In this document: positions 1 to 64,000 of the stretch, piece after piece | How the letters are laid out: every line of letters begins with the position of its first letter | How positions within the stretch are numbered: the stretch's first letter is position 1 | DNA from: Ferruginibacter sp. | Lineage (GTDB): Bacteria > Bacteroidota > Bacteroidia > Chitinophagales > Chitinophagaceae | Reading direction: 5' to 3' | DNA: 64,000 nucleotides | Assembly (NCBI GenBank): GCA_040003235.1 | Contig: JBDUCW010000005.1 | Location: forward strand, 1,665-65,664 | Translations under genes and position numbers: made by a program | The notes under the pieces: model-generated | What the model was told of the DNA's origin: nothing | The model's database searches: none | What the model saw: the letters and a program-made list of their open reading frames with translations, nothing else

Positions 1-1
1 T

Positions 2-382
2 ATTAAGGTCTGGAATGGACTTGGCAATTTCAGAGAAGACAGCCAGTTGTATACTTGGCTTTACAGGATAGCAACGAATGAAAGCCTTACCTATATTGAG
101 CAGCAGAAAAAAAGGTCATCCTTGTCACTCAGTGATGTGGAAACAGGTTTAAGTAATAAGATCAAAGCTGATCAGAATTTTGATGCAAATAAACTGGAAT
201 GGAAATTACAGATAGCAATACAGCAGTTGCCTGAAAAGCAACGGATTGTATTTAATCTTAGGTATTATGATGAGATGCCTTATGAAGAAATGAGCAGGGT
301 ATTGGAAACAAGTGAGGGAGCATTGAAGGCGAGTTATCATCACGCCGTAAAAAAGGTAGAGAATTTTATTGTAAATAGTTAA
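2..382 (+). CDS. ECF-type RNA polymerase sigma-70 factor, 5' end outside window
   Basis: Frame is open from base 2 (IKVWNGLGNFREDSQL precedes the TTG that the ORF track shows as M). Region 2 motif YTWLYRIATNE and region 4 HTH (MPYEEMSRVLETSEGALKASYHHAVKKV). Confidence 0.85.
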   Translation: MKVWNGLGNFREDSQLYTWLYRIATNESLTYIEQQKKRSSLSLSDVETGLSNKIKADQNFDANKLEWKLQIAIQQLPEKQRIVFNLRYYDEMPYEEMSRVLETSEGALKASYHHAVKKVENFIVNS

Positions 383-415
383 ACTTTTAGCAAAGCATTA
401 CGTCAAAAGCCGCTG

Positions 416-1312
416 ATGGAAAAAATAACAGACATACAGGATGAATTGAAGCAGATGAGTCCATTGCTGTCGGGGCTGACCCAATCAAATCTTTATACAA
501 TTCCTCAAGGATATTTTGAACAATTACCTGAGAAACTGTTGGCTGTAGCCAGAAATTCCGGCATTGTGGAAGATAGCAACCAGCAACAAAGCGATATACC
601 CGAAGGATATTTTAATACACTGGCGGATACAATTTTAAACAGGATAAAATTACAGGAAGGCCAATCGGAGCATGAGTCTGAAGAAGCACTCTCACCATTA
701 TTGCAAAGTATCCGGAAAATAAATCCTTACCAGATTCCTGTTGGATATTTTGAAACCCTGAGCCTGGAAATCAATCCGGGTTTATCTGATACGGCTGCTG
801 AAGAATTGAAAAAATTTTCGACGGTACTTTCCGTTATTCAGCATAAAAATGTATTTGAAGTTCCGGATGGATATTTTAATTCATTAAGTGATGTAATCAT
901 TAGTAAACTGAATATTCAGCCTGCGAAGATTGTTTCAATTGGCAGGCGTAGAAATATTTTTAAATATGCTGTTGCCGCAGCCATTACTGGAATTATAATT
1001 TTTACCGGAATTAAAATTATTCCTTCCAGGCCCGGTGGAGATATAAAGCCAACAACAGCTTCACTTACTGAGATTCAGAAATTGGGTGTTGACCTGAGCA
1101 AAGACAGTGTAAAAATGGAAGCTGAATATGCAAATATTTCTGATGCAGATATTGTAAAATATTTACAGAGCAATGGTGAGGATGTGAATGCTGCATTGGT
1201 AGCAAGTATGGGTGACGAAAAAAACTTACCTAGTTCCGAAGATTATCTTCTTGACGACAAAACACTGGATAATTTTCTAAATAATATTGAAGACAAAGAC
1301 CTTAAAAATTAA
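416..1312 (+). CDS. Putative anti-sigma factor / membrane protein with repeated P-x-GYF motifs
   Basis: Starts 34 bp after the sigma gene. One central TM helix (FKYAVAAAITGIIIFTGIKII), no signal peptide, four P-x-GYF-x-x-L repeats in the N-terminal part. The call rests on position and topology only. Confidence 0.5.
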   Translation: MEKITDIQDELKQMSPLLSGLTQSNLYTIPQGYFEQLPEKLLAVARNSGIVEDSNQQQSDIPEGYFNTLADTILNRIKLQEGQSEHESEEALSPLLQSIRKINPYQIPVGYFETLSLEINPGLSDTAAEELKKFSTVLSVIQHKNVFEVPDGYFNSLSDVIISKLNIQPAKIVSIGRRRNIFKYAVAAAITGIIIFTGIKIIPSRPGGDIKPTTASLTEIQKLGVDLSKDSVKMEAEYANISDADIVKYLQSNGEDVNAALVASMGDEKNLPSSEDYLLDDKTLDNFLNNIEDKDLKN

Positions 1313-1318
1313 TACATC

Positions 1319-1738
1319 ATGAAACGTTTTTTACTCATAATAACCATTTTGACCACCGGTTTTTTTGCGAAAGCACAGGATGCAGGAGATCCGGATAATA
1401 AGAAACAGGAAAAGCTGCAGGCGTTGTATGTTGCCTATATCACCCAGGAATTAAATCTTACTACAGATGAAGCACAAAAATTCTGGCCGGTACACGCCGA
1501 TTTTGATAGAGAGGTAAAAGCAGTAAATGAACAGGATCTGGGTGTGATTGAAAGGGAGCAGCTTGTTTTAAATATCAAGAAGAAATATCAGGATAAATTT
1601 ACACGAATACTTGGTTCCGGCCGTACAGATACTTTTTTTAAAAAAGACATCATTTTCAGACAAAAACTTGCAGAAAGGTTACGTAAAATGCGCCAAAATC
1701 GGCAAAATCAAGGCCGGCCCGGATTGCGCCGCGGTTAA
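1319..1738 (+). CDS. Periplasmic Spy/CpxP-like (LTXXQ-type) protein
   Basis: Signal peptide (MKRFLLIITILTTGFFAKAQ), LTTDEAQKFW motif, basic C-tail. Third gene of the ECF operon, 7 bp after the previous stop. Confidence 0.45.
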   Translation: MKRFLLIITILTTGFFAKAQDAGDPDNKKQEKLQALYVAYITQELNLTTDEAQKFWPVHADFDREVKAVNEQDLGVIEREQLVLNIKKKYQDKFTRILGSGRTDTFFKKDIIFRQKLAERLRKMRQNRQNQGRPGLRRG

Positions 1739-1846
1739 ATAATTTTAACCCCTAACCGTAAATTTACTAAGGAAGTTCCCTAAATATTTGGCTATGTTAT
1801 TTTTTCTTATAACTTTGTAATTAGGTGTTTTTCATAGGTTAGCAAC

Positions 1847-1880
1847 GGCCAGCTCTTTTTAGGGCAGGCCTTCTTTTTTT
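1847..1880 (+). terminator. Candidate intrinsic terminator of the ECF operon
   Basis: GGCCAGCTCT / AGGGCAGGCC stem (9 pairs with one A-A mismatch and one G-U), 4-nt loop, followed by TTCTTTTTTT. Confidence 0.5.
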
Positions 1881-1968
1881 AATAAAGCTTAAAAACAAGT
1901 GGAATATTATTGGTATAAATTCAATAATAAAAATTGCCAAAATAAATTATGGTAAATAACAGGTAGGG

Positions 1969-2715
1969 TTATTTGAAAGAAAATACGGGCGTTTTTATAT
2001 CATGATAAAAAAGAAAAATCCAGTTCTGCTCCTGGCCCAACTTCCACCATTCCTGCCTTAATTCCATTGCTTTTTTCCCGTCATAATCATATTTGGCTAC
2101 GAAACGGTTTTTCATTTGCTGTAACTGTGGTGCAACATCTCCACCGAAAAAAATTAGCTGATCTGCTTCTTTTATCCAGTATACCATATGATAAGGTGAA
2201 TGTGCACCCGTTACTTCATAAGTAATATGATCATTAATTGATCCTTTATCATTCAGCAAAAAAATTCTGTCTGAATTATGCAAGAGTTCCAATTCATCCG
2301 TTATGTAAGAAGGAAGCCCTTTTTCAAATGCATAATTCAATTCATTCCTGTTGATATAATATGTCGCATTTGGAAAACTCAAAAAAGATGTATTTAAAAC
2401 GGTATCCTTTTTTTCAATACCACCCGCATGATCCTTATGTAAATGTGAAAGCAGTACTTTGGTTACTTCCATCGGATTGATATTGTTATTCATCAGATTC
2501 TGGTGAATCTGCATTACTCCTGCTTCGTTACAGAAACCGAGGCCTGTATCAATGATTAAAATATCCTGGTCAGTAATAATACAGAAAGGCTGAATCTCTA
2601 CCAGCAGGCTACCAACCGCCCTTTGCTGCAAATTATCTTTATCAATATCAAAAGGGATAAACTGTTTTGTTTTATCAATGCTGAAAGCGCCTTCACTGAG
2701 TGGAATTATTTTCAT
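1969..2715 (-). CDS. MBL-fold metallo-hydrolase (cytoplasmic, no signal peptide)
   Basis: HxHxDH motif (SHLHKDHAGG). The ATG overlaps the rodA stop by 4 nt (ATGA). Confidence 0.85.
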   Translation of the reverse strand: MKIIPLSEGAFSIDKTKQFIPFDIDKDNLQQRAVGSLLVEIQPFCIITDQDILIIDTGLGFCNEAGVMQIHQNLMNNNINPMEVTKVLLSHLHKDHAGGIEKKDTVLNTSFLSFPNATYYINRNELNYAFEKGLPSYITDELELLHNSDRIFLLNDKGSINDHITYEVTGAHSPYHMVYWIKEADQLIFFGGDVAPQLQQMKNRFVAKYDYDGKKAMELRQEWWKLGQEQNWIFLFYHDIKTPVFSFK

Positions 2716-4061
2716 CGCAATACCATTTGCCGGTCGGCATCTAATTTAATTAATATAAAAATAAGTACGGTAAAAGTAAGCAATGATGATCCACCATAAC
2801 TGATCAATGGCAGAGTAATACCGATCACGGGAGCGAGCCCGATCGTTACACATATATTTACAGATATGTGAAAAAATATGATGCCGGCGACGCTGTATGC
2901 ATATACACGGCTGAAAGTACTCCGTTGTCTTTCTGCAACAAAAACAATCCGCAACAAAAATCCAAGATAGATCAGCATTAATAAAGTGCTTCCCCAGAAA
3001 CCAAAGTTCTCACCCACGGAAGTAAAAATAAAATCTGTATGTTGCTCCGGCACAAAATCACCCTGTGTCTGCGTTCCCTTTAAATAACCTTTTCCCCAGA
3101 AGCCACCCGAGCCAATAGCTATTTTTGATTGCAATACATTGTATCCCTGCTGTGCTTTCTTTTTTTCTCTTTCTTTAATTTCTGCATCAGATATAACTGC
3201 ATTCTTATCTGCAAATGGATTATCCTTGCCTACCATACTGAATATTCTTTCTGCCTGGTATCCTTTCAATACATGTTTAAATGCAAAAGGAACGCCCACT
3301 GCTACAAATAAACTGGCGAAGAGCCAGCACCCGAGAATCAATACAAGAAGGCCATTGTTTCTTTTTACCTGCCGTTTTAAAAAAAATATGACGAGTGCTG
3401 CAACTGCCGAAAATGCAATCACCAACGGCACCCAGGGAATCAATAAACTGACCACCAGTAAAACTGCAAGTGCAACACCAGCGATCAAATAAGCAGGCGA
3501 TAATCCTTCCCGGTACATTGGAATTAAAAAAGCAAAATATACAAGTGCCAGTCCTGTTTCGCCCTGGAGTACAGAAAATACAGCCGGCGTAAAAACGATG
3601 GCGGCGGCAACCAGTTGTGCTTTTTGTTTTTTAAAATCTGTTTCATTTTGGGAAAGATATTTCGCCAGTGCAAGGGATGCAAATATCTTACAAACTTCCA
3701 CGGGTTGAAGATTCATAAAACCCAGTGGTATCCAGCTTTTAGAGCCTTTTATTTCTTTGCCCACACCAGGAACGAAGGTCGCCAGGATCAAAATAATGCC
3801 CGCTAAATAAGAAAGGTTAGCAGTTGCCGTAAAAAATTTACTGTCCGTCAGCAAAATAAAAACAGCCAGTATTACACAGGCTCCAAAATAAAACAATTGC
3901 TTGCTGTAATTTTTTTTGAAGCCCAGCAAACTTTGAATCACATTGTCAGAACTGCGGTATTCCACTGAAAAAATGCAAAGCAAACCGATGATCACGAGAA
4001 TGGCGTAAAGCCAAACCATGAGCCAGTCAATTCCTTTTGATATGGATGGATTTTTATACAC
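2712..4061 (-). CDS. rodA: Rod shape-determining protein RodA (SEDS family peptidoglycan polymerase)
   Basis: About 10 TM helices. FtsW/RodA/SpoVE motifs (QPVEVCKI, EQHTDFIF, LPLISYGGSS). GTG start. Lies downstream of mrdA. Confidence 0.9.
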   Translation of the reverse strand: MYKNPSISKGIDWLMVWLYAILVIIGLLCIFSVEYRSSDNVIQSLLGFKKNYSKQLFYFGACVILAVFILLTDSKFFTATANLSYLAGIILILATFVPGVGKEIKGSKSWIPLGFMNLQPVEVCKIFASLALAKYLSQNETDFKKQKAQLVAAAIVFTPAVFSVLQGETGLALVYFAFLIPMYREGLSPAYLIAGVALAVLLVVSLLIPWVPLVIAFSAVAALVIFFLKRQVKRNNGLLVLILGCWLFASLFVAVGVPFAFKHVLKGYQAERIFSMVGKDNPFADKNAVISDAEIKEREKKKAQQGYNVLQSKIAIGSGGFWGKGYLKGTQTQGDFVPEQHTDFIFTSVGENFGFWGSTLLMLIYLGFLLRIVFVAERQRSTFSRVYAYSVAGIIFFHISVNICVTIGLAPVIGITLPLISYGGSSLLTFTVLIFILIKLDADRQMVLR

Positions 4062-4088
4062 GAATTGTTTTTTAAAAGGCCGAATGTT

Positions 4089-6212
4089 TTATTGATTGAG
4101 CGAATCTTTCTGTTCAGACTTTCTTTTGTTGTCCGGTAAAATCGCTTCCGGCTTTATCATAAGCGCTGAAGAATCTTTTTTCTTTTTCCCATCGTCCTGA
4201 ACTTTTATTTTATCATCATCTTTCACCAGGTCCGGTTCATCTTCTGTTTCAAGCGTATCTTTTATAACCTTCAAATAACCTTTCTGAATCAGGTAAGAAG
4301 TATCTTTTGAATGATCAAGTGAATCAATGCGGCGAAGTTCTGTAAAGATCCGTGGCGGCAATAAATTAAGATTTGATAGTTGTTCAACTCTTGCCAAACG
4401 TGCTTTATCCGTTATAGAATCTTTTAAATATTTTTCGATCATCAGTCCAACAATCGGCGCTGCATAGGTTCCACCGAAACGGCCACTGTTCTCCACCACA
4501 CACATGATCGCGATCTTTGGATTTTCCCGCGGCGCAAATCCACAAAAGAAAGAGTGATTCTGTTGTTTCACTCCACGAAAATAATTTTCAACCGTTCCCG
4601 TTTTTCCGCAGATCGTGATGCCTGGTACTTTTGCTCCGGCACCTGTTCCGCCTTCCACCACTTTTTGCATGCCCTCATGTACCACATCAAAAATACTGTC
4701 GGGAATTTCTGTCGGATCAATTTTTTGCTTGTATTTCTCCAGCATACTGAACTTGTCTCCGCCTGCAATCGAATCTATTATATGCGGTATAATATACCAA
4801 CCTTTGTTGGCGATATAAGCCATTTCGTTGGCAACCTGCAATGGTGTAACGTTTACCTCTCCCTGCCCGATACTAACCGAACGAAAGTTGCAATAATTCC
4901 ATTTGCCATTTCCATAAACCTTATTAAAATAAGCCGGCGTGGGAATAAATCCACTTTGCTCTGTTGGTATATCTATTCCAAGTTTATGGCCAAGACCAAA
5001 AGCATTCATGTAATGATCCCAGGAAGCAAGGCTGCTGTCCACGGTGCTGTATTTCGGATTATTGATCACCCGCTGCATTACTGTCGCAAAATAAGTATTA
5101 TCTGATACCCTGATCGCGTTCAACAAATCGAAAGTGCCACGGTCGAGGCATTTCATAGGATTGCCACCGCCACATCCGTAAAAAGCACCACCGCAACTCA
5201 CTGTAAAATGTGTATTAATCACGCCTTCATGCAAAGCTACAAGTGCCTGCAAAGTTTTAAAAGTAGAGCCGGGAGAATAGATCGCATTTACTGCACGGTT
5301 CAATAACGGCAGACTCGGATCTTTATATAATTTGGAAAAATGTTTTCGTCTTTCGCTGCCCGTCAGGTACTGTGGTTGATAAGTAGGCGCACTGATCATT
5401 GCAAGTATACCACCTGTCTTTGGATCAACCGCCACAATGGAACCAAGTTTATTCTGCATTAATTTTTCACCGAGCGCCTGCAATTCAATGTCAATGGATG
5501 AATACATATTTGAACCGGCCACTGCTGCCGTATCATATCGGCCGTTCTCTAATTTTTCTGTCAGGCGGTTTTTGTTATCACGTTTCCAGTATTGAATTCC
5601 TCGCTGACCCATCAATACTTTTTCATAACTGCGTTCAATACCGGTCATGCCGGCATAATCACCCGGAAGATACCCTCCATCTTTGTGACGTTTTAAAAAA
5701 TTGCTGTCCACTTCGGCAAGATAACCAAGCACATTTGCTGCGGCATCATAAGGATAACTGCGAACAGGTCTTTGCTGCAGAAAGAATCCCGGTTCAAATC
5801 TATACAGCGCTTCATTGATCCTTGCAATCTTTTCTTCTGAAAGCAAAGGTTCAAAAACAGATTCGCGAAGTTTAGTGTTTTTAAAAATAAGGTCTACCAT
5901 TCTTTTTCTGAAAGCAGCCGTATCAATTCCCAAAATATTGCAAAGCGATAATGTATCGATTCCTTTTGCTTTTGCCGGGATCACCATCAGATCATAAATA
6001 TTGGTGTTTTGCAACATCACTTTTCGTTTACGATCGAAGATTATCCCGCGGTCAGGATAGATAACTTTTCGGAAAGTGCTTTGCATACGGGCATCGTCCT
6101 GATATTTACTGGACATAATCTGTAATGAAAAAAGCCGTGCGATGATGACAAGAAACATGGCAATGAATACCAGGCTGATCACATTTTTTCTTGATTGATT
6201 GAAGACAGACAC
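4089..6212 (-). CDS. mrdA: Penicillin-binding protein 2 (elongasome transpeptidase)
   Basis: N-terminal TM anchor. SxxK (SPGSTFK), SxN (SDN) and KTG (KTGT) motifs. GTG start. Acidic/lysine-rich C-tail. Confidence 0.92.
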   Translation of the reverse strand: MSVFNQSRKNVISLVFIAMFLVIIARLFSLQIMSSKYQDDARMQSTFRKVIYPDRGIIFDRKRKVMLQNTNIYDLMVIPAKAKGIDTLSLCNILGIDTAAFRKRMVDLIFKNTKLRESVFEPLLSEEKIARINEALYRFEPGFFLQQRPVRSYPYDAAANVLGYLAEVDSNFLKRHKDGGYLPGDYAGMTGIERSYEKVLMGQRGIQYWKRDNKNRLTEKLENGRYDTAAVAGSNMYSSIDIELQALGEKLMQNKLGSIVAVDPKTGGILAMISAPTYQPQYLTGSERRKHFSKLYKDPSLPLLNRAVNAIYSPGSTFKTLQALVALHEGVINTHFTVSCGGAFYGCGGGNPMKCLDRGTFDLLNAIRVSDNTYFATVMQRVINNPKYSTVDSSLASWDHYMNAFGLGHKLGIDIPTEQSGFIPTPAYFNKVYGNGKWNYCNFRSVSIGQGEVNVTPLQVANEMAYIANKGWYIIPHIIDSIAGGDKFSMLEKYKQKIDPTEIPDSIFDVVHEGMQKVVEGGTGAGAKVPGITICGKTGTVENYFRGVKQQNHSFFCGFAPRENPKIAIMCVVENSGRFGGTYAAPIVGLMIEKYLKDSITDKARLARVEQLSNLNLLPPRIFTELRRIDSLDHSKDTSYLIQKGYLKVIKDTLETEDEPDLVKDDDKIKVQDDGKKKKDSSALMIKPEAILPDNKRKSEQKDSLNQ

Positions 6213-6225
6213 TTTACGTTGTAAA

Positions 6226-6253
6226 TTATAAGTTGTACGTTATAAGTTGAAGC
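6226..6253. repeat. Family F word repeat, 28-mer copy 1 (coding strand GCTTCAACTTATAACGTACAACTTATAA)
   Basis: 26/28 identical to 42360-42387. Lies 13 nt upstream of the mrdA GTG and 22 nt after the mreD stop. Internally a tandem of CAACTTATAA. Confidence 0.85.
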
Positions 6254-6275
6254 CCGATTATTAATGATCCAACAA

Positions 6276-6809
6276 TTAAGCTGTATTGGTACGGAATTTT
6301 TGTCTCCGGGAAAATAACAACTCTGTAATTATGATCAACAATAAACTGAGTGCAGTGGAAAGAAATGTATTGGCGAGGAAATACCAGACATTGGCCAACT
6401 CCCAGGCTTCCAGTAAAAAAAGCCAGCCGTGATGGATAAGTGTAAGCACACTTACATAAATAAGATAAGGAACGAAACCGCCGATACTTTTCATGGAAGG
6501 TTCGTCGTAATTGGTTTCTGCGCCTTCATGTGGTATGAGCAGATTGATAAGGAAAGGACGGAAATACGCCATCATCACGCAGGCCGCTGCATGAAAACCA
6601 TAACTATGACGGAAAGCATCCAGAGTAAATCCTGTAATGAAAGCGATCACCATTAACCAGCTCCTGTTCATATTAAAAGGAAGCCAGAGGATGAAGATGA
6701 AATAAATATAAGGAGTGACCATTTTATTTACATGCACTTTATCCAGAACAAAACTCTGTACGAGGATGAGTAAAATAAAACGGGTGATATTTTTAATTAA
6801 CGGACTCAT
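6276..6809 (-). CDS. mreD: Rod shape-determining protein MreD
   Basis: 177-aa polytopic membrane protein located between mreC and mrdA. Confidence 0.75.
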   Translation of the reverse strand: MSPLIKNITRFILLILVQSFVLDKVHVNKMVTPYIYFIFILWLPFNMNRSWLMVIAFITGFTLDAFRHSYGFHAAACVMMAYFRPFLINLLIPHEGAETNYDEPSMKSIGGFVPYLIYVSVLTLIHHGWLFLLEAWELANVWYFLANTFLSTALSLLLIIITELLFSRRQKFRTNTA

Positions 6810-6821
6810 TTAGTAGTTGGG

Positions 6822-6867
6822 CTAACAGATGACGGTTGTTAGTTGTTAGATGTTTGTTGTTAGTAAG
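6822..6867. repeat. Family D degenerate array (AACAGATGACGGTTGTTAGTTGTTAGATG...)
   Basis: Built from the GTTGTTAGATG / CAGATGAC words shared with 14509-14536 and 24382-24396. Left side of the 187-bp mreC-mreD gap. Confidence 0.7.
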
Positions 6868-6968
6868 AAATCATGTATTGCCGACAGAGTTAATATTGTT
6901 GATAAAGTTAAACATGTTCAGACTTATTAAAAACGCCCTGTAATAACAGGCTCCTGCATTTTGATTTG

Positions 6969-6990
6969 CTGTCATCTGACAACTGTCAAC
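6969..6990. repeat. Family D copy, reverse orientation (CTGTCATCTGACAACTGTCAAC)
   Basis: 6969-6983 is the exact reverse complement of GTTGTCAGATGACAG at 24382-24396. Abuts the mreC stop codon. Confidence 0.8.
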
Positions 6991-6996
6991 TCCTTT

Positions 6997-7857
6997 CTAA
7001 TTGGTTTTCTTTTTTGATTTGTCTATTAATTTATTCAGTTCATCTTTCTGCAGATTGTCGATTGTATAAACATACTGCAGGTTATAAAAATTAGCGGTCG
7101 ATTTTATATGAATGATATAATTATTACTGCCTTTATCTGCCACAACATCTTTTACAGTTCCTATCAGCAGACCATAAGGAAAAGCATCAGTAAAACCGGT
7201 GGTCACAACAGTATCACCTACTTTCACTACAACGGATTGTTTGATATCGGTGATCGTTAAACGGTTTGCTTCTTTACCATCCCAGATAACCGTGCCGCCA
7301 CTCTCCGGAGAATTTTTCATGCGGGCGCTGATCTTACTGTCCTTATTCAGCAGGCTCATTACTACAGCAAAGTTTTCGCTCACATCGGTGATCTTTCCTA
7401 CCACACCATTATTGAGGTCCACCACACCCATATCTTTTTTCAGCTCCTGGTTACTGCCGCGGTGAAGCTGAATAAAATTATCCTGCGATACGATAGAATT
7501 GCCGATCACTTTGGCTTCGCGGTAATACCATTTCCGGTGTGTGCCTAAAGTATCAATGGGAAGAGGGTCGGTAAACATACGGTTGGCCGTATCGGGTGTT
7601 TCAAAATTACTGCTCAGTTGATTGAGCAGTCTTTCATTCTGTTTTTTGAAATCGTCATTGCTTTTTTTGAGCTGGATATAATTCTCTACTTTATTATACT
7701 GAACATTTACGCGGCCCGTAATTTCATTCCAGGTACTGCTGAACATTACATTGTGGTAACGCTGGTAATGAACCATAAAATAAATGCTTAATCCCTGCAG
7801 CAGCAGGAAAAAAAGAAAGGTTGAATAACGGCGGATGAAGAGAAAAACGTTACGCAT
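6997..7857 (-). CDS. mreC: Rod shape-determining protein MreC
   Basis: Start moved from the TTG at 7890 to the ATG at 7857 (MRNVFLFIRRYSTFLFF...). N-terminal TM helix, coiled-coil region and beta-rich C-domain. Lies between mreB and mreD. Confidence 0.85.
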   Translation of the reverse strand: MRNVFLFIRRYSTFLFFLLLQGLSIYFMVHYQRYHNVMFSSTWNEITGRVNVQYNKVENYIQLKKSNDDFKKQNERLLNQLSSNFETPDTANRMFTDPLPIDTLGTHRKWYYREAKVIGNSIVSQDNFIQLHRGSNQELKKDMGVVDLNNGVVGKITDVSENFAVVMSLLNKDSKISARMKNSPESGGTVIWDGKEANRLTITDIKQSVVVKVGDTVVTTGFTDAFPYGLLIGTVKDVVADKGSNNYIIHIKSTANFYNLQYVYTIDNLQKDELNKLIDKSKKKTN

Positions 7858-7923
7858 CTGCAGCTTTCGCCTCCAGGTTGGGAGGCACAAATTTTAAAAA
7901 GAGTTCAACAGGATACCGGTGGT

Positions 7924-8949
7924 TTATCTCATTACAAAAGGATACCGGTCGTAATTCTTTAAAGCAATGCCGGTGCCACGCACTACACTTTTCAGCGGGT
8001 CATCAGCAACATGCACGGGTAATTTGATTTTGTTACTGATCCTTTTATCAAGTCCACGCAGCAATGCACCACCGCCTGTGAGATAAAGGCCTCTCCTGTA
8101 AATATCAGAAGCCAGTTCCGGAGGTGTTGTTTCAAGTGCTTTCAGAATCGCTTCTTCAATTTTAAAAATACTTTTATCCAGTGCTTCGGCTACTTCCTGG
8201 TAGCTTACCATTACCTGTTTTGGAATACCTGTCACCAGGTCGCGGCCATTCACCGGAATATCATCGGGAGGATTGTCGAGATCTTTCAATGCAGACCCAA
8301 CCTGTATTTTAATCTGTTCGGCAGTACGTTCGCCAATGAGTAAGCTATGATAGCGGCGTAGTGCCTCCATAATATCTGCAGTAAATTCATCGCCCGCAAT
8401 ACGGATGCTCTGGTCGCAAACGATACCGGCGAGCGCGATCACCGTGATGCCGGTAGTACCACCACCAATATCAATGATCATATTTCCCACGGGTTCTTCC
8501 ACATCAATACCAATACCCAAAGCCGCTGCCATCGGTTCATGCAGCAGATAAACTTCTTTGGCACCGGCCTGTTCAGCGCTGTCGCGGACAGCACGCTTTT
8601 CTACTTCGGTGATGCTGCTGGGAATGCAGATCATCATCCGCCAGCTTGGAGCAAATAATGGTTTTTTAGGGTAGATCATTTTGATCATTTCCCTGATCAT
8701 CAGTTCGGCAGCATTGAAATCAGCGATCACGCCATCTTTCAAAGGACGGACGGTGCGGATGCTTTCGTGGGTCTTCTCATGCATCATCAATGCTTTTTTG
8801 CCCACTGCTAAAATATTCTTTGGATTGTTCCTGTCGAGTGCAACAATGGAAGGTTCGTTTACCACCACTTCATCATTATGGATGATAAGGGTGTTTGCAG
8901 TGCCAAGATCAATCGCAATTTCCTGTGTAAAAAAATTAAAAAGGCCCAT
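7924..8949 (-). CDS. mreB: Rod shape-determining actin homolog MreB
   Basis: IAIDLGTANT, DIGGGTT and LTGGGALLRGLD actin-fold ATPase motifs. 341 aa. Confidence 0.95.
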   Translation of the reverse strand: MGLFNFFTQEIAIDLGTANTLIIHNDEVVVNEPSIVALDRNNPKNILAVGKKALMMHEKTHESIRTVRPLKDGVIADFNAAELMIREMIKMIYPKKPLFAPSWRMMICIPSSITEVEKRAVRDSAEQAGAKEVYLLHEPMAAALGIGIDVEEPVGNMIIDIGGGTTGITVIALAGIVCDQSIRIAGDEFTADIMEALRRYHSLLIGERTAEQIKIQVGSALKDLDNPPDDIPVNGRDLVTGIPKQVMVSYQEVAEALDKSIFKIEEAILKALETTPPELASDIYRRGLYLTGGGALLRGLDKRISNKIKLPVHVADDPLKSVVRGTGIALKNYDRYPFVMR

Positions 8950-9127
8950 GCTTTAATTGGGGGATATAAGAAAGTAATTTAATGGCGCAAAGTTGATATA
9001 AATAATTTGAATTACAACAGCAAACTTTTTATTTTTCAACAATTCAGTAAAAATATTTTCTGAAAACCTGTTGCTGAAAAATGCAGGCAGGCCAACAGTT
9101 TGAAAGGATAACGTCAAAGTAGAAGTT

Positions 9128-10408
9128 TTATTTGAATTCAAAACCGATATCACTCCGGAAATAAATGTCTTCAAAATAAACCTGTTCCATTGCATACAAA
9201 GATTGCTCTGCAGCTTCAGCAATTGTATCGCCAAAAGAAGTCACCGCAAAAACGCGTCCTCCATTTGTAAGCGTGTTGATGCCATGCCTTTTTGTTCCGG
9301 CATGAAAGAGGATCGACCCTTCGATTGAAAGTTCAGCAAGGCCGCTGATGGGAAGATCTTTTTGGTATTCGCCTGGATAACCACCGCTCACCGCCATGAT
9401 CGCAACTGCTGTCCGCTGGTCGGTTTCAACCGTTATATTGCTGAGATTTTTTTGGGCTGCAGCCTGTAGCAGCAGCACCAGGTCGTTTTTGATTCTCGGT
9501 ATTACCACTTCAGTTTCCGGATCGCCCATGCGGCAATTATACTCAATTACACAAGGCTCCGAATTGTGATTCATTAACCCGATAAATATAAAACCGCAAT
9601 AATCAAGTTTGTCTTTTTGAAGACCGGCAATGGTAGGTTCAATAACTTTAGTCCTGACTTTCTCCAGAAACTCTTCACCGGCAAATGGAACAGGACTTAC
9701 AGCGCCCATGCCACCTGTATTCAGTCCGGTATCACCATCACCGATACGTTTATAATCTTTTGCTTCCGGAAGCATTACATAATCTTTTCCGTCGGTCAAT
9801 ACAAAAACGCTGAGTTCGATACCCTGGAGATATTCTTCAATAACAACTTTGTGACCGGCAGTGCCGAACTTGTTTCTTTGTACCATCAGTTCAAATTCAG
9901 CCAACGCCTCTACATGATTGCTGCAGATGAGTACACCTTTCCCCGCAGCCAGGCCATCAGCTTTTAAAACTATCGGCAAGGAATGGCCGTTGATATATTC
10001 AATTCCTTCTTTATAAGTCGTGTTATCAAATTCACGGTAAGCTGCAGTAGGAATATTATGACGGTGCATAAAATCTTTTGCGAATGCCTTGCTGCCTTCC
10101 AGCTGGGCGGCTTTTTGAGACGGTCCGATTACGAGGATATGCGCAGTGGAAGGATTGTTTTTAAAAAAATCGTAAATGCCTTTTACCAATGGCTCTTCAG
10201 GCCCCACCACGATCATGTCTATTTTTTTTTTCAGGCAGAACTGTGCCTGTTCTTCAAAAGCAGTAACGGCTATATCTATATTTTCCGCACATAATTCAGT
10301 ACCTGCATTACCGGGTGCAACAAATAAGAGATCACAGAGCGGGCTTTGTTTCAGTTTCCAGGCCAGCGTATGTTCTCTCCCCCCGGAGCCGATCAAAAGA
10401 ATGTTCAT
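9128..10408 (-). CDS. purD: Phosphoribosylamine-glycine ligase
   Basis: MNILLIGSGGREH N-terminus, ATP-grasp core, 426 aa, typical PurD C-terminus. Confidence 0.95.
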   Translation of the reverse strand: MNILLIGSGGREHTLAWKLKQSPLCDLLFVAPGNAGTELCAENIDIAVTAFEEQAQFCLKKKIDMIVVGPEEPLVKGIYDFFKNNPSTAHILVIGPSQKAAQLEGSKAFAKDFMHRHNIPTAAYREFDNTTYKEGIEYINGHSLPIVLKADGLAAGKGVLICSNHVEALAEFELMVQRNKFGTAGHKVVIEEYLQGIELSVFVLTDGKDYVMLPEAKDYKRIGDGDTGLNTGGMGAVSPVPFAGEEFLEKVRTKVIEPTIAGLQKDKLDYCGFIFIGLMNHNSEPCVIEYNCRMGDPETEVVIPRIKNDLVLLLQAAAQKNLSNITVETDQRTAVAIMAVSGGYPGEYQKDLPISGLAELSIEGSILFHAGTKRHGINTLTNGGRVFAVTSFGDTIAEAAEQSLYAMEQVYFEDIYFRSDIGFEFK

Positions 10409-10610
10409 GCAGAAAATGTTTTAGTGGGTGGTAATTAAAGTGTTGCGAATTTAATGCGCATTCAAATCAAAGCAATAAGAAATTTACCAACGGCATGTTG
10501 ATTTTAAAAAGGAATTTGATAAACGGGATTTAAATTTCTTCCTGCAACAAATAAATTCAGTATTTTGAGGTTTGATACATAAATTTTTTCAAGCATTAAA
10601 ACCAAGCTAT

Positions 10611-12371
10611 ATGAATGAACCGGTAAAACTAGGCAAACATCCGCGGGCACTTTATGTTTTGTTCTTTACAGAAATGTGGGAACGGTTCGCTTATTACCTG
10701 ATGGTGGGTATTTTGTTCCTGTATCTTACCAATGATACCACAGGTGGAAAAGGAATGTCTAACGCAAAAGGTGCCGATATCGTGGGCTCATTCATAGCAC
10801 TGGTTTACCTTACTCCGTTTATTGGCGGACTTATAGCAGATCGTTATCTCGGATATCTTAAATCAATTTTTTTTGGTGGAACACTGATGGCCATCGGGTA
10901 TCTTACCCTCGCCTTGCCTGGTGATACTGCTCTGTTTTCCGGGCTTGCCTGTATTATAATAGGTAATGGTTTCTTTAAACCGAATATTTCAACTTTACTG
11001 GGGGTTGTATATAACAGGGAAGACCTCAGGCCATTAAAGGACAACGCGTATAATATTTTTTACATGGGGATCAATATCGGCGCACTTGTCTGCAATTTCG
11101 CCGCCGCGATACTCAGAAACAAATACGGATGGGGATATGCTTTTGGTGCAGCGGGTATAGGATTGATCATCGGATTGATCTGGTTATTTTTTAATTTAAA
11201 GCAGGTAAAACAATACGATGTTAAGAAACCGATGCAACCGGGAGATATGCCGATCTCTAAAATATTCGGAAGCGTATTTCTGCCAATGATCATTGCCGGA
11301 ATAATCGGATGGTTCATTCCCGGTAATATTATGGGATCGGATTCCAACGATGCTTTTGTATTTGCCTGTGTTCCCATTATTATTTTTTATGTCAATCTCT
11401 GGCGTAAAGGATCACCGGAAGATAAAAAAGGAATCGGAGCATTGTTATTTGTTTTTACAATATCAATAATTTTCTGGACGATCTATAATCAGAATTCCAC
11501 TGGTCTTACACTCTGGGCAGAAAAACATACCAACCGCGAAGCTTCAGCTACAACAGCCAAGGTGGCTGATAAGCTATACCTGCTTCAAAACGTTACAACA
11601 ACTCCCCGTCTTATCGGAAAAGTGGATGAAAATTTTGTAGATGTAACCGATGCTTCCAAAATAGTGAAGTATGATACTACTTATACTTTTAATGAAAAGA
11701 AAAAGAAAAATGATACTGCGGTTTATGCAACAACCGAAAAAGGAAATATGATTGATACGGGAAGTAAAATTGTACAGATAATGGGGCCTGATCCGTATTT
11801 CAATAATGTGCCCAAAGATCAATGGCCGGCTGCCGGGGAGAGCAAACTCGCCAATACAGAATTGTATCAGTCTATTAATCCTGCATTTATTGTTATACTT
11901 ACTCCTTTGCTGATTGCATTTTTTGCGATGATGATGAGGCGCAACAAGCCAATTTCAACAGCCAGTAAATTTGCGTGGGCATTGGTCATTTCAGGATTAA
12001 GTGCTTTGGTAATGGTTTTTGCCGTGATGTCAGTGCCGAGTATTTACACGCATAAGGCGTCTTCATTATGGTTATTTCTTACTTATGGAATTTTTACGAT
12101 CAGTGAAGTCTGCTTGAGTCCTATCGGACTTTCTTTTGTTTCAAAACTGGCACCGCCGCGCCTCACAGCATTAATGATGGGCGGATGGTTTCTTTCAACA
12201 TCGCTGGGTGGAAAGGTTGCAGGTGTAATGGCTAGTTTCTGGGATAGAATTCCTGATAAAAGAATATTTTTTGGAGTGATCACAGCTGCTGCAATTATTG
12301 GGGGTCTGCTGATTTTTATGAAAGTAAAATCACTGAATAAAATCGTTAGGGATAAGACCGGATCCGAATAA
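10611..12371 (+). CDS. POT/PTR2 family di-/tripeptide:proton symporter (MFS)
   Basis: Start moved to the ATG at 10611. FFTEMWERFAYY and GGLIADRYLG PTR2 signatures. Carries a large hydrophilic insert between the two 6-TM halves. Confidence 0.85.
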   Translation: MNEPVKLGKHPRALYVLFFTEMWERFAYYLMVGILFLYLTNDTTGGKGMSNAKGADIVGSFIALVYLTPFIGGLIADRYLGYLKSIFFGGTLMAIGYLTLALPGDTALFSGLACIIIGNGFFKPNISTLLGVVYNREDLRPLKDNAYNIFYMGINIGALVCNFAAAILRNKYGWGYAFGAAGIGLIIGLIWLFFNLKQVKQYDVKKPMQPGDMPISKIFGSVFLPMIIAGIIGWFIPGNIMGSDSNDAFVFACVPIIIFYVNLWRKGSPEDKKGIGALLFVFTISIIFWTIYNQNSTGLTLWAEKHTNREASATTAKVADKLYLLQNVTTTPRLIGKVDENFVDVTDASKIVKYDTTYTFNEKKKKNDTAVYATTEKGNMIDTGSKIVQIMGPDPYFNNVPKDQWPAAGESKLANTELYQSINPAFIVILTPLLIAFFAMMMRRNKPISTASKFAWALVISGLSALVMVFAVMSVPSIYTHKASSLWLFLTYGIFTISEVCLSPIGLSFVSKLAPPRLTALMMGGWFLSTSLGGKVAGVMASFWDRIPDKRIFFGVITAAAIIGGLLIFMKVKSLNKIVRDKTGSE

Positions 12372-12393
12372 TTTTTTAATAACTTTTTTAGAA

Positions 12394-12425
12394 GGAGTTG
12401 AATTGAAATAATTCAGCTCCTTTTT
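12394..12425 (+). terminator. Intrinsic terminator after the POT gene
   Basis: GGAGTTGAATT / AATTCAGCTCC 11-bp stem (one G-U), 5-nt loop, then TTTTT. Confidence 0.75.
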
Positions 12426-12475
12426 ATTTGCAATCACAAATTTCTTTATCTTACCAAAACAAAAACTTTACTGCC

Positions 12476-14509
12476 ATGGCATTGTTTCAACCCTTCGTTC
12501 CGCCGCAAACAATTATGAAAGAACTGACCGTTAAGTCGGTGCTGCTGGGCGCTTTGTTCGGGGTAATTTTCGGCGCGGCCAACGTTTACCTGGCATTGAA
12601 AGCAGGGCTTACTGTTTCTGCATCCATACCTATTGCAGTAATTGCTATTACATTGGGCAGAAGATTTTTCAAGACCACCATTCTTGAAAACAATATCATT
12701 CAGACAACCGGAAGCGCCGGTGAAAGTATTGCATCAGGTGTGGCATTTACATTACCTGCATTTTTATTTCTTTCATCACCCAGCAGTGCTGAATATTTTA
12801 ATTACCTCACCATATTAATATTGGCAATCGTTGGAGGAATGCTCGGCACATTAATGATGGTGCCTTTAAGAAAAGCACTCATCGTAAATGAACATGATAC
12901 ATTGCCTTATCCCGAAGGAACTGCCTGTGCAGATGTTTTAAAAGCCGGAGAAAAAGGTGGTGATATTGCAAAGACTGCATTCTGGGGTTTGGGTGTTGCC
13001 TTTGCTTATGCAATTCTGCAAAAGATATTCGCCATTATTGACGAAGCACCTTATTATATTACGAAGCAAACCAATAAATTTTTTCCTTCTGCAAAGATCA
13101 GTGGAGAGATAACACCTGAATATCTTGGTGTTGGTTATATTATTGGACCACGCATCGGCGGCATTTTAGTGGCTGGTGGTATTTTGAGCTGGCTCGTTTT
13201 TATTCCTTTACTGTCTTTTATTGTATCACCTGATACCATTGCACACCAATTGGTAAAGCTCGGGTACCTTGCTGATATTACTAAAGATGGCGGCAAGGGC
13301 GGCTGGAATGCAGCAGCACATTCTTTCACCGATTATTCTGCAGCAATTTATTATGCATTCATACGACAGATAGGAGCAGGGGCAGTTGCTGCCGGAGGAA
13401 TTATTACGTTGCTCAAAACTTTTCCGACAATTATTAAATCTGTCAAAGGCAGTATTCACTCAATAAAAAATAATTCAAACGAAGCTGAAGGCGGTGTATT
13501 AAGAACAGAAAAAGATCTCAGTCTTAAAATCGTTGGTATCGGAATTCTTGCATTGGTGTTATTGATCTCAGTACTTCCACAGGTTCCCGGTGATAGTATT
13601 CTTCAGAAATTTTTAATTGGGATATTGGTGATTGTATTCGGAGCACTCTTCGTAACAGTTTCTTCAAGAATTGTAGGATTGATCGGATCGTCAAATAATC
13701 CAATCAGTGGTATGACGATTGCCACGGTGATGGGAACAAGTTTGATATTTCTTGCAGTCGGCTGGTCAGGAAAAGTATATGAACCATTGGTGTTGGTTGT
13801 TGGTGGAATGATCTGTATCGCTGCTGCAAACGCCGGAGCAACATCACAGGATTTGAAAACAGGTTATTTAATTGGGGCAACTCCACGCAATCAGCAGATC
13901 GGTTTATTTGTAGGCGCAATTGTATCATCAATCGTAATTGGTATTACGATTAAATATCTTGACAATCCAACAAAAGAAATGATCTCTCAGGGAATTTATC
14001 ATGGTATTGGTACTGAAAAATTTCCTGCTCCGCAAGCCACACTCATGGCCACTTTGATCAAAGGAATTCAATCTTTCAATCTTGATTGGCAATATGTTTT
14101 TACCGGTGTTTTTCTTGCGATCACAATGGAACTTTGTGGTGTAAAATCTTTGAGTTTTGCAGTAGGGGTTTATCTTCCCTTGTCAACAACATTACCTATC
14201 GCTATTGGCGGTGCCATTAAAGGTTTGGTTGATTGGAAAAAGAAGAAAGAAAATATTGCTGAAACGCCTGAAGAAGAGGAGCTGGGGAAAGGAAGTCTTT
14301 TTGCAACAGGTCTTGTTGCCGGTGGTGCAGTTGCGGGAGTTATTATCGCATTTGTTGCCGGTAGTTCAGGCGGAAGTAACTTTCTTGAAAGAGTAAGTCA
14401 GCAGGCGCATTTGAAAGAATGGTTCGGTGATGGAGGATTTAAAATTTTAGGTGTTGCATTTTTTGCATTGATGGGATGGATGTTATACCGCATTGCACGA
14501 AAGAAATAG
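12476..14509 (+). CDS. OPT family oligopeptide transporter
   Basis: Start moved to the ATG at 12476 (MALFQPF...). More than 14 TM helices. Conserved OPT segments (TGSAGESIASG, NPISGMTIAT, QDLKTGYLIGATP). Confidence 0.85.
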   Translation: MALFQPFVPPQTIMKELTVKSVLLGALFGVIFGAANVYLALKAGLTVSASIPIAVIAITLGRRFFKTTILENNIIQTTGSAGESIASGVAFTLPAFLFLSSPSSAEYFNYLTILILAIVGGMLGTLMMVPLRKALIVNEHDTLPYPEGTACADVLKAGEKGGDIAKTAFWGLGVAFAYAILQKIFAIIDEAPYYITKQTNKFFPSAKISGEITPEYLGVGYIIGPRIGGILVAGGILSWLVFIPLLSFIVSPDTIAHQLVKLGYLADITKDGGKGGWNAAAHSFTDYSAAIYYAFIRQIGAGAVAAGGIITLLKTFPTIIKSVKGSIHSIKNNSNEAEGGVLRTEKDLSLKIVGIGILALVLLISVLPQVPGDSILQKFLIGILVIVFGALFVTVSSRIVGLIGSSNNPISGMTIATVMGTSLIFLAVGWSGKVYEPLVLVVGGMICIAAANAGATSQDLKTGYLIGATPRNQQIGLFVGAIVSSIVIGITIKYLDNPTKEMISQGIYHGIGTEKFPAPQATLMATLIKGIQSFNLDWQYVFTGVFLAITMELCGVKSLSFAVGVYLPLSTTLPIAIGGAIKGLVDWKKKKENIAETPEEEELGKGSLFATGLVAGGAVAGVIIAFVAGSSGGSNFLERVSQQAHLKEWFGDGGFKILGVAFFALMGWMLYRIARKK

Positions 14510-14536
14510 TTGTTAGATGACAGTTGTTAGATGACA
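14509..14536. repeat. Family D tandem repeat, 2 x GTTGTTAGATGACA
   Basis: Perfect 14-nt tandem duplication. It begins at the last base of the OPT stop codon. Confidence 0.9.
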
Positions 14537-14650
14537 GTAGGACAAATACATGCTGCCGTTGGAATTTTATGGGTTGAAGTGACGGGCGGTTATATAAATG
14601 GAATATAAAGTGAGTAACTGACACTTTAAATTATAAAAAACCTTGAACGT

Positions 14651-14684
14651 TTTAAACGTCTTAAACATCTTAAACCTCCTTTAA
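14651..14684. repeat. Family G array: TTAAAC words at 9-nt period (reverse orientation of 59144-59187)
   Basis: TTAAAC at 14652, 14661 and 14670 (..CGTCTTAAACATCTTAAACCTCC..). Ends at the ggt ATG. Confidence 0.75.
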
Positions 14685-16598
14685 ATGAAAAAGATATTTT
14701 TTTTAATACTCATAACCTGTAGCGTACAACTGCTTTCTGCCCAGCGTACACAAAAGCCTCCCATTCATGGAAAGAACTGGATGGCGGTTACTGGAAAACC
14801 ATTAGCTGCAACTGCCGGAGCTATAATTTTTCAAAAGGGCGGTAATGCGGTTGATGCTGCCTGCGCTATGCTGGGCGCCTGTTGTACCATGTGGGATGTG
14901 TTGAGCTGGGGTGGCGAAACACAGGCACTTATCTATAATCCCAAAACAAAAAAAGTAATTGCCATCAATGCAATGGGTGTGGCCCCAACGGGAGCAACTG
15001 TTGAGTTTTTTAAAAGCAAAGGATATAATTTTCCACCGGAATATGGTCCGCTTGCTGCAACAACACCCGGTACTGTTGGCGGACTTTGTTATATGCTCAG
15101 CGAATATGGAACGATGAGTTTAAAAGAAGTGCTTGCCCCCGCAATGCAGATGGCTGCAGGTTATGCGATTGATGCGGAAACTGCCAATCAAATGGAACGG
15201 GGCAAAAAGATGATCAAGGAATGGCCTTACTCAGCAGCCGTTTTTTTTCCGCATGCCGGAGAAAAACGTGAAGCTCCGGAAGCCGGAGAAATTTTTGTAC
15301 AAAAAGATCTGCTGGCAACTTTAACTAAAATGGTAGAGGCTGAACAGGACGCACTGAAAAAAAAGAAATCACGCAAAGAGGCTATTATGGCGGCGTATGA
15401 TCGTTTTTATAAAGGTGATATTGCGCAGGAATTTGTCCGCGGTGCAAGAGAGCAGGGCGGCCTGGTCACTATGGAAGATCTAGCCAGATGGAAACCGGTA
15501 ATCGAAGAACCTTTGCATACCAACTATAAAGGCATCGAAGTTTATAAACTGCAGCAATGGACACAGGGACCAATGTTATTACAATCATTGAACATCCTCG
15601 AAAATTTTGATCTGAAAGCGATGAAGTATAACAGTCCTGAATACATTCATACGATCTATCAAACGATGAACTTAACTTTTGCTGATCGTGATTTTTATTA
15701 TGGCGATCCATATTTTCCTCCGGAAGAACCGATGAAAGGTTTATTGAGTAAAGAATATGCAAAGGAAAGAGCAAAGCTTATTTTGCCGGGAAAGAACAAT
15801 GCAAATGCGGCGCCTGGTGATCCTTATCCTTATGAAGGGAAAATAAATCCCTATGCAGATCTTTTAAAACAAAGAATGTTGCTGGCAGATACTTCATTAA
15901 AAAGTGGAACTGCTACTCCGAAACAGGATATGAATTTTATTCCTGGAAATAATACAAATGATCTCGCTGTAAATGATGCTGCTTACATGGATCGTTTATG
16001 GCGCGGCACCACTTCTGTTGAAGCTGCTGATACTTCTGGTTGGGTAGTATCCATTACACCCAGCGGAGGATGGCTCCCTGCCTGCATTGCAGGGCATACC
16101 GGCGTTGGCATGAGTCAACGTATGCAGAGTTTTGTATTGGATAAAACAATTGATCCGTTCAATGTGGTGGAACCGGGAAAACATCCCCGGGTTACACTAA
16201 CGCCTACGCTCGCCCTGAAAGATGGCAAACCATTTTTAGCATTCGGCGTACAGGGCGGTGATACACAGGACCAGAATTTATTACAGTTCTTTTTAAATAT
16301 GGTGGAATTTGGTATGACCGTTCAGCAGGCAACAGAAGCGGCGAATATCAACAGTAATCAGTTATGGTTATCATTGGGCGGAACGAAAACAGAAGACCGC
16401 AAACCAAGACCAGGTAATCTTTTATTGGGCAACAGTACACCCGAAGCAACAAGAACTGCATTAAAACAAATGGGTTATACATTAAGTTTTGGCGACAGGA
16501 CCAGCGGTCCGATCAATGCAATTTTTATTGACTGGAAACATGGCAGTTTCTGGGGCGGCAGTTCTAATAATGGAGAAGATTATGGGATTGGATGGTGA
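14685..16598 (+). CDS. ggt: Gamma-glutamyltransferase family protein (periplasmic)
   Basis: Signal peptide. Autoprocessing-site-like GTTSVEAAD. Ntn-hydrolase GGT family length and motifs (GGDTQDQ). Confidence 0.88.
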   Translation: MKKIFFLILITCSVQLLSAQRTQKPPIHGKNWMAVTGKPLAATAGAIIFQKGGNAVDAACAMLGACCTMWDVLSWGGETQALIYNPKTKKVIAINAMGVAPTGATVEFFKSKGYNFPPEYGPLAATTPGTVGGLCYMLSEYGTMSLKEVLAPAMQMAAGYAIDAETANQMERGKKMIKEWPYSAAVFFPHAGEKREAPEAGEIFVQKDLLATLTKMVEAEQDALKKKKSRKEAIMAAYDRFYKGDIAQEFVRGAREQGGLVTMEDLARWKPVIEEPLHTNYKGIEVYKLQQWTQGPMLLQSLNILENFDLKAMKYNSPEYIHTIYQTMNLTFADRDFYYGDPYFPPEEPMKGLLSKEYAKERAKLILPGKNNANAAPGDPYPYEGKINPYADLLKQRMLLADTSLKSGTATPKQDMNFIPGNNTNDLAVNDAAYMDRLWRGTTSVEAADTSGWVVSITPSGGWLPACIAGHTGVGMSQRMQSFVLDKTIDPFNVVEPGKHPRVTLTPTLALKDGKPFLAFGVQGGDTQDQNLLQFFLNMVEFGMTVQQATEAANINSNQLWLSLGGTKTEDRKPRPGNLLLGNSTPEATRTALKQMGYTLSFGDRTSGPINAIFIDWKHGSFWGGSSNNGEDYGIGW

Positions 16599-16774
16599 TG
16601 GATAATTGACGATAACGGCTGACAGAAATACAGCAGGAACTGTTGTATTGATATATGGTCAAATTTTTTTCGGCTATCAATAAATCTAACACTTCTCAAC
16701 CCTTATTAATTCAACGATATTCGTAAGCAAAAACTTTGGCATAATTCTTCAGCCATTATCTCCAAAAGAAAAAT

Positions 16775-17293
16775 ATGGATACCGATCAGCATCAAAATCC
16801 GGAAATGGAGAAAGTGGTAGAACGTAATGTTAATGCGCTTTTGGACAGGAAAAAAGAAGAAATCCGGAAACGCAATTTTCAGGAAAAATTAGTAGACTCG
16901 GTTACGTTATTTGCCAGCAGTATGGCTTCGGTGTATATTCACTTTTTGTTTTTCGGGATATGGATTATTTCTAATCTCGGCTGGCTGTACTTAAAACCTT
17001 TTGATCCTAATTTTATTATCCTTGCAACATTCGCAGCGGTAGAAGCTATTTTTCTTACCAGCTTTGTATTGATCGGTCAAAGACGCATGAATACACAGGC
17101 TGATAAATGGGCAGAACTTGATTTACAGATTAGTCTTTTAACCGAGCATGAAGTTACCCGCATTATGAATCTTGTTACTGCCATCGCAAAAAAGATGGAT
17201 ATCAAAGAAGCGCACGACAAAGAAATTGAAGAACTCTCCAAAGATATCCATCCCGAAACTGTATTGGATACTATTGAAAAAGTCACCCAATAA
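16775..17293 (+). CDS. DUF1003-like membrane protein
   Basis: Two TM helices followed by a coiled C-tail. PFDPNFIILATF..IGQRRM pattern typical of the family. Confidence 0.55.
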   Translation: MDTDQHQNPEMEKVVERNVNALLDRKKEEIRKRNFQEKLVDSVTLFASSMASVYIHFLFFGIWIISNLGWLYLKPFDPNFIILATFAAVEAIFLTSFVLIGQRRMNTQADKWAELDLQISLLTEHEVTRIMNLVTAIAKKMDIKEAHDKEIEELSKDIHPETVLDTIEKVTQ

Positions 17294-17304
17294 AAAATTT
17301 ATAA

Positions 17305-18144
17305 TTAATAATTGTATTCTATCATCACTCCTTTTATCGCCATATCACTGTTGCCTGGCCAGCTGGTGTTTGCACTAATAAAATAACCTCCTTTTGTGTT
17401 GTCAATAATATAAGGGCTATATAAATTAATAACTTCGGATCTGTAACCTGCCACCGCTCCTGATGAATAGGCACTTATTGGGAAACTGAATCCAGAGAAA
17501 AATCCTTCATACCCAAACGAAAAAGTAAAATCCTGAGCTGTATTATCATAATACGCAAAAGTGATTTTGGTCACTTTTGCACCGTTTGGAAGATGGATTG
17601 GTGCTGTTACTCCATAGCTCACTGCCGAGCTGTAGTAGATTCCACCGCCGCCCAGACCTTTAATGGTATTATAAACGGACGATTCTGCTGAAAAGTCCGA
17701 ACTGCTTAATGAATATACTTCGTTGTGTATAGGAACTGCAGGAGCCTGCCAGGTCGCATAGCCGAAACCGTCACTGGTCAATACGTTTCCTGCAGCAGCA
17801 CCGTTTCCCCTGATGCGCAAAGTGCCGTTCACATCAAGCTGCGCCGTGGGTGAAGTTGTATTAACTCCAACATAACCACTTGAATTTGCAATCGTGAACT
17901 TTGACGACCCATTGTTGGTAGCGAAGTTGAGGTCGGTTGCGCTCCACGTTTGCAGGTATGCTGAAACAATTGAAGTATAGAAACCAATTTCAGTATTTCC
18001 TGATTTTTGTGCAACGCCTTTATTACTGCCGTCAGATATTATAGTAAGCGGGTAGGTTGGTGTTGTAGTTCCGATGCCCACATTTTGTGCATGAGCTATA
18101 TAATATCCTCCAATCAATAATAAGAAAAAGATAATTCTTTTCAT
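17305..18144 (-). CDS. Secreted hypothetical protein with tail-fibre-like N-terminal repeats
   Basis: Signal peptide. NVGIGTTTPTYPLTI and YVGVNTTSPTAQLDVNG motifs. No known catalytic motif. Confidence 0.4.
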   Translation of the reverse strand: MKRIIFFLLLIGGYYIAHAQNVGIGTTTPTYPLTIISDGSNKGVAQKSGNTEIGFYTSIVSAYLQTWSATDLNFATNNGSSKFTIANSSGYVGVNTTSPTAQLDVNGTLRIRGNGAAAGNVLTSDGFGYATWQAPAVPIHNEVYSLSSSDFSAESSVYNTIKGLGGGGIYYSSAVSYGVTAPIHLPNGAKVTKITFAYYDNTAQDFTFSFGYEGFFSGFSFPISAYSSGAVAGYRSEVINLYSPYIIDNTKGGYFISANTSWPGNSDMAIKGVMIEYNY

Positions 18145-18541
18145 GGTTTAGACATTTAAATTTTGATGTTTATTATTTGGCCTCAAAAATAATAGCATGC
18201 TGCATAACTTCATCGACTGATTTAGAATTCGGTCATCTGTATGAATATCAGCAAGCGTTAACCGTAAAATTTTTTGCAAATTCATTTTGATTTCGGCTGA
18301 ACTACAATTTTTAAAAAATGGGTTAGAAAAATTCAAAGGCAAAAAATTCAATTCACACAGCCTTCAACTGTTTGTTTTTTAAAAGAAGGTTTTTGTGTAT
18401 TGCAAAAGCAAAGTGTAGATGATATGATGAGCAGGATTGAGAAAAAACAACGGCGCAGTAAATAACACTTTCACATTTCAGTAAAAGGTAAACGCCCAAT
18501 TTAGTAAGCTTAACAATTTCACGTTCAACAAAACAATTTAA

Positions 18542-20044
18542 TTATTCCGCAGGTTTTCCATCCACCATTATATTCTTCGAGTTTTTTAATTTGTATAAAG
18601 GCTTTGCAGTTTGCAGTTTTATTGACCTGATATCAATATCTGTTGCGTCAGTTGATTCAAAACCATGATCCGCTGTAATGTCAATATTCTGAAAATAAAT
18701 TTTACTCACGGGCATTTCGGGTAGTCCAACAATTGAGATAGCCGTTTCCGCACCTTTGCAAACAATATTGCTGAGATGAAAGTCCTGGAACATGGGAATT
18801 TTATCGGAAGCAGTTGTTTTAACATCAACAGCATTTTTTCCTGCGGGCACGTCTTCATAATAACTGCTGAAGAGGATCGCTTCATTTTTAATGCTGCTCA
18901 TGCTGATATTATTGATATAGATATCTTTTACCAATCCACCTCTTCCAGGATTACTTTTTACACGAATGCCGATATCAGTGCCTACAAAATTGCAGTCTGC
19001 AACATAGATATTGCGCATGCCGCCATCAGTGTTACTGCCGATCACAAAACCACCATGTGCACGCAGCACTGTGCATCCAGCAATTAAAATATTTTCCAGT
19101 TCAAAATTGTCAATACCTTTACTGCCGCTGCTTTTCATGCAAATACCATCATCGCCCGCATTGACATTGCAATTAAAGATCACAACATTTTTACAGGCAC
19201 TGATATCCAGTGCATCACCGTTCTGTGCCCACCAGTCGTTGTAAAAAAAAGCGCTGTTCAATGTAAGATGATTGCAATGATTGGGATAAAAAATAAACTT
19301 GGGTGAATTGCGGATGGTCACGCCTTCAATTAATATAGTATCGCAATGAATCAGATAAACCATATAAGGCCTGAGAAAATCCCTGGCAGGTAAATAATCA
19401 TTTACATCAGCCGTTTTATTTTTTAATTGCTGAAGATATATTTCACCATTCATAGCTTCTTTTGTAGGCCACCATATTTTTCCATCAGCACTTAATACAC
19501 CACCCGAAGCAATCAGTGCATTCCATTGCGCCGGTGTTTGTTTTTGTTTTTTTACCGGCCGCCAACTTTCGCCTGCACCATCAATAACTCCTTCTCCGGT
19601 GATGGCAATATTGCTTGCATTATAGGCATAGATAGGAGAGGCTGGTGCTACACCGTTAGTACTGCCGCCAACTTTTATCATTGGGTATTGGCTATGATCT
19701 TTTGTAAACAGGATCATTGCATCTTTTTCGAGATGAAGATTTACATTGCTTTTTAATTCAATAGGGCCGGTCAGCCAGTTGCCTGCAGGCACGACTACTT
19801 TTCCGCCACCCGCTTTATTACATACATCTATTGCTTTTGCAAATGCTGCCGTATTCAGTGTTTTTCCGTCATTTACTGCAGCATAATCAGTAATAGAAAA
19901 AGTTTTGTCTGCAAATTTTGGTTGGGCAACGGAAGGCATCGGAAAGGGCGCCATTTTGGTATAATAGGCAATATCTTTTTTGATCTGCGCAAAACCTGTT
20001 GCAATTAAAATTGCAAACAAAATGGATAAAAATATTTTTTTCAT
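18542..20044 (-). CDS. Glycoside hydrolase family 28 (polygalacturonase-like)
   Basis: Signal peptide. GH28 motif set in order: NGDALD, GDDGICMK, HGGFVIGS, GIRVKS. Parallel beta-helix repeats. Confidence 0.8.
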   Translation of the reverse strand: MKKIFLSILFAILIATGFAQIKKDIAYYTKMAPFPMPSVAQPKFADKTFSITDYAAVNDGKTLNTAAFAKAIDVCNKAGGGKVVVPAGNWLTGPIELKSNVNLHLEKDAMILFTKDHSQYPMIKVGGSTNGVAPASPIYAYNASNIAITGEGVIDGAGESWRPVKKQKQTPAQWNALIASGGVLSADGKIWWPTKEAMNGEIYLQQLKNKTADVNDYLPARDFLRPYMVYLIHCDTILIEGVTIRNSPKFIFYPNHCNHLTLNSAFFYNDWWAQNGDALDISACKNVVIFNCNVNAGDDGICMKSSGSKGIDNFELENILIAGCTVLRAHGGFVIGSNTDGGMRNIYVADCNFVGTDIGIRVKSNPGRGGLVKDIYINNISMSSIKNEAILFSSYYEDVPAGKNAVDVKTTASDKIPMFQDFHLSNIVCKGAETAISIVGLPEMPVSKIYFQNIDITADHGFESTDATDIDIRSIKLQTAKPLYKLKNSKNIMVDGKPAE

Positions 20045-20145
20045 ATTTAAATTAAATAACGTTTTGCAATTTACGATTTAATGCGTTGTGCTGATGACTA
20101 AGAATGGTTTATAATATCAATGTGAACTGCATTTTAACATAGCAA

Positions 20146-21777
20146 TTAATGTTCTTCTTCTTTAGGAAGTTTTAAATTCAATTTCAATTCATCAATATCC
20201 ATTTCCCTTTCCACTTCTTTGATCGCGGTGTCACTGAATTCTCCTTCTTTGTGAAGTTTGATGAGCAACTCCCGTTGAAAATTAAGTAATTCAATCTGTG
20301 CATCCAGCATCAGGTTCTTGGGTGTTTCCGGAATATCAGTATCTGTACGCTTTGCTTTTTTATAAATGTTTATTTCCTTGGTTAATTCTTTGGTCTGCAG
20401 CTCATATTTATTTTTTATGGACTGAATGTTTTTATTATCCAGTGCAGCCTGTAATTCATTATCAATATAATGCAGGGTGCTGTTGGCAAGATATAATTTT
20501 AATTCCTTTGCCTCACTGTCCGCATAGCTCTGCGGCTTGATACCCAGCCAGCGTATGAGCAGGGGAAGTGTTAATCCCTGCACAACCAGTGTCACGAAAA
20601 TCACAACAAATGCCAGGAAGATAATGGAGTTTCTTTTTGGAAATGCTGTTCCATCCCGCAGCAGCAAAGGAAGTGCAAGAGCAGTAGCAAGCGAAATCAC
20701 TCCTCTTGTTCCTGTCCATGCAACGATCAATACATTTTTCCAGGTATCAGGATGATGAGAATTTTCAGCGCCCCCCTTTTTTTTCTTAAAGAAAGATTGC
20801 CAATAAGCTCCGGCAAATACCCAGATGATGCGTACGATGATTGTTATAAGACTGATCACTAATCCTTCACCAAGAATTTGCCAGAATGGATAACCCTGCA
20901 TTCCTTTCAAAACAAAAGGCAACTGCAATCCAATCAGTATAAACACAAATCCATTGAGTAAAAAAATCAGAGTATCCCATACAACCCTTGTCCGTATCCG
21001 TGTTTGATAAGTGAATATTTCCGGTGCCCGCCAGGACATGACCAGTCCCGCACTTACAACAGATAATACACCCGACATTTGCAGATGTTCTGCAACCAGG
21101 TACGCTACATAAGGAGCCAGCAAGGTGAGGCTGGTTTCTACAAGGGCATTGTCTAAAATTTTTTTATGTGCCAGCATAAATAAATAACCGATCGCTACGC
21201 CAATCGCGATACCGGCACCTGACACGATTAAAAATTGCAGGGATGCTTTCCATAAAATAAAAGTACCGGTACTAACGGCAACTACTGCATACCGATAGGC
21301 TATCAATGCAGAAGCATCATTCAATAAACTTTCACCTTCCAGAATAGTGATTACCTGCTTGTTCAAGCCGAGTCCTTTGGTAATGCCGGTTGCAGCAACA
21401 GCATCCGGCGGAGAAATAATAGCGCCCAATAAAAAAGACAATGGCCATGAAAAGCCCGGTATCAGAAAATGTGCAGTCACCGCTACTGCAACAGTTGTAA
21501 AAAAAACCAGGGTTATTGCAAGAGCAGAAATGGGCCGTATCAAAGTTCTGAATTCATGCCAGGAAGTTTTGGAAGCAGCGTCATAAAGTAAGGGAGGTAA
21601 AAAAATAATAAAAACAATTTCAGGATCGAGAGCAAGATCGGGCAATGCAGGAATGACTCCGATGATCAAGCCGGCAACTACCAGCAAAACAGGGTAGGGA
21701 AGTTTGGTTTTATTCAGCAGCGCGGTAAGGCTGATGAGAATGGCCATGATAAAAACTACGATCTTGAAATTTTCCAT
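20146..21777 (-). CDS. Na+/H+ antiporter (CPA1, NhaP-type) with cytoplasmic C-domain
   Basis: About 12 TM helices. LEGESLLNDA and WTGTRGVISLA motifs. 543 aa. Confidence 0.85.
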   Translation of the reverse strand: MENFKIVVFIMAILISLTALLNKTKLPYPVLLVVAGLIIGVIPALPDLALDPEIVFIIFLPPLLYDAASKTSWHEFRTLIRPISALAITLVFFTTVAVAVTAHFLIPGFSWPLSFLLGAIISPPDAVAATGITKGLGLNKQVITILEGESLLNDASALIAYRYAVVAVSTGTFILWKASLQFLIVSGAGIAIGVAIGYLFMLAHKKILDNALVETSLTLLAPYVAYLVAEHLQMSGVLSVVSAGLVMSWRAPEIFTYQTRIRTRVVWDTLIFLLNGFVFILIGLQLPFVLKGMQGYPFWQILGEGLVISLITIIVRIIWVFAGAYWQSFFKKKKGGAENSHHPDTWKNVLIVAWTGTRGVISLATALALPLLLRDGTAFPKRNSIIFLAFVVIFVTLVVQGLTLPLLIRWLGIKPQSYADSEAKELKLYLANSTLHYIDNELQAALDNKNIQSIKNKYELQTKELTKEINIYKKAKRTDTDIPETPKNLMLDAQIELLNFQRELLIKLHKEGEFSDTAIKEVEREMDIDELKLNLKLPKEEEH

Positions 21778-21875
21778 ATTTCTCTAAGCCGGCATACCGG
21801 ATAATGCTGTACCAACTTTTGATTTACTTAAATATAGGCTTTTCATGTTGAATACTAACAGCGAAGATGCGGCAT

Positions 21876-21901
21876 AAAAAAAGAGAACCGGAGTTCTCTT
21901 T
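21876..21901 (-). terminator. Intrinsic terminator after the blaR1-like gene
   Basis: On the minus strand: AAAGAGAAC-TCCG-GTTCTCTTT, a perfect 9-bp stem followed by a T-run. Confidence 0.75.
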
Positions 21902-21921
21902 ACATAAAACTATTGATCGGA

Positions 21922-23856
21922 TCAGGTGGTGCTTATTTTTTTTGTGGTGACTTTTATCACGCCGTTTTTCCCTTTATCTCCATATTCTTTTTCAGCTTTT
22001 GCACCGCTCAATATGTCGATTGATTGTATTGATTCCGGTTTTAATTTATCTTTTTCTCCCGCGGTTGCTTCTTTGCCATCAATAATGTACAGGGCATTGG
22101 CAGTAAGTCCGCCAAGTGGTTTCCCTGTTACAGTGATCGGCACCGAAGGTGAACTGGCTGTTGCTTTTGAAGAAGATGTCGGGTACCCCATAACTGTTAC
22201 TTCGTCAACAGATGATTTTACATTTGTTACAGCTGATACTTTTACTCCGGTTAAATTTGTAGCAGCAGCAATTGGATGCCCTGCTACTGTTACTTCGCGG
22301 ACTGCAGGACTTGCACTTTTCACAGCAGCAATTTTTACTCCGGTAACTGTTACAGCCGGGGCTGTTGCTATTTCCACTATCTCCCCAGGCGCAACATTTT
22401 CAGTAATTGTATTGGCAATTTTTGGAGTACTGTGTACTTCAACGATAGCCGGACGAACTGCTGTACCGCTATTTTTTTTGGTGGTGATCTTGATCACACC
22501 ATTTTGCGCAAGCTCACCATAGATCGCTATTGCTTCTTTATCTTTCAATACATCTATTCTTTCAATATCATTGGGATTGATGGAAGAAAGCACCGTGAAC
22601 GGCATTTTCCTTTCATCAACAATGATTAAGGGTTGCGGATGAGTTGGAACATCGGCTGTGCCATTTTCTTCCGGTTGTGGAGGAGCCAATGGAGCGGCCG
22701 GTGGTGGTGGCGGTAAAGGAAGCTCTCCGTATTTTTTTTCAAACGCAGCTTTCTGCATTTTGCTTTTCAAATCAAATTTTTCAACCTTTCCGTTTTTTTG
22801 TTTTACAGTGACAACAGAATTATTAACATCAACACTTTCTACATTAGCGGGTAATTCTTTGGGTGCAGCCGGTGGTGGTGGCGGCGGCGGCGGGGGAGGA
22901 GTTGGTGGTGGTGGCGGAGGAGGAACAGTGTCTGTAACATTCACCTGTGCAGAATACAGATTGTTTTTAAAACCAACCTGTTTTTCCCGGAAGGCCAAAA
23001 GAAGTGCTGCCGCCAGCGGCAGCACAAACAGAAATTTGGCAAGGTGCAACTTTGCACTCTTTAATTTGTTCATCATGACTATACGTTTTTTTAGTGAAGA
23101 AAAATTGAACTTCTGTGCTATACTGAATTGAGAAACTCCGATTACTTTTAATAAAAGATATTGATATTGTTTTTTGTCAATGCCGTTTTCAAGTACATTA
23201 TTATCAGCAATGAATTCGAGGTTCTGCCGGATGGCATGCCGTATCATCCAGGCAAAGGGATTGTACCAGTTAAGGATGCAGAGTATTTCTGCAAACAGAA
23301 TATCGATGGTGTGTTTTTGTTTCACATGAACAAATTCATGCCGGATCACTTCTTTAAATCCTTCTTCTTTCTGCAGATCATAATTCAGAAAAATGGAATT
23401 ACCGATGGAGAAAGGAATGATATTCTTTTTTACGCGGTAGATCTTAATCCCTTCTTCATTAATGAGGATCGCTTTTCTTTTGATCTGCAAAAAGGAAATA
23501 TATTGTACCAACAGCCTTACCGATAATATAATGGCACCGGCCGACAAAATAAGGGGAAGTGCCTGCAGAATTAATCCGTATACTGAATGGGTTTGATCAT
23601 ACGATCCTTTAATAGCCTGCAATTGCGAAAAATCTACACTGGGCAACAATTTTAAAACGCTGGTATCTTCTTTAGGTGCATTAAATAATGAAGCCACATT
23701 GATAAAGGGAATGTAAAAACAAAGCAGGCTGTTAAATAATAAGTACCACCTGTTCCAGTTATAAAAAGTAAGGCGGCGCAATACTGTTATGTAGAATAAA
23801 TAGACAACTGCCAGGCTGATGGAAAGTTTTAATAGATATTCAAAAATAAATTGCAT
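21922..23856 (-). CDS. M56 family (BlaR1-like) membrane metallopeptidase with atypical extracytoplasmic domain
   Basis: HEFVH zinc motif after 3-4 TM helices. Two poly-proline linkers. Two TonB-receptor plug-like motifs ([31 protein letters not shown] and [31 protein letters not shown]). Confidence 0.85.
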
Positions 23857-23878
23857 AAATATTTTTTTCGGGTGAAAA

Positions 23879-24241
23879 TTATTTTTCTCCTTCTATTAAA
23901 GCAATGATCTCTTTTAATTCTTTTGGCGATAATTTTTTTTGGGCCACAAAAAAATTCACCAGTTCTTTGTAAGAGTTATCAAAATAATCCTTTACAAAAC
24001 CATTCATGAATTTTTTCTTGTAATCTGCTTCGGACACAACCGGACTATATAGATATGCATTCCCGACCAAACGGCTTTCCAGGAAATTTTTCTTCTCCAG
24101 GTTTTTAATAGTAGAGGCAAGAGTTGTATAAGGCGGTAATGGTTCTTCCATTTTGTCGAGAAACATTTTTACGTTGCCTTCGCCGGTCTGCCATACTGCC
24201 TGCATGGCCTGCTCTTCCTGGAGTGTAAGTTTTTCTATCAT
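23879..24241 (-). CDS. BlaI/MecI/CopY family transcriptional repressor
   Basis: 120-aa winged helix ([13 protein letters not shown]...). Lies 22 bp upstream of the M56 gene on the same strand. Confidence 0.9.
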
Positions 24242-24244
24242 ATC

Positions 24245-24278
24245 TACGAAGTTTTCGTAAATATACGAATGTTTCGTA
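24245..24278. promoter_or_regulatory. Candidate BlaI operator: two TACGAA-N3-TTCGTA dyads
   Basis: TACGAAGTTTTCGTA (24245-24259) and TACGAATGTTTCGTA (24264-24278), centres 19 bp apart. The first starts 4 nt upstream of the blaI-like ATG. Confidence 0.5.
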
Positions 24279-24381
24279 AATGAACAAATTTTTTTTTGCC
24301 ACGGATAGCACGGAACTTAAATACGAATACATTAGCCACTAATAAGATCGATAAGCACGAATGAATACAAAAGAGGTAGCA

Positions 24382-24396
24382 GTTGTCAGATGACAG
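24382..24396. repeat. Family D copy GTTGTCAGATGACAG
   Basis: Exact reverse-complement match to 6969-6983 and one mismatch to the 14509 tandem units. Intergenic. Confidence 0.8.
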
Positions 24397-24501
24397 TTAA
24401 CAGATATTTGATACAAAAATTATGATTCAATGATAGACGCGATGAGCCTTCCCACTGTACTTGAATAAATGATGGAACACGTAAGCCTAAAAAATTATTT
24501 T

Positions 24502-24533
24502 CACTTATAACGTATTACTTAAAACGTGCAACG
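24502..24533. repeat. Family F-like word block (CACTTATAACGTATTACTTAAAACGTGCAACG)
   Basis: Same words as 59922-59953 and 61731-61755. Abuts the stop codon of the DUF1501 gene. Confidence 0.6.
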
Positions 24534-26138
24534 TTATTTCATTTTCATCACGTTGATCACTTTCTGCAGTGATCCATTCTGCAGTCTGATAAAATAAACG
24601 CCGTTCGGAAGCTGGTCATTGTAGATATCGATATTATAAGTGCCGGCTGCATAATCTTTATTCGTCAGTACTTTGATGACCTGTCCCAATGCATCCATCT
24701 GTTGTATCATCGTATTGCCGCCATTGGTAGAAAACTGAAGTGTGGCACTTAAAGAATATGGATTCGGCGACATTTTTAAAATGAGTTTGTCAGCATTGGT
24801 ATTGGTATGATCGATGTCTTCCGGCAAACCGCAGGGGCCGCCCTGTATCAATGGCAGCGCCTGGTAATTGTGTAAAAGAATTGAATCGAGCGCCGGTTGC
24901 TTTACACAGAACCATTGCTGCAATACCGAAGCATAAATACTTCTGAAATCATATTGAAACGGAATATTATTTACCACCTGGATGTCGGCAGGGATATCCG
25001 GACTGTTTCCAAGAATTCCTTTCTTTACATGTTTGCCGAACATGATCACCGGTGCAGCAGCACCATGATCTGTTCCCATACTGGCATTGGATTTTATGCG
25101 ACGGCCAAATTCAGAAAAGGTCATTCCGAGAACACGGTCATCCAGCTGCATCAGCTCAAGATCCTGCTGAAAAGAACTGACTGCTGTTGAAATATTTTTC
25201 ATCAGGTTTGCATGAAAACCTGTTGTGGTGTCACTTGCATTTACCTGGCGTTTGTGTGTATCAAACCCACCTAACGTTACGGTGTACACCCTTGTTTTTA
25301 ATCCGCCCTTGATCAATCTTGCCACAATTTTTAATTGATCTGCCAGCGAATTTTCTGTTGGATAAGATGCCAGTGTTGTTGCATTGCGATAAGCTGTTCT
25401 GATGATATCAGAATATATTTTTGTTTTTTCAGAGATCACGCGGAGATACTTCAATTCCTTATTGGCAGGAACAGAAGAGAGCGGATAATCTTCAAATGGA
25501 TTTTCGAATGTGTAAACTTTTTCAGGATTGGTAATAGAGAGGCCCATTGAATAAATACTTCCCTGCAGATCAAGCGTGGGAACATTACTGATCTGTATCG
25601 CCAAAGGATCGGGCATACTTCCGTTTGGAAATGCATCAGGATATCCGGGAAATTCATTTTCAAGATAACGGCCCATCCAGCCCGTCTTTACACGGTTTGC
25701 GCGAATGGTTGCAGTGTCTCCGCTCATCCAGATATCCCTCGCCTGAAAATGAGAAAAGTTCGGGTTGTCGTAACCGGCAGACTGAATCACATTCATCTTG
25801 CCATTGTTGAACATATTCTGCATTGCCGTCATTGCAGGATGCAATCCCGATTTATCGGTGCCATTTAAACGCAGCACTTTGCTTTGCGGGATGGCAACAT
25901 TGGTACGGGCATTATAATAATTGCCATATACATCCAGCGGTACTACCATGTTTAATCCATCATTGCCTCCCTGCAATTGAATCAGCACCAGCACGTGATC
26001 GGTATCGGTTGCTTCTTCCAGCAGTTTTGCAAGCTGACTGTTAGTAGCACTGAAAGCAGTAAATGAAAACCCATTGAGCATGGCAGGTAAAGCAACAGCG
26101 GTTGGTATTGTATTGGTTAAAAATTTTCTTCTGTTCAT
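24534..26138 (-). CDS. DUF1501 family protein with Tat-type signal and T9SS type A C-terminal sorting domain
   Basis: N-terminal NRRKFL plus h-region. DUF1501 motifs (GGNDGLN, GGFDTH, TFSEFGRR, GTDHG). Last ~85 aa are Por_Secre_tail-like (SPNPYS...GVYFIRL...QKVINVMK). Confidence 0.8.
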   Translation of the reverse strand: MNRRKFLTNTIPTAVALPAMLNGFSFTAFSATNSQLAKLLEEATDTDHVLVLIQLQGGNDGLNMVVPLDVYGNYYNARTNVAIPQSKVLRLNGTDKSGLHPAMTAMQNMFNNGKMNVIQSAGYDNPNFSHFQARDIWMSGDTATIRANRVKTGWMGRYLENEFPGYPDAFPNGSMPDPLAIQISNVPTLDLQGSIYSMGLSITNPEKVYTFENPFEDYPLSSVPANKELKYLRVISEKTKIYSDIIRTAYRNATTLASYPTENSLADQLKIVARLIKGGLKTRVYTVTLGGFDTHKRQVNASDTTTGFHANLMKNISTAVSSFQQDLELMQLDDRVLGMTFSEFGRRIKSNASMGTDHGAAAPVIMFGKHVKKGILGNSPDIPADIQVVNNIPFQYDFRSIYASVLQQWFCVKQPALDSILLHNYQALPLIQGGPCGLPEDIDHTNTNADKLILKMSPNPYSLSATLQFSTNGGNTMIQQMDALGQVIKVLTNKDYAAGTYNIDIYNDQLPNGVYFIRLQNGSLQKVINVMKMK

Positions 26139-26166
26139 GATATTGGTTTTAGAGGAACAAATAAAA

Positions 26167-27807
26167 TCAGCACAAATGAAACTCCGGTAAATTCATAATG
26201 AACCTGAACATTTCATTCAATGATGCAGTGATGACAACGTTATTATTACTGTTCCATGCGTTTGTCCAGATTGTATCATCCGTTGTGTTATTCAGTAAAA
26301 ATTTTGTTTTGATATAATTCTTTGAATTCACAGATAAGGGATAACGAAGCAGCAAGGCCGTTATATCTGCGATCAATTGATTGGGATCGGCAGGATTGCC
26401 TGAATACGATGCAAATGCTTTCACATCAATCATCCGGTCGTTGATCAATCCGTCTGTAAAATCTGCACGCCTTGGAAGTGAATTGCTGTTTACCCACAAT
26501 TCATAATTCATCGGGTCCTGAACATACGCTGCATAACCCGAAACATCAGGTGGTTGAAATAATTCCTGCTGCATTGCGGCAGCATTTTCAAACAATGACT
26601 CGAATAAAGGATAGCCATTTAAGTAATCGGTATAAGGAGGAAAATTAATATCGAATTCACGCAGCGTACCGGCGAGTATATCAAAGGGACTTTTTATATA
26701 ACAGGCCTGGTTGAGTGTATCAAAAAAATGTTCGCTTTTAAAAAGCGCTGACAGCACCGGTTTTATTTCGTAGTTGTTATTTCTTAGAATCGTTGCCAGC
26801 GGCGTAATGACATTCAGTTCTGTATTGTCATCAATATTATAATAGACAAACCATTTATAAATTTTTCTGCAAATGAATTTTGATGCTTCGGTTGTGGCGA
26901 ATATCATATCTACGAATGTGTCCAGTTCCTGCGTTGGGTTAGTGCTTCCCGTTATGACCGTGTTATTATAAAAAGACGAAAATGTTTTTGATCCGGTATC
27001 ATGAGCAGACGGATCCATAAAAGACCCGACAGGATTGCTTTTTACGCGCCAGCCCGTTAATACTCTTGCTGCAGCAATAACATCATTCTCTGTAAAACCG
27101 GAATCCGTGCCTTTGCCAATTGTAAATAATTCCTGGAATTCCCTTGCATAATTTTCGTCCGGCGCCTGCCGGGAATTAAGATAACCATTCAGATGCAGGA
27201 GCATTGCCGGATCGATGGTTACTGCTTTCGCCAATGTTTTTACGTTTCCCAGAACATTAGTGCGGAGTAAACTATGATGGCGGTATAGAAAAGCAGAATC
27301 ACCAACTTCTTCCTGCTGTACGGAATAGTGATGATGCCAGAATAAAACCATTTTTTCCTGGATGCTTCTTTCCTGTTTAATGATCAGTCCGGCCCACCAT
27401 TTACGCAGGCTTTCCATCCGCAGGCGGTTGATCGAACCTTTTACAATATCGGCGCTTGCAGTATTGGGATCATTCACCCAGGTTTGCCCCAGAGCAACGC
27501 CAAGATCATCATACAATGTTCCTTCTTCATCAATCAAACCATAATCACGCAGTGGTGGATTGGGTACAGAAATATTATTGAGTAATTCATCCACAGCCTG
27601 GTCTTTCGTTAACGTAAGCAAATGATCGATGTCGGATTTTTTTGCACCAAACATCGTCCGTTTTAAAAGATGTGCTGCTTCATTGATGGTCCATGTTCCC
27701 GTATACGGATTAATGCCACTGGTCAATCCACGTTGATTGCTGAAAACTTCCGGCTTTGTTGCAAAAAGGTTTTTTTTAGCGTTGGTAAAAAATGATTTTC
27801 TATCCAT
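26167..27807 (-). CDS. DUF1800 family protein
   Basis: Shares FWHHHY, NENYAREFQELFTIGKG and TENDVIAAARVLTGW blocks with the paralog at 42406-43896. Lies 28 bp upstream of the DUF1501 gene. Confidence 0.8.
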   Translation of the reverse strand: MDRKSFFTNAKKNLFATKPEVFSNQRGLTSGINPYTGTWTINEAAHLLKRTMFGAKKSDIDHLLTLTKDQAVDELLNNISVPNPPLRDYGLIDEEGTLYDDLGVALGQTWVNDPNTASADIVKGSINRLRMESLRKWWAGLIIKQERSIQEKMVLFWHHHYSVQQEEVGDSAFLYRHHSLLRTNVLGNVKTLAKAVTIDPAMLLHLNGYLNSRQAPDENYAREFQELFTIGKGTDSGFTENDVIAAARVLTGWRVKSNPVGSFMDPSAHDTGSKTFSSFYNNTVITGSTNPTQELDTFVDMIFATTEASKFICRKIYKWFVYYNIDDNTELNVITPLATILRNNNYEIKPVLSALFKSEHFFDTLNQACYIKSPFDILAGTLREFDINFPPYTDYLNGYPLFESLFENAAAMQQELFQPPDVSGYAAYVQDPMNYELWVNSNSLPRRADFTDGLINDRMIDVKAFASYSGNPADPNQLIADITALLLRYPLSVNSKNYIKTKFLLNNTTDDTIWTNAWNSNNNVVITASLNEMFRFIMNLPEFHLC

Positions 27808-27831
27808 GAGTTGGTCTTTACAGGTATTGAA

Positions 27832-29778
27832 TTACCGGATCAGCATGAAGGTTCCTTTCTGCTGCTGTGGTTTATTGTTGATGTCTTTATAATTGATATA
27901 ATAAATAAATGCACCCATCGGTTGAACAGATCCTTTGTAGCGCCCATCCCAGCGATTGTTCATTGTCGAACTTTTAAAAACAATTTCTCCATAACGGTTA
28001 TAGATTTCCATATTGAATGATTCGGGAACTTTTCCCAATGGTCCAAAGAAATCATTTAGTCCATCGCCATTCGGCGTAAAAGCGTTGGGTGTAAAAACCA
28101 CGGCGTCTTTTAAAACAACCACAGTAAAATAATCAGTGATTGAGCAACCGCTCGCTATTGTGTTGGTGGCTGAATATACCGTAGTGGTAATGGGGGTTGC
28201 AATGGGATTGGTACAATTCGTACAGCTTAATGACTGATGACTGGCCCATATAACAGTTCCGTTTCCACTAAAAGGAAGCGTAATGCTTTGTCCTGCGAAA
28301 ATGCTGTCGGATTTTTTCAGCTGATCAAAAGGGCCGCCAATTGCAACAGGTTTATACTTTACAAAAACAGAATCATAACCGCATGCATCTTTCAGGGTGT
28401 CGGTTACCGGGATGAAAGTATTGATATTGCAAACCGTTGAATCTTTTGAAATTGTTTTTGGGTTTTTTAATTTGATGATACCAAAATCTGTATCGCCAAA
28501 ACCATTACTGAAATCGCCATCCCCCGAATCTGTATCGCCTGCCAGGTAATATTCATCTGCAGCAGTATTGCCGATAATGCAATGAAGATTATCATTGCCT
28601 GTCCCGCCATAATTTTTTTTCCAGATAAGGTTTCCGGACGGACTTAGTTTTACTACCCAGTAATCGCCCATTCCTTTTGCACCTGTTACATCAACATCAT
28701 TCGAATAAGAAATGCCGCCGATGATATAACTGCTGTCTTTATCTGTAATGACTGAATTGGCGTATTCGGCATCGGTGCCGCCCAGAACCCTTTGCCAGTT
28801 GAGGTTTCCGGCCTGGCTTATATTCAATACCCAATAATCCTGGCTGCCTTTTGCGCCGTTCACATCTCCATCATTTGAAGTAGTATAGCCTGCGAGTGTA
28901 AGAGAACCATCAGTACCAACCGTCATGGCATAAGCAACATCATTCTGTGATCCGCCATATATTTTACTGAAGATTTTATTTCCATTCAGATCGAGCGCCA
29001 GTAACCATACGTCATAATTTTTTTGATTGGGAGGAATATCACCATCGGTTGAATTGGCATAACCCGCTAAAAATATTTTGCCATTGATGATCTTCATATC
29101 AAGCAGTTCATCATTTTTACTTCCACCAAAACATTTACTCCATAGCAGTGCACCCGTTGAGGAGACCTTCATCAGCACTGCATCTGTATAACCACCGGTT
29201 CCATGATTGCCGCTGATATCACCATCATTGGAAGTTGAAGAAGCTGTTATATAATATCCACCATCATTACTGATAGTAATATGGTTGCCGATATCAAGTC
29301 CGTTGCCGCCATATCTTTTCTGCCACTCCAAAGTTCCGGATGCGCTGAATTTTAAAAGCCAGACATCTTTTGTTCCGCCAAAGCCAGGAGTAACATCACC
29401 ATCTGTTGAATTGGTTTCGCCGAGCACGATAAAACCCCCGTCAGCAGTCTGTTCCAGGTCTCTTGCACTTTCATATCCTGTGCCGCCTAATGATTGCTGC
29501 CATTCTATAGTACCGCAACTGTTTAATTTGATGATCCACAGATCCCAATAGTCCCTGTTTGCATGTGACCCAACCTGCCCGTCTTTGGAATCTGTATATC
29601 CGGCAGCAACAGTGCCAGCATCTTTAGTGAATTTAATAACAAAAGGAATATCAATACCGGAACCTCCATAACGGAGCGCCCAGTTATTTGCAGGTATCTG
29701 CGCAACTATAAAATTGCACACCAGCAGATAACATAATACAATAAAAAAATATTTTTTTGGCAAAGGATGGATTTTCAT
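27832..29778 (-). CDS. Seven-repeat (beta-propeller-like) protein with T9SS type B C-terminal domain
   Basis: Start moved to the ATG at 29778 (MKIHPLPKKYFFIVL... signal peptide). Seven ~58-aa repeats (YGG..D......DGG....G.T.S.DGD......G..D.W..K....G...W). C-terminal FTPNGDGLNDFF gliding-motility CTD. Confidence 0.8.
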   Translation of the reverse strand: MKIHPLPKKYFFIVLCYLLVCNFIVAQIPANNWALRYGGSGIDIPFVIKFTKDAGTVAAGYTDSKDGQVGSHANRDYWDLWIIKLNSCGTIEWQQSLGGTGYESARDLEQTADGGFIVLGETNSTDGDVTPGFGGTKDVWLLKFSASGTLEWQKRYGGNGLDIGNHITISNDGGYYITASSTSNDGDISGNHGTGGYTDAVLMKVSSTGALLWSKCFGGSKNDELLDMKIINGKIFLAGYANSTDGDIPPNQKNYDVWLLALDLNGNKIFSKIYGGSQNDVAYAMTVGTDGSLTLAGYTTSNDGDVNGAKGSQDYWVLNISQAGNLNWQRVLGGTDAEYANSVITDKDSSYIIGGISYSNDVDVTGAKGMGDYWVVKLSPSGNLIWKKNYGGTGNDNLHCIIGNTAADEYYLAGDTDSGDGDFSNGFGDTDFGIIKLKNPKTISKDSTVCNINTFIPVTDTLKDACGYDSVFVKYKPVAIGGPFDQLKKSDSIFAGQSITLPFSGNGTVIWASHQSLSCTNCTNPIATPITTTVYSATNTIASGCSITDYFTVVVLKDAVVFTPNAFTPNGDGLNDFFGPLGKVPESFNMEIYNRYGEIVFKSSTMNNRWDGRYKGSVQPMGAFIYYINYKDINNKPQQQKGTFMLIR

Positions 29779-30243
29779 AAAAGGATGTCCACGCATTTGC
29801 AAGGATTATGCTAAACTTTAAAAATGTGGATAAGAGAAATATGAGTTTTTATACGAAGTGATTTTACTCATTTGCATGATGTATGCACGATAAAAGATGG
29901 CCGTATGTTATGTAAAGATTAAGGAATGGGCCTTTTTAATAAATAAAAAAGGGTTGGGCATCATGTTTAATTTTTTTTAAAACCTTGCCTGTAAAGGCTT
30001 ACAGGAGACGAAGCTGTTGTTACCGATGGGGAAAGCGTAAAGAAATTGGTTTTAAAGAGATCATAATGCTGTTTACTTTTACATCACAATCCTATCCGGA
30101 CGGCCAGAAGATCAAGAGCCGATAGCGCACATCAACAATTGCCTGCTCAGAAAAAACAGTCACGTACGTACAGAGTCCCACGGTTGCTTTTTAAATGAAA
30201 TAAAGTGTATTTATTATTTATTAAAAAGTAAAAAAAGTTAGTT

Positions 30244-30651
30244 ATGAAAAAGTTACAAAAAAATTACCGCCTCATTGTTACAGTAATGATGAGCATCTTT
30301 ATTATCGCATTTACGCCGGCACATGCAGAGGGCGGAAAAAAAACAACTCCGGCTGTTGAGGTTAAATGCATCGGCTTTCAGAATGATTCACCCGTTTTTC
30401 AGTTAACATTTGCAAATGAGGAAGAAGATGAGTTTTACATAACCATCAGGGATAATCATTATAACATTATCTATTCTGAAAAAGTAAAAGGCATTAATGT
30501 TTCCCGGAAATTCCAATTGGTGAATGAAGAAAGGGAAGATGGTGATATCAATTTTGAGATCACCAGCAAAAAAACAAACAGCTCTGTAAAGTATAAAGTA
30601 AATACTACAACCCGTGTTATCAGTGATACACAGGTTACAAAAGTTGATTAA
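30244..30651 (+). CDS. Secreted hypothetical protein
   Basis: Signal peptide/TM (IVTVMMSIFIIAFTPAHA). 135 aa, no recognisable motif. Confidence 0.4.
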   Translation: MKKLQKNYRLIVTVMMSIFIIAFTPAHAEGGKKTTPAVEVKCIGFQNDSPVFQLTFANEEEDEFYITIRDNHYNIIYSEKVKGINVSRKFQLVNEEREDGDINFEITSKKTNSSVKYKVNTTTRVISDTQVTKVD

Positions 30652-30669
30652 GCCATGATCAGGATGATT

Positions 30670-30710
30670 AAAGCCCTGGTTCCTCTGGCCGGGGCTTTTC
30701 TATTTTTCTT
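30670..30710. terminator. Candidate bidirectional terminator between convergent genes
   Basis: AAAGCCC / GGGCTTT stem around a GC-containing loop, followed by TCTATTTTTCTTTT. Confidence 0.45.
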
Positions 30711-31355
30711 TTAAAGAAAACCATAGTCAAGAATGCGGCGTTCATATTTACCGGCATGTATAACAAATGTTACTTCGTAACTGCCTGTCTCATCCTTGCT
30801 GAAGAGGTACAGGTAAACGCGGTTATCAAATTTTGAAAAATAGATCATGTTGGTAGAACGTTCTTTACCGGCTTTATCCTTATAGGTCAGGTTAAGATTG
30901 TAAAGATCTGAATAGGCTGATTGTGGAATAGCAACCGTATCCTTTCCGATCAGCATTGTGATATTACTGATGGTTGTTTTTGGCATATTGGGATAACTGC
31001 CATAGTAAGTCTTCTTATCGATCTTGATAATGTATTTTTCATCATAATCAAGTTTGTGTTTGTTGAAATCAAACAGGCCGGTGGTCACAACTGCTTTTAC
31101 ATTTTCACCTTCGAAGGTCATGGAGTTCGGCGTGTGAGAAGAGAAGGTTATTTTCTTCAGATCAGCGCGTCCCATGCTCTCATCAATCGCAGACATCGCA
31201 AAGGTTGCCACGTCGGTACGCACATCATCCTTGGGTAATTTTGCAAAAGACTCCCGTTTATTTCTTGTATCAGGAATGTTCTCATCCAGCTGATATTGCG
31301 CCTGGCAATAAAGGCCGGATAATAAAACAACTACTGCCAATATATATTTCTTCAT
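30711..31355 (-). CDS. Hypothetical secreted/lipoprotein
   Basis: Signal peptide MKKYILAVVVLLSGLYCQAQ. 214 aa, no known motif. Confidence 0.4.
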   Translation of the reverse strand: MKKYILAVVVLLSGLYCQAQYQLDENIPDTRNKRESFAKLPKDDVRTDVATFAMSAIDESMGRADLKKITFSSHTPNSMTFEGENVKAVVTTGLFDFNKHKLDYDEKYIIKIDKKTYYGSYPNMPKTTISNITMLIGKDTVAIPQSAYSDLYNLNLTYKDKAGKERSTNMIYFSKFDNRVYLYLFSKDETGSYEVTFVIHAGKYERRILDYGFL

Positions 31356-31435
31356 AACCCTTGTTGAAAATTAAAAATAAAATTTTATTGGTTAATAAAA
31401 ACAAAAAAAGAATAGGAAGTTATTACACTAATTGT

Positions 31436-31565
31436 TACGGATTACACGAGTTAACTTAATTCAAAAACCGTGATACTTGTAATAACATTGTTCACAATCT
31501 TCAATCGTTTTTTTAAAGTATACAATTAAAGAGAAAACAATTCGTGTAATTCGATTTAATCCGTA
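31436..31565. repeat. Inverted repeat pair of the ATTCGTG/CACGAAT word type
   Basis: TACGGATTACACGA (31436-31449) versus the reverse complement of TTCGTGTAATTCGATTTAATCCGTA (31541-31565). 9 + 5 nt match, split by a 10-nt insert. Confidence 0.5.
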
Positions 31566-31602
31566 CAATAAAATTTGTGTTTACAAATCCAATCAATAAA
31601 AA

Positions 31603-34545
31603 TTAAAGGCCCATCGCCTTATATACAGCTTCCTGAATATTGGTCCGCACATTCATGTTCAGTAATTTTTTATTATCACCACCATCAGGACAAACACGGT
31701 TGCTTAAAAACACATACACCAGTTTATAAGTGGGATCTGCCCAAACGCATGTACCTGTAAATCCTGTGTGGCCGAATGTTTCAGGCGATGCAGATCTGCA
31801 CGGATAAGGCTCTTTAATAGTGGCGTTATCTTTTTCAGGCTTGTCAAACCCAAATCCTCTTCTGCTGATATTGCTGTGATAGGTATTAAAATAATCGATC
31901 GTTTCTTTTTTTAAATATTGTTTGTCATTGATGCTTCCTCCATTTAACAGCATCTGCATGATCATGGCAAGGCCATAGGCATTACTGAACAGCCCCGCAT
32001 GACCGCTTACTCCTCCAAACATAGCCGCTCCGGGATCATGCACATCTCCACGCAATAACTGCAAACGAAAAAATTTCTCATTTTCTGTGGGCGCAATATC
32101 ATTCAATAAAAATTTTTCACGCGGCTTAAATCCCGTCTCCGTTAATCCAAGTGGCTTATAAAATTCCTGAGCTGCGTATTCATCCAGCGGCAATCCGCTG
32201 ACGGCTTCTACAATTTTTCCAAGAAAAATAAAATCATTGTCGCTGTACACATATTTATCAGCAGCGCCTAACGGGCTTTGTAATATGCGCTGGTAAATTG
32301 TATCACGCCAACTCGTACGCATATAAAGATCTCGGGCTACTCGGATAGAGAATGAATCACTGGGTACGGCTGCATAGTATTCAGGTTTGGGTACGCCGTT
32401 AGCATCAATGGTTTCTTTGTAAAAAGGAATGTATGCAACGAGCCCGGCCTGGTGCAACAATATGTTTTCAAGAACAAGATTTTCTTTATTGGTTCCCCGA
32501 ACCCATGGAAGATAAGTGCCGAGTGTTTTTTTAAGATCTATTTTTCCCTGCTCATATAATTTCATTACAGAAATAGTGGTTGCACAGACTTTTGTAACAG
32601 AAGCCATATCGTAAATAGATTCTGGTGTAACGGGGTCTGCATTATCATAAGTATAATGCCCGAATGCTTTGTGATAAGCGATCTTGCCGTCTTTTAAAAC
32701 CATCACCACACAACCGGGCGTTGCTCCTTTTGCAATGGCATCATTGGCAACCGAATCGATTATAGTAAGTTTTGTTTCATCCAATCCAACCTGTGCCGGA
32801 CTAACACGTGGCAGAAAAAAGGCACTCGTAACTATACCGTCTCCAAATTTATACTGATCGCAAACGGTCACAGGCAATTTCCCTTTACCCGGAATTTTTC
32901 CCTGCAATAAATCAAGCGCAGTGTTTTGAGTAATATCATCATCATCATAACAAACCATCAGGTTTTTAGCTTCGCAGAAATTTTTAGCTGCGTAAGGATT
33001 TCCAAATAACAGCGTTATAGATTTTGTCTGCTCCTGCAACTGTTTTGCAAGGTCAACTGCTGTTTTACTGATCCCGAAATTATTTGCCGGGGCCCTATTA
33101 TAAGCGTGTATGCCGATGATCACCTTCGCATATCTTTTCTTTATCAGTTCTACAGTCGATAAGATCCTTCCTGCATCCTGTTTGTAATTAAAATAAAATA
33201 CATCTGCATTGTAATCGGTTCTCAAACGTTTTGCAAAAGCATTGTCAGCACTCAATCCAATTCCTACATATACAATTTCTTTTTTGCCTGTGCTGCTTGT
33301 TTTAAGATTAAAAAAGTCATCATCCGTTTTCTTTAAAACAGTGATCGCATTTTCGGCGACCAGTTTCTTCATTTCATTGGATCCTCTGTTAAGATCATTC
33401 GTAAGATTATCTGAGTTAACAGGAATTACATTGTTTAATCCATAAGTATATTTGGCTTCCAGTACTCTTTTGCAATGCGTATAAATGTCGTCCCAGCTCA
33501 GCCGTTTATTTTTTATCGCTTCTTTTATTTTTGAAATGGCCAATGGAATATCTGCCGGCAGACAAAGCATATCATTACCTGCGATGAGTGATTCAACAGA
33601 AGCGGCGCCATCCGGAAAGAATTTTTTTACGCCCTGCATTTCCAGGGCATCAGTAAACGTTAGTCCCTGGAAACCGAGACTGTCTCTCATTAAACCGGTT
33701 ACATTATTTTTAGATAAGGACGTTGCCCTGTTAGGACTGTTGTCAATCGCGGGTATATATAGATGTGCGATCATCACACTGCCAATACCTGCTTTAAATA
33801 TTTCACGGAAAGGATACAGTTCCAGTGAATCGAGTTGCTGCATGGATTTATTAATTACCGGCAGATCGAAATGACTATCCACAGAAACATCTCCATGGCC
33901 AGGAAAATGTTTTGCGCATGCCATTATTCCAACATCCTGCATACCTTTCATATACTGGGTTCCAAAAAGTGCAACCTTATATTTATTTTCTCCAAAACTA
34001 CGGTCATTGATCACCGGATTATCAGGGTTATTATTTACATCCACTACCGGCGCATAGTTTACCTGTATGCCGATTCGTTTGCACTGTTCCCCAACCAGTT
34101 TACCATATTTGTAAACAATGGATGCATCCTGCATGGCACCCAGCATCATTTGTTTGTTCAATGGAATAACACTGTCCATCCGCATTCCAAGTCCCCACTC
34201 AGCGTCGATACACATGAGGATGGGAGTTTTTGCCATCGCCTGCAAACTATTAATAATGCTTGCCTGCTTGACTGGTGCTCCCTGGAAAAGACATACGCCG
34301 CCAATATTATATTGTTTCACTAGGTCGGCAACCTGTTTGTCAAAAAATAAAGGCCCTTTTGTTTTTGGATCAATGGTCGATAATCTTACTACCATCAGCT
34401 GCGCAATTCTTTCATCATCACTCAATGTTTTGAAAACGCTATCCGACCAGATTTTTGCCGCTGCCGATGAAGGAAGATCGCTGATCTGCGAAAAAGAATG
34501 AATAGAAGAAAGCATAAAAATGATAAAGGCAAGTGAACGCTGCAT
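31603..34545 (-). CDS. Fusion protein: GH3 beta-N-acetylhexosaminidase (NagZ-like) + serine hydrolase (beta-lactamase/PBP4*-like)
   Basis: Signal peptide. GH3 KHFPGHGD motif in the N-half. C-half has SxxK (SVTK), YSDN and HTGFTG motifs. 980 aa. Confidence 0.85.
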   Translation of the reverse strand: MQRSLAFIIFMLSSIHSFSQISDLPSSAAAKIWSDSVFKTLSDDERIAQLMVVRLSTIDPKTKGPLFFDKQVADLVKQYNIGGVCLFQGAPVKQASIINSLQAMAKTPILMCIDAEWGLGMRMDSVIPLNKQMMLGAMQDASIVYKYGKLVGEQCKRIGIQVNYAPVVDVNNNPDNPVINDRSFGENKYKVALFGTQYMKGMQDVGIMACAKHFPGHGDVSVDSHFDLPVINKSMQQLDSLELYPFREIFKAGIGSVMIAHLYIPAIDNSPNRATSLSKNNVTGLMRDSLGFQGLTFTDALEMQGVKKFFPDGAASVESLIAGNDMLCLPADIPLAISKIKEAIKNKRLSWDDIYTHCKRVLEAKYTYGLNNVIPVNSDNLTNDLNRGSNEMKKLVAENAITVLKKTDDDFFNLKTSSTGKKEIVYVGIGLSADNAFAKRLRTDYNADVFYFNYKQDAGRILSTVELIKKRYAKVIIGIHAYNRAPANNFGISKTAVDLAKQLQEQTKSITLLFGNPYAAKNFCEAKNLMVCYDDDDITQNTALDLLQGKIPGKGKLPVTVCDQYKFGDGIVTSAFFLPRVSPAQVGLDETKLTIIDSVANDAIAKGATPGCVVMVLKDGKIAYHKAFGHYTYDNADPVTPESIYDMASVTKVCATTISVMKLYEQGKIDLKKTLGTYLPWVRGTNKENLVLENILLHQAGLVAYIPFYKETIDANGVPKPEYYAAVPSDSFSIRVARDLYMRTSWRDTIYQRILQSPLGAADKYVYSDNDFIFLGKIVEAVSGLPLDEYAAQEFYKPLGLTETGFKPREKFLLNDIAPTENEKFFRLQLLRGDVHDPGAAMFGGVSGHAGLFSNAYGLAMIMQMLLNGGSINDKQYLKKETIDYFNTYHSNISRRGFGFDKPEKDNATIKEPYPCRSASPETFGHTGFTGTCVWADPTYKLVYVFLSNRVCPDGGDNKKLLNMNVRTNIQEAVYKAMGL

Positions 34546-34668
34546 ATAATATATATTTTTACCAGAACCGCTGTAATAAAGAGGTTCAAATTACTATATT
34601 TTGAGCAAATAACTTGCTTTACGGAAAGCAGCGGACGTTAATTAGATCCGTGGTTTTAGAAATGAGAA

Positions 34669-35502
34669 TCAGTTTTTTAATGCATAGTTAAAAGAAAACT
34701 GGTAGATGGGCAACGCATAATTTATTTCTGGTTTTTTCACATATTTATAATACACGGCTTTCAGGTTGATGAGGTTGTTGATCTCAATACCAAGTCCTAA
34801 TGAATAACCATGGTAAAGTCCATTGGTTTGAATGCCCGGTAGAAATGTACTGAGTTGCGAAGGATTTGTATAGCAACCGATATAGCGGAGTGCAACCCAC
34901 ATTACGCCTACGTTTCCGGCATTGCCCCGTTCCCATGCGCCTGTTTGAAAATATATGCCGCCACTTAAAAAACTATTTAAAAAATTAACGGGGTTGCCTG
35001 TTTGTGGATCTGTGATCTGTCCTGTTTTATAACCCGTCAATAATCTTTCACCGAAATGATATAAAAGACCTGACCTTGTAATTTTCGATGTTTTTTTACT
35101 GAAAAATAAAATGCCGTCGCTTGAAACATTAATAAGTCCGCTCAGTGGGTTGATGTATTGATTGACCAGCTGATCATTTGCTTTTTGTCCGGAACTGATG
35201 ATATTCTGGTTCTGAAAATTATTGGCAGATACGCCTGAATATAAGGATAATGGAATCGAAAACTTTCCCGGTTCGCCGATAAATAGACGGATAAATCTTG
35301 CTGCCGCATTGACCTGGCCGTTACTCATGATATCTATAAAACCACTGGTGAAAATTTCGGGCTTATAACTTTTGGCTGTACCAAGAGAATCTTTTTTTAT
35401 GGAAGTCAATGCCTGGCTACTCAGCAATAACGGATGCAGAAGCACAAGCCACATTAAAACTGTTGTGAGAAAATAATTTCGGTATCGCAGACTCTTGTTC
35501 AT
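34669..35502 (-). CDS. Hypothetical outer-membrane (beta-barrel-like) protein
   Basis: Signal-like N-terminus, alternating beta-strand pattern, aromatic-rich C-terminus (YQFSFNYALKN). Last gene of a 4-gene same-strand cluster. Confidence 0.35.
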   Translation of the reverse strand: MNKSLRYRNYFLTTVLMWLVLLHPLLLSSQALTSIKKDSLGTAKSYKPEIFTSGFIDIMSNGQVNAAARFIRLFIGEPGKFSIPLSLYSGVSANNFQNQNIISSGQKANDQLVNQYINPLSGLINVSSDGILFFSKKTSKITRSGLLYHFGERLLTGYKTGQITDPQTGNPVNFLNSFLSGGIYFQTGAWERGNAGNVGVMWVALRYIGCYTNPSQLSTFLPGIQTNGLYHGYSLGLGIEINNLINLKAVYYKYVKKPEINYALPIYQFSFNYALKN

Positions 35503-35529
35503 TTGTTTTCATACTTATAAAATGCAGGG

Positions 35530-36180
35530 TCAACCGGAAAATCTGTAACTGAATATTTTCCTGAAAGAACTGTTCTGTTGAAAAAAATCAACCGGGTAAT
35601 AGGAGAGTTTTTTTCGCTCCAGTATTTTTTCATATAACCTGTTATTCAGATCAATCACAAGCGGCTTAAAATTAAATTTCACCGGATCCAGTTTTTCCAG
35701 CACGAGTGCACAAAATTCAGAACAGTACAGACTGTCATCGTCATTGATCCTGAAGCTGGCGTCAAAAAAAATCTTTCTTGTCCCGTAGCTATGACAAATA
35801 TTTTCCAGCTTTTTTATTTGAAGAGGACTGCTATTGCATTCCCAGATGCTGAGATAGTAAACGTCAGACGAAACAACAAACGACTCCAGCGAATCAACTA
35901 CCAATGCGCTTTTCGAATGGTCGTATATATCGGTAACATTATAGAGTAATATCTTCCCGTTTTTATAAAAGCCAATTCCGGCATGAGTGATATTGGTATC
36001 GGCAATATTGAACCGGTGAGCGATGAGGCTGGATTTACTTTTAGTGCCACGGCAAACAATATATATATTATTTTCACGGAACTCTGATTGTTGCGTGATA
36101 TTGTATAGATCTTTTACACGCTGCGCATCTATGGCATTGCAAAAGATAACAGTTAATATTATAATGACCCCACTTTTCAT
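35530..36180 (-). CDS. YiiX/YaeF-like permuted papain-fold (NlpC/P60 superfamily) hydrolase, secreted
   Basis: Signal peptide. His-before-Cys order (ITHAGIGF ... LYCSEFCALVLEK) as in the permuted C92-type family. Motif-level evidence only. Confidence 0.45.
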   Translation of the reverse strand: MKSGVIIILTVIFCNAIDAQRVKDLYNITQQSEFRENNIYIVCRGTKSKSSLIAHRFNIADTNITHAGIGFYKNGKILLYNVTDIYDHSKSALVVDSLESFVVSSDVYYLSIWECNSSPLQIKKLENICHSYGTRKIFFDASFRINDDDSLYCSEFCALVLEKLDPVKFNFKPLVIDLNNRLYEKILERKKLSYYPVDFFQQNSSFRKIFSYRFSG

Positions 36181-36200
36181 TCGCCTCTTTTCTGAAATGA

Positions 36201-36797
36201 TTATTTACCCAGTTTCCTGTAAACAGCAATACTGAACGCAGTTGTTTTTACCTGTATCTTATCCGTTTCATTTTTATAATGAAATAAATAATTCCGTTGC
36301 GCGGCAACTCCGATGGCAATGGATATTTTATCTGTCAGCATTTTTTTATAAGCGCCCGTAACAGCCAGCCCGAGATCATTACCCAGATTTTGTTGGCTGA
36401 CGGTCTGGTCGAGATTGATCTTTTTCTTCAGCTTCTTATCCTGTAAACAATAATTGAATACCGGACCGAACTCTATAAAAAAATCGGATCGCTGATTAAT
36501 AAAAAAATATCTTTTAAGCGACAGGTTAATATTCAGACAATAGCGGCTTTCAAATACGTTAATATTTCCTGTATCGGTATAACTGAACTTCAATGCTGCT
36601 CCTCCTGCTGAAAGAGAAAAGAAATTATCATTTTTTATCTGGGCTTCATAACCTCCGGTGACAGCAGTAAATAACATTATTTTTTTAAAGGAATTGGTTT
36701 CCCCGAATGCATAACCGGTTTGAAAAGATAAATTCATTTCCTGCGCAAAATTTTTTTGCCCCAATAAAATAGTGGCGAACAACAAAAGATGTTTCAT
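36201..36797 (-). CDS. Small outer-membrane beta-barrel protein (OmpW/OmpA-N-like size)
   Basis: Signal peptide (LLGQKNFAQ). About 8 amphipathic beta-strands. 198 aa. Confidence 0.4.
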   Translation of the reverse strand: MKHLLLFATILLGQKNFAQEMNLSFQTGYAFGETNSFKKIMLFTAVTGGYEAQIKNDNFFSLSAGGAALKFSYTDTGNINVFESRYCLNINLSLKRYFFINQRSDFFIEFGPVFNYCLQDKKLKKKINLDQTVSQQNLGNDLGLAVTGAYKKMLTDKISIAIGVAAQRNYLFHYKNETDKIQVKTTAFSIAVYRKLGK

Positions 36798-36854
36798 ATT
36801 TATATTAATTTAAAAATGCCGGCCCTACTGGTACCGTAAAGCCGGCATTTTGAT

Positions 36855-37478
36855 TCAGCAAAGTCCGAATACAACAGCGCCAATCACTGCGCCGCCCACT
36901 CCGCACCAGAATCCGCAAATACCTAATCCCACAACGAAACCCCCGAGGGCACCAACGATGGCACAATCACCACTATCAGCCGGAATGCCATTTATCTCAC
37001 ATTGATTGCTTCTTGCACTGTTATAAGCAATGGACATATTGGTGAGCACAATTTCTTTATCTGTATCTGCCGCCCTGGTTCCTTTCACATTTTCAACTGC
37101 TGAAACGAGATAGTCCTGAAATTCTTTGCTCTTTAAGCTTTGAGAATTGTGGTACAGTTCAAGCAGTTTGTTTTTTACAAAATCAGATGCGCTGGAATTA
37201 TTGATGAGGTCCACCAGGTTGAAACGGGAACCCTTCACAGTTTTAACTACTGCTGCAACAAGGTCTGTGTTTACAGTTGTGTGCAGTGGAATTGTTTTGG
37301 AATAATAGTCCAGCGATTCCTGACTGAACGAAGTTGCTTTGCCGGATTTATAATCATCCGTGATTATTTTTAAAGAAGATACATAATCAATACCGCGCTG
37401 ATCATAAGGATTGTTTGATTGTGCTGATGAAGCCAATGTAAGGATTACAAATCCAGACAACATAAGAATAGTTTTCAT
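36855..37478 (-). CDS. Secreted protein with helical domain and Cys-rich glycine-zipper C-terminus
   Basis: Signal peptide. C-terminal CAIVGALGGFVVGLGICGFWCGVGGAVIGAVVFGLC (GxxxG ladder). Six Cys in the last 47 aa. Confidence 0.4.
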   Translation of the reverse strand: MKTILMLSGFVILTLASSAQSNNPYDQRGIDYVSSLKIITDDYKSGKATSFSQESLDYYSKTIPLHTTVNTDLVAAVVKTVKGSRFNLVDLINNSSASDFVKNKLLELYHNSQSLKSKEFQDYLVSAVENVKGTRAADTDKEIVLTNMSIAYNSARSNQCEINGIPADSGDCAIVGALGGFVVGLGICGFWCGVGGAVIGAVVFGLC

Positions 37479-37750
37479 GTTACGTTATTTTTTAAGTTAA
37501 CTGCGGCCAGGTCAGACGCTGTTGCAGCAAACAGGAAAATAATATTCCCGCTTATTTCCGTCAGCAGCAATAAAAAGAAATAAGCAGTATTGTGTATTCA
37601 TGACGTTGACTAGTATAGGTTCATGCCGGCACTTTACCACGGATACATCCTCTCATTTTTGCCGGTATAAAACTCTTTTATTCCGGTGAACTACCCCATA
37701 TGATTATCGTATAAAATATTTTATTTTGGTATACATCAATACCTATTAAT

Positions 37751-37960
37751 ATGAATACTGTTATTGGAAAAAAGATCCGCCTCGCAAGGCTTGAAAAAGG
37801 TTATTCGCAAAAAAACATTGCAGACCTATTATATATGGAGCAGCCATCTTTTTGCAGACTGGAAACCGGAATGCGCGAGATCAGGGTATCTGAACTGGAA
37901 AAGATCGCGGTGATTTTAGAAAAACCGGTCAACTATTTTTTCTTTGATAATGCCGGATAA
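37751..37960 (+). CDS. XRE family helix-turn-helix transcriptional regulator (69 aa)
   Basis: IRLARLEKGYSQKNIADLLYMEQPSFCRLETGMREIRVSEL is a canonical HTH_3 pattern. Divergent from the 36855-37478 cluster. Confidence 0.85.
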   Translation: MNTVIGKKIRLARLEKGYSQKNIADLLYMEQPSFCRLETGMREIRVSELEKIAVILEKPVNYFFFDNAG

Positions 37961-37982
37961 TTGGTAACAGTTAACTATTTTT

Positions 37983-38780
37983 TTATCGTATACCACCTGT
38001 CTTTTCAGCTTCTTTAAAATAACTGACTGTATTGCTGTCCACACTATTTATTTCTTCAAGCCCCCAGCTTTGCTCTATCCTGGGCATCTTAAAAGTATAT
38101 CCAGGAAATGTTCTTGCTTCGGTTTCAGTATGCGCAAAAACCATTGTCACTTTCTTTAAACTATCCGTAACCGGGGAAAGATGAAAAGCCGGATTTTTAA
38201 TATCAGCGCTGTAAACAAATAAGCCATTGCCTTTTTTATCACTGTCAGCGCCTCTTCCCAGCAACTGGTATCTTTCCTGATACCCCTTGCTTTTAGTGCC
38301 GCTATCAGAAAAGGTTAAGGTATGTATCGATTCCGGAAAGATGGCGTCAATGTTTATTTGAGCATACCACTCACGTTTCAAAAAAGAATCAACGTTGATC
38401 TTTTGTACGGGGTTATCGTTTTTTAGGGCGTAATACAGGCCTGATGAACTTCCTTTTGCCCGCAATAAAACAAAATGGTCCAGCTCCATATGCCAGGGTT
38501 TATCTTGACTGTTATGTTTAAGAACCTGGTGACCCGCTTTATACAGTATCCAGTTTTGATAAAAATATATTTCTGCTGTTAACGTGTCTGATCTTGTAAA
38601 ATCGTTGAACGCAGCAATTGTAGCAATACTTGGGGAGCAGCTATAAGTGAGTTTATATCCTTTTATCTCCATTTCATTGCCGGTATGCTTTGTGATTGAC
38701 TGTTTTCGTGAAGTATAATAACAATTACTGAGAAAGAATAAGCACAGCCACACGAATAAACCGGACAGTCTGTGGAGCAT
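37983..38780 (-). CDS. Hypothetical lipoprotein
   Basis: Lipobox-like LFFLSNC. 265 aa, no known motif. Confidence 0.4.
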   Translation of the reverse strand: MLHRLSGLFVWLCLFFLSNCYYTSRKQSITKHTGNEMEIKGYKLTYSCSPSIATIAAFNDFTRSDTLTAEIYFYQNWILYKAGHQVLKHNSQDKPWHMELDHFVLLRAKGSSSGLYYALKNDNPVQKINVDSFLKREWYAQINIDAIFPESIHTLTFSDSGTKSKGYQERYQLLGRGADSDKKGNGLFVYSADIKNPAFHLSPVTDSLKKVTMVFAHTETEARTFPGYTFKMPRIEQSWGLEEINSVDSNTVSYFKEAEKTGGIR

Positions 38781-38911
38781 ATTATTTTTTTATACAAAAT
38801 AACTTCTTTTTTATAAAATAGATAGATTAGTTATCGGCAACAAATAACGCAATCGAATAAACCATTCTAAATTCGAATATCTATCTAAAAAACACGCTGA
38901 CTAAATCAATT

Positions 38912-39109
38912 ATCTGCGAAAACATTCGAATTGCACGCCTGGTAAAAGGTTACTCCCAAAAAAATATGGCTGATATGCTGTTTATAAAACAGCCTTCTTA
39001 TTGTAAGCTCGAAACGGGTATGCGGGAAATCAAGGTATCTGAACTGGAATAGATCGCAATGATTTTGGAAAAGCCGGTGAATTATTTCTTCGCTTCCATG
39101 TCTATATAA
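38912..39109 (+). pseudogene. Decayed paralog of the XRE regulator (in-frame TAG, no ATG start)
   Basis: Translates to ICENIRIARLVKGYSQKNMADMLFIKQPSYCKLETGMREIKVSELE*IAMILEKPVNYFFASMSI. The TAG at 39050-39052 replaces the Lys codon of the intact copy (SELEKIAVILEKPVNYFF). No ATG in frame upstream. Confidence 0.6.
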
Positions 39110-39174
39110 ACTATATCCGGATGAAAGCGGTTTTTGTTGCATGATCACTTAGTTTTGCTGCACAAATAAATATT

Positions 39175-41019
39175 TTGCCTGATATCATACAGTTACTGCC
39201 GGATAATATTGCGAACCAGATCGCTGCGGGTGAAGTGATCCAGCGTCCCGCCAGTGCTGTAAAGGAACTGTTGGAAAATGCAGTGGATGCCGGTGCCGAT
39301 GAAATAAAACTCCTCATCAATGATGCCGGGAAAGCCCTGATACAGGTAATCGATAATGGTAAAGGCATGAGCGAAACCGATGCCCGTATGGCTTTTGAAA
39401 GACACGCTACTTCGAAGATCACTTCCATAGATGACCTGTTCCGCATTAAGACCATGGGTTTTCGTGGCGAGGCATTGGCCAGCATTGCCGCAGTAGCACA
39501 GGTAGAACTTAAAACAAAAAAAGATACCGACATCGCCGGAACTTATATTGAGATCGAGAACAGTATCGTTATTAAACAGGAACCTGTTGCCATGGTCAAC
39601 GGCACCAGCATCGCCATGAAAAATCTTTTCTTCAATGTACCGGCAAGAAGAAATTTTTTAAAGAGCAATGCTGCTGAAATGCGGCATGTTATTGATGAAT
39701 TTATCCGCGTGTCAATGGCTTTTCCGCAACTTTTTTTTTCGCTTACTTCAAACGGGCAGGAAGTATTTCATCTTGAAAAAGGATCCTTGAAGCAACGCAT
39801 CATCCAGGTATGCGGTAATAATTATAATACCAAACTGGTAAGCGTGCAGGAACAAACCGATTACCTGAACATTTCCGGATTTGTGGGTAAGCCCGATACC
39901 GCAAAAAAAACAAGGGGCGATCAGTATTTTTTTGTGAACAACCGTTTTATCAAAAGTGCTTACCTCAATCATGCTGTGATGGGTGCATTTGATGAAATGA
40001 TCGCTAAAGACAGTTATCCAATGTATGCTTTGTTCATTGACCTGGATCCTGCGCAGCTTGATATCAATGTTCATCCCACCAAGCAGGAAATTAAATTTGA
40101 AGACGAAAAAATTGTTTACGCATTTGTACAGTCTGCCGTAAAACATGCATTGGCACAATTCAGCATTATGCCTACACTTGATTTTGATCTTGATGCATCG
40201 ATACAAAATCTGGATGCGGTAAGCAAACCTTTTACGGAAGAAAATAAATCTACTGCAGCATCCTCTTCTTTATATCAAACATTCTCTAAAAAAAATCAGG
40301 CGCATTTTATTGAGAGCAGGAGTGAGCTGAAACACTGGAGGGAAGAAAAAGATGACAGTTCTCAGCTGACAGCTGACAGGAAATACAATCCAGAAAATGA
40401 TTTCAATCAAACTGCAGGAAGTCAACATACATTAGCTCACCACCCGCAGTTCGCCACTCACGATTTACTTCAACTGCACAATAGTTATATCGTTGTTCAG
40501 AATGATAAGGGTTACCTGCTCATCCATCAGCAGAATGCGCATGAACGTATTTTATATGAACGTTTTATTGCGGCCCTGGATGGAAAACATATTGCCACAC
40601 AGCGAAGTCTTTTTCCATCAACCATTGAATTAACGCCGGCTGATGCTGTGCTGCTGAATGAATTAATACCTGAAATGCAGCAACTGGGTTATCAGCTGGA
40701 ACCTTTTGGTAGTCATACTTTCGTGATACAGGGAACGCCCGCGGATATGACTGCAGGAAATGAGAAAACGGCCATTGAAAAAATGCTGGAACAATACAAG
40801 CATTACAGCAATGATCTTAAATACAGTAAACGCGAAAAATTAATACGCAGCATGGCATGGCAGCAAAGCATCAAGGCAGGAACTGAACTTGCGCAAAAAG
40901 AAATGAGATCACTGGCAGACGAACTTTTTAATTGCAACATACCTAATATTACTGCCAATGGTAAACCCACTTACCTGGAATTTAAAAAAGATGAGATGGA
41001 CAAGATGTTTGGGAGATAG
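39175..41019 (+). CDS. mutL: DNA mismatch repair protein MutL
   Basis: IAAGEVIQRPASAVKELLENAVDAGA GHKL ATPase N-domain, variable linker, MutL C-terminal dimerisation domain. Apparent TTG start, since stops lie upstream in frame. Confidence 0.93.
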   Translation: MPDIIQLLPDNIANQIAAGEVIQRPASAVKELLENAVDAGADEIKLLINDAGKALIQVIDNGKGMSETDARMAFERHATSKITSIDDLFRIKTMGFRGEALASIAAVAQVELKTKKDTDIAGTYIEIENSIVIKQEPVAMVNGTSIAMKNLFFNVPARRNFLKSNAAEMRHVIDEFIRVSMAFPQLFFSLTSNGQEVFHLEKGSLKQRIIQVCGNNYNTKLVSVQEQTDYLNISGFVGKPDTAKKTRGDQYFFVNNRFIKSAYLNHAVMGAFDEMIAKDSYPMYALFIDLDPAQLDINVHPTKQEIKFEDEKIVYAFVQSAVKHALAQFSIMPTLDFDLDASIQNLDAVSKPFTEENKSTAASSSLYQTFSKKNQAHFIESRSELKHWREEKDDSSQLTADRKYNPENDFNQTAGSQHTLAHHPQFATHDLLQLHNSYIVVQNDKGYLLIHQQNAHERILYERFIAALDGKHIATQRSLFPSTIELTPADAVLLNELIPEMQQLGYQLEPFGSHTFVIQGTPADMTAGNEKTAIEKMLEQYKHYSNDLKYSKREKLIRSMAWQQSIKAGTELAQKEMRSLADELFNCNIPNITANGKPTYLEFKKDEMDKMFGR

Positions 41020-41021
41020 AA

Positions 41022-41085
41022 CGCTGATCTTTATGATTGGATAGATTTGCGCTGATCTTTTTTCTTAATATAAATGCTGATCCTT
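41022..41085. repeat. Word repeat CGCTGATCTTT (x2 exact, plus TGCTGATCCTT)
   Basis: 41022-41032 and 41050-41060 are identical 11-mers. A third, degenerate copy at 41075-41085 forms part of the hairpin below. Confidence 0.7.
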
Positions 41086-41109
41086 AGCATTGAATCAGCA
41101 TTTATATTA
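41066..41109. terminator. Perfect 16-bp hairpin between convergent mutL and DUF1501 genes
   Basis: 41066-41081 pairs perfectly with 41094-41109, with a 12-nt loop. No flanking U-tract on either strand, so terminator function is uncertain. Confidence 0.4.
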
Positions 41110-41147
41110 TCTGCGTAAATCCTTATATCATAAAAATCCGCGGCCCG

Positions 41148-42350
41148 TTAAACGAAGTTTAACTGCTCATACTTTTTACCCAATATCAATTGATCATCTG
41201 CGCCGAGCCATTTATTTAAAACAGTAGCATATACGCTTTTGAAATCCACTTTATATTTCACATCACCTTCATCAAGATTGACAAGATCAGGCATGTCGTT
41301 TAGAATACCTTTCTGTTTCAATCCGCCACCAATAAAAAACATATTACTTCCTTTTCCATGATCAGTTCCACCGCTTGCATTCTGTGTCAGTCTTCTTCCA
41401 AATTCACTGAAGGTCATCATGAGCACGTCTTCAAAACGATTGTTCTTTTTCAGGTCATTGGTAAAAGCCCGGATGGCATCGCTCATTTCAGTGAAGAGAC
41501 GCTTTTGTGTGTTCTCCTGTCCGACATGCGTATCAAAACTGCCAATGCTCACATAATAAACTTTGGTATTGATATCAGATAAAATAAGTGACGAAATCGT
41601 TTTTAAATTTTTGCCCAGTTCGGTATTGGGATAAACTTCAGTTGACGGATGCATTTTACTTTGCTTATAAATATAATCAGCTGAAGAAATTGTTTCGGCC
41701 ATTGTTTTATACAAATAATCTGCAGGACGTTCATGTTCGTACTGATGTTGTTTGGCCAGCGCTTTAAAATACTGCGCCTGCGAAGCATTGAATAAACGTT
41801 GCGGATCTTTTAATGCCAGTCCTTTTATATTATCTCCTTTTAAAGCAAGACTTAAAACGTCATCCAGTTCAAGTGCCTGCGTAGGTTTATCGCAATCCTT
41901 GCATTGAGCATCCAGGTATTTACCCAGCCATCCTGTTGATGAATATTCATTGCTTGCAGAAGCAGTATGCCAGATGTCCATGCTGCGGAAATGGCTGCGG
42001 TCCGGTTCAGGATAACCAACACTGTTCATGATACCGAGTTGTCCCTGGTCAAATAATTCTTTAAAAGAAGAAAGTGCAGGATTGATACCCACTTCATCAT
42101 TCAGCAACAGTGCATTTTCTTTGGTAATGCCGAGCTTAGGCCGTTCACGGTAATAAATATCATTTCTTATGGGGATAACAGTATTGAGCCCATCATTGCC
42201 GCCACTCATCTGCAAAACCACCAATACTTTATTTCCCGGTGGAACCATTTTACCACCGTTACCTTCAAATGCCTTTAAAAATTTCGGCATCATGAAAGAA
42301 GCGCTTGCAAGTGAGCCGATCTGTAAAAATTCTCTGCGTTTGATAACCAT
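41148..42350 (-). CDS. DUF1501 family protein with Tat-type signal (no T9SS CTD)
   Basis: KRREFLQIGSLASASFMM N-terminus. GGNDGLN, GSFDTH, TFSEFGRR and GTDHG blocks shared with 24534-26138. Confidence 0.85.
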   Translation of the reverse strand: MVIKRREFLQIGSLASASFMMPKFLKAFEGNGGKMVPPGNKVLVVLQMSGGNDGLNTVIPIRNDIYYRERPKLGITKENALLLNDEVGINPALSSFKELFDQGQLGIMNSVGYPEPDRSHFRSMDIWHTASASNEYSSTGWLGKYLDAQCKDCDKPTQALELDDVLSLALKGDNIKGLALKDPQRLFNASQAQYFKALAKQHQYEHERPADYLYKTMAETISSADYIYKQSKMHPSTEVYPNTELGKNLKTISSLILSDINTKVYYVSIGSFDTHVGQENTQKRLFTEMSDAIRAFTNDLKKNNRFEDVLMMTFSEFGRRLTQNASGGTDHGKGSNMFFIGGGLKQKGILNDMPDLVNLDEGDVKYKVDFKSVYATVLNKWLGADDQLILGKKYEQLNFV

Positions 42351-42359
42351 GACCTGGAG

Positions 42360-42387
42360 TTATAAGTTGTAAGTAATAAGTTGAAGC
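42360..42387. repeat. Family F word repeat, 28-mer copy 2 (coding strand GCTTCAACTTATTACTTACAACTTATAA)
   Basis: 26/28 identical to 6226-6253. Lies 9 nt upstream of the DUF1501 ATG and 18 nt after the DUF1800 stop. Confidence 0.85.
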
Positions 42388-42405
42388 AACTTCTAAAGAA
42401 GTTTA

Positions 42406-43896
42406 TCAACACAATTGATATTCCGGTGTTGCCATTAATGCAACCGTTACTGATTTAATAAATGTTTCTTTGGATGATGCATCTGCAGCAGCCGATACCG
42501 TATCTTTTTTGATCGATCCGTCCGGCGTTTGCAAAAGAATAGTCGCCATTACATCAACCAGATTTTCCCTCGGAATGTCTTTATACACTTTCATGTATTC
42601 ATCCCAATTGATATCCGCCATGATGCGTTGGGCAGTGTTGCCGGGTGTTTTGTTATTATAAATTTTGTAATCTCTTTTGGCCATTTTATCATCCATCATA
42701 CCCATCTGCTGATCATCATCTGTCTTGGGCGTGATGTTCGCCGTTTCATTATCTTTTAATAATTGCGGCAGGCGTAAACGGAACATGAGCGAAGAGCTGT
42801 CGATCCAGCTGGTGCCCCCCGGCCATCCGGCAACGTTAGGTGGGTAAAAGAGAACCTGTCCTAATACTTTTTGAAACAGTAACTGAACCTGGCTGATCTG
42901 CAGTTCCATCGGAAGAACGCGGCGGATACCGACAATTAATTCTACCGGTGATTTGATTTTACTGCCGATATTTTTTTCTGCGTAGAACCAGTCGCTTGTG
43001 AAAATATCTTTTAATAAAGATTGTATATCGTATTTGCTTGTATAAAAACGGTCGGCGAGCCAATTCACTCTGGCATCATCCACTTCATTTTCATTCACCA
43101 GGAATTTATAAAGTTTACGGGTAATATATTTTGAGGTTTGTTTATTTTCGAGCAGCATATTCAGTACATCGTCACCATCAAAATTTCCGGTCTTGCCAAA
43201 AATGGTTTTACTGCCTTCATCATGTTGTCCTCTTCTGAATACAAATTCACCTTTCAGGTTAAAGCCCCAGCCGGTAAAGGCCCGTGCAGCTTCGCGGATA
43301 TCATTCTCGGTGTAGTTACCACGACCCAATGTAAATAATTCCATCACTTCGCGGGCAAAATTTTCATTGGGATGTTGCTTGCGGTTCTGCTGATTGTTTA
43401 AAAAAGAAAGCATCGAAGCACTTTTACTCACTGCTTTTAAAATGTCACCAAAGTTGGTCAGCGCTTTGGAGCGCATTTCCTGGAGCATCAGCTGCTGATA
43501 AAATATATTGATCTCCCGGCAGGCGAAATGGCCATGCCAGAAGAAAGCCATCTTTTCTCTTAATTGTGATTCACTGTTGATCATTTCAGCCATCCAGCGC
43601 AGGTTCAGGCTCTTCAGATCTTCCTGGCTTTGCTGACGGATAAATTTTCTGTCTTCCGGCGTTAATTTGTCTTTGAGATTTTCCATTCTTACGGCATCGC
43701 CGATTCCCGACACGAGCCCTTTTAAAACATTATTGGCAACGTCGATGTATTCAGGTTCTTTGGCCGATGTCTTTACAAGAGTCTCCCATAATTTTTTTTG
43801 AGAAACAGTATCAAGATCCGCCTGGGCTTCTGCCATCGGACCAAAAGCTGCGCGCCATAAAAGGTGCTGATTCTTTAAACGGTTGGAAACTGCCAT
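42406..43896 (-). CDS. DUF1800 family protein
   Basis: FWHGHFA, NENFAREVMELFTLGRG and TENDIREAARAFTGW blocks. Paralog of 26167-27807. Confidence 0.85.
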   Translation of the reverse strand: MAVSNRLKNQHLLWRAAFGPMAEAQADLDTVSQKKLWETLVKTSAKEPEYIDVANNVLKGLVSGIGDAVRMENLKDKLTPEDRKFIRQQSQEDLKSLNLRWMAEMINSESQLREKMAFFWHGHFACREINIFYQQLMLQEMRSKALTNFGDILKAVSKSASMLSFLNNQQNRKQHPNENFAREVMELFTLGRGNYTENDIREAARAFTGWGFNLKGEFVFRRGQHDEGSKTIFGKTGNFDGDDVLNMLLENKQTSKYITRKLYKFLVNENEVDDARVNWLADRFYTSKYDIQSLLKDIFTSDWFYAEKNIGSKIKSPVELIVGIRRVLPMELQISQVQLLFQKVLGQVLFYPPNVAGWPGGTSWIDSSSLMFRLRLPQLLKDNETANITPKTDDDQQMGMMDDKMAKRDYKIYNNKTPGNTAQRIMADINWDEYMKVYKDIPRENLVDVMATILLQTPDGSIKKDTVSAAADASSKETFIKSVTVALMATPEYQLC

Positions 43897-44177
43897 AACA
43901 GAAATGTAAATTGAGTGATTTAAAAAGACGGCTTAAGACCCGCCATCATTTGCAAGGTTTAATCCATTTTTTGTTAACAGGAATGATTTCCACAATTTAA
44001 TTAAAAGCATTGAAAACAAGTCAGTTGATCAGGACACACGTTATAATATTACAGAGTTTAAACATTTGTTACTGAACAACCATTGGAGAAGAAACCTGAT
44101 GAGCCTTCCCTGATAACATGAAGAGTGCAATAAATAATTAAGCAAAATAAATCGAATGATATACTCATCTGCAGGTT

Positions 44178-44215
44178 AAACTAAATAATTAGTCATTTAA
44201 CTAATTATTTAGTTT
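44178..44215. promoter_or_regulatory. Perfect 16-bp inverted repeat (AAACTAAATAATTAGT-N6-ACTAATTATTTAGTTT) in the leader of the M23-like gene
   Basis: 44178-44193 and 44200-44215 are exact reverse complements. Ends 20 nt before the ATG at 44236. Confidence 0.45.
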
Positions 44216-44235
44216 TATCCGCTTATTTTCGTTGT

Positions 44236-44805
44236 ATGAAGAAAATATTCATCCCCAAAGTAATGGCATTGTTCTTCCTGATGGCGAATACCTTTTTTGC
44301 CAATGCGCAGAAAAAGAAGAACTCCCACTTAAAAAAAATAATTATCCAAAAAGTAAAAAAAATCAGTCCGCTGGATAGTCTGACCAACCTGCTAAAAGGA
44401 AATCTTGTGCTTCCGTTTGAAGGATGTAATATTTCCATGCCATACGGACTTTGCAAAATGGAATCCAATACTATCTATCAGAATCCGGGTATTACTTTCA
44501 GTGCGAAAGCGAGTAAAAAAGTGCGGGCTGCCTGGGATGGCGTTGTATCTAGAATAAGTATTATCGATGACATGTATGTGGTCATCATCCGGTGCGGCCA
44601 ACTTTTTTTTGCTTATGCCAATTTAGAAAAACCGATGGTGGCAGTAAATCAACATTTATCCAAAGGACAATTTATCGGCAATCTGCACCGGGATGATACT
44701 GGATACTTCAGCACCGATTTTTTATTGTCTGCAAAAGATCAGATCAATCCAACCAATTGGTTTGATTGGAATGGATCGAAGAATATGATTATGGCCAGAA
44801 AATAA
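44236..44805 (+). CDS. Degenerate LytM/M23 domain protein (catalytic Zn ligands apparently absent)
   Basis: Signal peptide. M23-like fold pattern (VRAAWDGVV...VVIIRCGQLFFAYANL...GQFIGNL), but the HxxxD and HxH positions read N..T and T-D-F. Confidence 0.55.
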   Translation: MKKIFIPKVMALFFLMANTFFANAQKKKNSHLKKIIIQKVKKISPLDSLTNLLKGNLVLPFEGCNISMPYGLCKMESNTIYQNPGITFSAKASKKVRAAWDGVVSRISIIDDMYVVIIRCGQLFFAYANLEKPMVAVNQHLSKGQFIGNLHRDDTGYFSTDFLLSAKDQINPTNWFDWNGSKNMIMARK

Positions 44806-44923
44806 TGTGCTGATGTGCTGAAAGTTAAAATGAGTCAATAAATTTAAAACATCTAATCCATAAATCCCAAAATCTGACGGATCCCAATTCAGACAACATC
44901 CTAATCAAAATTGTTTTACCAAA

Positions 44924-47290
44924 ATGCTTACAAAAAATTATTTTTTAATACTGCTTTTATTTTTTGTAACTGGTTATGTATTTTCTCAAAATAAAATTAC
45001 CGGTGTTGTACAGAATATTGCACATCAGCCATTACCTTATGTTTCAATCATTGTATCAAATGGACAGCAATTTATACTGGGAACGGGTTCTGATGAAAAA
45101 GGACAGTTTAGTTTTATCATTAATGATTCGGTTAAGGTTTGTCATCTTAAATTTTCATTGATTGGTCATCAGACAACAGAGAAAGATCTTTCTAAAAATG
45201 ATATGGGAACTGTTCAACAGGTTATTCTGATCAAGGATAAAAATACAATGCGGGCTGTGATGGTTGTTTCAAAAAAACCACTGATTGTAAGAAAGTCTGA
45301 CCGGTATGTGATCAATGTTGAAAATAGTTTTTTGGCCAATGGAAATTCGGGGCTGGATGTGTTGCAGAAAGCACCAGGCATCTGGGTTGACAACAATGGA
45401 AGCATCCGCATCAAAGGTAATCAGCCGGTGATGGTGATGATCAATGATGTGGTACAACGCATGTCGGAAGAAGATCTGGCCGATTACCTGCGCAGTCTTA
45501 AATCAGAAGACATTGCTAAAATTGAAGTGATACAGAATCCACCTGCCGAATATGAAGCAGCGGGAAGTGGCGGTATCATTCATATCATCCTGAAAAAAGC
45601 AAGACAGAACGGTTTGAATGTCGCATTTAATGCTGCGTACCGTCAACAGGGAACAAAACATTTTACCAATACAGGCGCTGTTATCAATTACAAAATCAAT
45701 AATTATTATTTTACCGCCGGATATACTTTTATCAATGACCGGGTAAATTATTATGAAGATGCTTCCATTTTTTATCCCGGGAAAGAATTGTATGAGAATC
45801 ATACCGACAGAAGTGATCATGCGGTTAGAAATCAATATCGGCTGGGCATTTCGCGTGATATCGGTAAAAACCAATCCTTAGGATTACTCACCAGTATTAC
45901 CCGCAATGACATGCACCAGTTGTATCATACTGTTTCAGATGATCAGCAGATCAGCCGGTTAATTACCGGCGATGCCAATACTAAAAAAACACGAACACTG
46001 GATTTCAGCGGAACTACTTTTAATTACAACTGGAAAATTGATACGCTTGGTTCAATGCTGAAAGTCATTGCCGATTACAGCAGCAATAATAAAGAAGAAA
46101 ACGACGGGTACAATGCTGCATTCAGTGATACTTTGCAGAATTCAGTATACAGAAATTCATTGCCCAACAATATAAAAATATTTACCATGCAGTCAGATTT
46201 TATCAAAGCACTGAAATCGAAATTTGAGATCAGGTCTGGAATTAAATATGCATCTATTAACCGCGACAATACTGTTTTGAAAGAAGATTTGCTGAATAGT
46301 GCCTGGGCGGTTAACACAGCTGGCAGCAATCAATTTATTTATAAAGAAAATTTACTGATGGCTTATGCTTCTGTTGAAAAAATAATTAAAAAAACGACTA
46401 TCAAAGCAGGCTTGCGGGCAGAAGAAACATTCTCAAAAGGAAATGTAATTACCAGCAACCAGGTATTCAATAAAAATTATGTTGGCTTATTTCCTTCTGT
46501 TTTTATCATGCATAATCTGAATGAAGAAAAAGGCAGCGCCATATATTTAAATTATTCAAAAAGACAACAGCGGCCGGGTCTGAGCGATCTGAATCCTTAC
46601 CGCATTGAATATAATAATTATACTGCGACCACCGGGAATCCTTCACTATTGCCGCAATACAGTCACAATATTGAATTGGGATATCAATTCTTGAAAGATA
46701 AACAGGTCAGTGTTTATATCACTCAAACAAAAAATATTATTTCACTGATCGCCAATGCAGGAAATAATAATTTTATTGAATACAGTTCTTTAAATCTGAA
46801 TAAGAGTTTTCAATACGGTGGATCGATCAGTGCGCCTGTTAAAATAAATAATTGCTGGACTATCAACAGCAGCGTTGAATACTTCCGTTTGACTTACCGC
46901 ATTGCTGACGAAAACGTGGACACGAAGGTTTTATCGGCCAAAAGTATTCATACATTCAGCATAAAGAATATTGCGGATATTGATGTGGACGCGGAATACA
47001 GTTCTGCCAGAACTTATGCCAATTACAGGTCGCCTTATAGTTTTTCTTTGAATGCGGGTGTTTCAATAAAAATATTCAGAGGGTCGAGGCTGCAGTTATA
47101 TTGCGCAGATATTTTTAATGGCATCCGCGAAAAAGAACTGACTGATATTAATAACACGCATATCGACTTCTTACGCAAACGGCCTACGCAATCATTCACA
47201 TTATCTTTTGCATATAATTTCAGTTCAGGAAAAAAATTTAATAGTAAGAAGATAGAGCAGGGAAGTGAGGAGAAGAACAGGAGTAATTAA
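44924..47290 (+). CDS. TonB-dependent receptor-like outer-membrane beta-barrel protein
   Basis: Signal peptide. CarboxypepD_reg-like N-domain (KITGVVQN...GQFSF). Plug motif (DVLQKAPGIWVDNNGSIRIKGN). Long beta-barrel. 788 aa. Confidence 0.8.
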   Translation: MLTKNYFLILLLFFVTGYVFSQNKITGVVQNIAHQPLPYVSIIVSNGQQFILGTGSDEKGQFSFIINDSVKVCHLKFSLIGHQTTEKDLSKNDMGTVQQVILIKDKNTMRAVMVVSKKPLIVRKSDRYVINVENSFLANGNSGLDVLQKAPGIWVDNNGSIRIKGNQPVMVMINDVVQRMSEEDLADYLRSLKSEDIAKIEVIQNPPAEYEAAGSGGIIHIILKKARQNGLNVAFNAAYRQQGTKHFTNTGAVINYKINNYYFTAGYTFINDRVNYYEDASIFYPGKELYENHTDRSDHAVRNQYRLGISRDIGKNQSLGLLTSITRNDMHQLYHTVSDDQQISRLITGDANTKKTRTLDFSGTTFNYNWKIDTLGSMLKVIADYSSNNKEENDGYNAAFSDTLQNSVYRNSLPNNIKIFTMQSDFIKALKSKFEIRSGIKYASINRDNTVLKEDLLNSAWAVNTAGSNQFIYKENLLMAYASVEKIIKKTTIKAGLRAEETFSKGNVITSNQVFNKNYVGLFPSVFIMHNLNEEKGSAIYLNYSKRQQRPGLSDLNPYRIEYNNYTATTGNPSLLPQYSHNIELGYQFLKDKQVSVYITQTKNIISLIANAGNNNFIEYSSLNLNKSFQYGGSISAPVKINNCWTINSSVEYFRLTYRIADENVDTKVLSAKSIHTFSIKNIADIDVDAEYSSARTYANYRSPYSFSLNAGVSIKIFRGSRLQLYCADIFNGIREKELTDINNTHIDFLRKRPTQSFTLSFAYNFSSGKKFNSKKIEQGSEEKNRSN

Positions 47291-47453
47291 CTAAGAGGTT
47301 AAAGGAGGGAATGAGGTTTAAGAAAACAGAGTTGGTATTGTTGACAAGTTTAATAACAGAAATAAAATTTCACATTTAAAACCATTATCAATTTATCAAT
47401 GTCATTATCAATCTTGCTTTTCCCTCTTTTTCTCTTTTATCCTCTTAGCCCTC
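47291..47453. repeat. Inverted-repeat element filling the TBDR-MFS gap and overlapping the MFS stop codon
   Basis: CTAAGAGGTTAAAGGAG (47291-) versus the reverse complement of CTCTTTTATCCTCTTAG (ending 47448), about 15/17 matching. The spacer carries 3 x (C)ATTATCAAT words (47383-47412). Confidence 0.65.
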
Positions 47454-48524
47454 CAATGGTGTAAATCCTCTTACCATATTGGTGATGGAAATAGCCGCTG
47501 ATGCCCTGAGATTGGTACCGAACTGTTCTGCCGAAGTAGTAATGTACAAAACGGAAATACCTGCACCAAAACCCAACCCCCCGCAAATGAAATACATATA
47601 AGCCGTGCTGCTGTTGTGCTGCGTAAAATATAAAACGATGAATACACAAAGGATCGCATAAAAAATATAGAGTGCTTTCTTCCGGCTTTTAAGTGAATTA
47701 CTTAAAATGCCTGCGCAGAGATCGCCCAGACCAAGACCAATATATTGATACATCACTGCATCTCCCGGATTGATATTGGCAATGCCCATTGCTTTGGCAA
47801 ACTGGTCGGAGAAAAAAATAAGAATGCCGATCACATACCAAACAGGTAAGCCGATCAGTATTCCACGCATATACCTGCTGAACCTGCTCCAACTTGTGAA
47901 GAACATTAAAAAATTTCCTTTGCTGACATTGGTTTCTTGTAAATCTTTATACATGCCGCTTTCTGAAACAGAAATACGCAGCAGCAATAAAATAAATCCA
48001 ATTCCTCCGCCGATATAATACAAAATGCGCCAGTCCTGCAGAATTTTATATAACAAAGCCGCTGTTACAGAACCCATGACACCTGTAACTGCTATCACGG
48101 TAGCTGCCAATCCTCTTTTTTCTTTTGGAAGAATTTCACTGACCAATGTAATACCGGCACCGAGTTCACCGGCAAGTCCGATGCCTGCGATAAAACGTAC
48201 CACAATATATTGAGGAACCGTATGCACAAAACCATTGGCAACAGTTGCCACCGCATATAAAAGTATAGATCCGAACAACACTTTCAATCTTCCTTTTTTA
48301 TCACCCAAAATCCCCCAGAGAATGCCGCCAATAACTAGCCCGATCATTTGAATATTCACCAGGAGTTCACCCTGTGAAAGAACGGCTTCCTCAGAAAGTC
48401 CAAGATCACGCAGACTTGGTTTGCGAACAATACCGAATAATAGAAGATCGAATACATCTACAAAAAATCCAAGTGCCGCCACGATTACAGGAAGAGAAAG
48501 CAGGCCGTATTCTTTTTTGTTCAT
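47445..48524 (-). CDS. MFS transporter, probably C-terminally truncated
   Basis: MFS signature (GDKKGRLKV between TM2 and TM3). Only about 10 complete TM helices. The ORF ends (..ITNMVRGFTPLEG*) at the start of what should be TM11. Confidence 0.75.
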   Translation of the reverse strand: MNKKEYGLLSLPVIVAALGFFVDVFDLLLFGIVRKPSLRDLGLSEEAVLSQGELLVNIQMIGLVIGGILWGILGDKKGRLKVLFGSILLYAVATVANGFVHTVPQYIVVRFIAGIGLAGELGAGITLVSEILPKEKRGLAATVIAVTGVMGSVTAALLYKILQDWRILYYIGGGIGFILLLLRISVSESGMYKDLQETNVSKGNFLMFFTSWSRFSRYMRGILIGLPVWYVIGILIFFSDQFAKAMGIANINPGDAVMYQYIGLGLGDLCAGILSNSLKSRKKALYIFYAILCVFIVLYFTQHNSSTAYMYFICGGLGFGAGISVLYITTSAEQFGTNLRASAAISITNMVRGFTPLEG

Positions 48525-48551
48525 CGAATAAAAATAAGTAATAAATTATAC

Positions 48552-48586
48552 GTTTTACGTAATACGTACAACGTATAACGTAAAAC
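48552..48586 (-). terminator. Family F hairpin directly after the mfd stop codon
   Basis: GTTTTACGTAATACG / CGTATAACGTAAAAC: 15-bp stem with one mismatch and a 5-nt loop. On the minus strand it is followed by the T-rich TATAATTTATTACTTATTTTT. Confidence 0.55.
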
Positions 48587-48587
48587 T

Positions 48588-51500
48588 TCAAATAGAATCA
48601 TACATCTTCTTCAAAAACTCATATAGCTCACTCATTGAATTAATATCATCCACCATTAATATTCCGTTTCTGCCAACCTGTTTTAATTTTCCTTTGTTGG
48701 TTCCCTTTTGAAGAAACTGCAGAATACCATTGAAAGTTTCACTCTGGAAATAAGGCGATTCAGGATTGCTGACGAAGAAACATTTAAGGTTATTGTTTTT
48801 GAGCAGCATCTTCTCAAAACCAAGTTCGACGGCCATTCTGCGGCAACGAACGGTTGTAAACAGATCTTCTACCTGCGGCGGTACAGGACCAAAGCGATCG
48901 GTCATTTCCGTATAAAAATCATCAAGGTCTTTTTCTGTTTCACAATTATCCAATCTTGAATACAGGCTCAGCCTCTCCGTTATGCTCTCTACATAATCAT
49001 CGGGGATCAGTATTTCCAGATCGGTATCAATTGTACAGTCGCTTACAAAATCATCCTGCAATTGTATTTCTTCTTTATATAATTCCTTGAATTCTTTTCT
49101 TTTCAATTCACGGATCGCTTCGTCTAAGATTTTATGATACATTTCAAAACCGATCTCTGCAATAAAACCGCTTTGTTCACCACCCAGTAAATTTCCTGCA
49201 CCACGGATATCCAGGTCACGCATCGCAATCTGGAAACCGCTTCCAAGGTCACTGTATTGTTCCAGTGTGGTCAACCGTTTTCGGCTGTCTGCCGGCAAAG
49301 TGCTCATCGGCGGCGCGAGTAAATAACAGAATGCTTTTTTATTACTTCTTCCTACGCGACCCCTCAACTGGTGCAGATCACTTAATCCAAACTGGTGCGC
49401 ATTGTTGACGATGATCGTATTCACATTCGGAATATCCACACCGCTTTCTACAATGTTGGTACAAACGAGCACATCATAACGTTTATCCATAAAGTCGAGG
49501 ATCGTGTCTTCCAGTTTATCGCCTTCCATCTGTCCATGCGCAAATGCAATGCTCAGATCGGGACACAATCCCTGTATCAGCCCACACATTTCTGCAAGGC
49601 CATGAACACGGTTATGAATAAAGAAAACCTGTCCGCCTCTTTCTGTTTCATAGTATAAAGCATCGCGTATAAAATCTTCATTGAACACATGCACTTCTGT
49701 CTGTATCGGTTGCCGGTTCGGTGGTGGCGTATTAATGATGCTGAGATCTCTTGCGCCCATCAGGCTGAACTGCAATGTTCTTGGGATCGGGGTTGCCGTT
49801 AGTGTAAGCGAATCCACTGTTGTTCTTAATAGTTTTAATTTTTCTTTTGCGGTCACACCGAATTTTTGTTCTTCATCAATTACCATTAAACCAAGGTCTT
49901 TAAACTTAACTTCTTTACCTAGCAATGAATGGGTGCCTATAATAATATCGATCTTGCCTTCTTCTACTTTTTTGAGTGTTTCTTTTCTTTCTTTGGCAGA
50001 TTTGAAGCGATTGATAAAATCTACCGTTACCGGAAAATCTTTCAGCCTCTCACCAAATGTTTTAAAATGCTGATACGCCAGGATCGTTGTAGGAACCAGT
50101 ATAGCAGCCTGTTTACCGTCGCAGCAGGTTTTGAATGCAGCACGTATCGCAATTTCTGTTTTACCAAAACCAACATCACCGCAAACCAGCCTGTCCATCG
50201 GCGAAGGTTTTTCCATATCCCGTTTTACATCAATGGTGGCTTTGTTCTGATCGGGCGTGTCTTCATAAATAAAACTGGCTTCCAGTTCCGTCTGCATATA
50301 ATTATCCGGACTGTGCTGAAAGCCCACCAAACTTTTGCGCTGTGCATATAATTTAATGAGATCAGTAGCAATATCTTTGACCTGCTTCTTTGTTTTTTCT
50401 TTGAGTTTATTCCATACATCACTGCCAAGCTTATTCATTTTCGGAACACTTCCTTCCTTACCACTGTATTTTGAAATTTTGTGCAGCGAAGAAATGTTGA
50501 CATACAGCAGATCACCATCCTTGTACTGAATGCGCACAGCTTCCTGTACTTTGCCATTGATGTCCATCTTCTGCAAACCACTATACACGCCCACTCCATG
50601 GTCGATGTGCGTTACATAATCTCCCGGCTGTAATTCGCGAAGCGTTTTTAAAGTAAGCGCTTTGTTTTTATTGAAAGCCTGCTTGACCTTATATTTATGA
50701 TAACGCTGAAAGATCTGGTGATCGGTATAACAAACCACGCCAAGATCATCATCAATAAATCCTTCATGAATAGAAACCGGTACTGGTGTTACCTGCAGTG
50801 ATGCATTCAGATCTGTAAATATTACATGCAGTCTTTCGAGCTGTTTTGGATTTTCAGCAAATAAAAAAATATTGTATTTCTTCGCTTCGTATTCCTGTAA
50901 ATTTTTTATCAGCAGATTAAAATTTCGGTTGAATGCAGGTTGTTCCTTAGTCTGAAATTGAATGCTGGGCAGCGCCCCTTTAGGGGAAGGGGGTGACTTG
51001 CTGCCGAATTCAATTACGTGGCGACTGTCCAGTAATTTTTCCAGATCAATGGCTTTTACAAAATCATTTTGGTTGATTGCTTTTTTCGTAAGCACTTCAT
51101 CTTCCTGTTCTGCTTTATCAGGCAGCAGTTGAAATCCTTCTGTTGCCAGCAACAGGTCTTCTTCCTGTTGCTCAATTTTTTCTTTAATGAAACTCCAGTC
51201 CTCTGACCAGACCACTGTGTTCTCTGGTAAAAACTCCAGTAGCGAAACTTTCTCTCCATGTTCGATAGAAGAATTATCAGAGAGTGTATCAACGTTCGGA
51301 ATAATATTTACCAGAAGTAATTTTCTTTCACTTAATTGATTTTCAGGATCAAAAATGCGGATGCTGTCAACTTCGTTGCCGAATAATTCTATGCGGTAAG
51401 GTTTTTCATTGCCAAAAGAATAAATATCCAGAATACCACCTCGTACTGCAAACTGTCCGGGCTCATAAACAAAATCAGTTCTGGCAAAACCGTAATCAAC

Positions 51501-51992
51501 AAACCTGGCAAGTATACCGTTCACGTCCAGTGTATCACCTTGTTTGATGGAAATGATATTGGAAGAAAGCGTTTTGGCAAGAATTACTTTTTCAAATAAT
51601 GCTTCGGGATAAGTGACCGTGATTTTTTTATTTCCGCCTGCGGCGATCTTCATCAATGCTTCTGAGCGCAGCATTACATGCGAAGGATTGAGTAATTGAA
51701 AATTCTTGCGCGTTTTAAAAGAAGAAGGAAAATAAAAAAGGTCCAACGCACTGGTAATATTTTCTAATGTATTATGAAAGTATGCTGCTTCTTCAGCGTC
51801 CCGCAAAATAATAAGATGATTGATCACTGCGGCAGCAGGATTGGCGAAAACAGAAGCCACTACAAATTGTGAAGCACTGCCGCTGAGCCCGGAAAGATGC
51901 AATCGCTGTGGTTGAGACATAGTGATCCGGTCCGCTATCTGAAAACAGCGGGGGTCTGCACTATAATCATTCATTAACAACTCCAGATTCAT
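48588..51992 (-). CDS. mfd: Transcription-repair coupling factor
   Basis: 1134 aa. UvrB-homology N-part, CarD/RID domain (DHGVGVY), SF2 helicase motifs (GDVGFGKTE, DEEQKFG), TRG and C-terminal domain. Confidence 0.95.
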   Translation of the reverse strand: MNLELLMNDYSADPRCFQIADRITMSQPQRLHLSGLSGSASQFVVASVFANPAAAVINHLIILRDAEEAAYFHNTLENITSALDLFYFPSSFKTRKNFQLLNPSHVMLRSEALMKIAAGGNKKITVTYPEALFEKVILAKTLSSNIISIKQGDTLDVNGILARFVDYGFARTDFVYEPGQFAVRGGILDIYSFGNEKPYRIELFGNEVDSIRIFDPENQLSERKLLLVNIIPNVDTLSDNSSIEHGEKVSLLEFLPENTVVWSEDWSFIKEKIEQQEEDLLLATEGFQLLPDKAEQEDEVLTKKAINQNDFVKAIDLEKLLDSRHVIEFGSKSPPSPKGALPSIQFQTKEQPAFNRNFNLLIKNLQEYEAKKYNIFLFAENPKQLERLHVIFTDLNASLQVTPVPVSIHEGFIDDDLGVVCYTDHQIFQRYHKYKVKQAFNKNKALTLKTLRELQPGDYVTHIDHGVGVYSGLQKMDINGKVQEAVRIQYKDGDLLYVNISSLHKISKYSGKEGSVPKMNKLGSDVWNKLKEKTKKQVKDIATDLIKLYAQRKSLVGFQHSPDNYMQTELEASFIYEDTPDQNKATIDVKRDMEKPSPMDRLVCGDVGFGKTEIAIRAAFKTCCDGKQAAILVPTTILAYQHFKTFGERLKDFPVTVDFINRFKSAKERKETLKKVEEGKIDIIIGTHSLLGKEVKFKDLGLMVIDEEQKFGVTAKEKLKLLRTTVDSLTLTATPIPRTLQFSLMGARDLSIINTPPPNRQPIQTEVHVFNEDFIRDALYYETERGGQVFFIHNRVHGLAEMCGLIQGLCPDLSIAFAHGQMEGDKLEDTILDFMDKRYDVLVCTNIVESGVDIPNVNTIIVNNAHQFGLSDLHQLRGRVGRSNKKAFCYLLAPPMSTLPADSRKRLTTLEQYSDLGSGFQIAMRDLDIRGAGNLLGGEQSGFIAEIGFEMYHKILDEAIRELKRKEFKELYKEEIQLQDDFVSDCTIDTDLEILIPDDYVESITERLSLYSRLDNCETEKDLDDFYTEMTDRFGPVPPQVEDLFTTVRCRRMAVELGFEKMLLKNNNLKCFFVSNPESPYFQSETFNGILQFLQKGTNKGKLKQVGRNGILMVDDINSMSELYEFLKKMYDSI

Positions 51993-52161
51993 CAGTCCTG
52001 CAAAGATACGAACCGGAAAAAATAAAACTGCGTAACTTTATTGAAGTTAAGATCCTCTATATAAAAGGATTTGCGCCGGTTTATACAATAAAAACACTGA
52101 AAGATCATTATAAATTATCGTGGAAACCAAAACATGACACGCCATAACGAAATCCTTTCGA

Positions 52162-55100
52162 ATGAAAAAAAATTACTTCTTTCTTCTCCTGACTTTTATT
52201 TCACTGAATCTTGCGGCGCAAAATGAAAGACCTGCCCGTTTTACGAACGGTGAATTTGTTACCGGTAATAATATCAGCAGACAAACATTTAAACAGAATG
52301 ATCTGCGCACTGCACTGTACGGAGAAAATTATTTTGTATTGATTCAATTTTCTATTCTGCCCGGCGCCATTCAGCAGCAGCAATTAAAGACAGCAGGCAT
52401 TACACTTGCGCAATATTTGCCAGGCAATGCTTACCTGGCAATTATCAACAAGACATTCAATTTTTCTATTGCCCGTAATTACCAGATCGGTTCCATCAAT
52501 ATTATTCCTGCTTATTTAAAGATCGATAAAATCATTGCAGATAATAATTCTTTCGATGATAAAAAAAATGAATCTTATTTTGCTGTTACGCTCTTTCCCG
52601 GAACGGATAAAAAAATTGCGGAGGCTGCATTACTTCAATTGCATGCGCAGGTTGTTCATACAAAATTCACGGATGCGCCGGTAATCTTTATTGAAAAGAA
52701 TAAAAACATTATCGACAGTATTGCTGCTTTGTCTTTTGTCAGTTACATCAATCTTCAACATATAAAAGATCAGACGCTCAATCATAATGATGTGGGAACG
52801 CATTCTATCACTGCGCTGCAAAGCCCGTCTGGCCGAAATCTCGACGGACGCAATGTTGCTGTTGGTATCGGTGATAACGCAGAAATCTCTACGCATATAG
52901 ATTTTACCGGTCGTTTGATCAACCGTGTTTTTTACTATCCGGATTATCACGGCACGCATACATCGGGCACATTGGCCGGTGGCGGAATCATTGATCCAAG
53001 ATATCATGGCATGGCACCAAAAGCACCGATCATCAGTCAGTGGTTCAGTGATATACTTACAAATACACCGGCTTATGTAACAGACTATAATATGGTGGCC
53101 ACCAATAATTCTTATCATTCGGAAGCATTGGGTTGTAGCGGAAGTACGGTGTATGATGTGCTGAGCAATTATGTAGATGCGCAGGCATTGAATTTAAAAC
53201 AGGTATTGCATGTTATTGCTGCAGGCAATGACGGCACTTTTGCCTGTTCTCCTTATCCGGCATCTTTTGCAACCGTTAAATCGGGCTGGCAATGTGCTAA
53301 GAACGTAATAACTGTTGGCAACCTGGTTGGTCAGGATTACAGCATCAGTTTCAGCAGCAGTAAAGGCCCGGTGCAGGATGGCAGGATCAAACCGGAGATC
53401 GTTGCCAACGGCACCAATACCTGGTCTACATTTCCTGATAATACCTATGGCCTTTTTGGCGGTACCAGTATGGCAGCACCAGTTGTAACGGGAACGGTTT
53501 CTTTGTTGCAGCAGCGTTACCGGCAATTACATTCCGGTACCAACGGCAGCAGTGCATTGATGAAAGCCGTATTATGCAATGGTGCCGATGATCTTGGTAA
53601 TGCAGGTCCTGATTATACATTTGGTTTTGGAATGCTCAATGCAAGAAGGGCAGTGGAAGCCATTGAAACCAACCGTTACACATTAAGTACAGTTTCCAAT
53701 GGAGGAAATAATACACAAAATATTTCAGTACCAGCCGGAGCAAGAAGATTGAAAGTAATGCTTTGCTGGACGGATAAAGAAGCGGCGGCCAATGCTGCCA
53801 TCAGTCTGGTGAATGATCTTGATCTCACTGTTACGGAACCTTCTTCTGCATTGCATCGTCCATTGGTATTGAATTCAGATCCCGCTCATGTTACAGACAC
53901 GGCAATTGAAAGAAGAGATAGTCTGAATAATATTGAACAGGTGGTCATCGACAATCCTGCTGCTGGAACTTATACATTAAATATAAACGGCCACGCGGTA
54001 CCGTTTGGACCGCAGGATTATGTGACCACTTACCAGATCGATATGCCTTCGGTAACGGTTGAATATCCTTTTGGCGGAGAAACAATGGTTCCAGGCGAAA
54101 CAGAAAATCTCCGCTGGAGTGCATTCGGAAACGAAACAAATGATTATACTGTTGAATACTCAGCTAACGGTGGCGCCAACTGGCTTACGAAAGACACTGT
54201 TGCAGCGGGTTCGCGGACTTTTGCGTGGACCGTTCCTGCAACTGCAACCAATAATGGATTGATCCGTGTGAGCAGGCTGGGAACAGCTTTGAGTGGCAGC
54301 AGCACTTATCCATTTATAATATTGGGACAACCGGTTGTTACAGCAACGATTCCCTGTGTTGGATATGCAACTCTCAGCTGGCCATCAATAACCAGTGCAA
54401 CTTCTTATGATATCTGTCAATTAAAAGGCGACAGCATGAAAGTGATCGGCAATACAACGGGCACCAGTTTTTTAGTAAGCGGACTTGATAAATATAAAAC
54501 AGAATGGCTCGCAGTTATTGCAAAAAACGGAACGGTATCAGGAAGAAGATCTATCGCACAATCGGTGATTGCAAATACCGGGACATGTAGTTTATCTACT
54601 TTTCAAAATGATCTTGCCATAGACACGATCTTAACGCCAACCACAACCAGGTTTGGAACAGTATCCAATACAACTACAGTGCGGATCAGCAATCGTGGTT
54701 CCGTTGCAGTGAGTGGTCCCTATACAGTTCAATTTAGTACAGGTGGAGCTGCTTCAACTCCTGAGACAATTAATGTCAGCATTCCACCGGCTTCCAGTCT
54801 TGATTATACTTTAACCAACAGCTTTTCGATTTCGCCAGGTAGTGGAATATATAATTTAAAATTCTGGGTAAACAATGCTGCTGATCTATATCATGAAAAT
54901 GATACAGCCTATAAAGTTTTTCAAACCTTCGCCAATGATCCGGTAACGTTGCCCTACACAGAAAATTTTGAATCGTTTCCCAACAGGGAATTGACTTCAG
55001 GTGAACTTGGTTTTGGTGATATTCATTTTGATTTTGCTCCTTCAACTGACAGGGGCAGGCTCAGAACCTTTGTCAATAGCGGTTTTGCGCATAGCGGTAA

Positions 55101-57324
55101 TCGTGCGATCACTTTGGATCAACGCCCCATTAACGGATCCACCAATGCGGATAGTCTAATCTTATCACTCAATGGCTCTTTGTTCGGCGCGCAATCAAGG
55201 TTAGAATTCTATTATAAGAATCATGGAGAAGATAATTTCCCAGGGAATAAAGTCTGGATGCGGGCAAGTAATACCGATCCATGGACAGAGGCGTATGATC
55301 TGTATGCCAACGAGGCCGGCATCAACCAATGGAAATTTGCAAAGATCAATATCAATGATGTGCTGAGCCCCGCAACTCCCTCTTCTACTTTTCAGATTAA
55401 ATTCGGACAGGAAGGTTTTACGTCAGCCAACTCTGTAGTGCAGGAACAGGATTATGATGATGGTTATACTTTTGATGACATCAGTATATTGCCTGCGCAA
55501 AATGATGTGGCATTGGTGGAGGTGGTTTCACCGGGCAAAGCCGGTTGTGGTCTTACTGCAACAACACCAGTAACAATTGCTATAAAAAATTATGCAAATG
55601 CTGCTGTAAGTAATGTTGAGGTAAATTACCGTATCAATAGCGGAACAGTAGTTACAGAAACCATTCCTTCCATTGCAGCCAATACCAGCATACAATATAC
55701 ATTTACTGCAACTGCAGATATTTCTGCGTACACCGATTATAATTGCGATTTCTGGTTAAGCGCTCCTGCCGATACTTATAAAGGCAATGACAGCATGCTG
55801 AACTATACTTTTCATAACAGCCCGGTCATCAGCAGTTTCCCATATTTACAGGGATTTGAATCCAATGACGGTGGCTGGTATGCGAAGGGAAACAACAACA
55901 GCTGGCAATATGGTTCGCCTGCAAAAACAATTATTAATAAAGCAGCGAATGGAACCAAGGCATGGGTAACCAACCTCACGGGTAATTACAATAACAATGA
56001 ATTGTCTTATCTCTATTCTCCCTGTTTTGATATCAGTTCTTTATCACATCCTGTTCTTTCATTCAGTCATATTTACCAGGTAGAAACAGACTATGATTAT
56101 AACTGGGTGGAATATTCAACCGACGGCGGATTGACCTGGCTTAAGCTTGGTGCGGTGGGCGATGGTACCAACTGGTATGATGATGTGACAACGCAAAGAT
56201 TCCGTGCATCCAGAACAACCTGGCATGTTGCGAGCGTTGATATCCCTACGGTTTCGGGCAGTGTGCGTTTCCGTTTTGTAATGTTTGGCGATGGCGGATT
56301 GACTTATGAGGGCGTTGGGATAGATGATATTCATATTTTTAATAAACAAAGTATTTATACCGGGAATCCGATCAGTAGTGGTTTGTCGCAGACTGTTAAT
56401 TCCAATGCGTGGATTAATTTTAATGATGTGAATGGAAAAAGAATTGCATCGGTCAATTCATTCGGGCAGAATCTTGGTGTTACAAACGTACAGGTCTATC
56501 CTTATTCAGGTCCGCAACGCACCAGCAACAATCAATATTATGCCGACCGTAATATTGTGATCCAGCCCACCAATCAACCGGCGTCGAATGTTGGCGTTCG
56601 TTTTTATTTTACAGATGCAGAAGCAAAAAATTTAATTGCAGCCGCCGGATGTCCTTCCTGCATAACAGTGAATGATCCTTATGAACTGGGTTCAACACAA
56701 TATCATGGCAGCATTGCTGAAGAAAATGGTTTGCTGGATGATGATCAACCTGATTCTTTCCGTTTTATTCTTCCGGCAGGAACTGATATCATTCCTTATG
56801 ACAATGGTTATTATGCCGAATTCACGGTAAACAGTTTCAGTGAATTCTGGCTGAGCAAAGGTATACTGGGCGCTGGAAGTAATTGTGCAGGTAGTACCGT
56901 TAGCTATACCGCAGCAGCAGGTGGTACAACTTATCAATGGCAGGAAGACACTGGATCTGGTTTTACAAATATCAGCAACGGAACCAATTATTCAGGAGCA
57001 GCAACAGCTGTATTACAACTGATCGCGTTACCCACTTCTGCATCCGGAAATAAATATCGTTGTCTTGTAAATGGAATAGCAGATACGCCAAGAACACTAC
57101 TTTTTAAAATGACCTGGAATGGAAGTACAGATACCAATTGGTTTAATCCGGCCAACTGGAGCTGCGGCATATTGCCCGATCAATATACGGATGTGGTTAT
57201 ACCTGGTACGCTTGTCAATTACCCGGTACTGAATGCCAATGCAGCAGTAAGAAGTGTACAGTTGCAGTCAGGTGTGTCAATTACCGTTAGTACAGGAGTA
57301 GTGCTGGATATTAAGGGGAGGTAA
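52162..57324 (+). CDS. Very large secreted S8 (subtilisin-family) serine peptidase with multiple accessory beta-domains
   Basis: Signal peptide. Asp (VGIGDNA), His (HGTHTSGTLAG) and Ser (GGTSMAAPVVTG) triad. Two MAM/choice-of-anchor-like segments (PYTENFES..., PYLQGFESNDGGW...). 1720 aa. Confidence 0.9.
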   Translation: MKKNYFFLLLTFISLNLAAQNERPARFTNGEFVTGNNISRQTFKQNDLRTALYGENYFVLIQFSILPGAIQQQQLKTAGITLAQYLPGNAYLAIINKTFNFSIARNYQIGSINIIPAYLKIDKIIADNNSFDDKKNESYFAVTLFPGTDKKIAEAALLQLHAQVVHTKFTDAPVIFIEKNKNIIDSIAALSFVSYINLQHIKDQTLNHNDVGTHSITALQSPSGRNLDGRNVAVGIGDNAEISTHIDFTGRLINRVFYYPDYHGTHTSGTLAGGGIIDPRYHGMAPKAPIISQWFSDILTNTPAYVTDYNMVATNNSYHSEALGCSGSTVYDVLSNYVDAQALNLKQVLHVIAAGNDGTFACSPYPASFATVKSGWQCAKNVITVGNLVGQDYSISFSSSKGPVQDGRIKPEIVANGTNTWSTFPDNTYGLFGGTSMAAPVVTGTVSLLQQRYRQLHSGTNGSSALMKAVLCNGADDLGNAGPDYTFGFGMLNARRAVEAIETNRYTLSTVSNGGNNTQNISVPAGARRLKVMLCWTDKEAAANAAISLVNDLDLTVTEPSSALHRPLVLNSDPAHVTDTAIERRDSLNNIEQVVIDNPAAGTYTLNINGHAVPFGPQDYVTTYQIDMPSVTVEYPFGGETMVPGETENLRWSAFGNETNDYTVEYSANGGANWLTKDTVAAGSRTFAWTVPATATNNGLIRVSRLGTALSGSSTYPFIILGQPVVTATIPCVGYATLSWPSITSATSYDICQLKGDSMKVIGNTTGTSFLVSGLDKYKTEWLAVIAKNGTVSGRRSIAQSVIANTGTCSLSTFQNDLAIDTILTPTTTRFGTVSNTTTVRISNRGSVAVSGPYTVQFSTGGAASTPETINVSIPPASSLDYTLTNSFSISPGSGIYNLKFWVNNAADLYHENDTAYKVFQTFANDPVTLPYTENFESFPNRELTSGELGFGDIHFDFAPSTDRGRLRTFVNSGFAHSGNRAITLDQRPINGSTNADSLILSLNGSLFGAQSRLEFYYKNHGEDNFPGNKVWMRASNTDPWTEAYDLYANEAGINQWKFAKININDVLSPATPSSTFQIKFGQEGFTSANSVVQEQDYDDGYTFDDISILPAQNDVALVEVVSPGKAGCGLTATTPVTIAIKNYANAAVSNVEVNYRINSGTVVTETIPSIAANTSIQYTFTATADISAYTDYNCDFWLSAPADTYKGNDSMLNYTFHNSPVISSFPYLQGFESNDGGWYAKGNNNSWQYGSPAKTIINKAANGTKAWVTNLTGNYNNNELSYLYSPCFDISSLSHPVLSFSHIYQVETDYDYNWVEYSTDGGLTWLKLGAVGDGTNWYDDVTTQRFRASRTTWHVASVDIPTVSGSVRFRFVMFGDGGLTYEGVGIDDIHIFNKQSIYTGNPISSGLSQTVNSNAWINFNDVNGKRIASVNSFGQNLGVTNVQVYPYSGPQRTSNNQYYADRNIVIQPTNQPASNVGVRFYFTDAEAKNLIAAAGCPSCITVNDPYELGSTQYHGSIAEENGLLDDDQPDSFRFILPAGTDIIPYDNGYYAEFTVNSFSEFWLSKGILGAGSNCAGSTVSYTAAAGGTTYQWQEDTGSGFTNISNGTNYSGAATAVLQLIALPTSASGNKYRCLVNGIADTPRTLLFKMTWNGSTDTNWFNPANWSCGILPDQYTDVVIPGTLVNYPVLNANAAVRSVQLQSGVSITVSTGVVLDIKGR

Positions 57325-57352
57325 AAAATACTGAATAAGGAGCAAAAAAATC

Positions 57353-57710
57353 TTGAACAAGGAACAAGTCCACCCGGACGACCCGGTCGGACGGGGAATG
57401 TCGAACAATGAACTTTAGAATAGTAAAAAGGTTTTAATTGAGTGTCTAAAATAGAATTATCAATATTAAATTCTCAAGTTGAAAAGCTTCTGACCTTGAA
57501 CATTGAGTGTTGATTCTTGATTATTGAGCATTTTTACTTTACTCTTTTATCCAGAAAATATTTTCAGGACTGTCAGACGGAGACAGTTGAACAAACGTTT
57601 AGTTCTGCAAAATAAAATATTCTTCAACTTCTTTATTTCTTATTAATTATTTCTTATTGTATTCTATATGCTTTCGTGATTCTACATTCCCTGTTCCTTG
57701 TTCGATATTC
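57353..57710. repeat. MITE/BIME-like mosaic element bounded by family A inverted repeats, with internal family B and C words
   Basis: Left end TTGAACAAGGAACA[27-nt GC-rich insert]GGGAATGTCG (57353-57403). Right end CTACATTCCCTGTTCCTTGTTCGATATTC (57682-57710) is its reverse complement without the insert. B words at 57494-57530, C hairpin at 57569-57587. No ORF. Confidence 0.55.
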
Positions 57711-57905
57711 ACTTCTTCTGATTAAACATCCATTCCATCATTGGGGATTCGTTGGTATCAAGTAAATTTATAAAAGTAATGGCTAATCTTAATGGAAAGG
57801 ATATAAACCTGTTTTATAAAAGTATTGTTGTACATAATGAATTCCTGAATTCGTCATTCTGAATTCATAATTATTCCTATCTTCCTTCCCGGAAAAAATA
57901 TATTT

Positions 57906-58625
57906 ATGGCATTACAACCGTGGCGTACAGGAAAAGTTATTAAAATAGAAGATCATACACACAACACCCGGCGTTTCTGGATCGAAGTTCCTGAATTAAA
58001 CTCATTCGATTTTATTCCCGGGCAGTTTGTCACACTGGACCTACCCATTCATGAAAAGCCCAACAAACGATGGCGAAGTTACTCCATTGCAAGTTGTCCT
58101 GATGGCACAAATGTTTTTGAACTGATCATCGTCCGTTCTGCTGATGGAGCAGGCACGGCTTATCTTTTTGATCATGTGATAGTGGGCAGTGAATTGACTT
58201 TGCGCGGACCGCAGGGCGTTTTTATTTTGCATGAACCATTGGAGAAAGATATTTTTTTTATCTGCACAGGCACTGGTATTGCACCTTTTAACAGCATGAT
58301 CCATCATATAAAAAACAACAGCATTTCTTTTAAGAATATTTACCTCGTTTTCGGTTGCAGAAAAAAAGGAGACCTGCTTTATTTTGATGAACTCGATCAA
58401 CTGCAGAAAGAATTACCAGGCTTTAAATATATTCCTGTATTGTCACGCGAAGAATGGGATGGGCGTAGTGGTTATGTTCATCCGGCGTATGAAGAATTCT
58501 GTACTGAGAAACAGCCCGCTGTCTTTTTAATATGCGGATGGAAAGGAATGATTGACGAAGCGAGACAGCGTATTCTCGCGATGGGATATGATAATAAAAG
58601 TATTCATAGAGAAGTATATGGTTAA
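57906..58625 (+). CDS. Ferredoxin-NADP reductase-type FAD/NAD(P)-binding oxidoreductase
   Basis: RxYS FAD motif (RWRSYSIAS). NAD(P)-binding GTGIAPF. 239 aa two-domain FNR fold. Confidence 0.8.
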   Translation: MALQPWRTGKVIKIEDHTHNTRRFWIEVPELNSFDFIPGQFVTLDLPIHEKPNKRWRSYSIASCPDGTNVFELIIVRSADGAGTAYLFDHVIVGSELTLRGPQGVFILHEPLEKDIFFICTGTGIAPFNSMIHHIKNNSISFKNIYLVFGCRKKGDLLYFDELDQLQKELPGFKYIPVLSREEWDGRSGYVHPAYEEFCTEKQPAVFLICGWKGMIDEARQRILAMGYDNKSIHREVYG

Positions 58626-58627
58626 AA

Positions 58628-58744
58628 GTTCATGGCTGATAGATCATAGTTCATAGGAAGAACTTTCTAAATGTTTTTTCGATGAGATGAAAGCACTGCA
58701 ATGAATCATACTTCGCCATGAACCATCAACAATGAACTATGAAC
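58628..58744. repeat. Family H words (GTTCATGG / GTTCATAG and their complements) flanking the FNR-nuoA gap
   Basis: GTTCATGGCTGATAGATCATAGTTCATAGG (58628-58657) and GCCATGAACCATCAACAATGAACTATGAAC (58715-58744). The second block runs into the first annotated nuoA codons. Confidence 0.6.
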
Positions 58745-59136
58745 TTCTTGAACTTATTCATTATATTCGTACAAACATGTTTGTTATGGGCGCAGGTTCA
58801 CTCATAGCTTTAATAATTGCCGCTGTTTCCTTTTCGGGAATTGCCATTCTTATCTCTAAAATTGTTCTGAAAGCTTCTAAAAACAAACAGAAGGGGGAAC
58901 CATACGAATGCGGTATTCCTACAAAAGGCCCCAGCTGGATACAATTTAATGTGGGCTATTATCTTTTCGCACTGATCTTTTTAATCTTTGATGTGGAACT
59001 TGCTTTTTTATTTCCATGGGCTGTAGTGGTGAAAAAAGTGGGCTGGCCTGCATTGCTTGAAATAGTAATTTTCTTTTTTATATTATTCATGGGATTTTTA
59101 TATGCGCATAAGAAGGGAGCGTTTAAGTGGAAGTAA
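58732..59136 (+). CDS. nuoA: NADH-quinone oxidoreductase subunit A
   Basis: Three TM helices, PYECG motif. The start is uncertain: the ATG at 58732 lies inside the repeat, and an alternative ATG is at 58777. Confidence 0.85.
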   Translation: MNYELLELIHYIRTNMFVMGAGSLIALIIAAVSFSGIAILISKIVLKASKNKQKGEPYECGIPTKGPSWIQFNVGYYLFALIFLIFDVELAFLFPWAVVVKKVGWPALLEIVIFFFILFMGFLYAHKKGAFKWK

Positions 59137-59143
59137 AACGTTC

Positions 59144-59187
59144 GTTTAAGGGTTTAAGAAGTTTAAAAGGTTTAATAGGTTTAATGC
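59144..59187. repeat. Family G tandem array, five units of GTTTAAnnn (8-9 nt period)
   Basis: Units start at 59144, 59152, 59161, 59170 and 59179. A sixth copy (GTTTAAGTGG, 59121) lies inside the last nuoA codons. Confidence 0.8.
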
Positions 59188-59205
59188 ACTTACTATCATG
59201 ATTTG

Positions 59206-59265
59206 TTTTTCTAATTCGTGAATCTGATTTTTCTAATTCGTGAAATTCGTGTTTTAAAATTCGTG
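59206..59265. repeat. Family E array: 2 x TTTTTCTAATTCGTGAA plus two further ATTCGTG words
   Basis: 17-mers at 59206-59222 and 59228-59244 are identical. ATTCGTG recurs at 59245 and 59259. Ends 8 nt before the nuoB ATG. Confidence 0.8.
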
Positions 59266-59273
59266 TTATAAAA

Positions 59274-59813
59274 ATGCTGGAAGCACAAAATAATATTACC
59301 GAATCATTTCCTGGTGAAGTTTACCATTCGCCCGGCGGCGGTATTGTGGTAAGTAAAATGGACCAGGTCATTAACTGGGCAAGAAGTAATTCTTTATGGC
59401 CACTCGTTTTTGGTACCAGTTGCTGCGCCATAGAAATGATGAGTGCTGCTTCTGCAAAGTACGACTGGAGCCGCTTTGGTTTTGAAGTGGCGCGTGCCAC
59501 ACCGAGGCAGGCCGACGTGATCATCATTGCCGGAACGATCGTAAATAAAATGGCACCGGTACTAAAACGTTTGTACGATCAGATGGGCGATCCGAAATAT
59601 GTAATAGCAATGGGTGCCTGCGCAACGAGCGGCGGTCCGTTTTTTTACAATACTTATTCTGTGGTGAAAGGCGCTGATCATATTATTCCTGTTGATGTAT
59701 ACATTGCCGGTTGTCCGCCTAGACCGGAAGCATTGATTCATGCATTAATTACATTGCAGGAAAAAATAAAAAGCGGGATGACGAGAGAGCAGATAAAAGC
59801 AAGTAGTAAGTAA
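59274..59813 (+). CDS. nuoB: NADH-quinone oxidoreductase subunit B
   Basis: [16 protein letters not shown] and CPPRPE N2-cluster cysteine motifs. Confidence 0.95.
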
Positions 59814-59816
59814 TAA

Positions 59817-59945
59817 GTTTTATGTTATACGTTATAAGTATGATTAAGAGGAGTGTTGAATTTTTAATTTTCAAAGAGAATAAATCAAGTATAATAAAGT
59901 GGTAACAAATTAAAAACATCCAACGTAAAACGTATAACGTAAAAC
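59817..59945. repeat. Long-range inverted repeat (family F) spanning the nuoB-nuoC gap
   Basis: 59817-59832 GTTTTATGTTATACGT pairs with 59930-59945 ACGTATAACGTAAAAC: 16 bp with one G-U, enclosing 97 nt. Confidence 0.8.
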
Positions 59946-59964
59946 TTACAACGTCAAACTCTTC

Positions 59965-60423
59965 ATGAACCGGGAAACATTACAACAACATATCTCCGAA
60001 CTGCTTTCAACTGCCACTTTTGAAGAAGGCGGTGAGTGGCTCAATATAAATATTGATCCGGCTGACTGGTTATCGTTTGCAACTGCCTTAAAAAATACGG
60101 AAGGATTGGAATTTGATTACCTCATGTGCCTGACCTGTGTGGATTGGAAAACACATCTGACCATGGTCTATCATCTTGAATCTACCAGTTACCGGCACAC
60201 GATTGTAGTAAAAGCAAAACTCGACAGAGCGAAACCTGAGATTGAATCTGTGTCTGATCTCTGGCGCACAGCAGAATTTCATGAAAGAGAAGTGTTTGAA
60301 TTGTTTGGTGTAAATTTTTTGCATCATCCGGATTTAAGATTGCTGATCCTGCCCGATGGCTGGGAAGGAAAATTTCCATTGCGCAAAGATTTTGAAGATG
60401 AAGTGAACATGATCAAATTATAA
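59965..60423 (+). CDS. nuoC: NADH-quinone oxidoreductase subunit C
   Basis: Conserved WRTAEFHEREVFELFG and ILPDGWEG...PLRKD motifs. 152 aa. Confidence 0.9.
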   Translation: MNRETLQQHISELLSTATFEEGGEWLNINIDPADWLSFATALKNTEGLEFDYLMCLTCVDWKTHLTMVYHLESTSYRHTIVVKAKLDRAKPEIESVSDLWRTAEFHEREVFELFGVNFLHHPDLRLLILPDGWEGKFPLRKDFEDEVNMIKL

Positions 60424-60435
60424 AAACGTTTCATC

Positions 60436-60470
60436 GTTGAGCATTGAATATTGAACATTATGCATGAATA
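60436..60470. repeat. Family B words (GTTGAGCATTGAATATTGAACATTATGCATGAATA)
   Basis: Same TTGAACATTGA / TTGAGCATTGA vocabulary as 57494-57530 and 63513-63545. In the nuoC-nuoD gap. Confidence 0.7.
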
Positions 60471-60495
60471 ATCTATGGTCAAATAAAAGCAATTG

Positions 60496-61611
60496 ATGTT
60501 TCAAGAAGTAGCAACAACAGAGCAGGGGGATTTAATTATAAATGTTGGGCCGCAGCATCCGGCTACGCATGGCGTGCTCCATCTTGTGATCACTATCAAT
60601 GGCGAGACTGTTAAAAACGTAGAACCGCACTTGGGATATATTCATCGTTCTATTGAAAAAATGTGTGAGAGCCTGAGTTACCGGCAATTCATTTATGTGA
60701 CAAGCCGCATGGATTATTTATCATCGCACATTAACAATCATGGCTGTGCTTTGTGTGTAGAAAAAGGTTTGCAGATCGAAGTGCCGCAACGGGCGCAGGT
60801 TGTAAGGGTTTTGATGGATGAATTGACCCGGCTGGCTTCGCACCAGTTGTGGTGGGGCGCTGTCGCGATGGATGTTGGCGCACTCACGCCTTTCTTTTTA
60901 TCTTTTCGCGAAAGAGAAATGATCAATGAAATTATGGAAGAGACCTGTGGCGCAAGATTAACCATGAATTATATCGTTCCCGGTGGCGTGATGTATGATA
61001 TCCATCCCAACTTCCAAAAGAAAGTAAAAGATTTTCTAACGCATTTCCGTTCTAAAATAAATGAGTATGATGAACTGGTGACGAACAATATTATTTTTCA
61101 GAATCGCATGAAGGGCATTGGCTGTATTTCCAAAGCAGATGCTATTTCATATGGCATGACCGGACCCGCGGCGAGAGCAAGTGGTGTAAGTTGCGACATC
61201 AGAAAATTATTTCCTTATGAAGTTTATAGTCAGGTAAATTTTGAAGAAATACTTGCAACGGAAGGCGACAGCTTTGCCCGATATACCGTGCGCATAAAAG
61301 AAATGCATCAGTCAATGAACATCGTTGAACAATTAATAGACAATATTCCGGAAGGAGATTTTCAGGCAAAAACAAAAGCAGTATTAAAATTACCGAAGGG
61401 GGAGTTTTACAGTCGTGTTGAAACAGCCCGCGGCGATTTCGGTGTGTACATTGTAAGCGAAGGCGGAACAACGCCTTACCGGATCAAATTCCGTTCACCG
61501 GGATTTTCAAATCTTTCTGCATTGAATCATTTAGTAAAAGGACATAAACTTGGGGATATGGTGGCAATCATGGGAACCTTGGATTTAGTGATACCGGACA
61601 TTGATCGGTAA
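60496..61611 (+). CDS. nuoD: NADH-quinone oxidoreductase subunit D
   Basis: Start moved to the ATG at 60496. GPQHPATHGVLHL, LGYIHRSIEK and C-terminal LDLVIPDIDR motifs. Confidence 0.95.
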   Translation: MFQEVATTEQGDLIINVGPQHPATHGVLHLVITINGETVKNVEPHLGYIHRSIEKMCESLSYRQFIYVTSRMDYLSSHINNHGCALCVEKGLQIEVPQRAQVVRVLMDELTRLASHQLWWGAVAMDVGALTPFFLSFREREMINEIMEETCGARLTMNYIVPGGVMYDIHPNFQKKVKDFLTHFRSKINEYDELVTNNIIFQNRMKGIGCISKADAISYGMTGPAARASGVSCDIRKLFPYEVYSQVNFEEILATEGDSFARYTVRIKEMHQSMNIVEQLIDNIPEGDFQAKTKAVLKLPKGEFYSRVETARGDFGVYIVSEGGTTPYRIKFRSPGFSNLSALNHLVKGHKLGDMVAIMGTLDLVIPDIDR

Positions 61612-61618
61612 TGTTGTA

Positions 61619-61755
61619 AGTTATAAGTTGTAGGTTATAAGTTAAAACCTACTGATTCAAAGATCTTTTTATAATAGCAATTTTTTTTAATAAAGGAATG
61701 AATAAAAAAATGAAATTAACAACTCAACAAAACTTATAACTTAAAACCTATAACT
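61619..61755. repeat. Long-range inverted repeat (family F) spanning the nuoD-nuoH gap
   Basis: 61619-61643 AGTTATAAGTTGTAGGTTATAAGTT versus 61731-61755 AACTTATAACTTAAAACCTATAACT: 22/25 complementary, 87 nt between. A local 7-bp hairpin GTAGGTT..AACCTAC sits at 61631-61653. Confidence 0.8.
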
Positions 61756-61757
61756 CT

Positions 61758-62834
61758 TTGTTCTCTCTCGAACACATAACAAACGCAGTACACAACTGGC
61801 TGAATGCAAATTTCAGTTCAGGTTGGGCATTGCTGTTTGAATTCGTGATTGTCGGAATACTAGTGATCAGTTTATTTGCAGTATTGGGTCTGGTGCTGAT
61901 CATGATGGAAAGAAAAGTATCTGCATGGATGCAGTTAAGGCTGGGACCGAATCGTGTTGGTCCGAAAGGAATGTTTCAAACGCTGGCCGATACCATCAAG
62001 CTGATGGTGAAAGAAGGCATGACACCGGATGGGGCAGATAAATTTTTATTTAATGTGGCGCCTTTTATTGTAATGATCGTTGCAATGGTTGTGATGGCAC
62101 CATTAATGTTTGCAAAAGGTTTTCAGATCTGGGATATCAATATCGGCGTGTTGTTCATTACTTCGATCTCTTCTGTTTCAGTGATCGGAATATTGATGGC
62201 GGGCTGGGCCAGTAACAATAAATATTCATTGATGGGCGCTATGCGCAGCGGGGCACAGATCGTGAGTTATGAATTGTCTGCCGGACTTTCTATTCTTTCG
62301 ATTGTTGTGCTGACGGGCAGTGTAAAAATTTCCGATATCATTGCATCGCAGGAAAACGGATGGTGGTTGTTCAAAGGACATATTCCGGCGCTGATCGCAT
62401 TTGTAATTTTTATTATTGCTGTAACTGCAGAAACCAACCGTGCACCTTTTGATATGGCCGAAGCAGAATCAGAACTTACCGGTGGCTTTCATACAGAATA
62501 TTCCGGGATGAAATTCGCTTTGTTCTTTTTAGCAGAGTATGTAAATATTTTTGTGGCCTGTGCTTTTGGTGCAACTTTATTTCTCGGCGGATGGATGCCT
62601 TTTCACATCGGCAGCTGGCATGCCTTTAATCATGTGATGGATTATGTTCCTTCATCGCTTTGGTTTTTTGGTAAAACATTTTTTTTAATTTTTGTGATCA
62701 TGTGGTTCCGGTGGACATTCCCACGCCTGCGTATTGATCAGTTATTGAACCTGGAATGGAAATATTTATTACCGATCAGTATGGTAAACCTATTGCTGGT
62801 AACACTGATCGCAATAATGGGCTGGCATTTTTGA
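61758..62834 (+). CDS. nuoH: NADH-quinone oxidoreductase subunit H
   Basis: ERKVSAWMQLRLGPNRVGPKG, TNRAPFDMAEAESEL and EY motifs. Apparent TTG start; the exact start is uncertain. Confidence 0.92.
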   Translation: MFSLEHITNAVHNWLNANFSSGWALLFEFVIVGILVISLFAVLGLVLIMMERKVSAWMQLRLGPNRVGPKGMFQTLADTIKLMVKEGMTPDGADKFLFNVAPFIVMIVAMVVMAPLMFAKGFQIWDINIGVLFITSISSVSVIGILMAGWASNNKYSLMGAMRSGAQIVSYELSAGLSILSIVVLTGSVKISDIIASQENGWWLFKGHIPALIAFVIFIIAVTAETNRAPFDMAEAESELTGGFHTEYSGMKFALFFLAEYVNIFVACAFGATLFLGGWMPFHIGSWHAFNHVMDYVPSSLWFFGKTFFLIFVIMWFRWTFPRLRIDQLLNLEWKYLLPISMVNLLLVTLIAIMGWHF

Positions 62835-62846
62835 ATACAACGTCTT

Positions 62847-62932
62847 GCGTTTGCTGTTTGGCGTTGAGTATCTAAAGAGCAGGATACTTTGCAACAGAAA
62901 GTTCCTAACACCAAACACCAAACAGCAAACGC
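62847..62932. repeat. Perfect 15-bp long-range inverted repeat (family I) in the nuoH-nuoI gap
   Basis: 62847-62861 GCGTTTGCTGTTTGG and 62918-62932 CCAAACAGCAAACGC. Nested 6-bp hairpin AGTATC..GATACT at 62867-62888. The right flank repeats CCAAAC words. Confidence 0.85.
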
Positions 62933-62948
62933 CAAACAATAAGTTATT

Positions 62949-63428
62949 ATGTTTTTTAAAAATTATATAAAGGACGTTTACAATGGAGTTACTTCCTTAT
63001 TAAAAGGTATGCGCCTCACTGGAAGATATTTTATTCATCACCGTAAAGAAAGTATTACAGAAGAATATCCGGATAATAAAGCAACGCTGGTATTGGCAGA
63101 ACGGTTTCGGGGAGAAGTGGTGATGCCACATGATGAAAATAATGAACATGCCTGTACCGGCTGCACTGCATGCGAACTGGCCTGTCCGAATGCAACCATC
63201 AAGATCGTCACCAAATTTGATATAACACCTGAAGGCAAAAAGAAGAAAGCGATCGATACGTTTGTTTATCACCTGGAATTGTGTACCATGTGTAATCTTT
63301 GTATTGAGGCCTGCCCGACTGATGCAATTAAAATGGCGCAGAATTTTGAACACAGTGTAACAGACAGGACCAAACTTACAAAAGTATTGAACAGGCCGGG
63401 ATCGAAAGTGAGGGAAGGAGTAGAATAA
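62949..63428 (+). CDS. nuoI: NADH-quinone oxidoreductase subunit I
   Basis: Two 4Fe-4S motifs, CTGCTACELACP and CTMCNLCIEACP. Confidence 0.93.
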   Translation: MFFKNYIKDVYNGVTSLLKGMRLTGRYFIHHRKESITEEYPDNKATLVLAERFRGEVVMPHDENNEHACTGCTACELACPNATIKIVTKFDITPEGKKKKAIDTFVYHLELCTMCNLCIEACPTDAIKMAQNFEHSVTDRTKLTKVLNRPGSKVREGVE

Positions 63429-63456
63429 TTAAGAATTAAAAATTAAGAATTAAAAG
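63429..63456. repeat. Tandem 14-mer (TTAAGAATTAAAAA / TTAAGAATTAAAAG), family J
   Basis: Starts at the base after the nuoI stop codon. 13/14 identical units. Confidence 0.8.
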
Positions 63457-63460
63457 TTAG

Positions 63461-63574
63461 TTCGAAATTCGACATTCTTTGTTCCTTGTTCGATATTTTT
63501 TTGACCGATCAACCTGAACATTGAACATTGATTGTTGAATATTTGTATTTCCGGTCTGACGGTCTCCGTCTGAC
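63461..63574. repeat. Mosaic of family A, B and C words in the nuoI-nuoJ gap
   Basis: A: TTCGAAATTCGACATTCTTTGTTCCTTGTTCGATATT (63461-63497). B: CCTGAACATTGAACATTGATTGTTGAATATTTG (63513-63545). C: GTCTCCGTCTGAC (63562-63574) is the reverse complement of 57572-57584. Confidence 0.8.
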
Positions 63575-63588
63575 TACCAAATAAAAGA

Positions 63589-64000
63589 ATGACTGCTTCA
63601 CAAATTATATTTTATATTTTATCTGCCTTCATACTTGGAGCAGCAATACTTTCTGTGACTACCCGGAAGATTTTCCGCGCTGCCATCTGGTTATTGTTTT
63701 CACTCATTAGTATTGCAGGAATTTATTTCTGGATGGAAGTAGAATTTATTGCTGCCGTTCAGATCATCGTGTATGTAGGTGGCATTGTGGTACTCATTAT
63801 TTTTTCAATTTTTCTTACACAGCAATCAGGTAAAGAAATGGCGAAGGCGCCGATTTCAAGAACGATCGCATCAGTGCTGGCAGTACTATTCGGCTTTGCA
63901 TTAACCTATTTGCTGATCTATAAAAATGAATTCAAAGCGGGCGATGGAAAATTTGATATGGAACTTTCAAGGATTGGTACGCAAATGCTGAGCACCGGTA
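63589..64000 (+). CDS. nuoJ: NADH-quinone oxidoreductase subunit J, 3' end outside window
   Basis: Not in the ORF track because it has no stop within the window. ATG at 63589. MTASQIIFYILSAFILGAAILSV...AAVQIIVYVGGIVVLIIF is a typical NuoJ N-terminal half. Confidence 0.85.
   Translation, partial: MTASQIIFYILSAFILGAAILSVTTRKIFRAAIWLLFSLISIAGIYFWMEVEFIAAVQIIVYVGGIVVLIIFSIFLTQQSGKEMAKAPISRTIASVLAVLFGFALTYLLIYKNEFKAGDGKFDMELSRIGTQMLSTG

Follow-up and report, generated by a model that had tools for sequence, protein, structure and literature searches.

Do the three adjacent genes that encode a propeller-like protein, a DUF1800 protein and a DUF1501 protein act as one conserved unit, and by which routes would their products leave the cytoplasm? 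The 64-kb stretch of DNA analysed here (the window) carries this locus on its minus strand, together with a second DUF1800-DUF1501 pair, and the original prediction took the three genes for a single operon. It also held that no experiment had established what the pair does, and the searchable literature indeed turned up no experimental function. We approached the question through what the locus and its relatives display directly: gene content, domains, how far motifs are conserved, which genes adjoin, and whether export signals are present.

The pair as the conserved unit

ORF calls place all five genes in the same direction on the minus strand, as had been described. The propeller protein (27832..29778; 648 aa from the ATG at 29778, with the ORF open to 29802, or 656 aa from there), DUF1800a (26167..27807; 546 aa) and DUF1501a (24534..26138; 534 aa) follow one another at intervals of 24 and 28 bp, and DUF1800b (42406..43896; 496 aa) is separated from DUF1501b (41148..42350; 400 aa) by 55 bp. 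The second pair had been placed 14 kb away; a separate pair does exist, but the distance is only approximate, since this pair begins 11.4 kb past the end of the first operon. PF08811 matches DUF1800a (5.4e-90, 303 bits) and DUF1800b (8.1e-106, 355 bits) across profile positions 1-418/419, far above its gathering threshold of 26.1, and PF07394 matches DUF1501a (5.2e-18, 65.8 bits) and DUF1501b (9.1e-30, 104.5 bits) above the Pfam gathering threshold of 27. The DUF1501a match covers profile positions 236-343 alone, and this protein is therefore a divergent subtype. The two DUF1800 paralogs are 32% identical and the two DUF1501 paralogs 35%. Every motif quoted as common to the paralogs is found in both copies: GGNDGLN, FDTH, TFSEFGRR and GTDHG in DUF1501, and FWH.H, [DN]EN[YF]ARE..ELFT.G.G and TEND...AAR..TGW in DUF1800. 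The two families, the type A and type B C-terminal domains (CTDs) of the first locus and the paralogy were likewise borne out by Pfam, NCBIfam and alignment, as was the lack of a CTD in the second pair by profile search.

Of 83 related loci, drawn from Chitinophagales, Sphingobacteriales, Flavobacteriales, Cytophagales and Saprospiraceae, nearly all have DUF1800 directly upstream of a CTD-bearing DUF1501. The gap between the two genes has a median of 17 nt (30 nt or less in 55 of 77), four loci (L056, L065, L080 and L083) have the pair duplicated as a unit, and the pairwise identities of DUF1800 and DUF1501 correlate (r = 0.89). DUF1501b, too, has DUF1800 upstream of it in Ferruginibacter genomes. 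The pair is a widespread two-gene module, and its genomic coupling, which is our basis for an interaction, fits a role of DUF1800 as the obligate partner of DUF1501. A partner role had been proposed before, and it is consistent with how regularly and how closely DUF1800 precedes DUF1501.

The propeller gene behaves differently. Its orthologues stand upstream of the pair in 8 of the 83 loci (L001-L008), all Ferruginibacter-like and forming a clade of at least 65% identity. Because the gene is confined to these eight closest relatives, the conserved unit is the pair and not the trio, and the three-gene operon did not hold up as a conserved unit; the propeller gene is a clade-specific local add-on to the pair. 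Its product opens with a strongly hydrophobic Sec-type signal peptide (aa 1-26; 12-mer hydropathy 2.69), after which come seven tandem repeats, an Ig-like linker and a CTD. The repeats, about 58 residues each (aa 33-441; 28456..29682, minus strand), match none of the Pfam repeat models. By phmmer, the region matches CylK (PDB 7fh6/7ron; E 3e-17) over chain residues 406-646, which we take to be its seven-bladed beta-propeller, and we read the seven repeats as a putative CylK-like propeller of seven blades, much as had been proposed from the repeats. The type B (CHU_C) CTD (27850..28092, minus strand; residues 571-651 of the 656-aa ORF) is recognized by PF13585 (5.8e-17, 62 bits against a cut-off of 27) and TIGR04131 (4.3e-15, 55.6 bits against a cut-off of 35). 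From the Flavobacterium johnsoniae literature, type B CTD cargo usually, though not obligatorily, has a PorP/SprF-like gene adjacent. Here the downstream neighbours are DUF1800 and DUF1501 rather than PorP/SprF-like genes, and the ORFs adjoining on the other side (30244-30651 and 30711-31355) gave no Pfam or NCBIfam match.

Fold and candidate active site of DUF1501

A Foldseek search of the DUF1501a model against the PDB returned 26 matches with E ≤0.001. Those to the catalytic part are exclusively to the alkaline-phosphatase superfamily (E 5e-5 to 1e-3, probability 0.96-1.0) and comprise S1 sulfatases, PbgA/YejM and LtaS (6hhm, 6xlp/6vat, 4uoo, 3lxq and 8di0). PDB searches with the DUF1501 sequence gave no match. 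The model is only of moderate quality, with a pLDDT of 66 that falls below 50 exactly in the proposed active-site loops, and for this reason its TM-scores to the solved structures are low (0.25-0.44). DUF1501 models as an alkaline-phosphatase-superfamily fold. Of the earlier description of the family as sulfatase/alkaline-phosphatase-fold-like, the fold thus stands, but a strict sulfatase reading fails because the formylglycine motif C/S-x-P-x-R is in neither DUF1501a nor DUF1501b; a relaxed pattern is matched only by SDAIR of DUF1501b, which is missing the proline. A strict (formylglycine, S1) sulfatase identity was discarded.

The residues that would make up an active site are conserved. In an alignment of 89 sequences, D60, S129-H130, D293/H295 and D357-H358 of DUF1501a are invariant, as are the motifs that hold them (G57-GNDG, S129-H130-F131, D293-x-H295 and G355-TDHG), down to about 34% identity. 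In the model, D60 follows strand 49-55, S129 follows strand 115-122 a few residues ahead of helix 134-137, and D357-H358-G359 follows strand 336-342, each in a loop with pLDDT below 50. The alkaline-phosphatase superfamily is characterized by D-H-G as its metal-binding motif, and the candidate nucleophile sits within the invariant S-H-F context. These invariant residues are the predicted metal ligands and nucleophile of DUF1501. We infer that it is most likely a metal-dependent phospho- or sulfo-ester hydrolase or transferase with a serine nucleophile. The esterified polymer that the original prediction named as its substrate is a conjecture.

Export signals of the two proteins

DUF1501a begins with MNRRKFL, followed by an uncharged h-region and then A-F-S ahead of a likely cleavage site placed by eye, giving a Tat-type signal peptide of aa 1-30 (26049..26138, minus strand; motif in sequence). 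The twin-arginine motifs, NRRKFL in DUF1501a and KRREFL in DUF1501b, precede weakly hydrophobic stretches (12-mer hydropathy 1.58 and 1.28, respectively). A basic pair [RK]R-x-[FL], mostly RR, with a moderately hydrophobic stretch after it is shared by 78 of 87 orthologues and by 111 of 120 close homologues of the a-type; R-K replaces R-R in 70 of 120 homologues of the b-type, which is the periplasmic type. The Tat assignment is one of motif and hydropathy only, and the Tat-type N-termini of both copies agree with the view that DUF1501 proteins are usually Tat-dependent.

At its other end, DUF1501a carries a type A CTD (aa 457-532; 24543..24770, minus strand) that passes the cut-offs of PF18962 (29.2 bits against 27, E 1.2e-6) and TIGR04183 (26 bits against 23), as do the type A beta-sandwich CTDs of gingipains and Flavobacterium hydrolases. 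By Foldseek, its beta-sandwich in the model resembles the mirolase CTD (8qb1), a substrate chain (8glk_D) and PorZ (5m11). Most of the 87 orthologous DUF1501 ORFs have the CTD, and none of 120 close homologues of DUF1501b (397-406 aa each) does. The closest relatives are from Chitinophagaceae, a family known to possess T9SS; none of the Tat machinery genes or T9SS core genes was identified within the 64-kb window. From these N- and C-terminal features, we suggest that both DUF1501 proteins use Tat and that DUF1501a would also use T9SS. Canonical type A cargo has a Sec signal, in contrast to the Tat-type signal of DUF1501a, and the T9GPred rules, built from features of 102 proven T9SS cargoes, require Sec and exclude Tat (10.1101/2023.03.31.535141). 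Judged by its motif, DUF1501a fails this Sec-and-no-Tat rule and would be excluded by T9GPred. Since all 102 proven cargoes use Sec, export by Tat and then T9SS is without precedent, and the Tat signal and T9SS CTD of DUF1501a are a combination absent from every proven T9SS cargo.

DUF1800 has no such signal. The AF2 model of DUF1800a is all-helical (pLDDT 75, pTM 0.70) and found no fold match in the PDB (best E 0.74). The protein starts with a hydrophilic 45-aa N-terminal extension opening MDRKSFF (R-K, not R-R). Its start codon is the first possible one past the upstream stop, which makes an alternative start impossible, and no signal peptide is seen, the maximum 12-mer hydropathy ahead of the first conserved motif being 0.06. 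DUF1800b lacks one as well: its first conserved motif is reached at residue 11, which leaves no room for a signal peptide, and in this subtype the stretch ahead of the motif is no longer than 20 aa in 120 of 122 representatives. A hydrophobic stretch in this position was flagged in 1 of 76 DUF1800 orthologues and 1 of 122 representatives, both resembling miscalled starts, and the 12-mer screen left unflagged one representative, P0496, with a genuine-looking signal peptide. Neither the missing signal peptide of both DUF1800 proteins nor the position of a Tat-plus-CTD protein outside the 102-cargo rule was part of the original prediction.

Several observations bear on where DUF1800 acts. It shows recurrent sub-threshold similarity to two planctomycete domains, to PSD2 in 20 of 70 members and to PSD1 in 7 of 70 (other families, two or fewer each), a similarity that lies below Pfam thresholds and spans only about 50 residues. 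In PVC bacteria, PSD1 proteins are partners of DUF1501, and signal peptides are reported among the module proteins (PMC3542564). Together with the signal of P0496, these likenesses indicate that DUF1800 likely works outside the cytoplasm, and it is probably co-exported with DUF1501. DUF1501 subtypes and DUF1800 subtypes stay matched to each other, and a conserved N-terminal extension is peculiar to the T9SS-type DUF1800.

A proposed route, its alternatives and known systems

We suggest, with the chances about evenly balanced, that the module is a Tat-exported enzyme of the alkaline-phosphatase superfamily with a signal-less DUF1800 partner, to which the first copy adds a T9SS step and from which the propeller protein is separate. 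DUF1501 would fold in the cytoplasm and cross the inner membrane via Tat, and DUF1800 would most likely be carried across in a pre-formed complex with it, as a Tat hitchhiker. Because DUF1501a carries a type A CTD, a T9SS step would follow, taking DUF1501a, possibly with DUF1800a, through the outer membrane, beyond which it would be anchored and displayed or released; the copy at 41148-43896 would halt in the periplasm. The propeller protein would travel as separate cargo by Sec and its type B CTD, its gene having presumably joined the locus in the Ferruginibacter-like lineage only, outside the conserved machine.

The missing signal peptide also suits another reading, in which only DUF1501 is exported and DUF1800 stays in the cytoplasm, devoted to the maturation or Tat proofreading of DUF1501 as a factor or chaperone that inserts a metal or cofactor, modifies the nucleophile, or retains the signal peptide until DUF1501 has folded. 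Tat dependence in itself implies an obligatory cytoplasmic step, the two genes keep strictly together at close spacing, and DUF1800 has many invariant polar residues typical of enzymes (R50, N207, E218, N219, R222, E223, E226, D242, H269 and K274). Known Tat chaperones, TorD and DmsD among them, are likewise all-helical, and their genes adjoin those of their substrates. However, DUF1800 is bigger than mature DUF1501 and far bigger than known Tat chaperones, its subtype-matched pairing and conserved N-terminal extension would be needless for a generic helper, and the signal peptide of P0496, the faint but recurrent PSD1/PSD2 similarity and the signal peptides reported among PVC DUF1501-module proteins (PMC3542564) also speak against it. 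We consider a cytoplasmic DUF1800 unlikely, and continue to favour co-export.

It is improbable that the three genes form one functional unit in which the propeller would bind substrate for the secreted enzyme pair or anchor the pair. The genes are co-directional and closely spaced in the window, and their order is kept in eight related genomes despite differing flanking genes. In L055, L056 and L059, moreover, the gene directly after DUF1501 encodes another kind of type B CTD protein, one with PKD/Ig domains, a hint of a repeated link with surface proteins. These PKD-type proteins, however, resemble the propeller protein in the CTD only, and once also just before it; 75 of the 83 loci retain the pair without a propeller gene; and the propeller-DUF1800 gap between called genes varies among close relatives (about 27, 82 and 266 bp). 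CHU_C proteins are numerous in such genomes, so chance adjacency is plausible. A still different view would make DUF1501 no esterase at all and instead a non-catalytic, PbgA/YejM-like ligand-binding protein or a redox or metal-handling part. PbgA/YejM ranks among the best Foldseek matches, a TonB-dependent receptor nearest to heme/hemoglobin and ZnuD-type receptors (below curated cut-offs) lies downstream in about 21 Chitinophagaceae loci, genes for Fur, SCO1/SenC and MerC are close by in L001, and Kamneva et al. proposed an electron-transport role for the DUF1501-PSCyt modules of planctomycetes, where the partners have cytochrome motifs (PMC3542564). Yet the full expected set of nucleophile and metal ligands is invariant, the pattern of an active enzyme, Pfam detects no heme-binding or other redox motif in DUF1800 or DUF1501 of the window, and the receptor neighbour is confined to one family and missing from the window. 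We regard a non-esterase as highly improbable and retain the Tat-exported enzyme with its DUF1800 partner.

In known Tat hitchhikers ([NiFe] hydrogenase small and large subunits, DmsAB), one subunit bears the twin-arginine signal and a signal-less subunit encoded next to it rides in the pre-assembled complex. The pair in the window likewise has one signal-bearing and one signal-less protein from adjacent genes. The hitchhikers, however, are redox enzymes whose cofactors are complex and whose subunit complexes have been demonstrated, whereas the DUF1800-DUF1501 complex is a putative one, and many T9SS-type DUF1800 proteins retain RR-x-F-L without a hydrophobic region, a trait with no counterpart in known hitchhikers.

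DUF1800-DUF1501 operons also occur in Proteobacteria, for example linked to bacterial chitin synthase genes, with the same two families, gene order and operon-like adjacency and a twin-arginine DUF1501 (PMC5122149). Unlike the first pair, they have a polysaccharide-synthesis context and neither a T9SS CTD nor a propeller neighbour (PMC5122149). Their equivalent in the window is the periplasmic-type pair at 41148-43896; what the first pair has in addition is the T9SS tag and the 45-aa DUF1800 extension. The DUF1501 modules of Planctomycetes and Verrucomicrobia, with PSCyt/PSD1, are linked to DUF1800 of the window by its sub-threshold similarity to PSD2 and PSD1, but the partner there has cytochrome-c motifs and signal peptides are reported among the module proteins (PMC3542564), and DUF1800 in the window has neither. 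For two-step export of a folded phosphoesterase-type enzyme, as predicted for DUF1501a, there is an experimentally proven parallel in PlcH, PlcN, PA3910 and PA4140 of Pseudomonas aeruginosa, which pass through Tat and then T2SS (PMC4899797). These enzymes use T2SS and no linear sorting tag, whereas DUF1501a would use T9SS and a C-terminal domain (PMC4899797).

The DUF1800-DUF1501 pair and the propeller gene

ORF calls and profile searches placed all five reading frames of the original prediction at the positions claimed for them, on the minus strand. The T9SS-type operon comprises the propeller protein gene (27832-29778 from its ATG; the mechanical ORF starts at TTG 29802), DUF1800a (26167-27807, DUF1800 match 5.4e-90) and DUF1501a (24534-26138, DUF1501 match 5.2e-18), with the predicted gaps of 24 and 28 bp. 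The second, periplasmic-type pair consists of DUF1800b (42406-43896, DUF1800 match 8e-106) and DUF1501b (41148-42350, DUF1501 match 9e-30), which is without a T9SS C-terminal domain (CTD); the gap in this pair is 55 bp. The two pairs (a-type and b-type, respectively) had been described as paralogous, and indeed every conserved block listed as shared is present in the pairwise alignments, at 32% identity for DUF1800 and 35% for DUF1501. The propeller protein carries a type B CTD (PF13585, 5.8e-17; TIGR04131, 4.3e-15), and DUF1501a has a type A CTD at its C-terminal end (PF18962, 29.2 bits against a cut-off of 27; TIGR04183, 26 against a cut-off of 23). The seven propeller-like repeats proposed for the first protein were also recovered, each ~58 residues long (aa 33-441), and the repeat region matches CylK (PDB 7fh6/7ron, E 3e-17) across chain residues 406-646, which we take to be its seven-bladed beta-propeller.

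Close homologs of the CTD-bearing DUF1501 (77-92% identity) and of DUF1800a (68-82% identity) each fill at least 120 clusters, the few with a named source being assigned to Chitinophagaceae, Chitinophagales, Bacteroidetes or Ferruginibacter. A gene-neighborhood survey across Bacteroidota, as the original prediction had proposed, drew on 80 loci from a scan of species-representative genomes for a full-length relative including the CTD, plus three loci found by exact protein look-up, and all ORFs of these 83 loci were searched with the window proteins. The 80 loci span Chitinophagales, Sphingobacteriales, Flavobacteriales, Cytophagales and Saprospiraceae, along with a few MAGs labeled Ignavibacteria or Chlorobi. 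Leaving aside loci cut by a contig end, essentially all of the 83 have DUF1800 immediately 5´ of DUF1501-CTD; between the stop of the former and the start of the latter there is a median of 17 nt (≤30 nt in 55/77). Four of the 83 loci (L056, L065, L080 and L083) carry a duplication of the whole a-type pair; three Flavobacteriales MAGs have tandem copies, and the Chitinophagales MAG L056 has them inverted. The DUF1800 and DUF1501 identities co-vary (r = 0.89), which shows only joint inheritance, since shared ancestry alone would give much of this correlation.

An upstream propeller gene is limited to L001-L008, a clade whose DUF1501 is at least 65% identical to that of the window; by gene calls, its distance to DUF1800 in close relatives is about 27, 82 or 266 bp. 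The three genes thus do not form a conserved unit. With the pair near-universal and the propeller gene restricted to this clade, the conserved machine is the pair, DUF1800 and DUF1501 almost always traveling together, and the three-gene arrangement is particular to a single lineage. In three more distant loci (L055, L056 and L059), the gene directly 3´ of DUF1501 encodes another type B CTD protein, this one with PKD/Ig domains; it has only the CTD region in common with the propeller protein and, in one case, also the stretch just before it.

Predicted folds and a candidate active site

The suggestion that DUF1501 has a sulfatase/alkaline-phosphatase-like fold is supported by structure prediction. 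In a Foldseek search of the PDB with the AlphaFold2 model of DUF1501a (pLDDT 66, pTM 0.65, several loops weak), the catalytic part matched the alkaline phosphatase superfamily only (E 5e-5 to 1e-3), namely S1 sulfatases, LtaS, PbgA/YejM and 3lxq, and the C-terminal beta-sandwich matched solved T9SS CTDs. PDB sequence searches with DUF1800, DUF1501 or a DUF1501 profile returned nothing usable.

Enzymes of the alkaline phosphatase superfamily carry a first metal ligand, a nucleophile and a D-H metal pair at characteristic positions. Across 89 DUF1501 sequences, the invariant residues include G57-G-N-D60-G, S129-H-F, D293-x-H295, T340-x-S-E-F-G-R-R347 and G355-T-D357-H358-G. In the model, beta-strands end a few residues before D60 and before D357-H358, and S129 sits after a strand and ahead of a short helix, placements that would roughly correspond to the first metal ligand (D60), the nucleophile (S129) and the D-H pair (D357-H358) of the superfamily. 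The formylglycine motif C/S-x-P-x-R is absent from DUF1501, which is therefore not a formylglycine sulfatase, and we infer that the putative serine nucleophile favors phosphoryl transfer over sulfuryl transfer.

DUF1800 is modeled as mostly helical (pLDDT 75, pTM 0.70), and a Foldseek search of the PDB with this model gave noise only (best E 0.74, TM about 0.1). About twenty residues, mostly polar, are invariant in 83 DUF1800 sequences. Among the 70 members of a DUF1800 alignment (A5), sub-threshold Pfam matches to two planctomycete domains recurred, to PSD2/DUF1585 for 20 (best E 0.003) and to PSD1/DUF1553 for seven, with every other family matching at most two; in DUF1800b of the window (42406-43896, minus strand), the PSD-like stretch covers aa ~255-307. 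DUF1501 of PVC bacteria is partnered by PSD1 proteins, and signal peptides are reported for proteins of that module (PMC3542564). Because PSD1 is a DUF1501 partner there, the two kinds of partner, DUF1800 and PSD, may be homologous.

Both window DUF1800 proteins terminate in ...PE[FY].LC (last codon and stop at 26167-26172 and 42406-42411). This C-terminal Cys is found in all 120 close a-type homologs and in 75/122 b-type representatives; we rejected it as a conserved functional residue since it is terminal in just 13/83 a-type orthologs across orders. The terminus that is actually conserved is E-[YF]-[QH]-L-x.

Export signals and a possible Tat-T9SS route

The N-termini of both DUF1501 proteins have a twin-arginine motif followed by a weakly hydrophobic, uncharged stretch. 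The basic pair, [RK]R-x-[FL] and mostly RR, is present in 78/87 orthologs and 111/120 close homologs, and DUF1501 of the periplasmic subtype has R-K in 70 of 120 close homologs. Inspection of start codons and hydropathy revealed no signal peptide in either window DUF1800. In DUF1800a, translation can start no earlier than the ATG at 27807 after the upstream stop, and a hydrophilic stretch of 45 residues (maximum 12-mer hydropathy 0.06) comes before the first conserved motif; in DUF1800b, that motif already begins at residue 11. The same is true more widely, as a hydrophobic stretch precedes the motif in only one of 76 a-type orthologs and one of 122 b-type representatives, each apparently a miscalled start. 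The hydrophobic N-termini of the DUF1800 proteins at locus L014 and of representative P0384 are probably due to miscalled starts and were dismissed as signals. Another representative, P0496, has a genuine-looking signal peptide that the 12-mer hydropathy screen did not flag.

DUF1800 proteins of the a-type have an N-terminal extension of ~43-45 aa (27673-27807 in the window, minus strand) that opens with a twin-arginine-like MDRR[DE]F[LF] motif, represented by MDRKSFF in DUF1800a, after which a K/R-rich hydrophilic linker replaces the h-region. The motif is found in 43/76 orthologs and 106/120 close homologs, and the b-type DUF1800 is without the extension altogether. Real RR motifs were distinguished from such orphan motifs by hydropathy; a TATFIND-like test for uncharged runs did not separate them.

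In Tat hitchhiker complexes, one protein of a coupled pair carries the Tat signal and the other is signal-less. DUF1800 could similarly be co-exported with DUF1501 through the Tat signal of its partner, or it could be a purely cytoplasmic helper of DUF1501. By this analogy, we consider co-export the most likely reading and favor it over the cytoplasmic helper, because P0496 appears to have its own signal peptide, because sub-threshold matches recurrently link DUF1800 to PSD2 and to PSD1, the DUF1501 partner in the PVC module for which signal peptides are reported, and because each DUF1501 subtype retains its own DUF1800 subtype. Following co-export, the a-type DUF1501 would pass through the T9SS, as predicted by its type A CTD; that DUF1800 accompanies DUF1501 through the T9SS is pure speculation. 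Passage through Tat and then an outer-membrane secretion system has been proven for T2SS substrates in Pseudomonas (PMC4899797), a two-step route like the one proposed for DUF1501a, where the second step would be the T9SS and the route is read from sequence signals. The T9SS cargo rules of T9GPred, derived from 102 proven cargoes, require a Sec signal and exclude Tat signals (10.1101/2023.03.31.535141). This was the sole compilation of cargo rules found; the other T9SS papers that we checked mention Tat in general terms only.

A double piggy-back, in which DUF1800 rides first the Tat signal of DUF1501 and then its T9SS CTD as part of a folded heterodimer, with the orphan twin-arginine motif aiding co-targeting, strikes us as unlikely; if true, it would make DUF1501 the first T9SS cargo to depend on Tat and DUF1800 the first hitchhiker on the T9SS. 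Passage from Tat to the T9SS, if it occurs, would mean that the T9SS accepts proteins folded in the cytoplasm, possibly complexes, and that a conserved class of cargo has been systematically missed by T9SS secretome predictions. The two families and their pairing are already known, though uncharacterized; the CTD-bearing DUF1501 architecture is widely found among Bacteroidota, and automatic annotations already record it. The apparent novelty lies in four things taken together: a Tat signal with a T9SS CTD, a signal-less partner, the orphan RR motif and the hint of a DUF1800-PSD relationship.

Function, gene context and the second pair

DUF1800 and DUF1501 (PF08811 and PF07394) are among the larger bacterial protein families without known function, DUF1800 comprising 12,559 clusters at 50% identity, and no functional study was found in the searchable literature. 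The reading to which we commit makes DUF1501 a metal-dependent phospho- or sulfo-esterase that would act at the surface or in the periplasm together with an obligate helical partner. The system offers several experimental handles, including a predicted catalytic serine and metal site open to mutation, predicted surface and periplasmic locations for one pair each in the same cell, and a pairing of export signals ruled out by the present rules for T9SS cargo.

Gene context informs function little. In ~21 Chitinophagaceae loci (L010, L014-L019, L021, L023, L024, L026, L027, L031, L032, L034, L036, L040, L041, L048, L053 and L054), a TonB-dependent receptor (~800 aa) is encoded downstream of DUF1501-CTD, mostly on its strand. 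The gene for a DUF2721 membrane protein is found just past the receptor in 14 loci, and the receptor/DUF2721 arrangement falls within ~100 bp in seven cases. The receptor, built from CarboxypepD_reg, Plug and barrel domains, is nearest to heme/hemoglobin and ZnuD-type receptors, not SusC, with all matches below curated cut-offs; this neighbor hints at nutrient or metal acquisition. We rejected the receptor as a general link, given that it is confined to Chitinophagaceae and missing from the window.

In the window, the a-type operon is followed directly by genes for a BlaI-like repressor (120 aa) and for a membrane protein of 644 aa that resembles BlaR1/M56 (21922-24241, minus strand); the membrane protein has a long polyproline tract and partially matches the Plug domain of TonB receptors. 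On the upstream side are two small ORFs (30244-31355) and a 980-aa protein in which a GH3 glycoside hydrolase domain is fused to a serine beta-lactamase/PBP-like one (31603-34545, minus strand), as well as five ORFs in a co-directional run (277, 216, 198, 207 and 265 aa; 34669-38780, minus strand). Neither the five-ORF run nor the two small ORFs had a Pfam match at the thresholds applied, and the latter had no NCBIfam match. The plus strand encodes at 52162-57324 a subtilase (Peptidase_S8) of 1720 aa that also has MAM-like and CARDB-like domains, with no T9SS CTD detected at E 0.001 or better. Scans for sigma-70 promoters and terminators around both pairs, which exclude Bacteroidota promoters, gave no more sites than shuffled sequence. 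A genomic island was also considered and rejected; GC content is flat at ~0.40 throughout the window and thus gives no compositional sign of one.

In Ferruginibacter, the b-type pair is conserved (73-84% identity) and surrounded by housekeeping genes; its DUF1501 homologs are always 397-406 aa long, always without a CTD and always preceded by DUF1800. Identity between a-type and b-type proteins is ~29-34%, and a-type orthologs are 36-43% identical at minimum across orders. Since the two types have diverged more than the a-type orthologs have across orders, the duplication is, judging from these identities, old. In F. lapsinanis and F. profundus (L084 and L085), the b-type pair adjoins a PTR2 peptide transporter gene (together with OPT in F. 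profundus), beyond which are purD, mreBC and PBP2, and rodA in F. lapsinanis. The same transporter-purD-mreBC block is found in the window at 2712-14509, where ~26.6 kb including the T9SS-type operon come before the b-type pair (41148-43896).

Follow-up and report, generated by a model that had tools for sequence, protein, structure and literature searches.

In bacteria, the expression of operons and the stability of genomes are both shaped by palindromic repeats, among them REPs, BIMEs and MITEs. Small repeats of this kind are known mostly from Proteobacteria, each type (REP types included) usually being specific to a species or genus. The Correia/NEMIS elements of Neisseria and the enterobacterial ERIC sequences are MITEs that form long hairpins, and the invertons of Bacteroidota are invertible promoters lying between inverted repeats. 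REPs and BIMEs are extragenic palindromes in which small palindromes nest in longer ones (Di Nocera 2013, PMC3733652). CGTC-tagged REPs, which carry an unpaired CGTC head, a stem of 8-9 bp starting from two A/T pairs, a loop of 4-5 nt and a CCA-like tail (PMC3733652), have been reported in Bacteroidetes with no dedicated transposase known (Di Nocera 2013, PMC3733652). Finally, heptanucleotide repeats of the unit TAACTGA occur in Beggiatoaceae, Cyanobacteria and a few Bacteroidetes (MacGregor 2015, PMC4679880).

We analyzed a 64-kb stretch of DNA (the window) whose longest gap, a non-coding stretch of 581 nt (gap 1), lies between the end of an S8 peptidase gene (57324) and the start of an FAD/NAD oxidoreductase gene (57906), on the upstream side of an oxidoreductase-nuo operon (respiratory complex I). 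The nuoI-nuoJ gap (gap 2) is a second site of the same modules within the window. The source genome is represented by one contig, and its nearest relative (L202; L-numbered labels denote loci of other, related genomes) is 79% identical in the neighbouring protein. An initial annotation had described a 360-bp MITE/BIME-like element in gap 1, bounded by inverted copies of a repeat family A and holding modules of two further families, B and C. The sequences and coordinates it gave for these modules are all real and non-random, and the features we delimited are as follows.

57347-57366 (+): left (L-type) family-A arm, outer part, AAATCTT GAACAAG GAACA (from sequence comparison and nhmmer profile)
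57367-57393 (+): 27-nt GC-rich hairpin of a second repeat family, nested in the A core
57394-57415 (+): left A arm, inner part, GGGAATGTC GAACAAT GAACTT (from sequence comparison and nhmmer profile)
57494-57530 (+): module B, five TTGAnnn heptads (TTGAACA TTGAGTG TTGATTC TTGATTA TTGAGCA)
57569-57587 (+): module C hairpin, ACTGTC-AGACGGA-GACAGT, with the 13-mer GTCAGACGGAGAC in common with 63562-63574
57623-57668 (+): T-rich heptad tract with lag-7 and lag-14 tracts (TTCTTTA TTTCTTA TTAATTA TTTCTTA TTGTATT)
57669-57711 (+): right (R-type) family-A arm, profile match E = 3e-6, one arm only
63415-63457 (+): AATTAAG/AATTAAA 14-mer tract, beginning within the last nuoI codons
63458-63503 (+): third family-A arm (R-type), then a T7 run, profile match E = 1e-8, one arm only
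63514-63543 (+): copy of module B (CTGAACA TTGAACA TTGATTG TTGAATA)
63558-63578 (+): copy of module C in inverted orientation, heptad-periodic (GTCTGAC GGTCTCC GTCTGAC)

The 581-nt gap is repeat debris, neither a new gene nor a riboswitch. A hidden gene was rejected: all ORFs of the gap are of 43 aa or less, and tblastn with the 23S_rRNA_IVP four-helix-bundle protein found no remnant in the window (in four other genomes, a 23S_rRNA_IVP gene is bracketed by A arms), and Rfam gave no match in the window at gathering score and chance-level matches only at E up to 10. A classical terminator was likewise rejected, as a terminator scan of 57200-58000 returned no site and canonical family-A tails lack a T run; copies inside nuo operons also oppose such an identity. 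Two T7 runs form an exception, one just 3' of 63497 and the other, read on the minus strand, preceding 57350. In line with the initial annotation, no transposase was found in the window: none of the 20 ORFs scanned against Pfam carries a transposase domain, and all have housekeeping domains or no match.

Applying a family-A profile (nhmmer), we found that the window matches as three separate single arms, the only 3 arms in 64 kb. The left arm begins 23 nt past the S8 peptidase stop codon, with an A7 run (57343-57349) just before it, and matches the profile at 57348-57415 (E = 0.004-0.012). It faces the right arm (57347-57415 vs. 57669-57711) across ~250 nt of unique, AT-rich and partly heptad-periodic sequence, for which no match was found in 1.36 Mb of related loci or in the rest of the window. 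The right arm, which in reverse complement reads GAATATC GAACAAG GAACAGG GAATGTA GAATCAC GAA, has ~196 matches in other loci and is prolonged inward by the T-rich tract at 57623-57668, and L163 and L202 have similar tracts ahead of their orthologous gene. The reported split of the left end held up: 57682-57710 is CTACATTCCCTGTTCCTTGTTCGATATTC, the reverse complement of which is given by 57349-57366 joined to 57394-57403. Once the 27-mer is taken out, the 20-nt arm cores are identical (in the GAACAGGGAATGT variant) and ~31 of 42 aligned positions match; both gap-1 arms carry this minority variant under the parse of the initial annotation, a parse that is ambiguous by 1 nt, as the canonical core GAACAAGGAACAAGGAATGT reappears when 57368-57394 is taken out in its place. 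The orientation of the gap-1 segment is identical in an independent Logan assembly.

From gap lengths, we calculate a chance of ~13% that two of the three arms would fall in one gap and of ~3% that they would also face each other, and the gap-1 arms could be a genuine pair. Pairing between them is predicted for both strands (z = -3.0 and -3.4). The consensus ATCGAACAAGGAACARRGAATGT occurs without mismatch at 57684-57706(-) and 63472-63494(-), with 0 expected from shuffles, and the third A copy that had been noted at 63461-63497 is 86% identical over 37 nt. In gap 2, this arm is predicted to pair with module B via GAACA/TGTTC anchors (MFE -44.4 kcal/mol, z = -3.4). The AATTAAG/AATTAAA tract beside it is also found 3' of nuoI in L202, the closest relative.

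To define the family, we aligned 31-35 family-A copies, which revealed a canonical unit of ~89 nt: GAATATC-GAACAAG-GAACAAG-GAATGTy-GAATnnn-GAAGT followed by a loop and by ATTCCTTGTTCCTTGTTC-ATTATTC. Its arms are ~31-38 nt long and made of GAAnnnn heptads, and its interior spans ~20-40 nt. The terminal heptads are unpaired and unlike each other, the ends GAATATC and GAATAAT not being complementary, whereas the outer 18-bp stem (GAACAAGGAACAAGGAAT / ATTCCTTGTTCCTTGTTC) is invariant across genera in the aligned copies among the matches listed. Partner arms that lay outside the search selection show ~94% per-position conservation over the outer 18 nt. No compensatory change was seen at any stem pair in the aligned copies, and the GAA anchors with their strict 7-nt spacing are kept across 5-6 heptads while the remaining positions vary.

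Family A is widespread in Chitinophagaceae genomes, and we found no description of it in the literature: a search with the motif string returned no paper, and searches for Chitinophagaceae MITEs or REPs and for Bacteroidetes heptamer repeats returned general background only (PMC4679880, PMC3733652). The 20-mer GAACAAGGAACARRGAATGT matched at least 117 stretches, which hold at least ~150 exact copies and at least ~300 arms at up to 3 mismatches. By our count the family is present in at least 66 assemblies, nearly all from Chitinophagaceae or Chitinophagales, such as Foetidibacter luteolus YG09 with at least 15 family-A stretches. Solo arms make up 59% of family-A arms among the matches listed, and tandem 7-mer and 21-mer arrays are found in L058, L080 and L109, with no obvious transposase beside them by eye. 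In 18 loci with canonical hairpins, Rfam gave no gathering-score match other than tRNAs. Carriage by phage was considered and rejected: only three viral contigs among the matches listed hold the 20-mer, and in two of the three no partner arm follows the match in the sequence shown, so that these look like chance matches.

We also observed a marked positional bias. Among the matches listed, 39 of 48 compact copies immediately follow a stop codon or a tRNA gene, with 31 located 7-34 nt from the 3' end of an ORF and a further 8 behind tRNA-Leu or tRNA-Val genes. Arms are densest in convergent gaps, at 2.5 per kb, against 1.4-1.6 per kb in co-directional and 1.25 per kb in divergent ones. A copy behind tRNA-Leu(TAG) is retained in at least 7 assemblies, although identity between their flanks is no more than 74-96%. 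The nuoC-nuoD gap is occupied by compact copies in at least 7 metagenome loci, and some copies span the entire intercistronic gap of nuo operons from stop to start codon. In a limited sample, the genes bracketed by A arms were ordinary, namely nuo genes and one 23S_rRNA_IVP gene, and those next to arrays looked ordinary too.

Comparison of orthologous gaps revealed that copies come and go. One site is filled in L045, L052 and L113 and empty in L095, where T-rich flanks (TTTTT ... TATTT vs. TGTTTTT) hold a possible duplication blurred by divergence; a second is filled in L026, L036 and L088 and empty in L051; and at a third the full hairpin is present in L066, with half only in L062 and L087. 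A single orthologous site may carry different hairpin families in different genomes, and a 37-nt interior is inverted between the orthologous copies of L036 and L088. The nuoI-nuoJ gap measures 2-5 nt in four related genomes and holds 106-124 nt of unrelated filler in four others, the long versions reaching up to 160 nt. In place of gap 1, relatives at 68-76% protein identity have short, unrelated upstream gaps, and L202 has common words of 10-13 nt only; the arm-spacer-arm layout is nevertheless found at the corresponding nuo gaps of L202, with different heptad words, which hints at selection on architecture. The expectations of further copies elsewhere in related genomes and of empty versus filled sites in relatives were thus borne out, the latter for canonical A copies and for the 2-5-nt nuoI-nuoJ gaps, while target-site duplications were neither visible around 57347-57711 on inspection of the sequence nor definable at the empty sites. 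Neither of the two outcomes against which the initial annotation had set its reading was observed: A copies and filled versus empty sites exist in related genomes, and no Rfam RNA or gene remnant was found in the window.

The GC-rich insert in the left arm (AGTCCACCCGGACGACCCGGTCGGACG, 57367-57393, with 20 of 27 positions G or C) is a separate inserted element of a second conserved GC-hairpin family. This family (GCCCGCCCGG-loop-CCGkTCGGACGG), which answers whether the 27-mer occurs elsewhere, has five copies in at least 4 genomes with a consensus stem of 10 pairs, and in L109 it is nested at the identical position of the A core; its local fold in the window reaches -16.6 kcal/mol. In size (a GC-rich stem-loop of ~27-30 nt), in nesting within longer palindromes and in a reverse complement that begins with CGTC, the 27-mer resembles CGTC-tagged REPs, but we rejected that identity on their published structure (PMC3733652): its CGTC is paired within the stem, the stem consists of 4 + 4 (+2) pairs with an internal loop and is G/C-rich, and the first two pairs are not A/T and the CCA tail is missing.

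Modules B and C had been taken for two further families. The heptad tracts of B are clear (57494-57530, 60437-60454 and 63514-63543) and its 11-mer is weakly non-random (8 matches at up to 1 mismatch vs. 3.9 expected), but B, with its GAACA anchors, is an A-type (L-type) arm that has diverged rather than an independent family; in L202, a B 13-mer, TTGAGTGTTGATT, is again found ahead of the orthologous gene. The inverted recurrence of the C 13-mer GTCAGACGGAGAC stands, with exactly two copies, 57572-57584(+) and 63562-63574(-), against 0.01 expected. Module C, whose fold is weak (z = -0.9), is absent from the other loci compared and is confined to the source genome. All of A, B and C are composed of imperfect 7-nt units, a make-up that the initial annotation had overlooked. 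Heptad periodicity is a general property of the intergenic DNA of the source genome, where identity is raised at lags 7, 14 and 21 (z = 7.1 at lag 7), in contrast to coding DNA with period 3 only. Gaps 1 and 2 differ in how modules A, B and C, the GC hairpin and AATTAAG tracts are put together, and many unrelated heptad words coexist within one genome, with relatives differing at the same gap.

Set against the described systems, family A comes close to several. Like REPs and BIMEs, it is enriched behind genes and in intercistronic gaps, depleted in divergent gaps, variable in order and orientation with respect to other motifs and host to nested small palindromes, and as in BIMEs several motif types form mosaics in extragenic DNA, mainly behind genes. 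Unlike REPs, with their 20-40-nt GC-rich stem-loop, its arms are heptad runs of 35-40 nt, the A arm is not self-complementary and lacks an unpaired GTAG or CGTC tag, no RAYT was found among the ORFs inspected between nearby arms and beside arrays, and the sequence is common to several genera. With Correia/NEMIS and ERIC it shares a size range of ~90-150 bp, long terminal inverted repeats around a short asymmetric core, high copy number, placement near genes and within operons, and filled versus empty sites. It has the short non-coding unit with terminal inverted repeats (represented in the window by solo arms only), the many dispersed copies per genome and the filled and empty orthologous sites of a MITE, but differs in having no target-site duplication definable at empty sites, in non-complementary ends and in internally heptad-periodic arms; no parent IS or transposase with family-A ends was seen among the bracketed genes (a limited sample) and the 20 window ORFs. 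The STRR/TAACTGA repeats resemble it in their 7-nt unit, strictly intergenic location, several unit families per genome and proximity to gene ends; those are, however, perfect direct repeats of one unit, whereas family-A heptads are imperfect, share anchors (GAA/GAACA) and form inverted hairpin arms whose core is one fixed three-heptad word. Its period of 7 is clear, with imperfect and mixed units, and true head-to-tail arrays of the STRR/LSSR kind are limited to L058, L080 and L109.

These comparisons lead us to a reading to which we assign a probability of roughly 65%, namely that dispersed palindromic repeats, probably non-autonomous, have left in the window a BIME-like mosaic of copies that are nested and decaying, and that 57347-57711 is not one transposable unit but pieces of hairpin-forming families that colonise Chitinophagaceae intergenic DNA. 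The MITE/BIME-like description in the initial annotation survives in its dispersed families of varied order and orientation; its single 360-bp unit with terminal inverted repeats does not, given a canonical A of ~89 nt, three separate single arms in the window and a unique interior. That 57347-57711 is nonetheless one ~360-bp non-autonomous MITE, with the A copies as terminal inverted repeats, one of which was afterwards interrupted by a 27-nt insertion, is very unlikely. The facing arms with their identical 20-nt core minus the 27-mer, their pairing in the minimum-energy fold of both strands and the presence of two of the three window arms in one gap would suit it, but the profile matches the arms separately with the inner heptads of each included, the interior lacks a match elsewhere (1.36 Mb of related loci and the rest of the window), 59% of arms in other genomes are solo among the matches listed, no flanking duplication is visible, and ORF-free L-R pairs 230-260 nt apart in other genomes (L005, L025) hold tandem A-like units with no common interior. 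Local low-complexity heptamer expansion in situ, as in cyanobacterial STRR/LSSR and with no dispersal, would account for the general heptad periodicity of intergenic DNA, for the numerous words that differ between relatives at the same gap and for the tandem arrays. As the whole explanation we also consider it very doubtful: filled and empty sites are precise, and independent slippage is ruled out for family A because the identical 20-mer and the asymmetric ~89-nt unit recur at non-orthologous sites in at least 66 assemblies. For genome-specific tracts (module C, GTTATAAG and CCAAACA), slippage is a possible reading.

Domestication of the hairpins at the RNA level, as marks or protection of mRNA 3' ends, as sites of RNase III-type processing or as couplers of translation in Shine-Dalgarno-less Bacteroidota, is unlikely but deserves more weight. 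It is compatible with a mobile origin, and under it the S8 peptidase transcript would be insulated from the oxidoreductase-nuo operon. The proximity of 39 of 48 compact copies (among the matches listed) to a gene or tRNA 3' end, the tRNA-Leu(TAG) copy kept in at least 7 assemblies despite flanks 74-96% identical, the stop-to-start filling of gaps in nuo operons, the window's left arm 23 nt past the S8 stop codon and the L202 layout with its different sequence all point in this direction. Selection at the RNA level was rejected, however, as the transcribed strand is no stabler (sense favoured in 10 of 28 cases and antisense in 18 of 28, p = 0.06) and compensatory change occurs at no pair; moreover, a U-tract is missing, with T runs reaching just 2 in 62 of 96 canonical tails, the same genomes use ordinary terminators with a GC stem and T run, copies lie in both orientations relative to the upstream gene (7 vs. 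5), orthologous gaps are sometimes empty and most arms are solo. The heptads could alternatively form a binding array, in which a multimeric protein would recognise GAA (or GAACA) at 7-nt intervals along RNA or ssDNA, the hairpin being secondary, much as HutP reads UAG-N4 triplets and TRAP reads GAG/UAG triplets. The strict 7-nt GAA spacing over 5-6 heptads, conservation in sequence rather than pairing, the persistence of solo arms and the tandem 7-mer and 21-mer arrays speak for such an array, and regulator binding has been proposed for heptamer repeats of other phyla (MacGregor 2015, PMC4679880); with no candidate protein, arms on both strands relative to transcription and coexisting unrelated heptad words in one genome that a single sequence-specific binder leaves unexplained, we regard it as highly improbable. 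Least credible of all is an inverton, in which the inverted A arms would be recombination sites flipping a ~300-bp segment upstream of the oxidoreductase-nuo operon. In this Bacteroidota genome, inverted repeats do enclose ~260-325 bp ahead of an operon, and an interior has flipped between A arms in evolution (L036 vs. L088), but the Bacteroidota -7 promoter motif TAnnTTTG is absent from both strands of 57414-57672, a conserved promoter-proximal motif lies outside the segment beside the start codon, a single orientation is found in both assemblies including the independent Logan assembly, no recombinase was seen in the Pfam scan of the 20 window ORFs, and canonical interiors of ~20-40 nt are too short for a promoter.

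The data themselves show membership in the family, its abundance, its invariant sequence, its bias in position, its presence or absence at orthologous sites, the nesting, the inversion and the period of 7. Family A is normally a directional palindrome of ~89 nt, with GAAnnnn-heptad arms and a constant outer 18 bp; under the preferred reading of a decaying mosaic, its copies would colonise new gaps mainly just 3' of stop codons and tRNA genes and also within operons. Dispersal may depend on a putative trans-acting enzyme reading the invariant 18-mer, and slippage together with template switching between arms may keep the arms alike. Spread would be followed by decay through arm loss, heptad slippage or expansion, interior flips and the nesting of other small palindromes. 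The window would then represent a late stage, with two facing solo arms ~250 nt apart and unique filler between them, the left one holding the nested 27-nt GC hairpin of the second family, and with the third arm, in the nuoI-nuoJ gap, probably pairing with the diverged arm B. The sole immediate local consequence would be long-range DNA or RNA pairing within the untranslated region that separates the S8 peptidase gene from the oxidoreductase-nuo operon. The invariant stem across genera and the retention behind tRNA-Leu in at least 7 assemblies also fit a selected cellular function, besides selfish spread. In a bolder version, which we hold to be distinctly unlikely, a dedicated, putative Chitinophagaceae protein would recognise the invariant 18-bp arm GAACAAGGAACAAGGAAT, and the hairpins would be a lineage-wide, semi-domesticated transcript punctuation; those behind tRNAs and between cistrons (such as in nuo operons) might steer RNA processing or couple Shine-Dalgarno-independent translation, with slippage and arm-to-arm template switching continually generating new arm words.

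What sets family A apart is the combination of arms built of 7-base units, an 18-bp stem identical across many soil and freshwater Chitinophagaceae genera, and locations inside essential operons and behind tRNA genes, together with a history of gains, losses and flips and of invasion by a second mini-palindrome. For the annotation of Bacteroidota, family-A elements matter in practical terms as sequences that inflate intergenic gaps, break short-read assemblies and mimic regulatory RNAs. That the sequence is so strictly constant, with no compensatory change, suggests that a protein partner has been conserved with it, and such a partner, if found, would bear on how REP-like repeats spread and persist.

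The longest gap of the whole window, 57325-57905 (gap 1), lies between two genes on the way into a nuo operon:

Genes bordering gap 1
stop at 57324: S8 peptidase gene, 1720 aa, left neighbour
start at 57906: FAD/NAD oxidoreductase gene, 239 aa, right neighbour
directly after the oxidoreductase gene: nuo operon, 11-subunit type (nuoA, B, C, D, H, I, J)

The initial annotation had read this gap as holding one ~360-bp MITE/BIME-like mosaic element assembled from repeat modules A, B and C, and all the strings it quoted are present where it had placed them. Its 23-mer A consensus matches with 0 mismatches at 57684-57706 and 63472-63494 on the minus strand (shuffles expect 0), and the left A copy is indeed split (57349-57366 + 57394-57403) by a GC-rich 27-mer (57367-57393; 74% G+C by our count), without which the two gap-1 arms share an identical 20-nt core and ~31/42 equal aligned positions. 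Inside gap 1, the longest ORFs reach at most 43 aa and there is no credible Rfam match.

We scanned one genome per species with the query GAACAAGGAACARRGAATGT and found at least 117 stretches containing it, from at least 66 assemblies (our own count). Among the matches listed, almost all carriers belong to the Chitinophagaceae or Chitinophagales (Ferruginibacter, Flavisolibacter, Foetidibacter, Paracnuella, Filimonas, Sediminibacterium, Flaviaesturariibacter, Chitinophaga-labelled MAGs and some Saprospiraceae MAGs). By its NuoI, 75-80% identical to Ferruginibacter-type loci, and its oxidoreductase, whose named homologues come from Ferruginibacter, the window is itself Chitinophagaceae-like. 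Seven of the loci from other genomes (designated by L-numbers: L018, L031, L083, L117, L199-L201) either have non-Chitinophagales labels (MAGs of Gammaproteobacteria, Planctomycetota, Neomarinimicrobiota and Flavobacteriaceae) or come from viral contigs; in L083, L199 and L201 the printed context shows no partner arm after the match, so these look like chance matches, and L200 has a GC-rich interior flanked by A arms.

The matched loci together hold at least ~150 exact copies and at least ~300 arms with up to 3 mismatches. In an alignment of 31-35 copies, the usual form is a compact palindrome of ~89 nt, with the left side reading (G)AATATC-GAACAAG-GAACAAG-GAATGTy-GAATnnn-GAAGT, a loop that often includes TCCGATCAT, and a right end of ATTCnnnATTCCTTGTTCCTTGTTC-ATTATT(C). 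The 18-bp outer stem shows no variation in the aligned copies, and there is no compensatory change in it because it never varies. The terminal heptads GAATATC and GAATAAT are conserved and mutually non-complementary, and the unit is therefore directional. Partner arms, which the query did not select, show ~94% per-position conservation across their outer 18 nt, and arms at an orthologous tRNA-Leu site differ at 0-1/36 positions between assemblies while their flanks are only ~75% identical. Conservation acts on the sequence itself and goes beyond pairing ability, which we regard as the strongest hint of a sequence-specific partner. Tandem amplification of the A core occurs in some genomes, either as (GAACAAGGAACAAGGAATGTA)n 21-mers or as (GGAACAA)n 7-mers (L058:4206-4267, L109 at ~3100-3200, L080:1430-1476, L055:3810-4110, L059 and L089); in Foetidibacter luteolus the core and CACTCAC/CATTCAC heptad tracts alternate, with unit lengths of 60-110 nt (mostly 75-90).

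A profile of the canonical unit matches the window at exactly three places, each a single arm, and the same search found no compact copy there:

Family-A arms in the window
63458-63497: A arm, profile E = 1e-8
57669-57711: A arm, profile E = 3e-6
57348-57415: A arm, profile E = 4e-3, 27-mer modelled as an insertion

The facing arms of gap 1 are real and pair with each other in the minimum-energy fold of both strands (z = -3.0 and -3.4); as terminal repeats of one intact ~360-bp element they are not supported, being separate single-arm matches around a unique interior, whose ~250 nt match nothing elsewhere in the window or the other loci bar short B and T-rich heptad words. From the gap lengths, we calculate a chance of ~13% that two of three arms share one gap, and ~3% that they also face each other. 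The sequence is consistent with a pair of solo arms and equally with an old copy that has expanded greatly, and the intact element proposed for 57325-57905 gives way to a degenerate example of the family. Upstream gaps in relatives at 68-76% protein identity are short (mostly 12-250 nt) and lack A arms; the closest homologue among 5.8 billion proteins searched is only 79% identical, and L202, the closest relative's contig, has only words of 10-13 nt in common with gap 1. In four Chitinophagaceae the nuoI-nuoJ spacer (gap 2) is 2-5 nt long; in four others it consists of 106-124 nt of filler that differs from one genome to the next without any relation. Gap 2 is clearly a lineage-specific fill.

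Several further features of these gaps deserve mention. Two of the three A arms adjoin, at their outer ends, a 7-nt homopolymer run, at 57343-57349 (CAAAAAAATCTTGAAC...) and 63497-63503 (...GTTCGATATTTTTTTG), with junctions 92% complementary over 25 nt; such runs are absent beside canonical copies in other genomes. Upstream of the oxidoreductase gene, 35-70 nt from its start codon, there is a palindrome, ATAATGAATTC-N16-GAATTCATAAT (57834-57871), accompanied by a direct repeat, TTTATAAAAGTAWTG, at 57767 and 57813 (tract 57767-57827); these may serve the oxidoreductase-nuo operon as operator sites. A promoter-proximal motif that is conserved among relatives, TTTGTAnCTTACC, takes the form CTATCTTCCTTCC in the window.

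Comparison of orthologous sites revealed turnover of family A. L045, L052 and L113 carry a copy at one site that is precisely empty in L095, a second is occupied in L026, L036 and L088 and empty in L051, and elsewhere a full hairpin in L066 corresponds to only the left half in L062 and L087. What occupies a given orthologous site can vary between genomes: an A copy in one, a GAATAAG-type variant or a GC-rich hairpin of no relation in another. In an orthologous A hairpin (L036:6161-6252 vs. L088:5034-5125), the interior 37 nt are inverted with one substitution while arms and flanks remain colinear, which shows that the segment has flipped between its inverted arms. No recognisable partner lies inside 110 nt for 59% of arms. 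The compared orthologous sites have no definable target-site duplication, and no transposase was found among window ORFs (Pfam scan of 20) or among ORFs between arms and beside arrays. A third GC-rich hairpin family (CCCCTnnnAGGGG / GGGGGAG type) was also seen at sites with A hairpins in other genomes (L002 at ~3030-3060, the orthologous site L036:~2400-2600, and L113).

The 27-mer is a member of another conserved family, the second, G(C/T)CC(G/A)CCCGG-loop-CCGkTCGGACGG, with five copies in at least four genomes and a consensus stem of 10 pairs. Its members interrupt the A core at the same point (GAACAA|GGAAT) in L109, lie inside an A-like tract in L081 and, in L036, sit between AAAGTTG heptads in the nuoI-nuoJ gap. 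Once the 27 nt are taken out, the window copy reads as the canonical core or as the GAACAGGGAATGT variant; a 1-nt shift in where the boundary is set decides between the two. The 27-mer resembles CGTC-tagged REPs, which nest in longer palindromes (PMC3733652), and we rejected this assignment as it fails the structural criteria for CGTC-REPs. Module B, whose 11-mer is marginal when taken alone (8 matches vs. 3.9 expected), shares with the A left arm a 7-nt spacing of GAACA anchors. Its gap 2 copy is predicted to pair with the neighbouring A right arm (z = -3.4), and B-like tracts stand next to A arms in several other genomes; we regard B as a diverged left-type arm of the A superfamily. Module C is significant inside the window, its 13-mer occurring exactly twice vs. 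0.01 expected, and is absent from 1.36 Mb of other loci.

All three modules split into 7-nt units when read on the appropriate strand, a property the initial annotation overlooked:

Heptads of modules A, B and C
A: GAATATC GAACAAG GAACAGG GAATGTA GAATCAC GAA
B: TTGAACA TTGAGTG TTGATTC TTGATTA TTGAGCA
C, gap 2 copy: GTCTGAC GGTCTCC GTCTGAC

A sliding lag-7 scan detected 23 heptad tracts in the window, nearly all intergenic and made of several different words. Pooled over 34 gaps (6.5 kb), intergenic identity is 0.323, 0.333 and 0.312 at lags 7, 14 and 21 against a baseline of ~0.285 (z-score 7.1 at lag 7), and coding DNA has period 3 alone. Inverted heptad arms surround an AT-rich spacer in most nuo gaps (FNR-nuoA, nuoB-nuoC, nuoD-nuoH, nuoH-nuoI), with a 19-bp long-range stem spanning nuoB-nuoC, and the L202 operon keeps this layout and similar gap lengths with different heptad words. 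Every nuo intercistronic gap holds a heptad tract (58626-58731, 59137-59273, 59814-59964, 60424-60492, 61612-61757, 62835-62948), with words that differ (GTTCATA, GGTTTAA, AATTCGTG 14-mers, GTTATAA/ACGTAAA, CCAAACA), and several inverted arms run from the stop codon to near the next start codon around ~40-100 nt of AT-rich spacer. Unrelated repeats occur in coding regions: a GGT/GGC-rich tract (glycine run; 22678-22923), four copies of a ~177-nt periodic repeat (28862-29426), and two 182-nt repeats that share 75% identity at a distance of 1149 nt (37761-39091).

Family A shows a positional bias, with 31/48 compact hairpins 7-34 nt from the closest ORF 3' end and one compact copy behind tRNA-Val (L102). 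A further seven, orthologous in position and each from a different assembly, begin 4-10 nt past tRNA-Leu(TAG):

Compact family-A copies behind tRNA-Leu(TAG)
L020:6304-6382
L033:6697-6783
L041:4231-4301
L057:4239-4309
L061:1740-1817
L090:6435-6512
L111:3029-3133

The outer arms of these seven are almost unchanged, with diverged interiors and flanks. A compact copy fills the nuoC-nuoD spacer wholly, from stop to start codon, in seven metagenome contigs, and Ferruginibacter-type nuo operons hold up to four family-A copies (L052). In L019, L106 and L108, tRNA-Arg(CCT) is preceded by a solo arm at a distance of 12 nt. Separately, at one orthologous locus in four genomes (L062:141-656, L087:3296-3811, L069:2069-2638, L066:7254-7795), A left and right arms 475-529 nt apart bracket a 23S_rRNA_IVP gene (Pfam, E = 1e-12; 121-124 aa, four-helix bundle), a layout like that of hairpin-bounded rRNA intervening sequences.

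A classical terminator was considered and rejected: the heptad after the stem is GATATTC or ATTATTC, in 62/96 tails the T runs reach a length of 2 at most, and ordinary GC-stem + T-run terminators exist in the same genomes. A selected role at the RNA level, whether in protecting 3' ends, in RNase III-type processing or in coupling translation, agrees with the positional data but draws no direct support from this analysis. There is no stability bias for the transcribed strand (10 copies favour sense, 18 antisense, p = 0.06) and no fixed orientation, the asymmetric core occurring both ways behind genes, so by strand stability and orientation family A has no RNA-level signature. An inverton at gap 1, as its facing arms might suggest, fails: the segment has no promoter motif, an independent Logan assembly has it in identical orientation, and a Pfam scan of 20 window ORFs showed no recombinase. 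The recurrence of one identical asymmetric unit at non-orthologous sites, across at least 66 assemblies, is beyond what in-situ slippage alone can account for.

The evidence fits a BIME-like mosaic reading, to which we assign a probability of roughly 0.65. Extragenic palindromic repeats and MITEs are a kind already known; family A differs from the known types in arms built of heptads and a stem invariant across genera, and has none of the REP or MITE hallmarks that could be tested. No Rfam family matches it, its motif string is absent from searchable papers, and targeted literature searching returned only general work on REPs and heptamer repeats; the family thus appears to be undescribed. In this reading, dispersed palindromic repeats, probably moved by a factor reading the invariant 18-mer, land at the few tolerated positions behind genes and are then remodelled as heptads slip, arms are lost, interiors invert and a second mini-palindrome nests inside.

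Follow-up and report, generated by a model that had tools for sequence, protein, structure and literature searches.

We lean towards reading the inflated spacers of the nuo operon in this MAG, from a Ferruginibacter-like member of the Chitinophagaceae, as local cases of a fast-evolving class of repeats that is spread through the genome and the family, and of which those orientations persist that translation tolerates. The class itself is best described, with modest confidence, as imperfect arrays of 7-nt words, often two inverted arrays that together make up most of a spacer. In the window, i.e., the whole 64,000-nt stretch analysed, arrays of period 7 and 14 cover 9.1% and 6.4% of the non-coding DNA and 0.2% of the coding DNA, every other period covering at most 1.8%. 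Among 80 relatives, period-7 coverage is 5% in non-coding and 0.2% in coding DNA. The gap sequences have no match in Rfam, and the class is described neither there nor in the literature that we searched.

Spacers of the nuo operon

The identities of the nuo genes were confirmed by Pfam and by comparison with orthologs (Table 1). Judging from sequence, nuoA probably starts at the ATG at 58786, as NuoA of the relatives L162 and L163 starts with MGAGSLIAL and MGPGSLIAL; the apparent N-terminal extension of 18 codons is an in-frame reading of the pre-start array. The nuoH start is backed by a conserved N-terminus and is an ATG at the same position in L161. Between nuoJ and the gene that precedes nuoA lie seven gaps, each 72-160 nt long, rich in short word repeats and overlapped by short ORFs only (41-65 aa). 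An earlier note on this DNA had given lengths of 137 (A-B), 151 (B-C), 72 (C-D), 146 (D-H), 114 (H-I) and 160 nt (I-J), and remeasurement returned the same values. Its statement that nuo cistrons are usually compact or overlapping holds for several relatives, Puia among them, whose nuo gaps add up to between -40 and +1 nt; over the 80 relatives the sums range from -40 nt (overlapping genes) to more than 1000 nt.

The same note had reported inverted arms bracketing three gaps, and we recovered all of them, at the distances from stop and start codons that it gave: 59817-59832 with 59930-59945 in B-C (16 bp, one G-U; the pairing, I1, extends to 31 nt at 84%), 61619-61643 with 61731-61755 in D-H (22/25 paired) and 62847-62861 with 62918-62932 in H-I (15/15). 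When each gap was folded against 300 dinucleotide shuffles, these three stems were beyond chance (z = -3.4, -2.7 and -5.1, with 0, 4 and 0 of the 300 shuffles as low, respectively), and in each the minimum-energy structure is a stem that closes off the spacer. The I-J gap also folds (z = -3.2), with local hairpins only, and A-B (z = +1.5) and C-D (z = +0.2) show no unusual folding by this test. Three features had been overlooked: the gap before nuoA (58626-58785) has inverted AGTTCAT/ATGAACT arms and likewise folds into a spacer-closing stem (z = -2.2), the repeat unit is nearly always 7 nt, and repeats of this kind are present outside nuo as well. Tandem Repeats Finder confirmed the tandem words, with arrays at 59144-59184 (period 9), 59243-59273 (14), 60437-60459 (7), 63427-63459 (7/14) and 63515-63531 (7). 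No nuo gap contains the Bacteroidetes promoter -7 box TANNTTTG or an intrinsic-terminator-like site, which makes co-transcription plausible.

Table 1. Genes, arrays, arms and hairpins in the nuo region and elsewhere in the window.
Feature	Position	Strand	Remarks
nuoA	58732/58786-59136	+	alternative starts; Pfam, ortholog comparison
nuoB	59274-59813	+	Pfam, ortholog comparison
nuoC	59965-60423	+	Pfam, ortholog comparison
nuoD	60496-61611	+	Pfam, ortholog comparison
nuoH	61758-62834	+	TTG start; Pfam, ortholog comparison
nuoI	62949-63428	+	Pfam, ortholog comparison
nuoJ	63589 onward	+	Pfam, ortholog comparison
Post-stop heptamer array, AGTTCAT-type, 5' arm before nuoA	58626..58657	+	period 7; gap z = -2.2
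Pairing I2	58626-58654 with 58718-58746		29 nt, 76%
Pre-start heptamer array, ATGAACT-type, 3' arm before nuoA	58715..58755	+
A-B post-stop tandem array, GTTTAAG(R)	59144..59187	+	period 8-9, ~5 copies; 84% matches (59144-59184); no complementary partner
A-B pre-start AATTCGTG word array	59206..59273	+	period 14 at 59243-59273; word also in nuo gaps of L162 and L068
B-C 5' arm, G/T-rich heptamers GTTATAC/GTTATAA	59814..59844	+	starts directly after nuoB stop
B-C 3' arm, A/C-rich AACGTAA/AACGTAT	59913..59960	+	period 7/14, 82%; zero NTG start triplets; ends a few nt 5' of nuoC ATG
C-D word run TGAGCAT/TGAATAT/TGAACAT	60430..60470	+	unpaired; z = +0.2; words found again at ~57520-57560 and 63511-63544
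D-H 5' arm, GTTGTAA/GTTATAA/GTTGTAG array	61612..61651	+	directly 3' of nuoD stop; I3
D-H 3' arm, AACTTAT/AACTTAA/AACCTAT array	61727..61757	+	ends 2 nt 5' of nuoH TTG
H-I 5' arm GCGTTTGCTGTTTGGCGTT	62842..62865	+	I5, extends to 24 nt at 88%; core 15/15; z = -5.1
Inner local hairpin, H-I spacer loop	62863..62889	+	MFE structure
H-I 3' arm, AACACCA/AACAGCA/AACGCCA array	62899..62942	+	period 7, 84%; G-poor, zero NTG triplets; ends just 5' of nuoI ATG
Post-stop AATTAAG/AATTAAA heptamer array after nuoI	63427..63459	+	unpaired; period 7, 90%
Orphan 3'-arm copy TTCGAAATTCGACATTCTTTGTTCCTTGTTCGATATT, dispersed cross-genus hairpin family	63461..63497	+	alignment A1
I-J word run TGAACAT/TGATTGT/TGAATAT	63511..63544	+
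REP-like hairpin GGTCTGACGG-TCT-CCGTCTGAC	63543..63565	+	folding, L161 comparison; kept in L161 I-J gap, four copies in L161 L-M gap
mreD-PBP2 gap, GTTGTAA/ATTATAA-family array	6218..6249	-
mreC-mreD gap, pre-start A/C-rich array (gene sense), CTAACAA-type	6824..6863	-	bracket arm
mreC-mreD gap, post-stop G/T-rich arm	6968..6993	-	pairs with 6824-6863
Post-stop AGTTGTTAGATGAC x2.2 array after OPT transporter gene	14508..14538	+
Second word array, before GGT gene	14642-14675
DUF1800-DUF1501 gap (55 nt), AGTTATA-family array	42358..42382	-
mfd-MFS gap (63 nt), ACGTAAA/ACGTATA-family array	48532..48587	-	fills gap
CTTGTTC-family 5'-arm-type words (GAACAAGGAACAAG, ATGTCGAACAATGAAC), 581-nt gap	57349..57411	+	flank GC-rich hairpin; corresponding 3' arm 57680-57712

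Arrays outside the operon

The earlier note had described this organisation for the nuo gaps. It is not particular to them: all along the window, the mreC-mreD-PBP2, OPT-GGT, DUF1800-DUF1501 and mfd-MFS gaps too have heptamer arrays and bracketing arms, and so do many Chitinophagaceae. The two mreC-mreD arms form a predicted duplex of -20.8 kcal/mol with each other. Our dataset was assembled around nuo operons, with genes called crudely from ORFs. Of its 529 co-directional gaps, 67 (12.7%) have end-to-end inverted arms that match, vs 0.37% when arms of different gaps are paired, and arrays are denser in co-directional than in divergent gaps (1.89 vs 0.23 per kb). The 152 arrays represent 98 distinct consensus words and are almost C-free on one strand (5.5% C on the G-strand). 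Their polarity follows their position: G exceeds C in 67 arrays and is below it in 10 within the first 40% of the gap, the corresponding counts in the last 40% being 8 and 39. Unpaired arrays behave alike (40:4 and 2:12), and gaps devoid of arrays show no G/C skew.

Possible selection on the stems and on the words

A rather unlikely alternative is that the stem formed by the post-stop and pre-start arms in the polycistronic mRNA is a selected functional unit. On terminating at the end of the upstream cistron, a ribosome could open the outer pairs and so release the leader of the next one, which would allow translational coupling or re-initiation despite the long gap, or the 16-31-bp duplex could be an RNase III-type processing site or decay barrier that sets cistron stoichiometry. 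The stems are beyond chance and positioned as such a model requires, matched arms are 34-fold commoner within a gap than between gaps, and arms free of C or of G fold little on themselves, leaving the other arm as main partner. The concentration of arrays in co-directional gaps and the lack of promoter and terminator motifs also fit. Further, the D-H bracket is present in the window, in L161 (NuoD 93% identical; gap z = -4.65) and in L162 (89%) despite different words, GTTGAGT/ACTCAAC replacing GTTATAA. Polarity, within-gap matching of arms and the D-H bracket in three relatives could equally reflect a selected structure.

Other observations point away from selected pairing. The earlier note had proposed compensatory change and conservation of the arms as marks of function. 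Mismatches show no excess of G:U over A:C (65 vs 74, with 79 transversions), a comparison that rests on ~140 transitions and is still compatible with weak or recent selection, and duplex energies are the same on both strands (sense -14.9 vs antisense -15.2 kcal/mol); alignment A1 likewise carries no RNA signature in its mismatches. Between relatives with 89-93% identical NuoD, one set of arms has given way to another. In H-I, the L161 arms are diverged homologues and L162 has other arms in their place; the B-C and C-D gaps are unrelated, and L165 and L166, two nearly identical genomes, differ in the copies and words of their heptamers. Many arrays are unpaired (the A-B, C-D and I-J gaps; the non-complementary GAAATGT/ATCATAA pairs of the L163 lineage), and the compact nuo operons of relatives manage without stems. 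As the arms end 2-19 nt before the start codon, the stem does not sequester it. Finally, because the element spans ~68% of a long gap, the frequency with which arms in long gaps extend to both ends is about that expected.

The 7-nt phasing might instead mark regulatory sites after stops and before starts, read by an oligomeric RNA- or DNA-binding protein with one short motif per heptamer, which we regard as very improbable. HutP and TRAP read phased triplets and provide a model for such a putative protein. Binding of S1, Csp or CsrA was proposed for TAACTGA repeats located a few nt upstream of start codons (MacGregor 2015, PMC4679880). The strict period of 7 is in line with this, as are the position-specific words that L163, L165, L166 and L168 reuse (post-stop GAAATGT, pre-start AAATCAT/AAATCGT) and the GAAY / RTTC core that recurs with a 7-nt phase in the conserved family A1. 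Yet the consensus words have nothing in common beyond base composition and differ between the gaps of a single operon, the YC-dimer phasing expected of a Rho loading site is not above composition, and no candidate protein was found.

That each gap is inflated by its own promoter and/or terminator, the repeats being incidental AT-rich low-complexity DNA, is barely credible: the gaps are long with AT-rich centres and the region has sigma-70-like hexamer matches, but these number 20 vs 21.4 expected from shuffles, TANNTTTG is under-represented window-wide (35 vs 79 expected) as well as missing from the nuo gaps, as are terminator-like sites, the promoter-containing divergent gaps are poor in arrays, and heptamer periodicity and matched arms far exceed the expectation from base composition.

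Proposed origin and persistence of the arrays

If the spacers are instances of a fast-evolving repeat class, a heptamer would first be amplified at the DNA level by a slipped-strand mechanism, after which formerly tight or overlapping gaps would grow through inverted duplication or through hairpin units being copied and pasted. Against simple slippage, some word families are shared by different genera in conserved form and stop 3-7 nt short of the ATG (e.g., AATAATGAACAAGGAAC...TTCCTTGTTCGATATTC), a hint of a sequence-specific role or of active mobility. MutL is encoded by one uninterrupted ORF with DNA_mis_repair and MutL_C domains and is thus apparently intact, which gives no indication of a defect in mismatch repair. 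No generating enzyme was found, the window encoding neither a transposase nor a RAYT. Translation-compatible orientations alone would then persist, a step that is supported statistically. An almost C-free post-stop array is rich in G, T and A, so that stops in all three frames are soon reached (median 41.5 nt with such an array vs 75 nt without; p = 3e-9). An almost G-free pre-start array has few ATG, GTG or TTG triplets and does not fold on itself: the 40 nt that precede the start lack NTG in 21 of 42 gaps with such an array, vs 93 of 417 without. Bacteroidota initiate translation without a Shine-Dalgarno sequence, which a G-poor, unfoldable leader suits.

As a third step, the gaps being probably co-transcribed, paired arrays are predicted by folding to form a long-range stem, which would leave the AT-rich spacer as a loop and place the stop codon close to the start codon, as the earlier note had proposed. 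Stability, processing or coupling of the mRNA may be affected by this stem as a secondary effect; re-initiation, cleavage by RNase III and stabilisation of the mRNA are possible consequences. We liken the heptamer arrays, as fast-evolving repeats, to cyanobacterial STRRs and to REPINs, and the analogy with REP/BIME elements drawn earlier is apt. Alongside the heptamer arrays there are other small hairpins of the REP or REPIN type.

Heptamer arrays in the spacers of the nuo operon

Positions 58626-64000 hold the start of an NADH dehydrogenase operon of the 11-subunit type (see table), in a window with a G+C content of ~40%; its NuoD protein is 100% identical to one of a metagenome-assembled genome labelled Ferruginibacter sp., and close matches of NuoD are Chitinophagaceae without exception. 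The earlier note described inflated gaps between successive nuo genes (here named by the genes they separate, e.g., B-C), some of them closed by stems that fold the stop codon onto the next start codon, and our recheck agrees with its values for the length of each gap, the position and pairing of the arms, and how far these lie from the stop and start codons. The stems also exceed those of 300 dinucleotide-preserving shuffles (z = -3.4 for B-C, -2.7 for D-H and -5.1 for H-I), and the spacer-closing stem is the minimum-energy structure in all three gaps. The gap upstream of nuoA is of like design, with AGTTCAT and ATGAACT arms (z = -2.2, dinucleotide shuffles). Folding is ordinary in A-B (z = +1.5) and C-D (z = +0.2), which carry direct word arrays only, and the value of I-J (z = -3.2) is due to local hairpins. 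In the minimum-energy structures, the 5' arms begin 3-12 nt past the stop codon, and the start codon with the preceding 2-19 nt is predicted to be unpaired. If an RNase III stem is taken to need about two helical turns of double-stranded RNA (~20 bp or more), the arm duplexes (31 nt at 84%, 25 nt at 88% and 24 nt at 88%) contain perfect runs of 15-16 bp only. ORFs overlapping the nuo gaps encode 41-65 aa, none longer, which makes hidden small genes a doubtful explanation of the gaps.

Genes of the nuo region and the matched inverted pair of the mre locus (window coordinates)
Feature	Position	Remark
mreC-mreD gap	6824-6863 and 6968-6993	matched inverted pair
FNR-like reductase gene	57906-58625	upstream of nuo genes
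nuoA	ORF from 58732	ATG 58786 = probable true start
nuoB	59274-59813	
nuoC	59965-60423	
nuoD	60496-61611	
nuoH	61758-62834	TTG start
nuoI	62949-63428	
nuoJ	from 63589	

The repeated words of the nuo region have a unit of 7 nt, or a multiple of 7, almost throughout. Tandem Repeats Finder places arrays of period 7 or 14, with 3.3-5.7 copies, at 58627, 58718, 59801, 59922, 60437, 61613, 61731, 62907 and 63427, and copies within the arrays of the window match one another at 69-94%. According to a simple period detector, period-7 arrays cover 9.1% of the non-coding bases of the window and period-14 arrays 6.4%, against 0.2% of coding bases, and any other period from 4 to 13 covers at most 1.8%. When the window is taken together with 80 related loci, arrays make up 5.1% of non-coding and 0.2% of coding sequence.

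The earlier note described this organisation for the nuo gaps. A nuo-specific device was rejected: arrays and brackets (inverted arrays after a stop and before the next start) also occur in the mre locus, in other gaps of the window and across relatives. Further array-bearing co-directional gaps lie between mreD and PBP2, OPT and GGT, DUF1800 and DUF1501, and mfd and MFS, and a 581-nt gap before the FNR-like gene is of the same kind. Some words recur between distant gaps, e.g., GTTATAA/GTTGTAA (6218, 42358, 59817, 61613) and TGAACAT (about 57520, 60437, 63515).

These arrays complicate the annotation of Chitinophagaceae metagenome-assembled genomes (MAGs), where they inflate operon spacers and can fake N-terminal extensions, as in nuoA here. 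Codons 1-18 of its ORF (58732-58785) are an ATGAACT heptamer array translated in frame, and nuoA orthologues begin at the position equivalent to ATG 58786 (MGAGSLIAL).

Arrays are strand-pure and oriented relative to stop and start codons

Gap statistics were obtained from 529 distinct co-directional gaps of 60-400 nt, delimited by crude ORF-based gene calls in the window and 164 nuo-centred loci. We searched for arms as gapless inverted matches (score of at least 12) between the first and last 50 nt of each gap. Matched end arms were present in 67 gaps (12.7%), against 0.37% of 3000 cross-gap arm pairings, and their self-identity is 0.55 at period 7 versus ~0.26-0.34 at other periods. Chance or low complexity was rejected on the basis of the shuffle z-scores, the period spectrum and the cross-gap control.

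The 152 arrays yield 98 distinct consensus words; on the G-containing strand, C amounts to 5.5%, and 96 words lack it. Orientation was compared by position within the gap and by gap type rather than by gene strand (+ or -), which is uninformative because an inverted repeat of a G-arm and a C-arm is identical on both strands. Arrays in the first 40% of a gap have more G than C in 67 cases and less in 10, and the numbers are 8 and 39 in the last 40%. Unpaired arrays are more sharply polar (40:4 and 2:12, respectively), and array-free gaps lack G/C skew at both ends. Since the two ends of one gap, on the same strand, have opposite skew, strand-biased mutation cannot yield the orientation rule, and filtering by translation is suggested instead.

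The codon content of the arrays follows the same polarity. Stop triplets have a density of 0.096 in post-stop arrays, compared with 0.063 when these are reverse-complemented and 0.067 in array-free gaps, and stops in all frames are reached at a median of 41.5 nt with a post-stop array versus 75 nt without one (p = 3e-9). Conversely, the density of NTG triplets is 0.024 in pre-start arrays versus 0.060 if they are reversed, and the last 40 nt are free of NTG in 21 of the 42 gaps with a pre-start array versus 93 of 417 (22%) array-free gaps. Array frequency also differs between gap types (1.89 per kb in co-directional versus 0.23 per kb in divergent gaps).

Spacers and arrays turn over rapidly among relatives

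The summed nuoA-J gaps of 80 Chitinophagaceae loci range from -40 nt to >1000 nt, so nuo gap inflation is a lineage-variable trait. Whether orthologous operons have short gaps, a check proposed in the earlier note, thus depends on the lineage: nuo genes overlap in Puia and others, and other lineages are inflated to >1000 nt in sum. Inflated relatives use other words for their inverted heptamer pairs (GGTTTAA/CTTAAAC, GGAGTCG/CGACTCC, AAATGTA/TACATTT). Several have REPIN-like inverted pairs of the GC-rich palindrome CCCCTAAAGGGG within nuo gaps, and Lacibacter-like genomes have a GC-rich element with two hairpins.

The nearest relatives that a protein search with NuoD brought up are one locus each at 93% (L161) and 89% identity (L162); scans of genomes and metagenomes for relatives gave 87% at most. 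Conservation of the arms, also raised in the earlier note, holds for the D-H bracket, which is kept in both loci (z = -4.65 in L161), and does not extend to its words, which are different (GTTGAGT/ACTCAAC). The H-I arms of L161 are homologous yet diverged, with an extra heptamer, whereas L162 has others in their place; neither locus has B-C and C-D gaps related to those of the window. Even near-identical genomes of one lineage (L163, L165, L166, L168) vary in heptamer copies, and the D-H gaps of L165 and L166 differ in copy number and words. The words recurring in the D-H, I-J and L-M gaps of this lineage, GAAATGT(G) after the stop and AAATCAT/AAATCGT before the start, are mutually non-complementary.

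Other fillers were observed in the same operons. In the L163 lineage, the GAAATGT(G) word holds ATG-TGA start-stop pairs, the D-H, I-J and L-M gaps additionally carry a large inverted element (GTCATTGCGAGGAGGGGTTCTTGCCCCGACGTGGCAATC...), and nuoB is separated from nuoC by an inserted gene of the DUF1801 family (L163:4046-4486, L164:548-988). The nuoB-nuoC gap of L161 (L161:681-1007) has ~20 near-perfect copies of the 9-mer AAGTAAATG, an array far longer and cleaner than any in the window. Six Lacibacter-like loci (L024, L031, L047, L073, L010, L033; e.g., L073:5811-6000, 7132-7304, 8382-8565) have a sequence-conserved filler at nuo junctions, with a GC-rich hairpin and GCACACAGGGCCAGCTTATTTGA at the post-stop end and a second hairpin and GAGGGTGAGGCC at the pre-start end, which looks like a multi-copy family peculiar to intercistronic gaps. 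Several genera share a hairpin family of ~95 nt with a conserved sequence (AATAATGAACAAGGAACAAGGAAT...loop...ATTCCTTGTTCCTTGTTCGATATTC; L139:490-590, L062:10018-10112, three copies in L057, L041, L054, L063, L075, L161:1478-1580), which is also found in the window at 57349-57411, 57680-57712 and 63461-63497. The nuo junction that it occupies varies by genome, its end is usually 3-7 nt upstream of the ATG, a GAAY/RTTC core recurs in its arms at 7-nt phasing, and it has no match in Rfam.

Comparison with known repeats and junction structures

Cyanobacteria were found to have intergenic heptamer repeats more than 30 years ago (reportedly Mazel 1990 and Mrazek 2007, as STRR sequences or long simple sequence repeats, LSSR), and we know of no established function for them. 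The arrays studied here resemble them in being tandem heptanucleotides that are nearly all intergenic, with many words per genome, scattered over lineages (PMC4679880; PMC4692102). Slippage was invoked for the origin of STRR/LSSR, and their function is unknown (PMC4679880; PMC4692102). In contrast to these, our arrays belong to Chitinophagaceae (Bacteroidota), have imperfect copies, are strand-pure and polar relative to stop and start, and often form inverted pairs across an intercistronic spacer. TAACTGA direct repeats, present in Beggiatoaceae, cyanobacteria and a few Bacteroidetes (MacGregor 2015, PMC4679880), are likewise heptamers placed a few nt 5' of start codons. One such set is reversed and directly follows a stop codon, and other heptamer repeats were noted in spacers of Gramella and Aequorivita (PMC4679880). 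There, however, a single word dominates, whereas the Chitinophagaceae arrays use ~100, and the pairing of post-stop with pre-start arrays found here is not reported for the TAACTGA sets (PMC4679880).

The arrays also resemble REP/BIME/REPIN elements, i.e., short extragenic, hairpin-forming inverted pairs that are symmetric in DNA, occupy co-directional and convergent gaps, often within operons, and are rare between divergent genes (PMC3116915, PMC3337134, PMC3733652). Unlike these, the nuo arms of the window are heptamer arrays and not copies of one conserved palindrome. When REP is defined as one conserved imperfect palindrome of 20-40 nt with many copies per genome, only other fillers seen in the relatives belong to it, namely the CCCCTAAAGGGG pairs and family A1 (the alignment of the dispersed hairpins shared between genera), the B-C, D-H and H-I arms being mutually different. 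The nuo arms do have the form of a REPIN hairpin, with two units in inverted orientation, and do not begin with a GTAG/CGTC tag.

Correia (NEMIS, Neisseria) and ERIC/IRU (Yersinia) elements are ~100-150 nt long, have terminal inverted repeats and lie between co-transcribed genes, where they form long mRNA hairpins on which RNase III or RNase E acts, altering the stability of mRNA segments; as MITE families, they have many copies of conserved sequence and duplicate their target sites. The inverted ends, the probable placement between co-transcribed genes and the predicted mRNA hairpin have parallels here, RNase action being a feature of those elements. In the window, the interiors of B-C, D-H and H-I have no obvious similarity by eye, and no target duplication was seen by eye around D-H, the one gap inspected. 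The seemingly dissimilar interiors and 98 distinct words led us to reject a single MITE or REP family. Translational coupling through long-range mRNA structure occurs at the MS2 coat-replicase, E. coli atpHA and E. coli rplJL junctions, whose structures are gene-specific and conserved and mask the initiation region. Here too, the leader of a cistron is predicted to pair with sequence close to the stop of the preceding one, and upstream translation would open the pairing, but the structures are not conserved and are predicted to leave the start codon, with the 2-19 nt immediately 5' of it, unpaired.

A full-text search of the literature returned no paper that describes heptamer arrays for Chitinophagaceae, or that reports strand purity, polarity or pairing across operon spacers for such arrays. 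Chitinophagaceae are a second, large family of bacteria rich in intergenic heptamer repeats. Judging from this search, strand purity, the stop/start orientation rule and pairing across the spacers of conserved operons (nuo, mre) are apparently new, and a translation-level filter opens the function of heptamer repeats to test.

Origin and maintenance of the arrays

On balance, the arrays are probably fast-evolving repeats of STRR/REPIN type that originate at the DNA level and are kept in the orientation tolerated by translation. Heptamer slippage would come first; hairpin units would then be mobilised or duplicated in inverse orientation, and the repeats would thereby enlarge intercistronic gaps. 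They would persist only if stop-rich and C-free after a stop, or start-free and G-free before a start. Translation in Bacteroidota begins without the help of a Shine-Dalgarno sequence, and a stray start codon within an unstructured leader is plausibly costly for this reason. Stems in the mRNA would be a by-product of the arrays, with secondary effects possible.

That the stems are instead an RNA device kept by selection, serving coupling, processing or stability, is possible but doubtful. Under selection on the transcript, a change in one arm only would be expected to give G:U more often than A:C, and the 67 stems give 65 G:U, 74 A:C and 79 transversions. Sense and antisense duplex energies show no asymmetry (-14.9 vs -15.2 kcal/mol), and in the family A1 alignment both sides are altered in 2 of 25 pairs, with G:U about as frequent as A:C. 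On these three results, maintenance of pairing at the RNA level was rejected. Placement was considered as well. The median distance in long gaps is 13 nt from the stop to the 5' arm and 26 nt from the 3' arm to the start, and the element takes up ~68% of the gap. Because of this, arms reach both ends about as often as placement predicts (43% of long gaps vs 38% at random placement), and the idea that arms are positioned to abut the codons was rejected: the spacer owes its length to the element, and arm placement is imprecise.

It is unlikely, though worth stating, that the strand-pure arrays are selected operon punctuation in these Shine-Dalgarno-less Bacteroidota, with three parts acting together. 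The C-free post-stop array could catch ribosomes that have read through or changed frame, whichever of the three frames they are in, since with a period of 7 nt any stop triplet cycles through all frames within 21 nt. The G-free pre-start array could be an unstructured landing pad without start codons. Pairing between the arrays could gate or couple initiation, or mark a processing site. If true, such punctuation would permit a cistron spacing of 100-150 nt with coordinated expression retained. That the arrays, with their 7-nt period, form a phased protein-binding platform seems very unlikely.

Separate transcription units, divided by promoters or terminators within the gaps, are highly improbable. 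The Bacteroidetes -7 box TANNTTTG is absent from every nuo gap, and no copy lies in 56863-62546 on either strand, so that no nuo promoter was found in that interval. The box is strongly under-represented in the whole window (35 copies vs 79 +/- 8 expected from shuffles), which fits avoidance outside genuine promoters. Matches of sigma-70 type in the nuo gap region are at shuffle level. The nuo gaps contain no terminator-like site (GC-rich hairpin and U tract), and what separates the 3' arms from the start codon is A-rich sequence. Given the lack of promoter and terminator signals, we take the gaps to be part of the operon mRNA, in which the paired arrays would therefore fold. Two further candidates were rejected: a Rho loading site (phased YC dimers in pre-start arrays, 0.58 observed vs 0.53 from composition) and a known structured RNA family, Rfam 15 having no match in the window at the gathering score, none in 57300-64000 at E <= 1 and none in six array-rich relatives.

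Other genes and hairpins of the window

None of the 44 window ORFs scanned with Pfam is a Y1 transposase or RAYT. The mutL gene (39175-41019, TTG start) is an unbroken ORF of 614 aa that has both its DNA_mis_repair and its MutL_C domain; the abundance of slippage-type repeats thus apparently does not stem from an obvious mismatch-repair defect. A 265-aa gene without known function is flanked, on the opposite strand, by a 69-aa HTH-like ORF (37751-37960, judged from sequence only) and its degenerate paralogue ~1.1 kb away (about 38900-39100), in which an in-frame TAG is apparent by eye. Finally, a REP-like hairpin (GGTCTGACG...CGTCAGACC) at 63543-63565 is common to the window and its 93% relative (L161:4510-4569), whose nuoL-nuoM gap (L161:7504-7716) holds four tandemly spaced copies.
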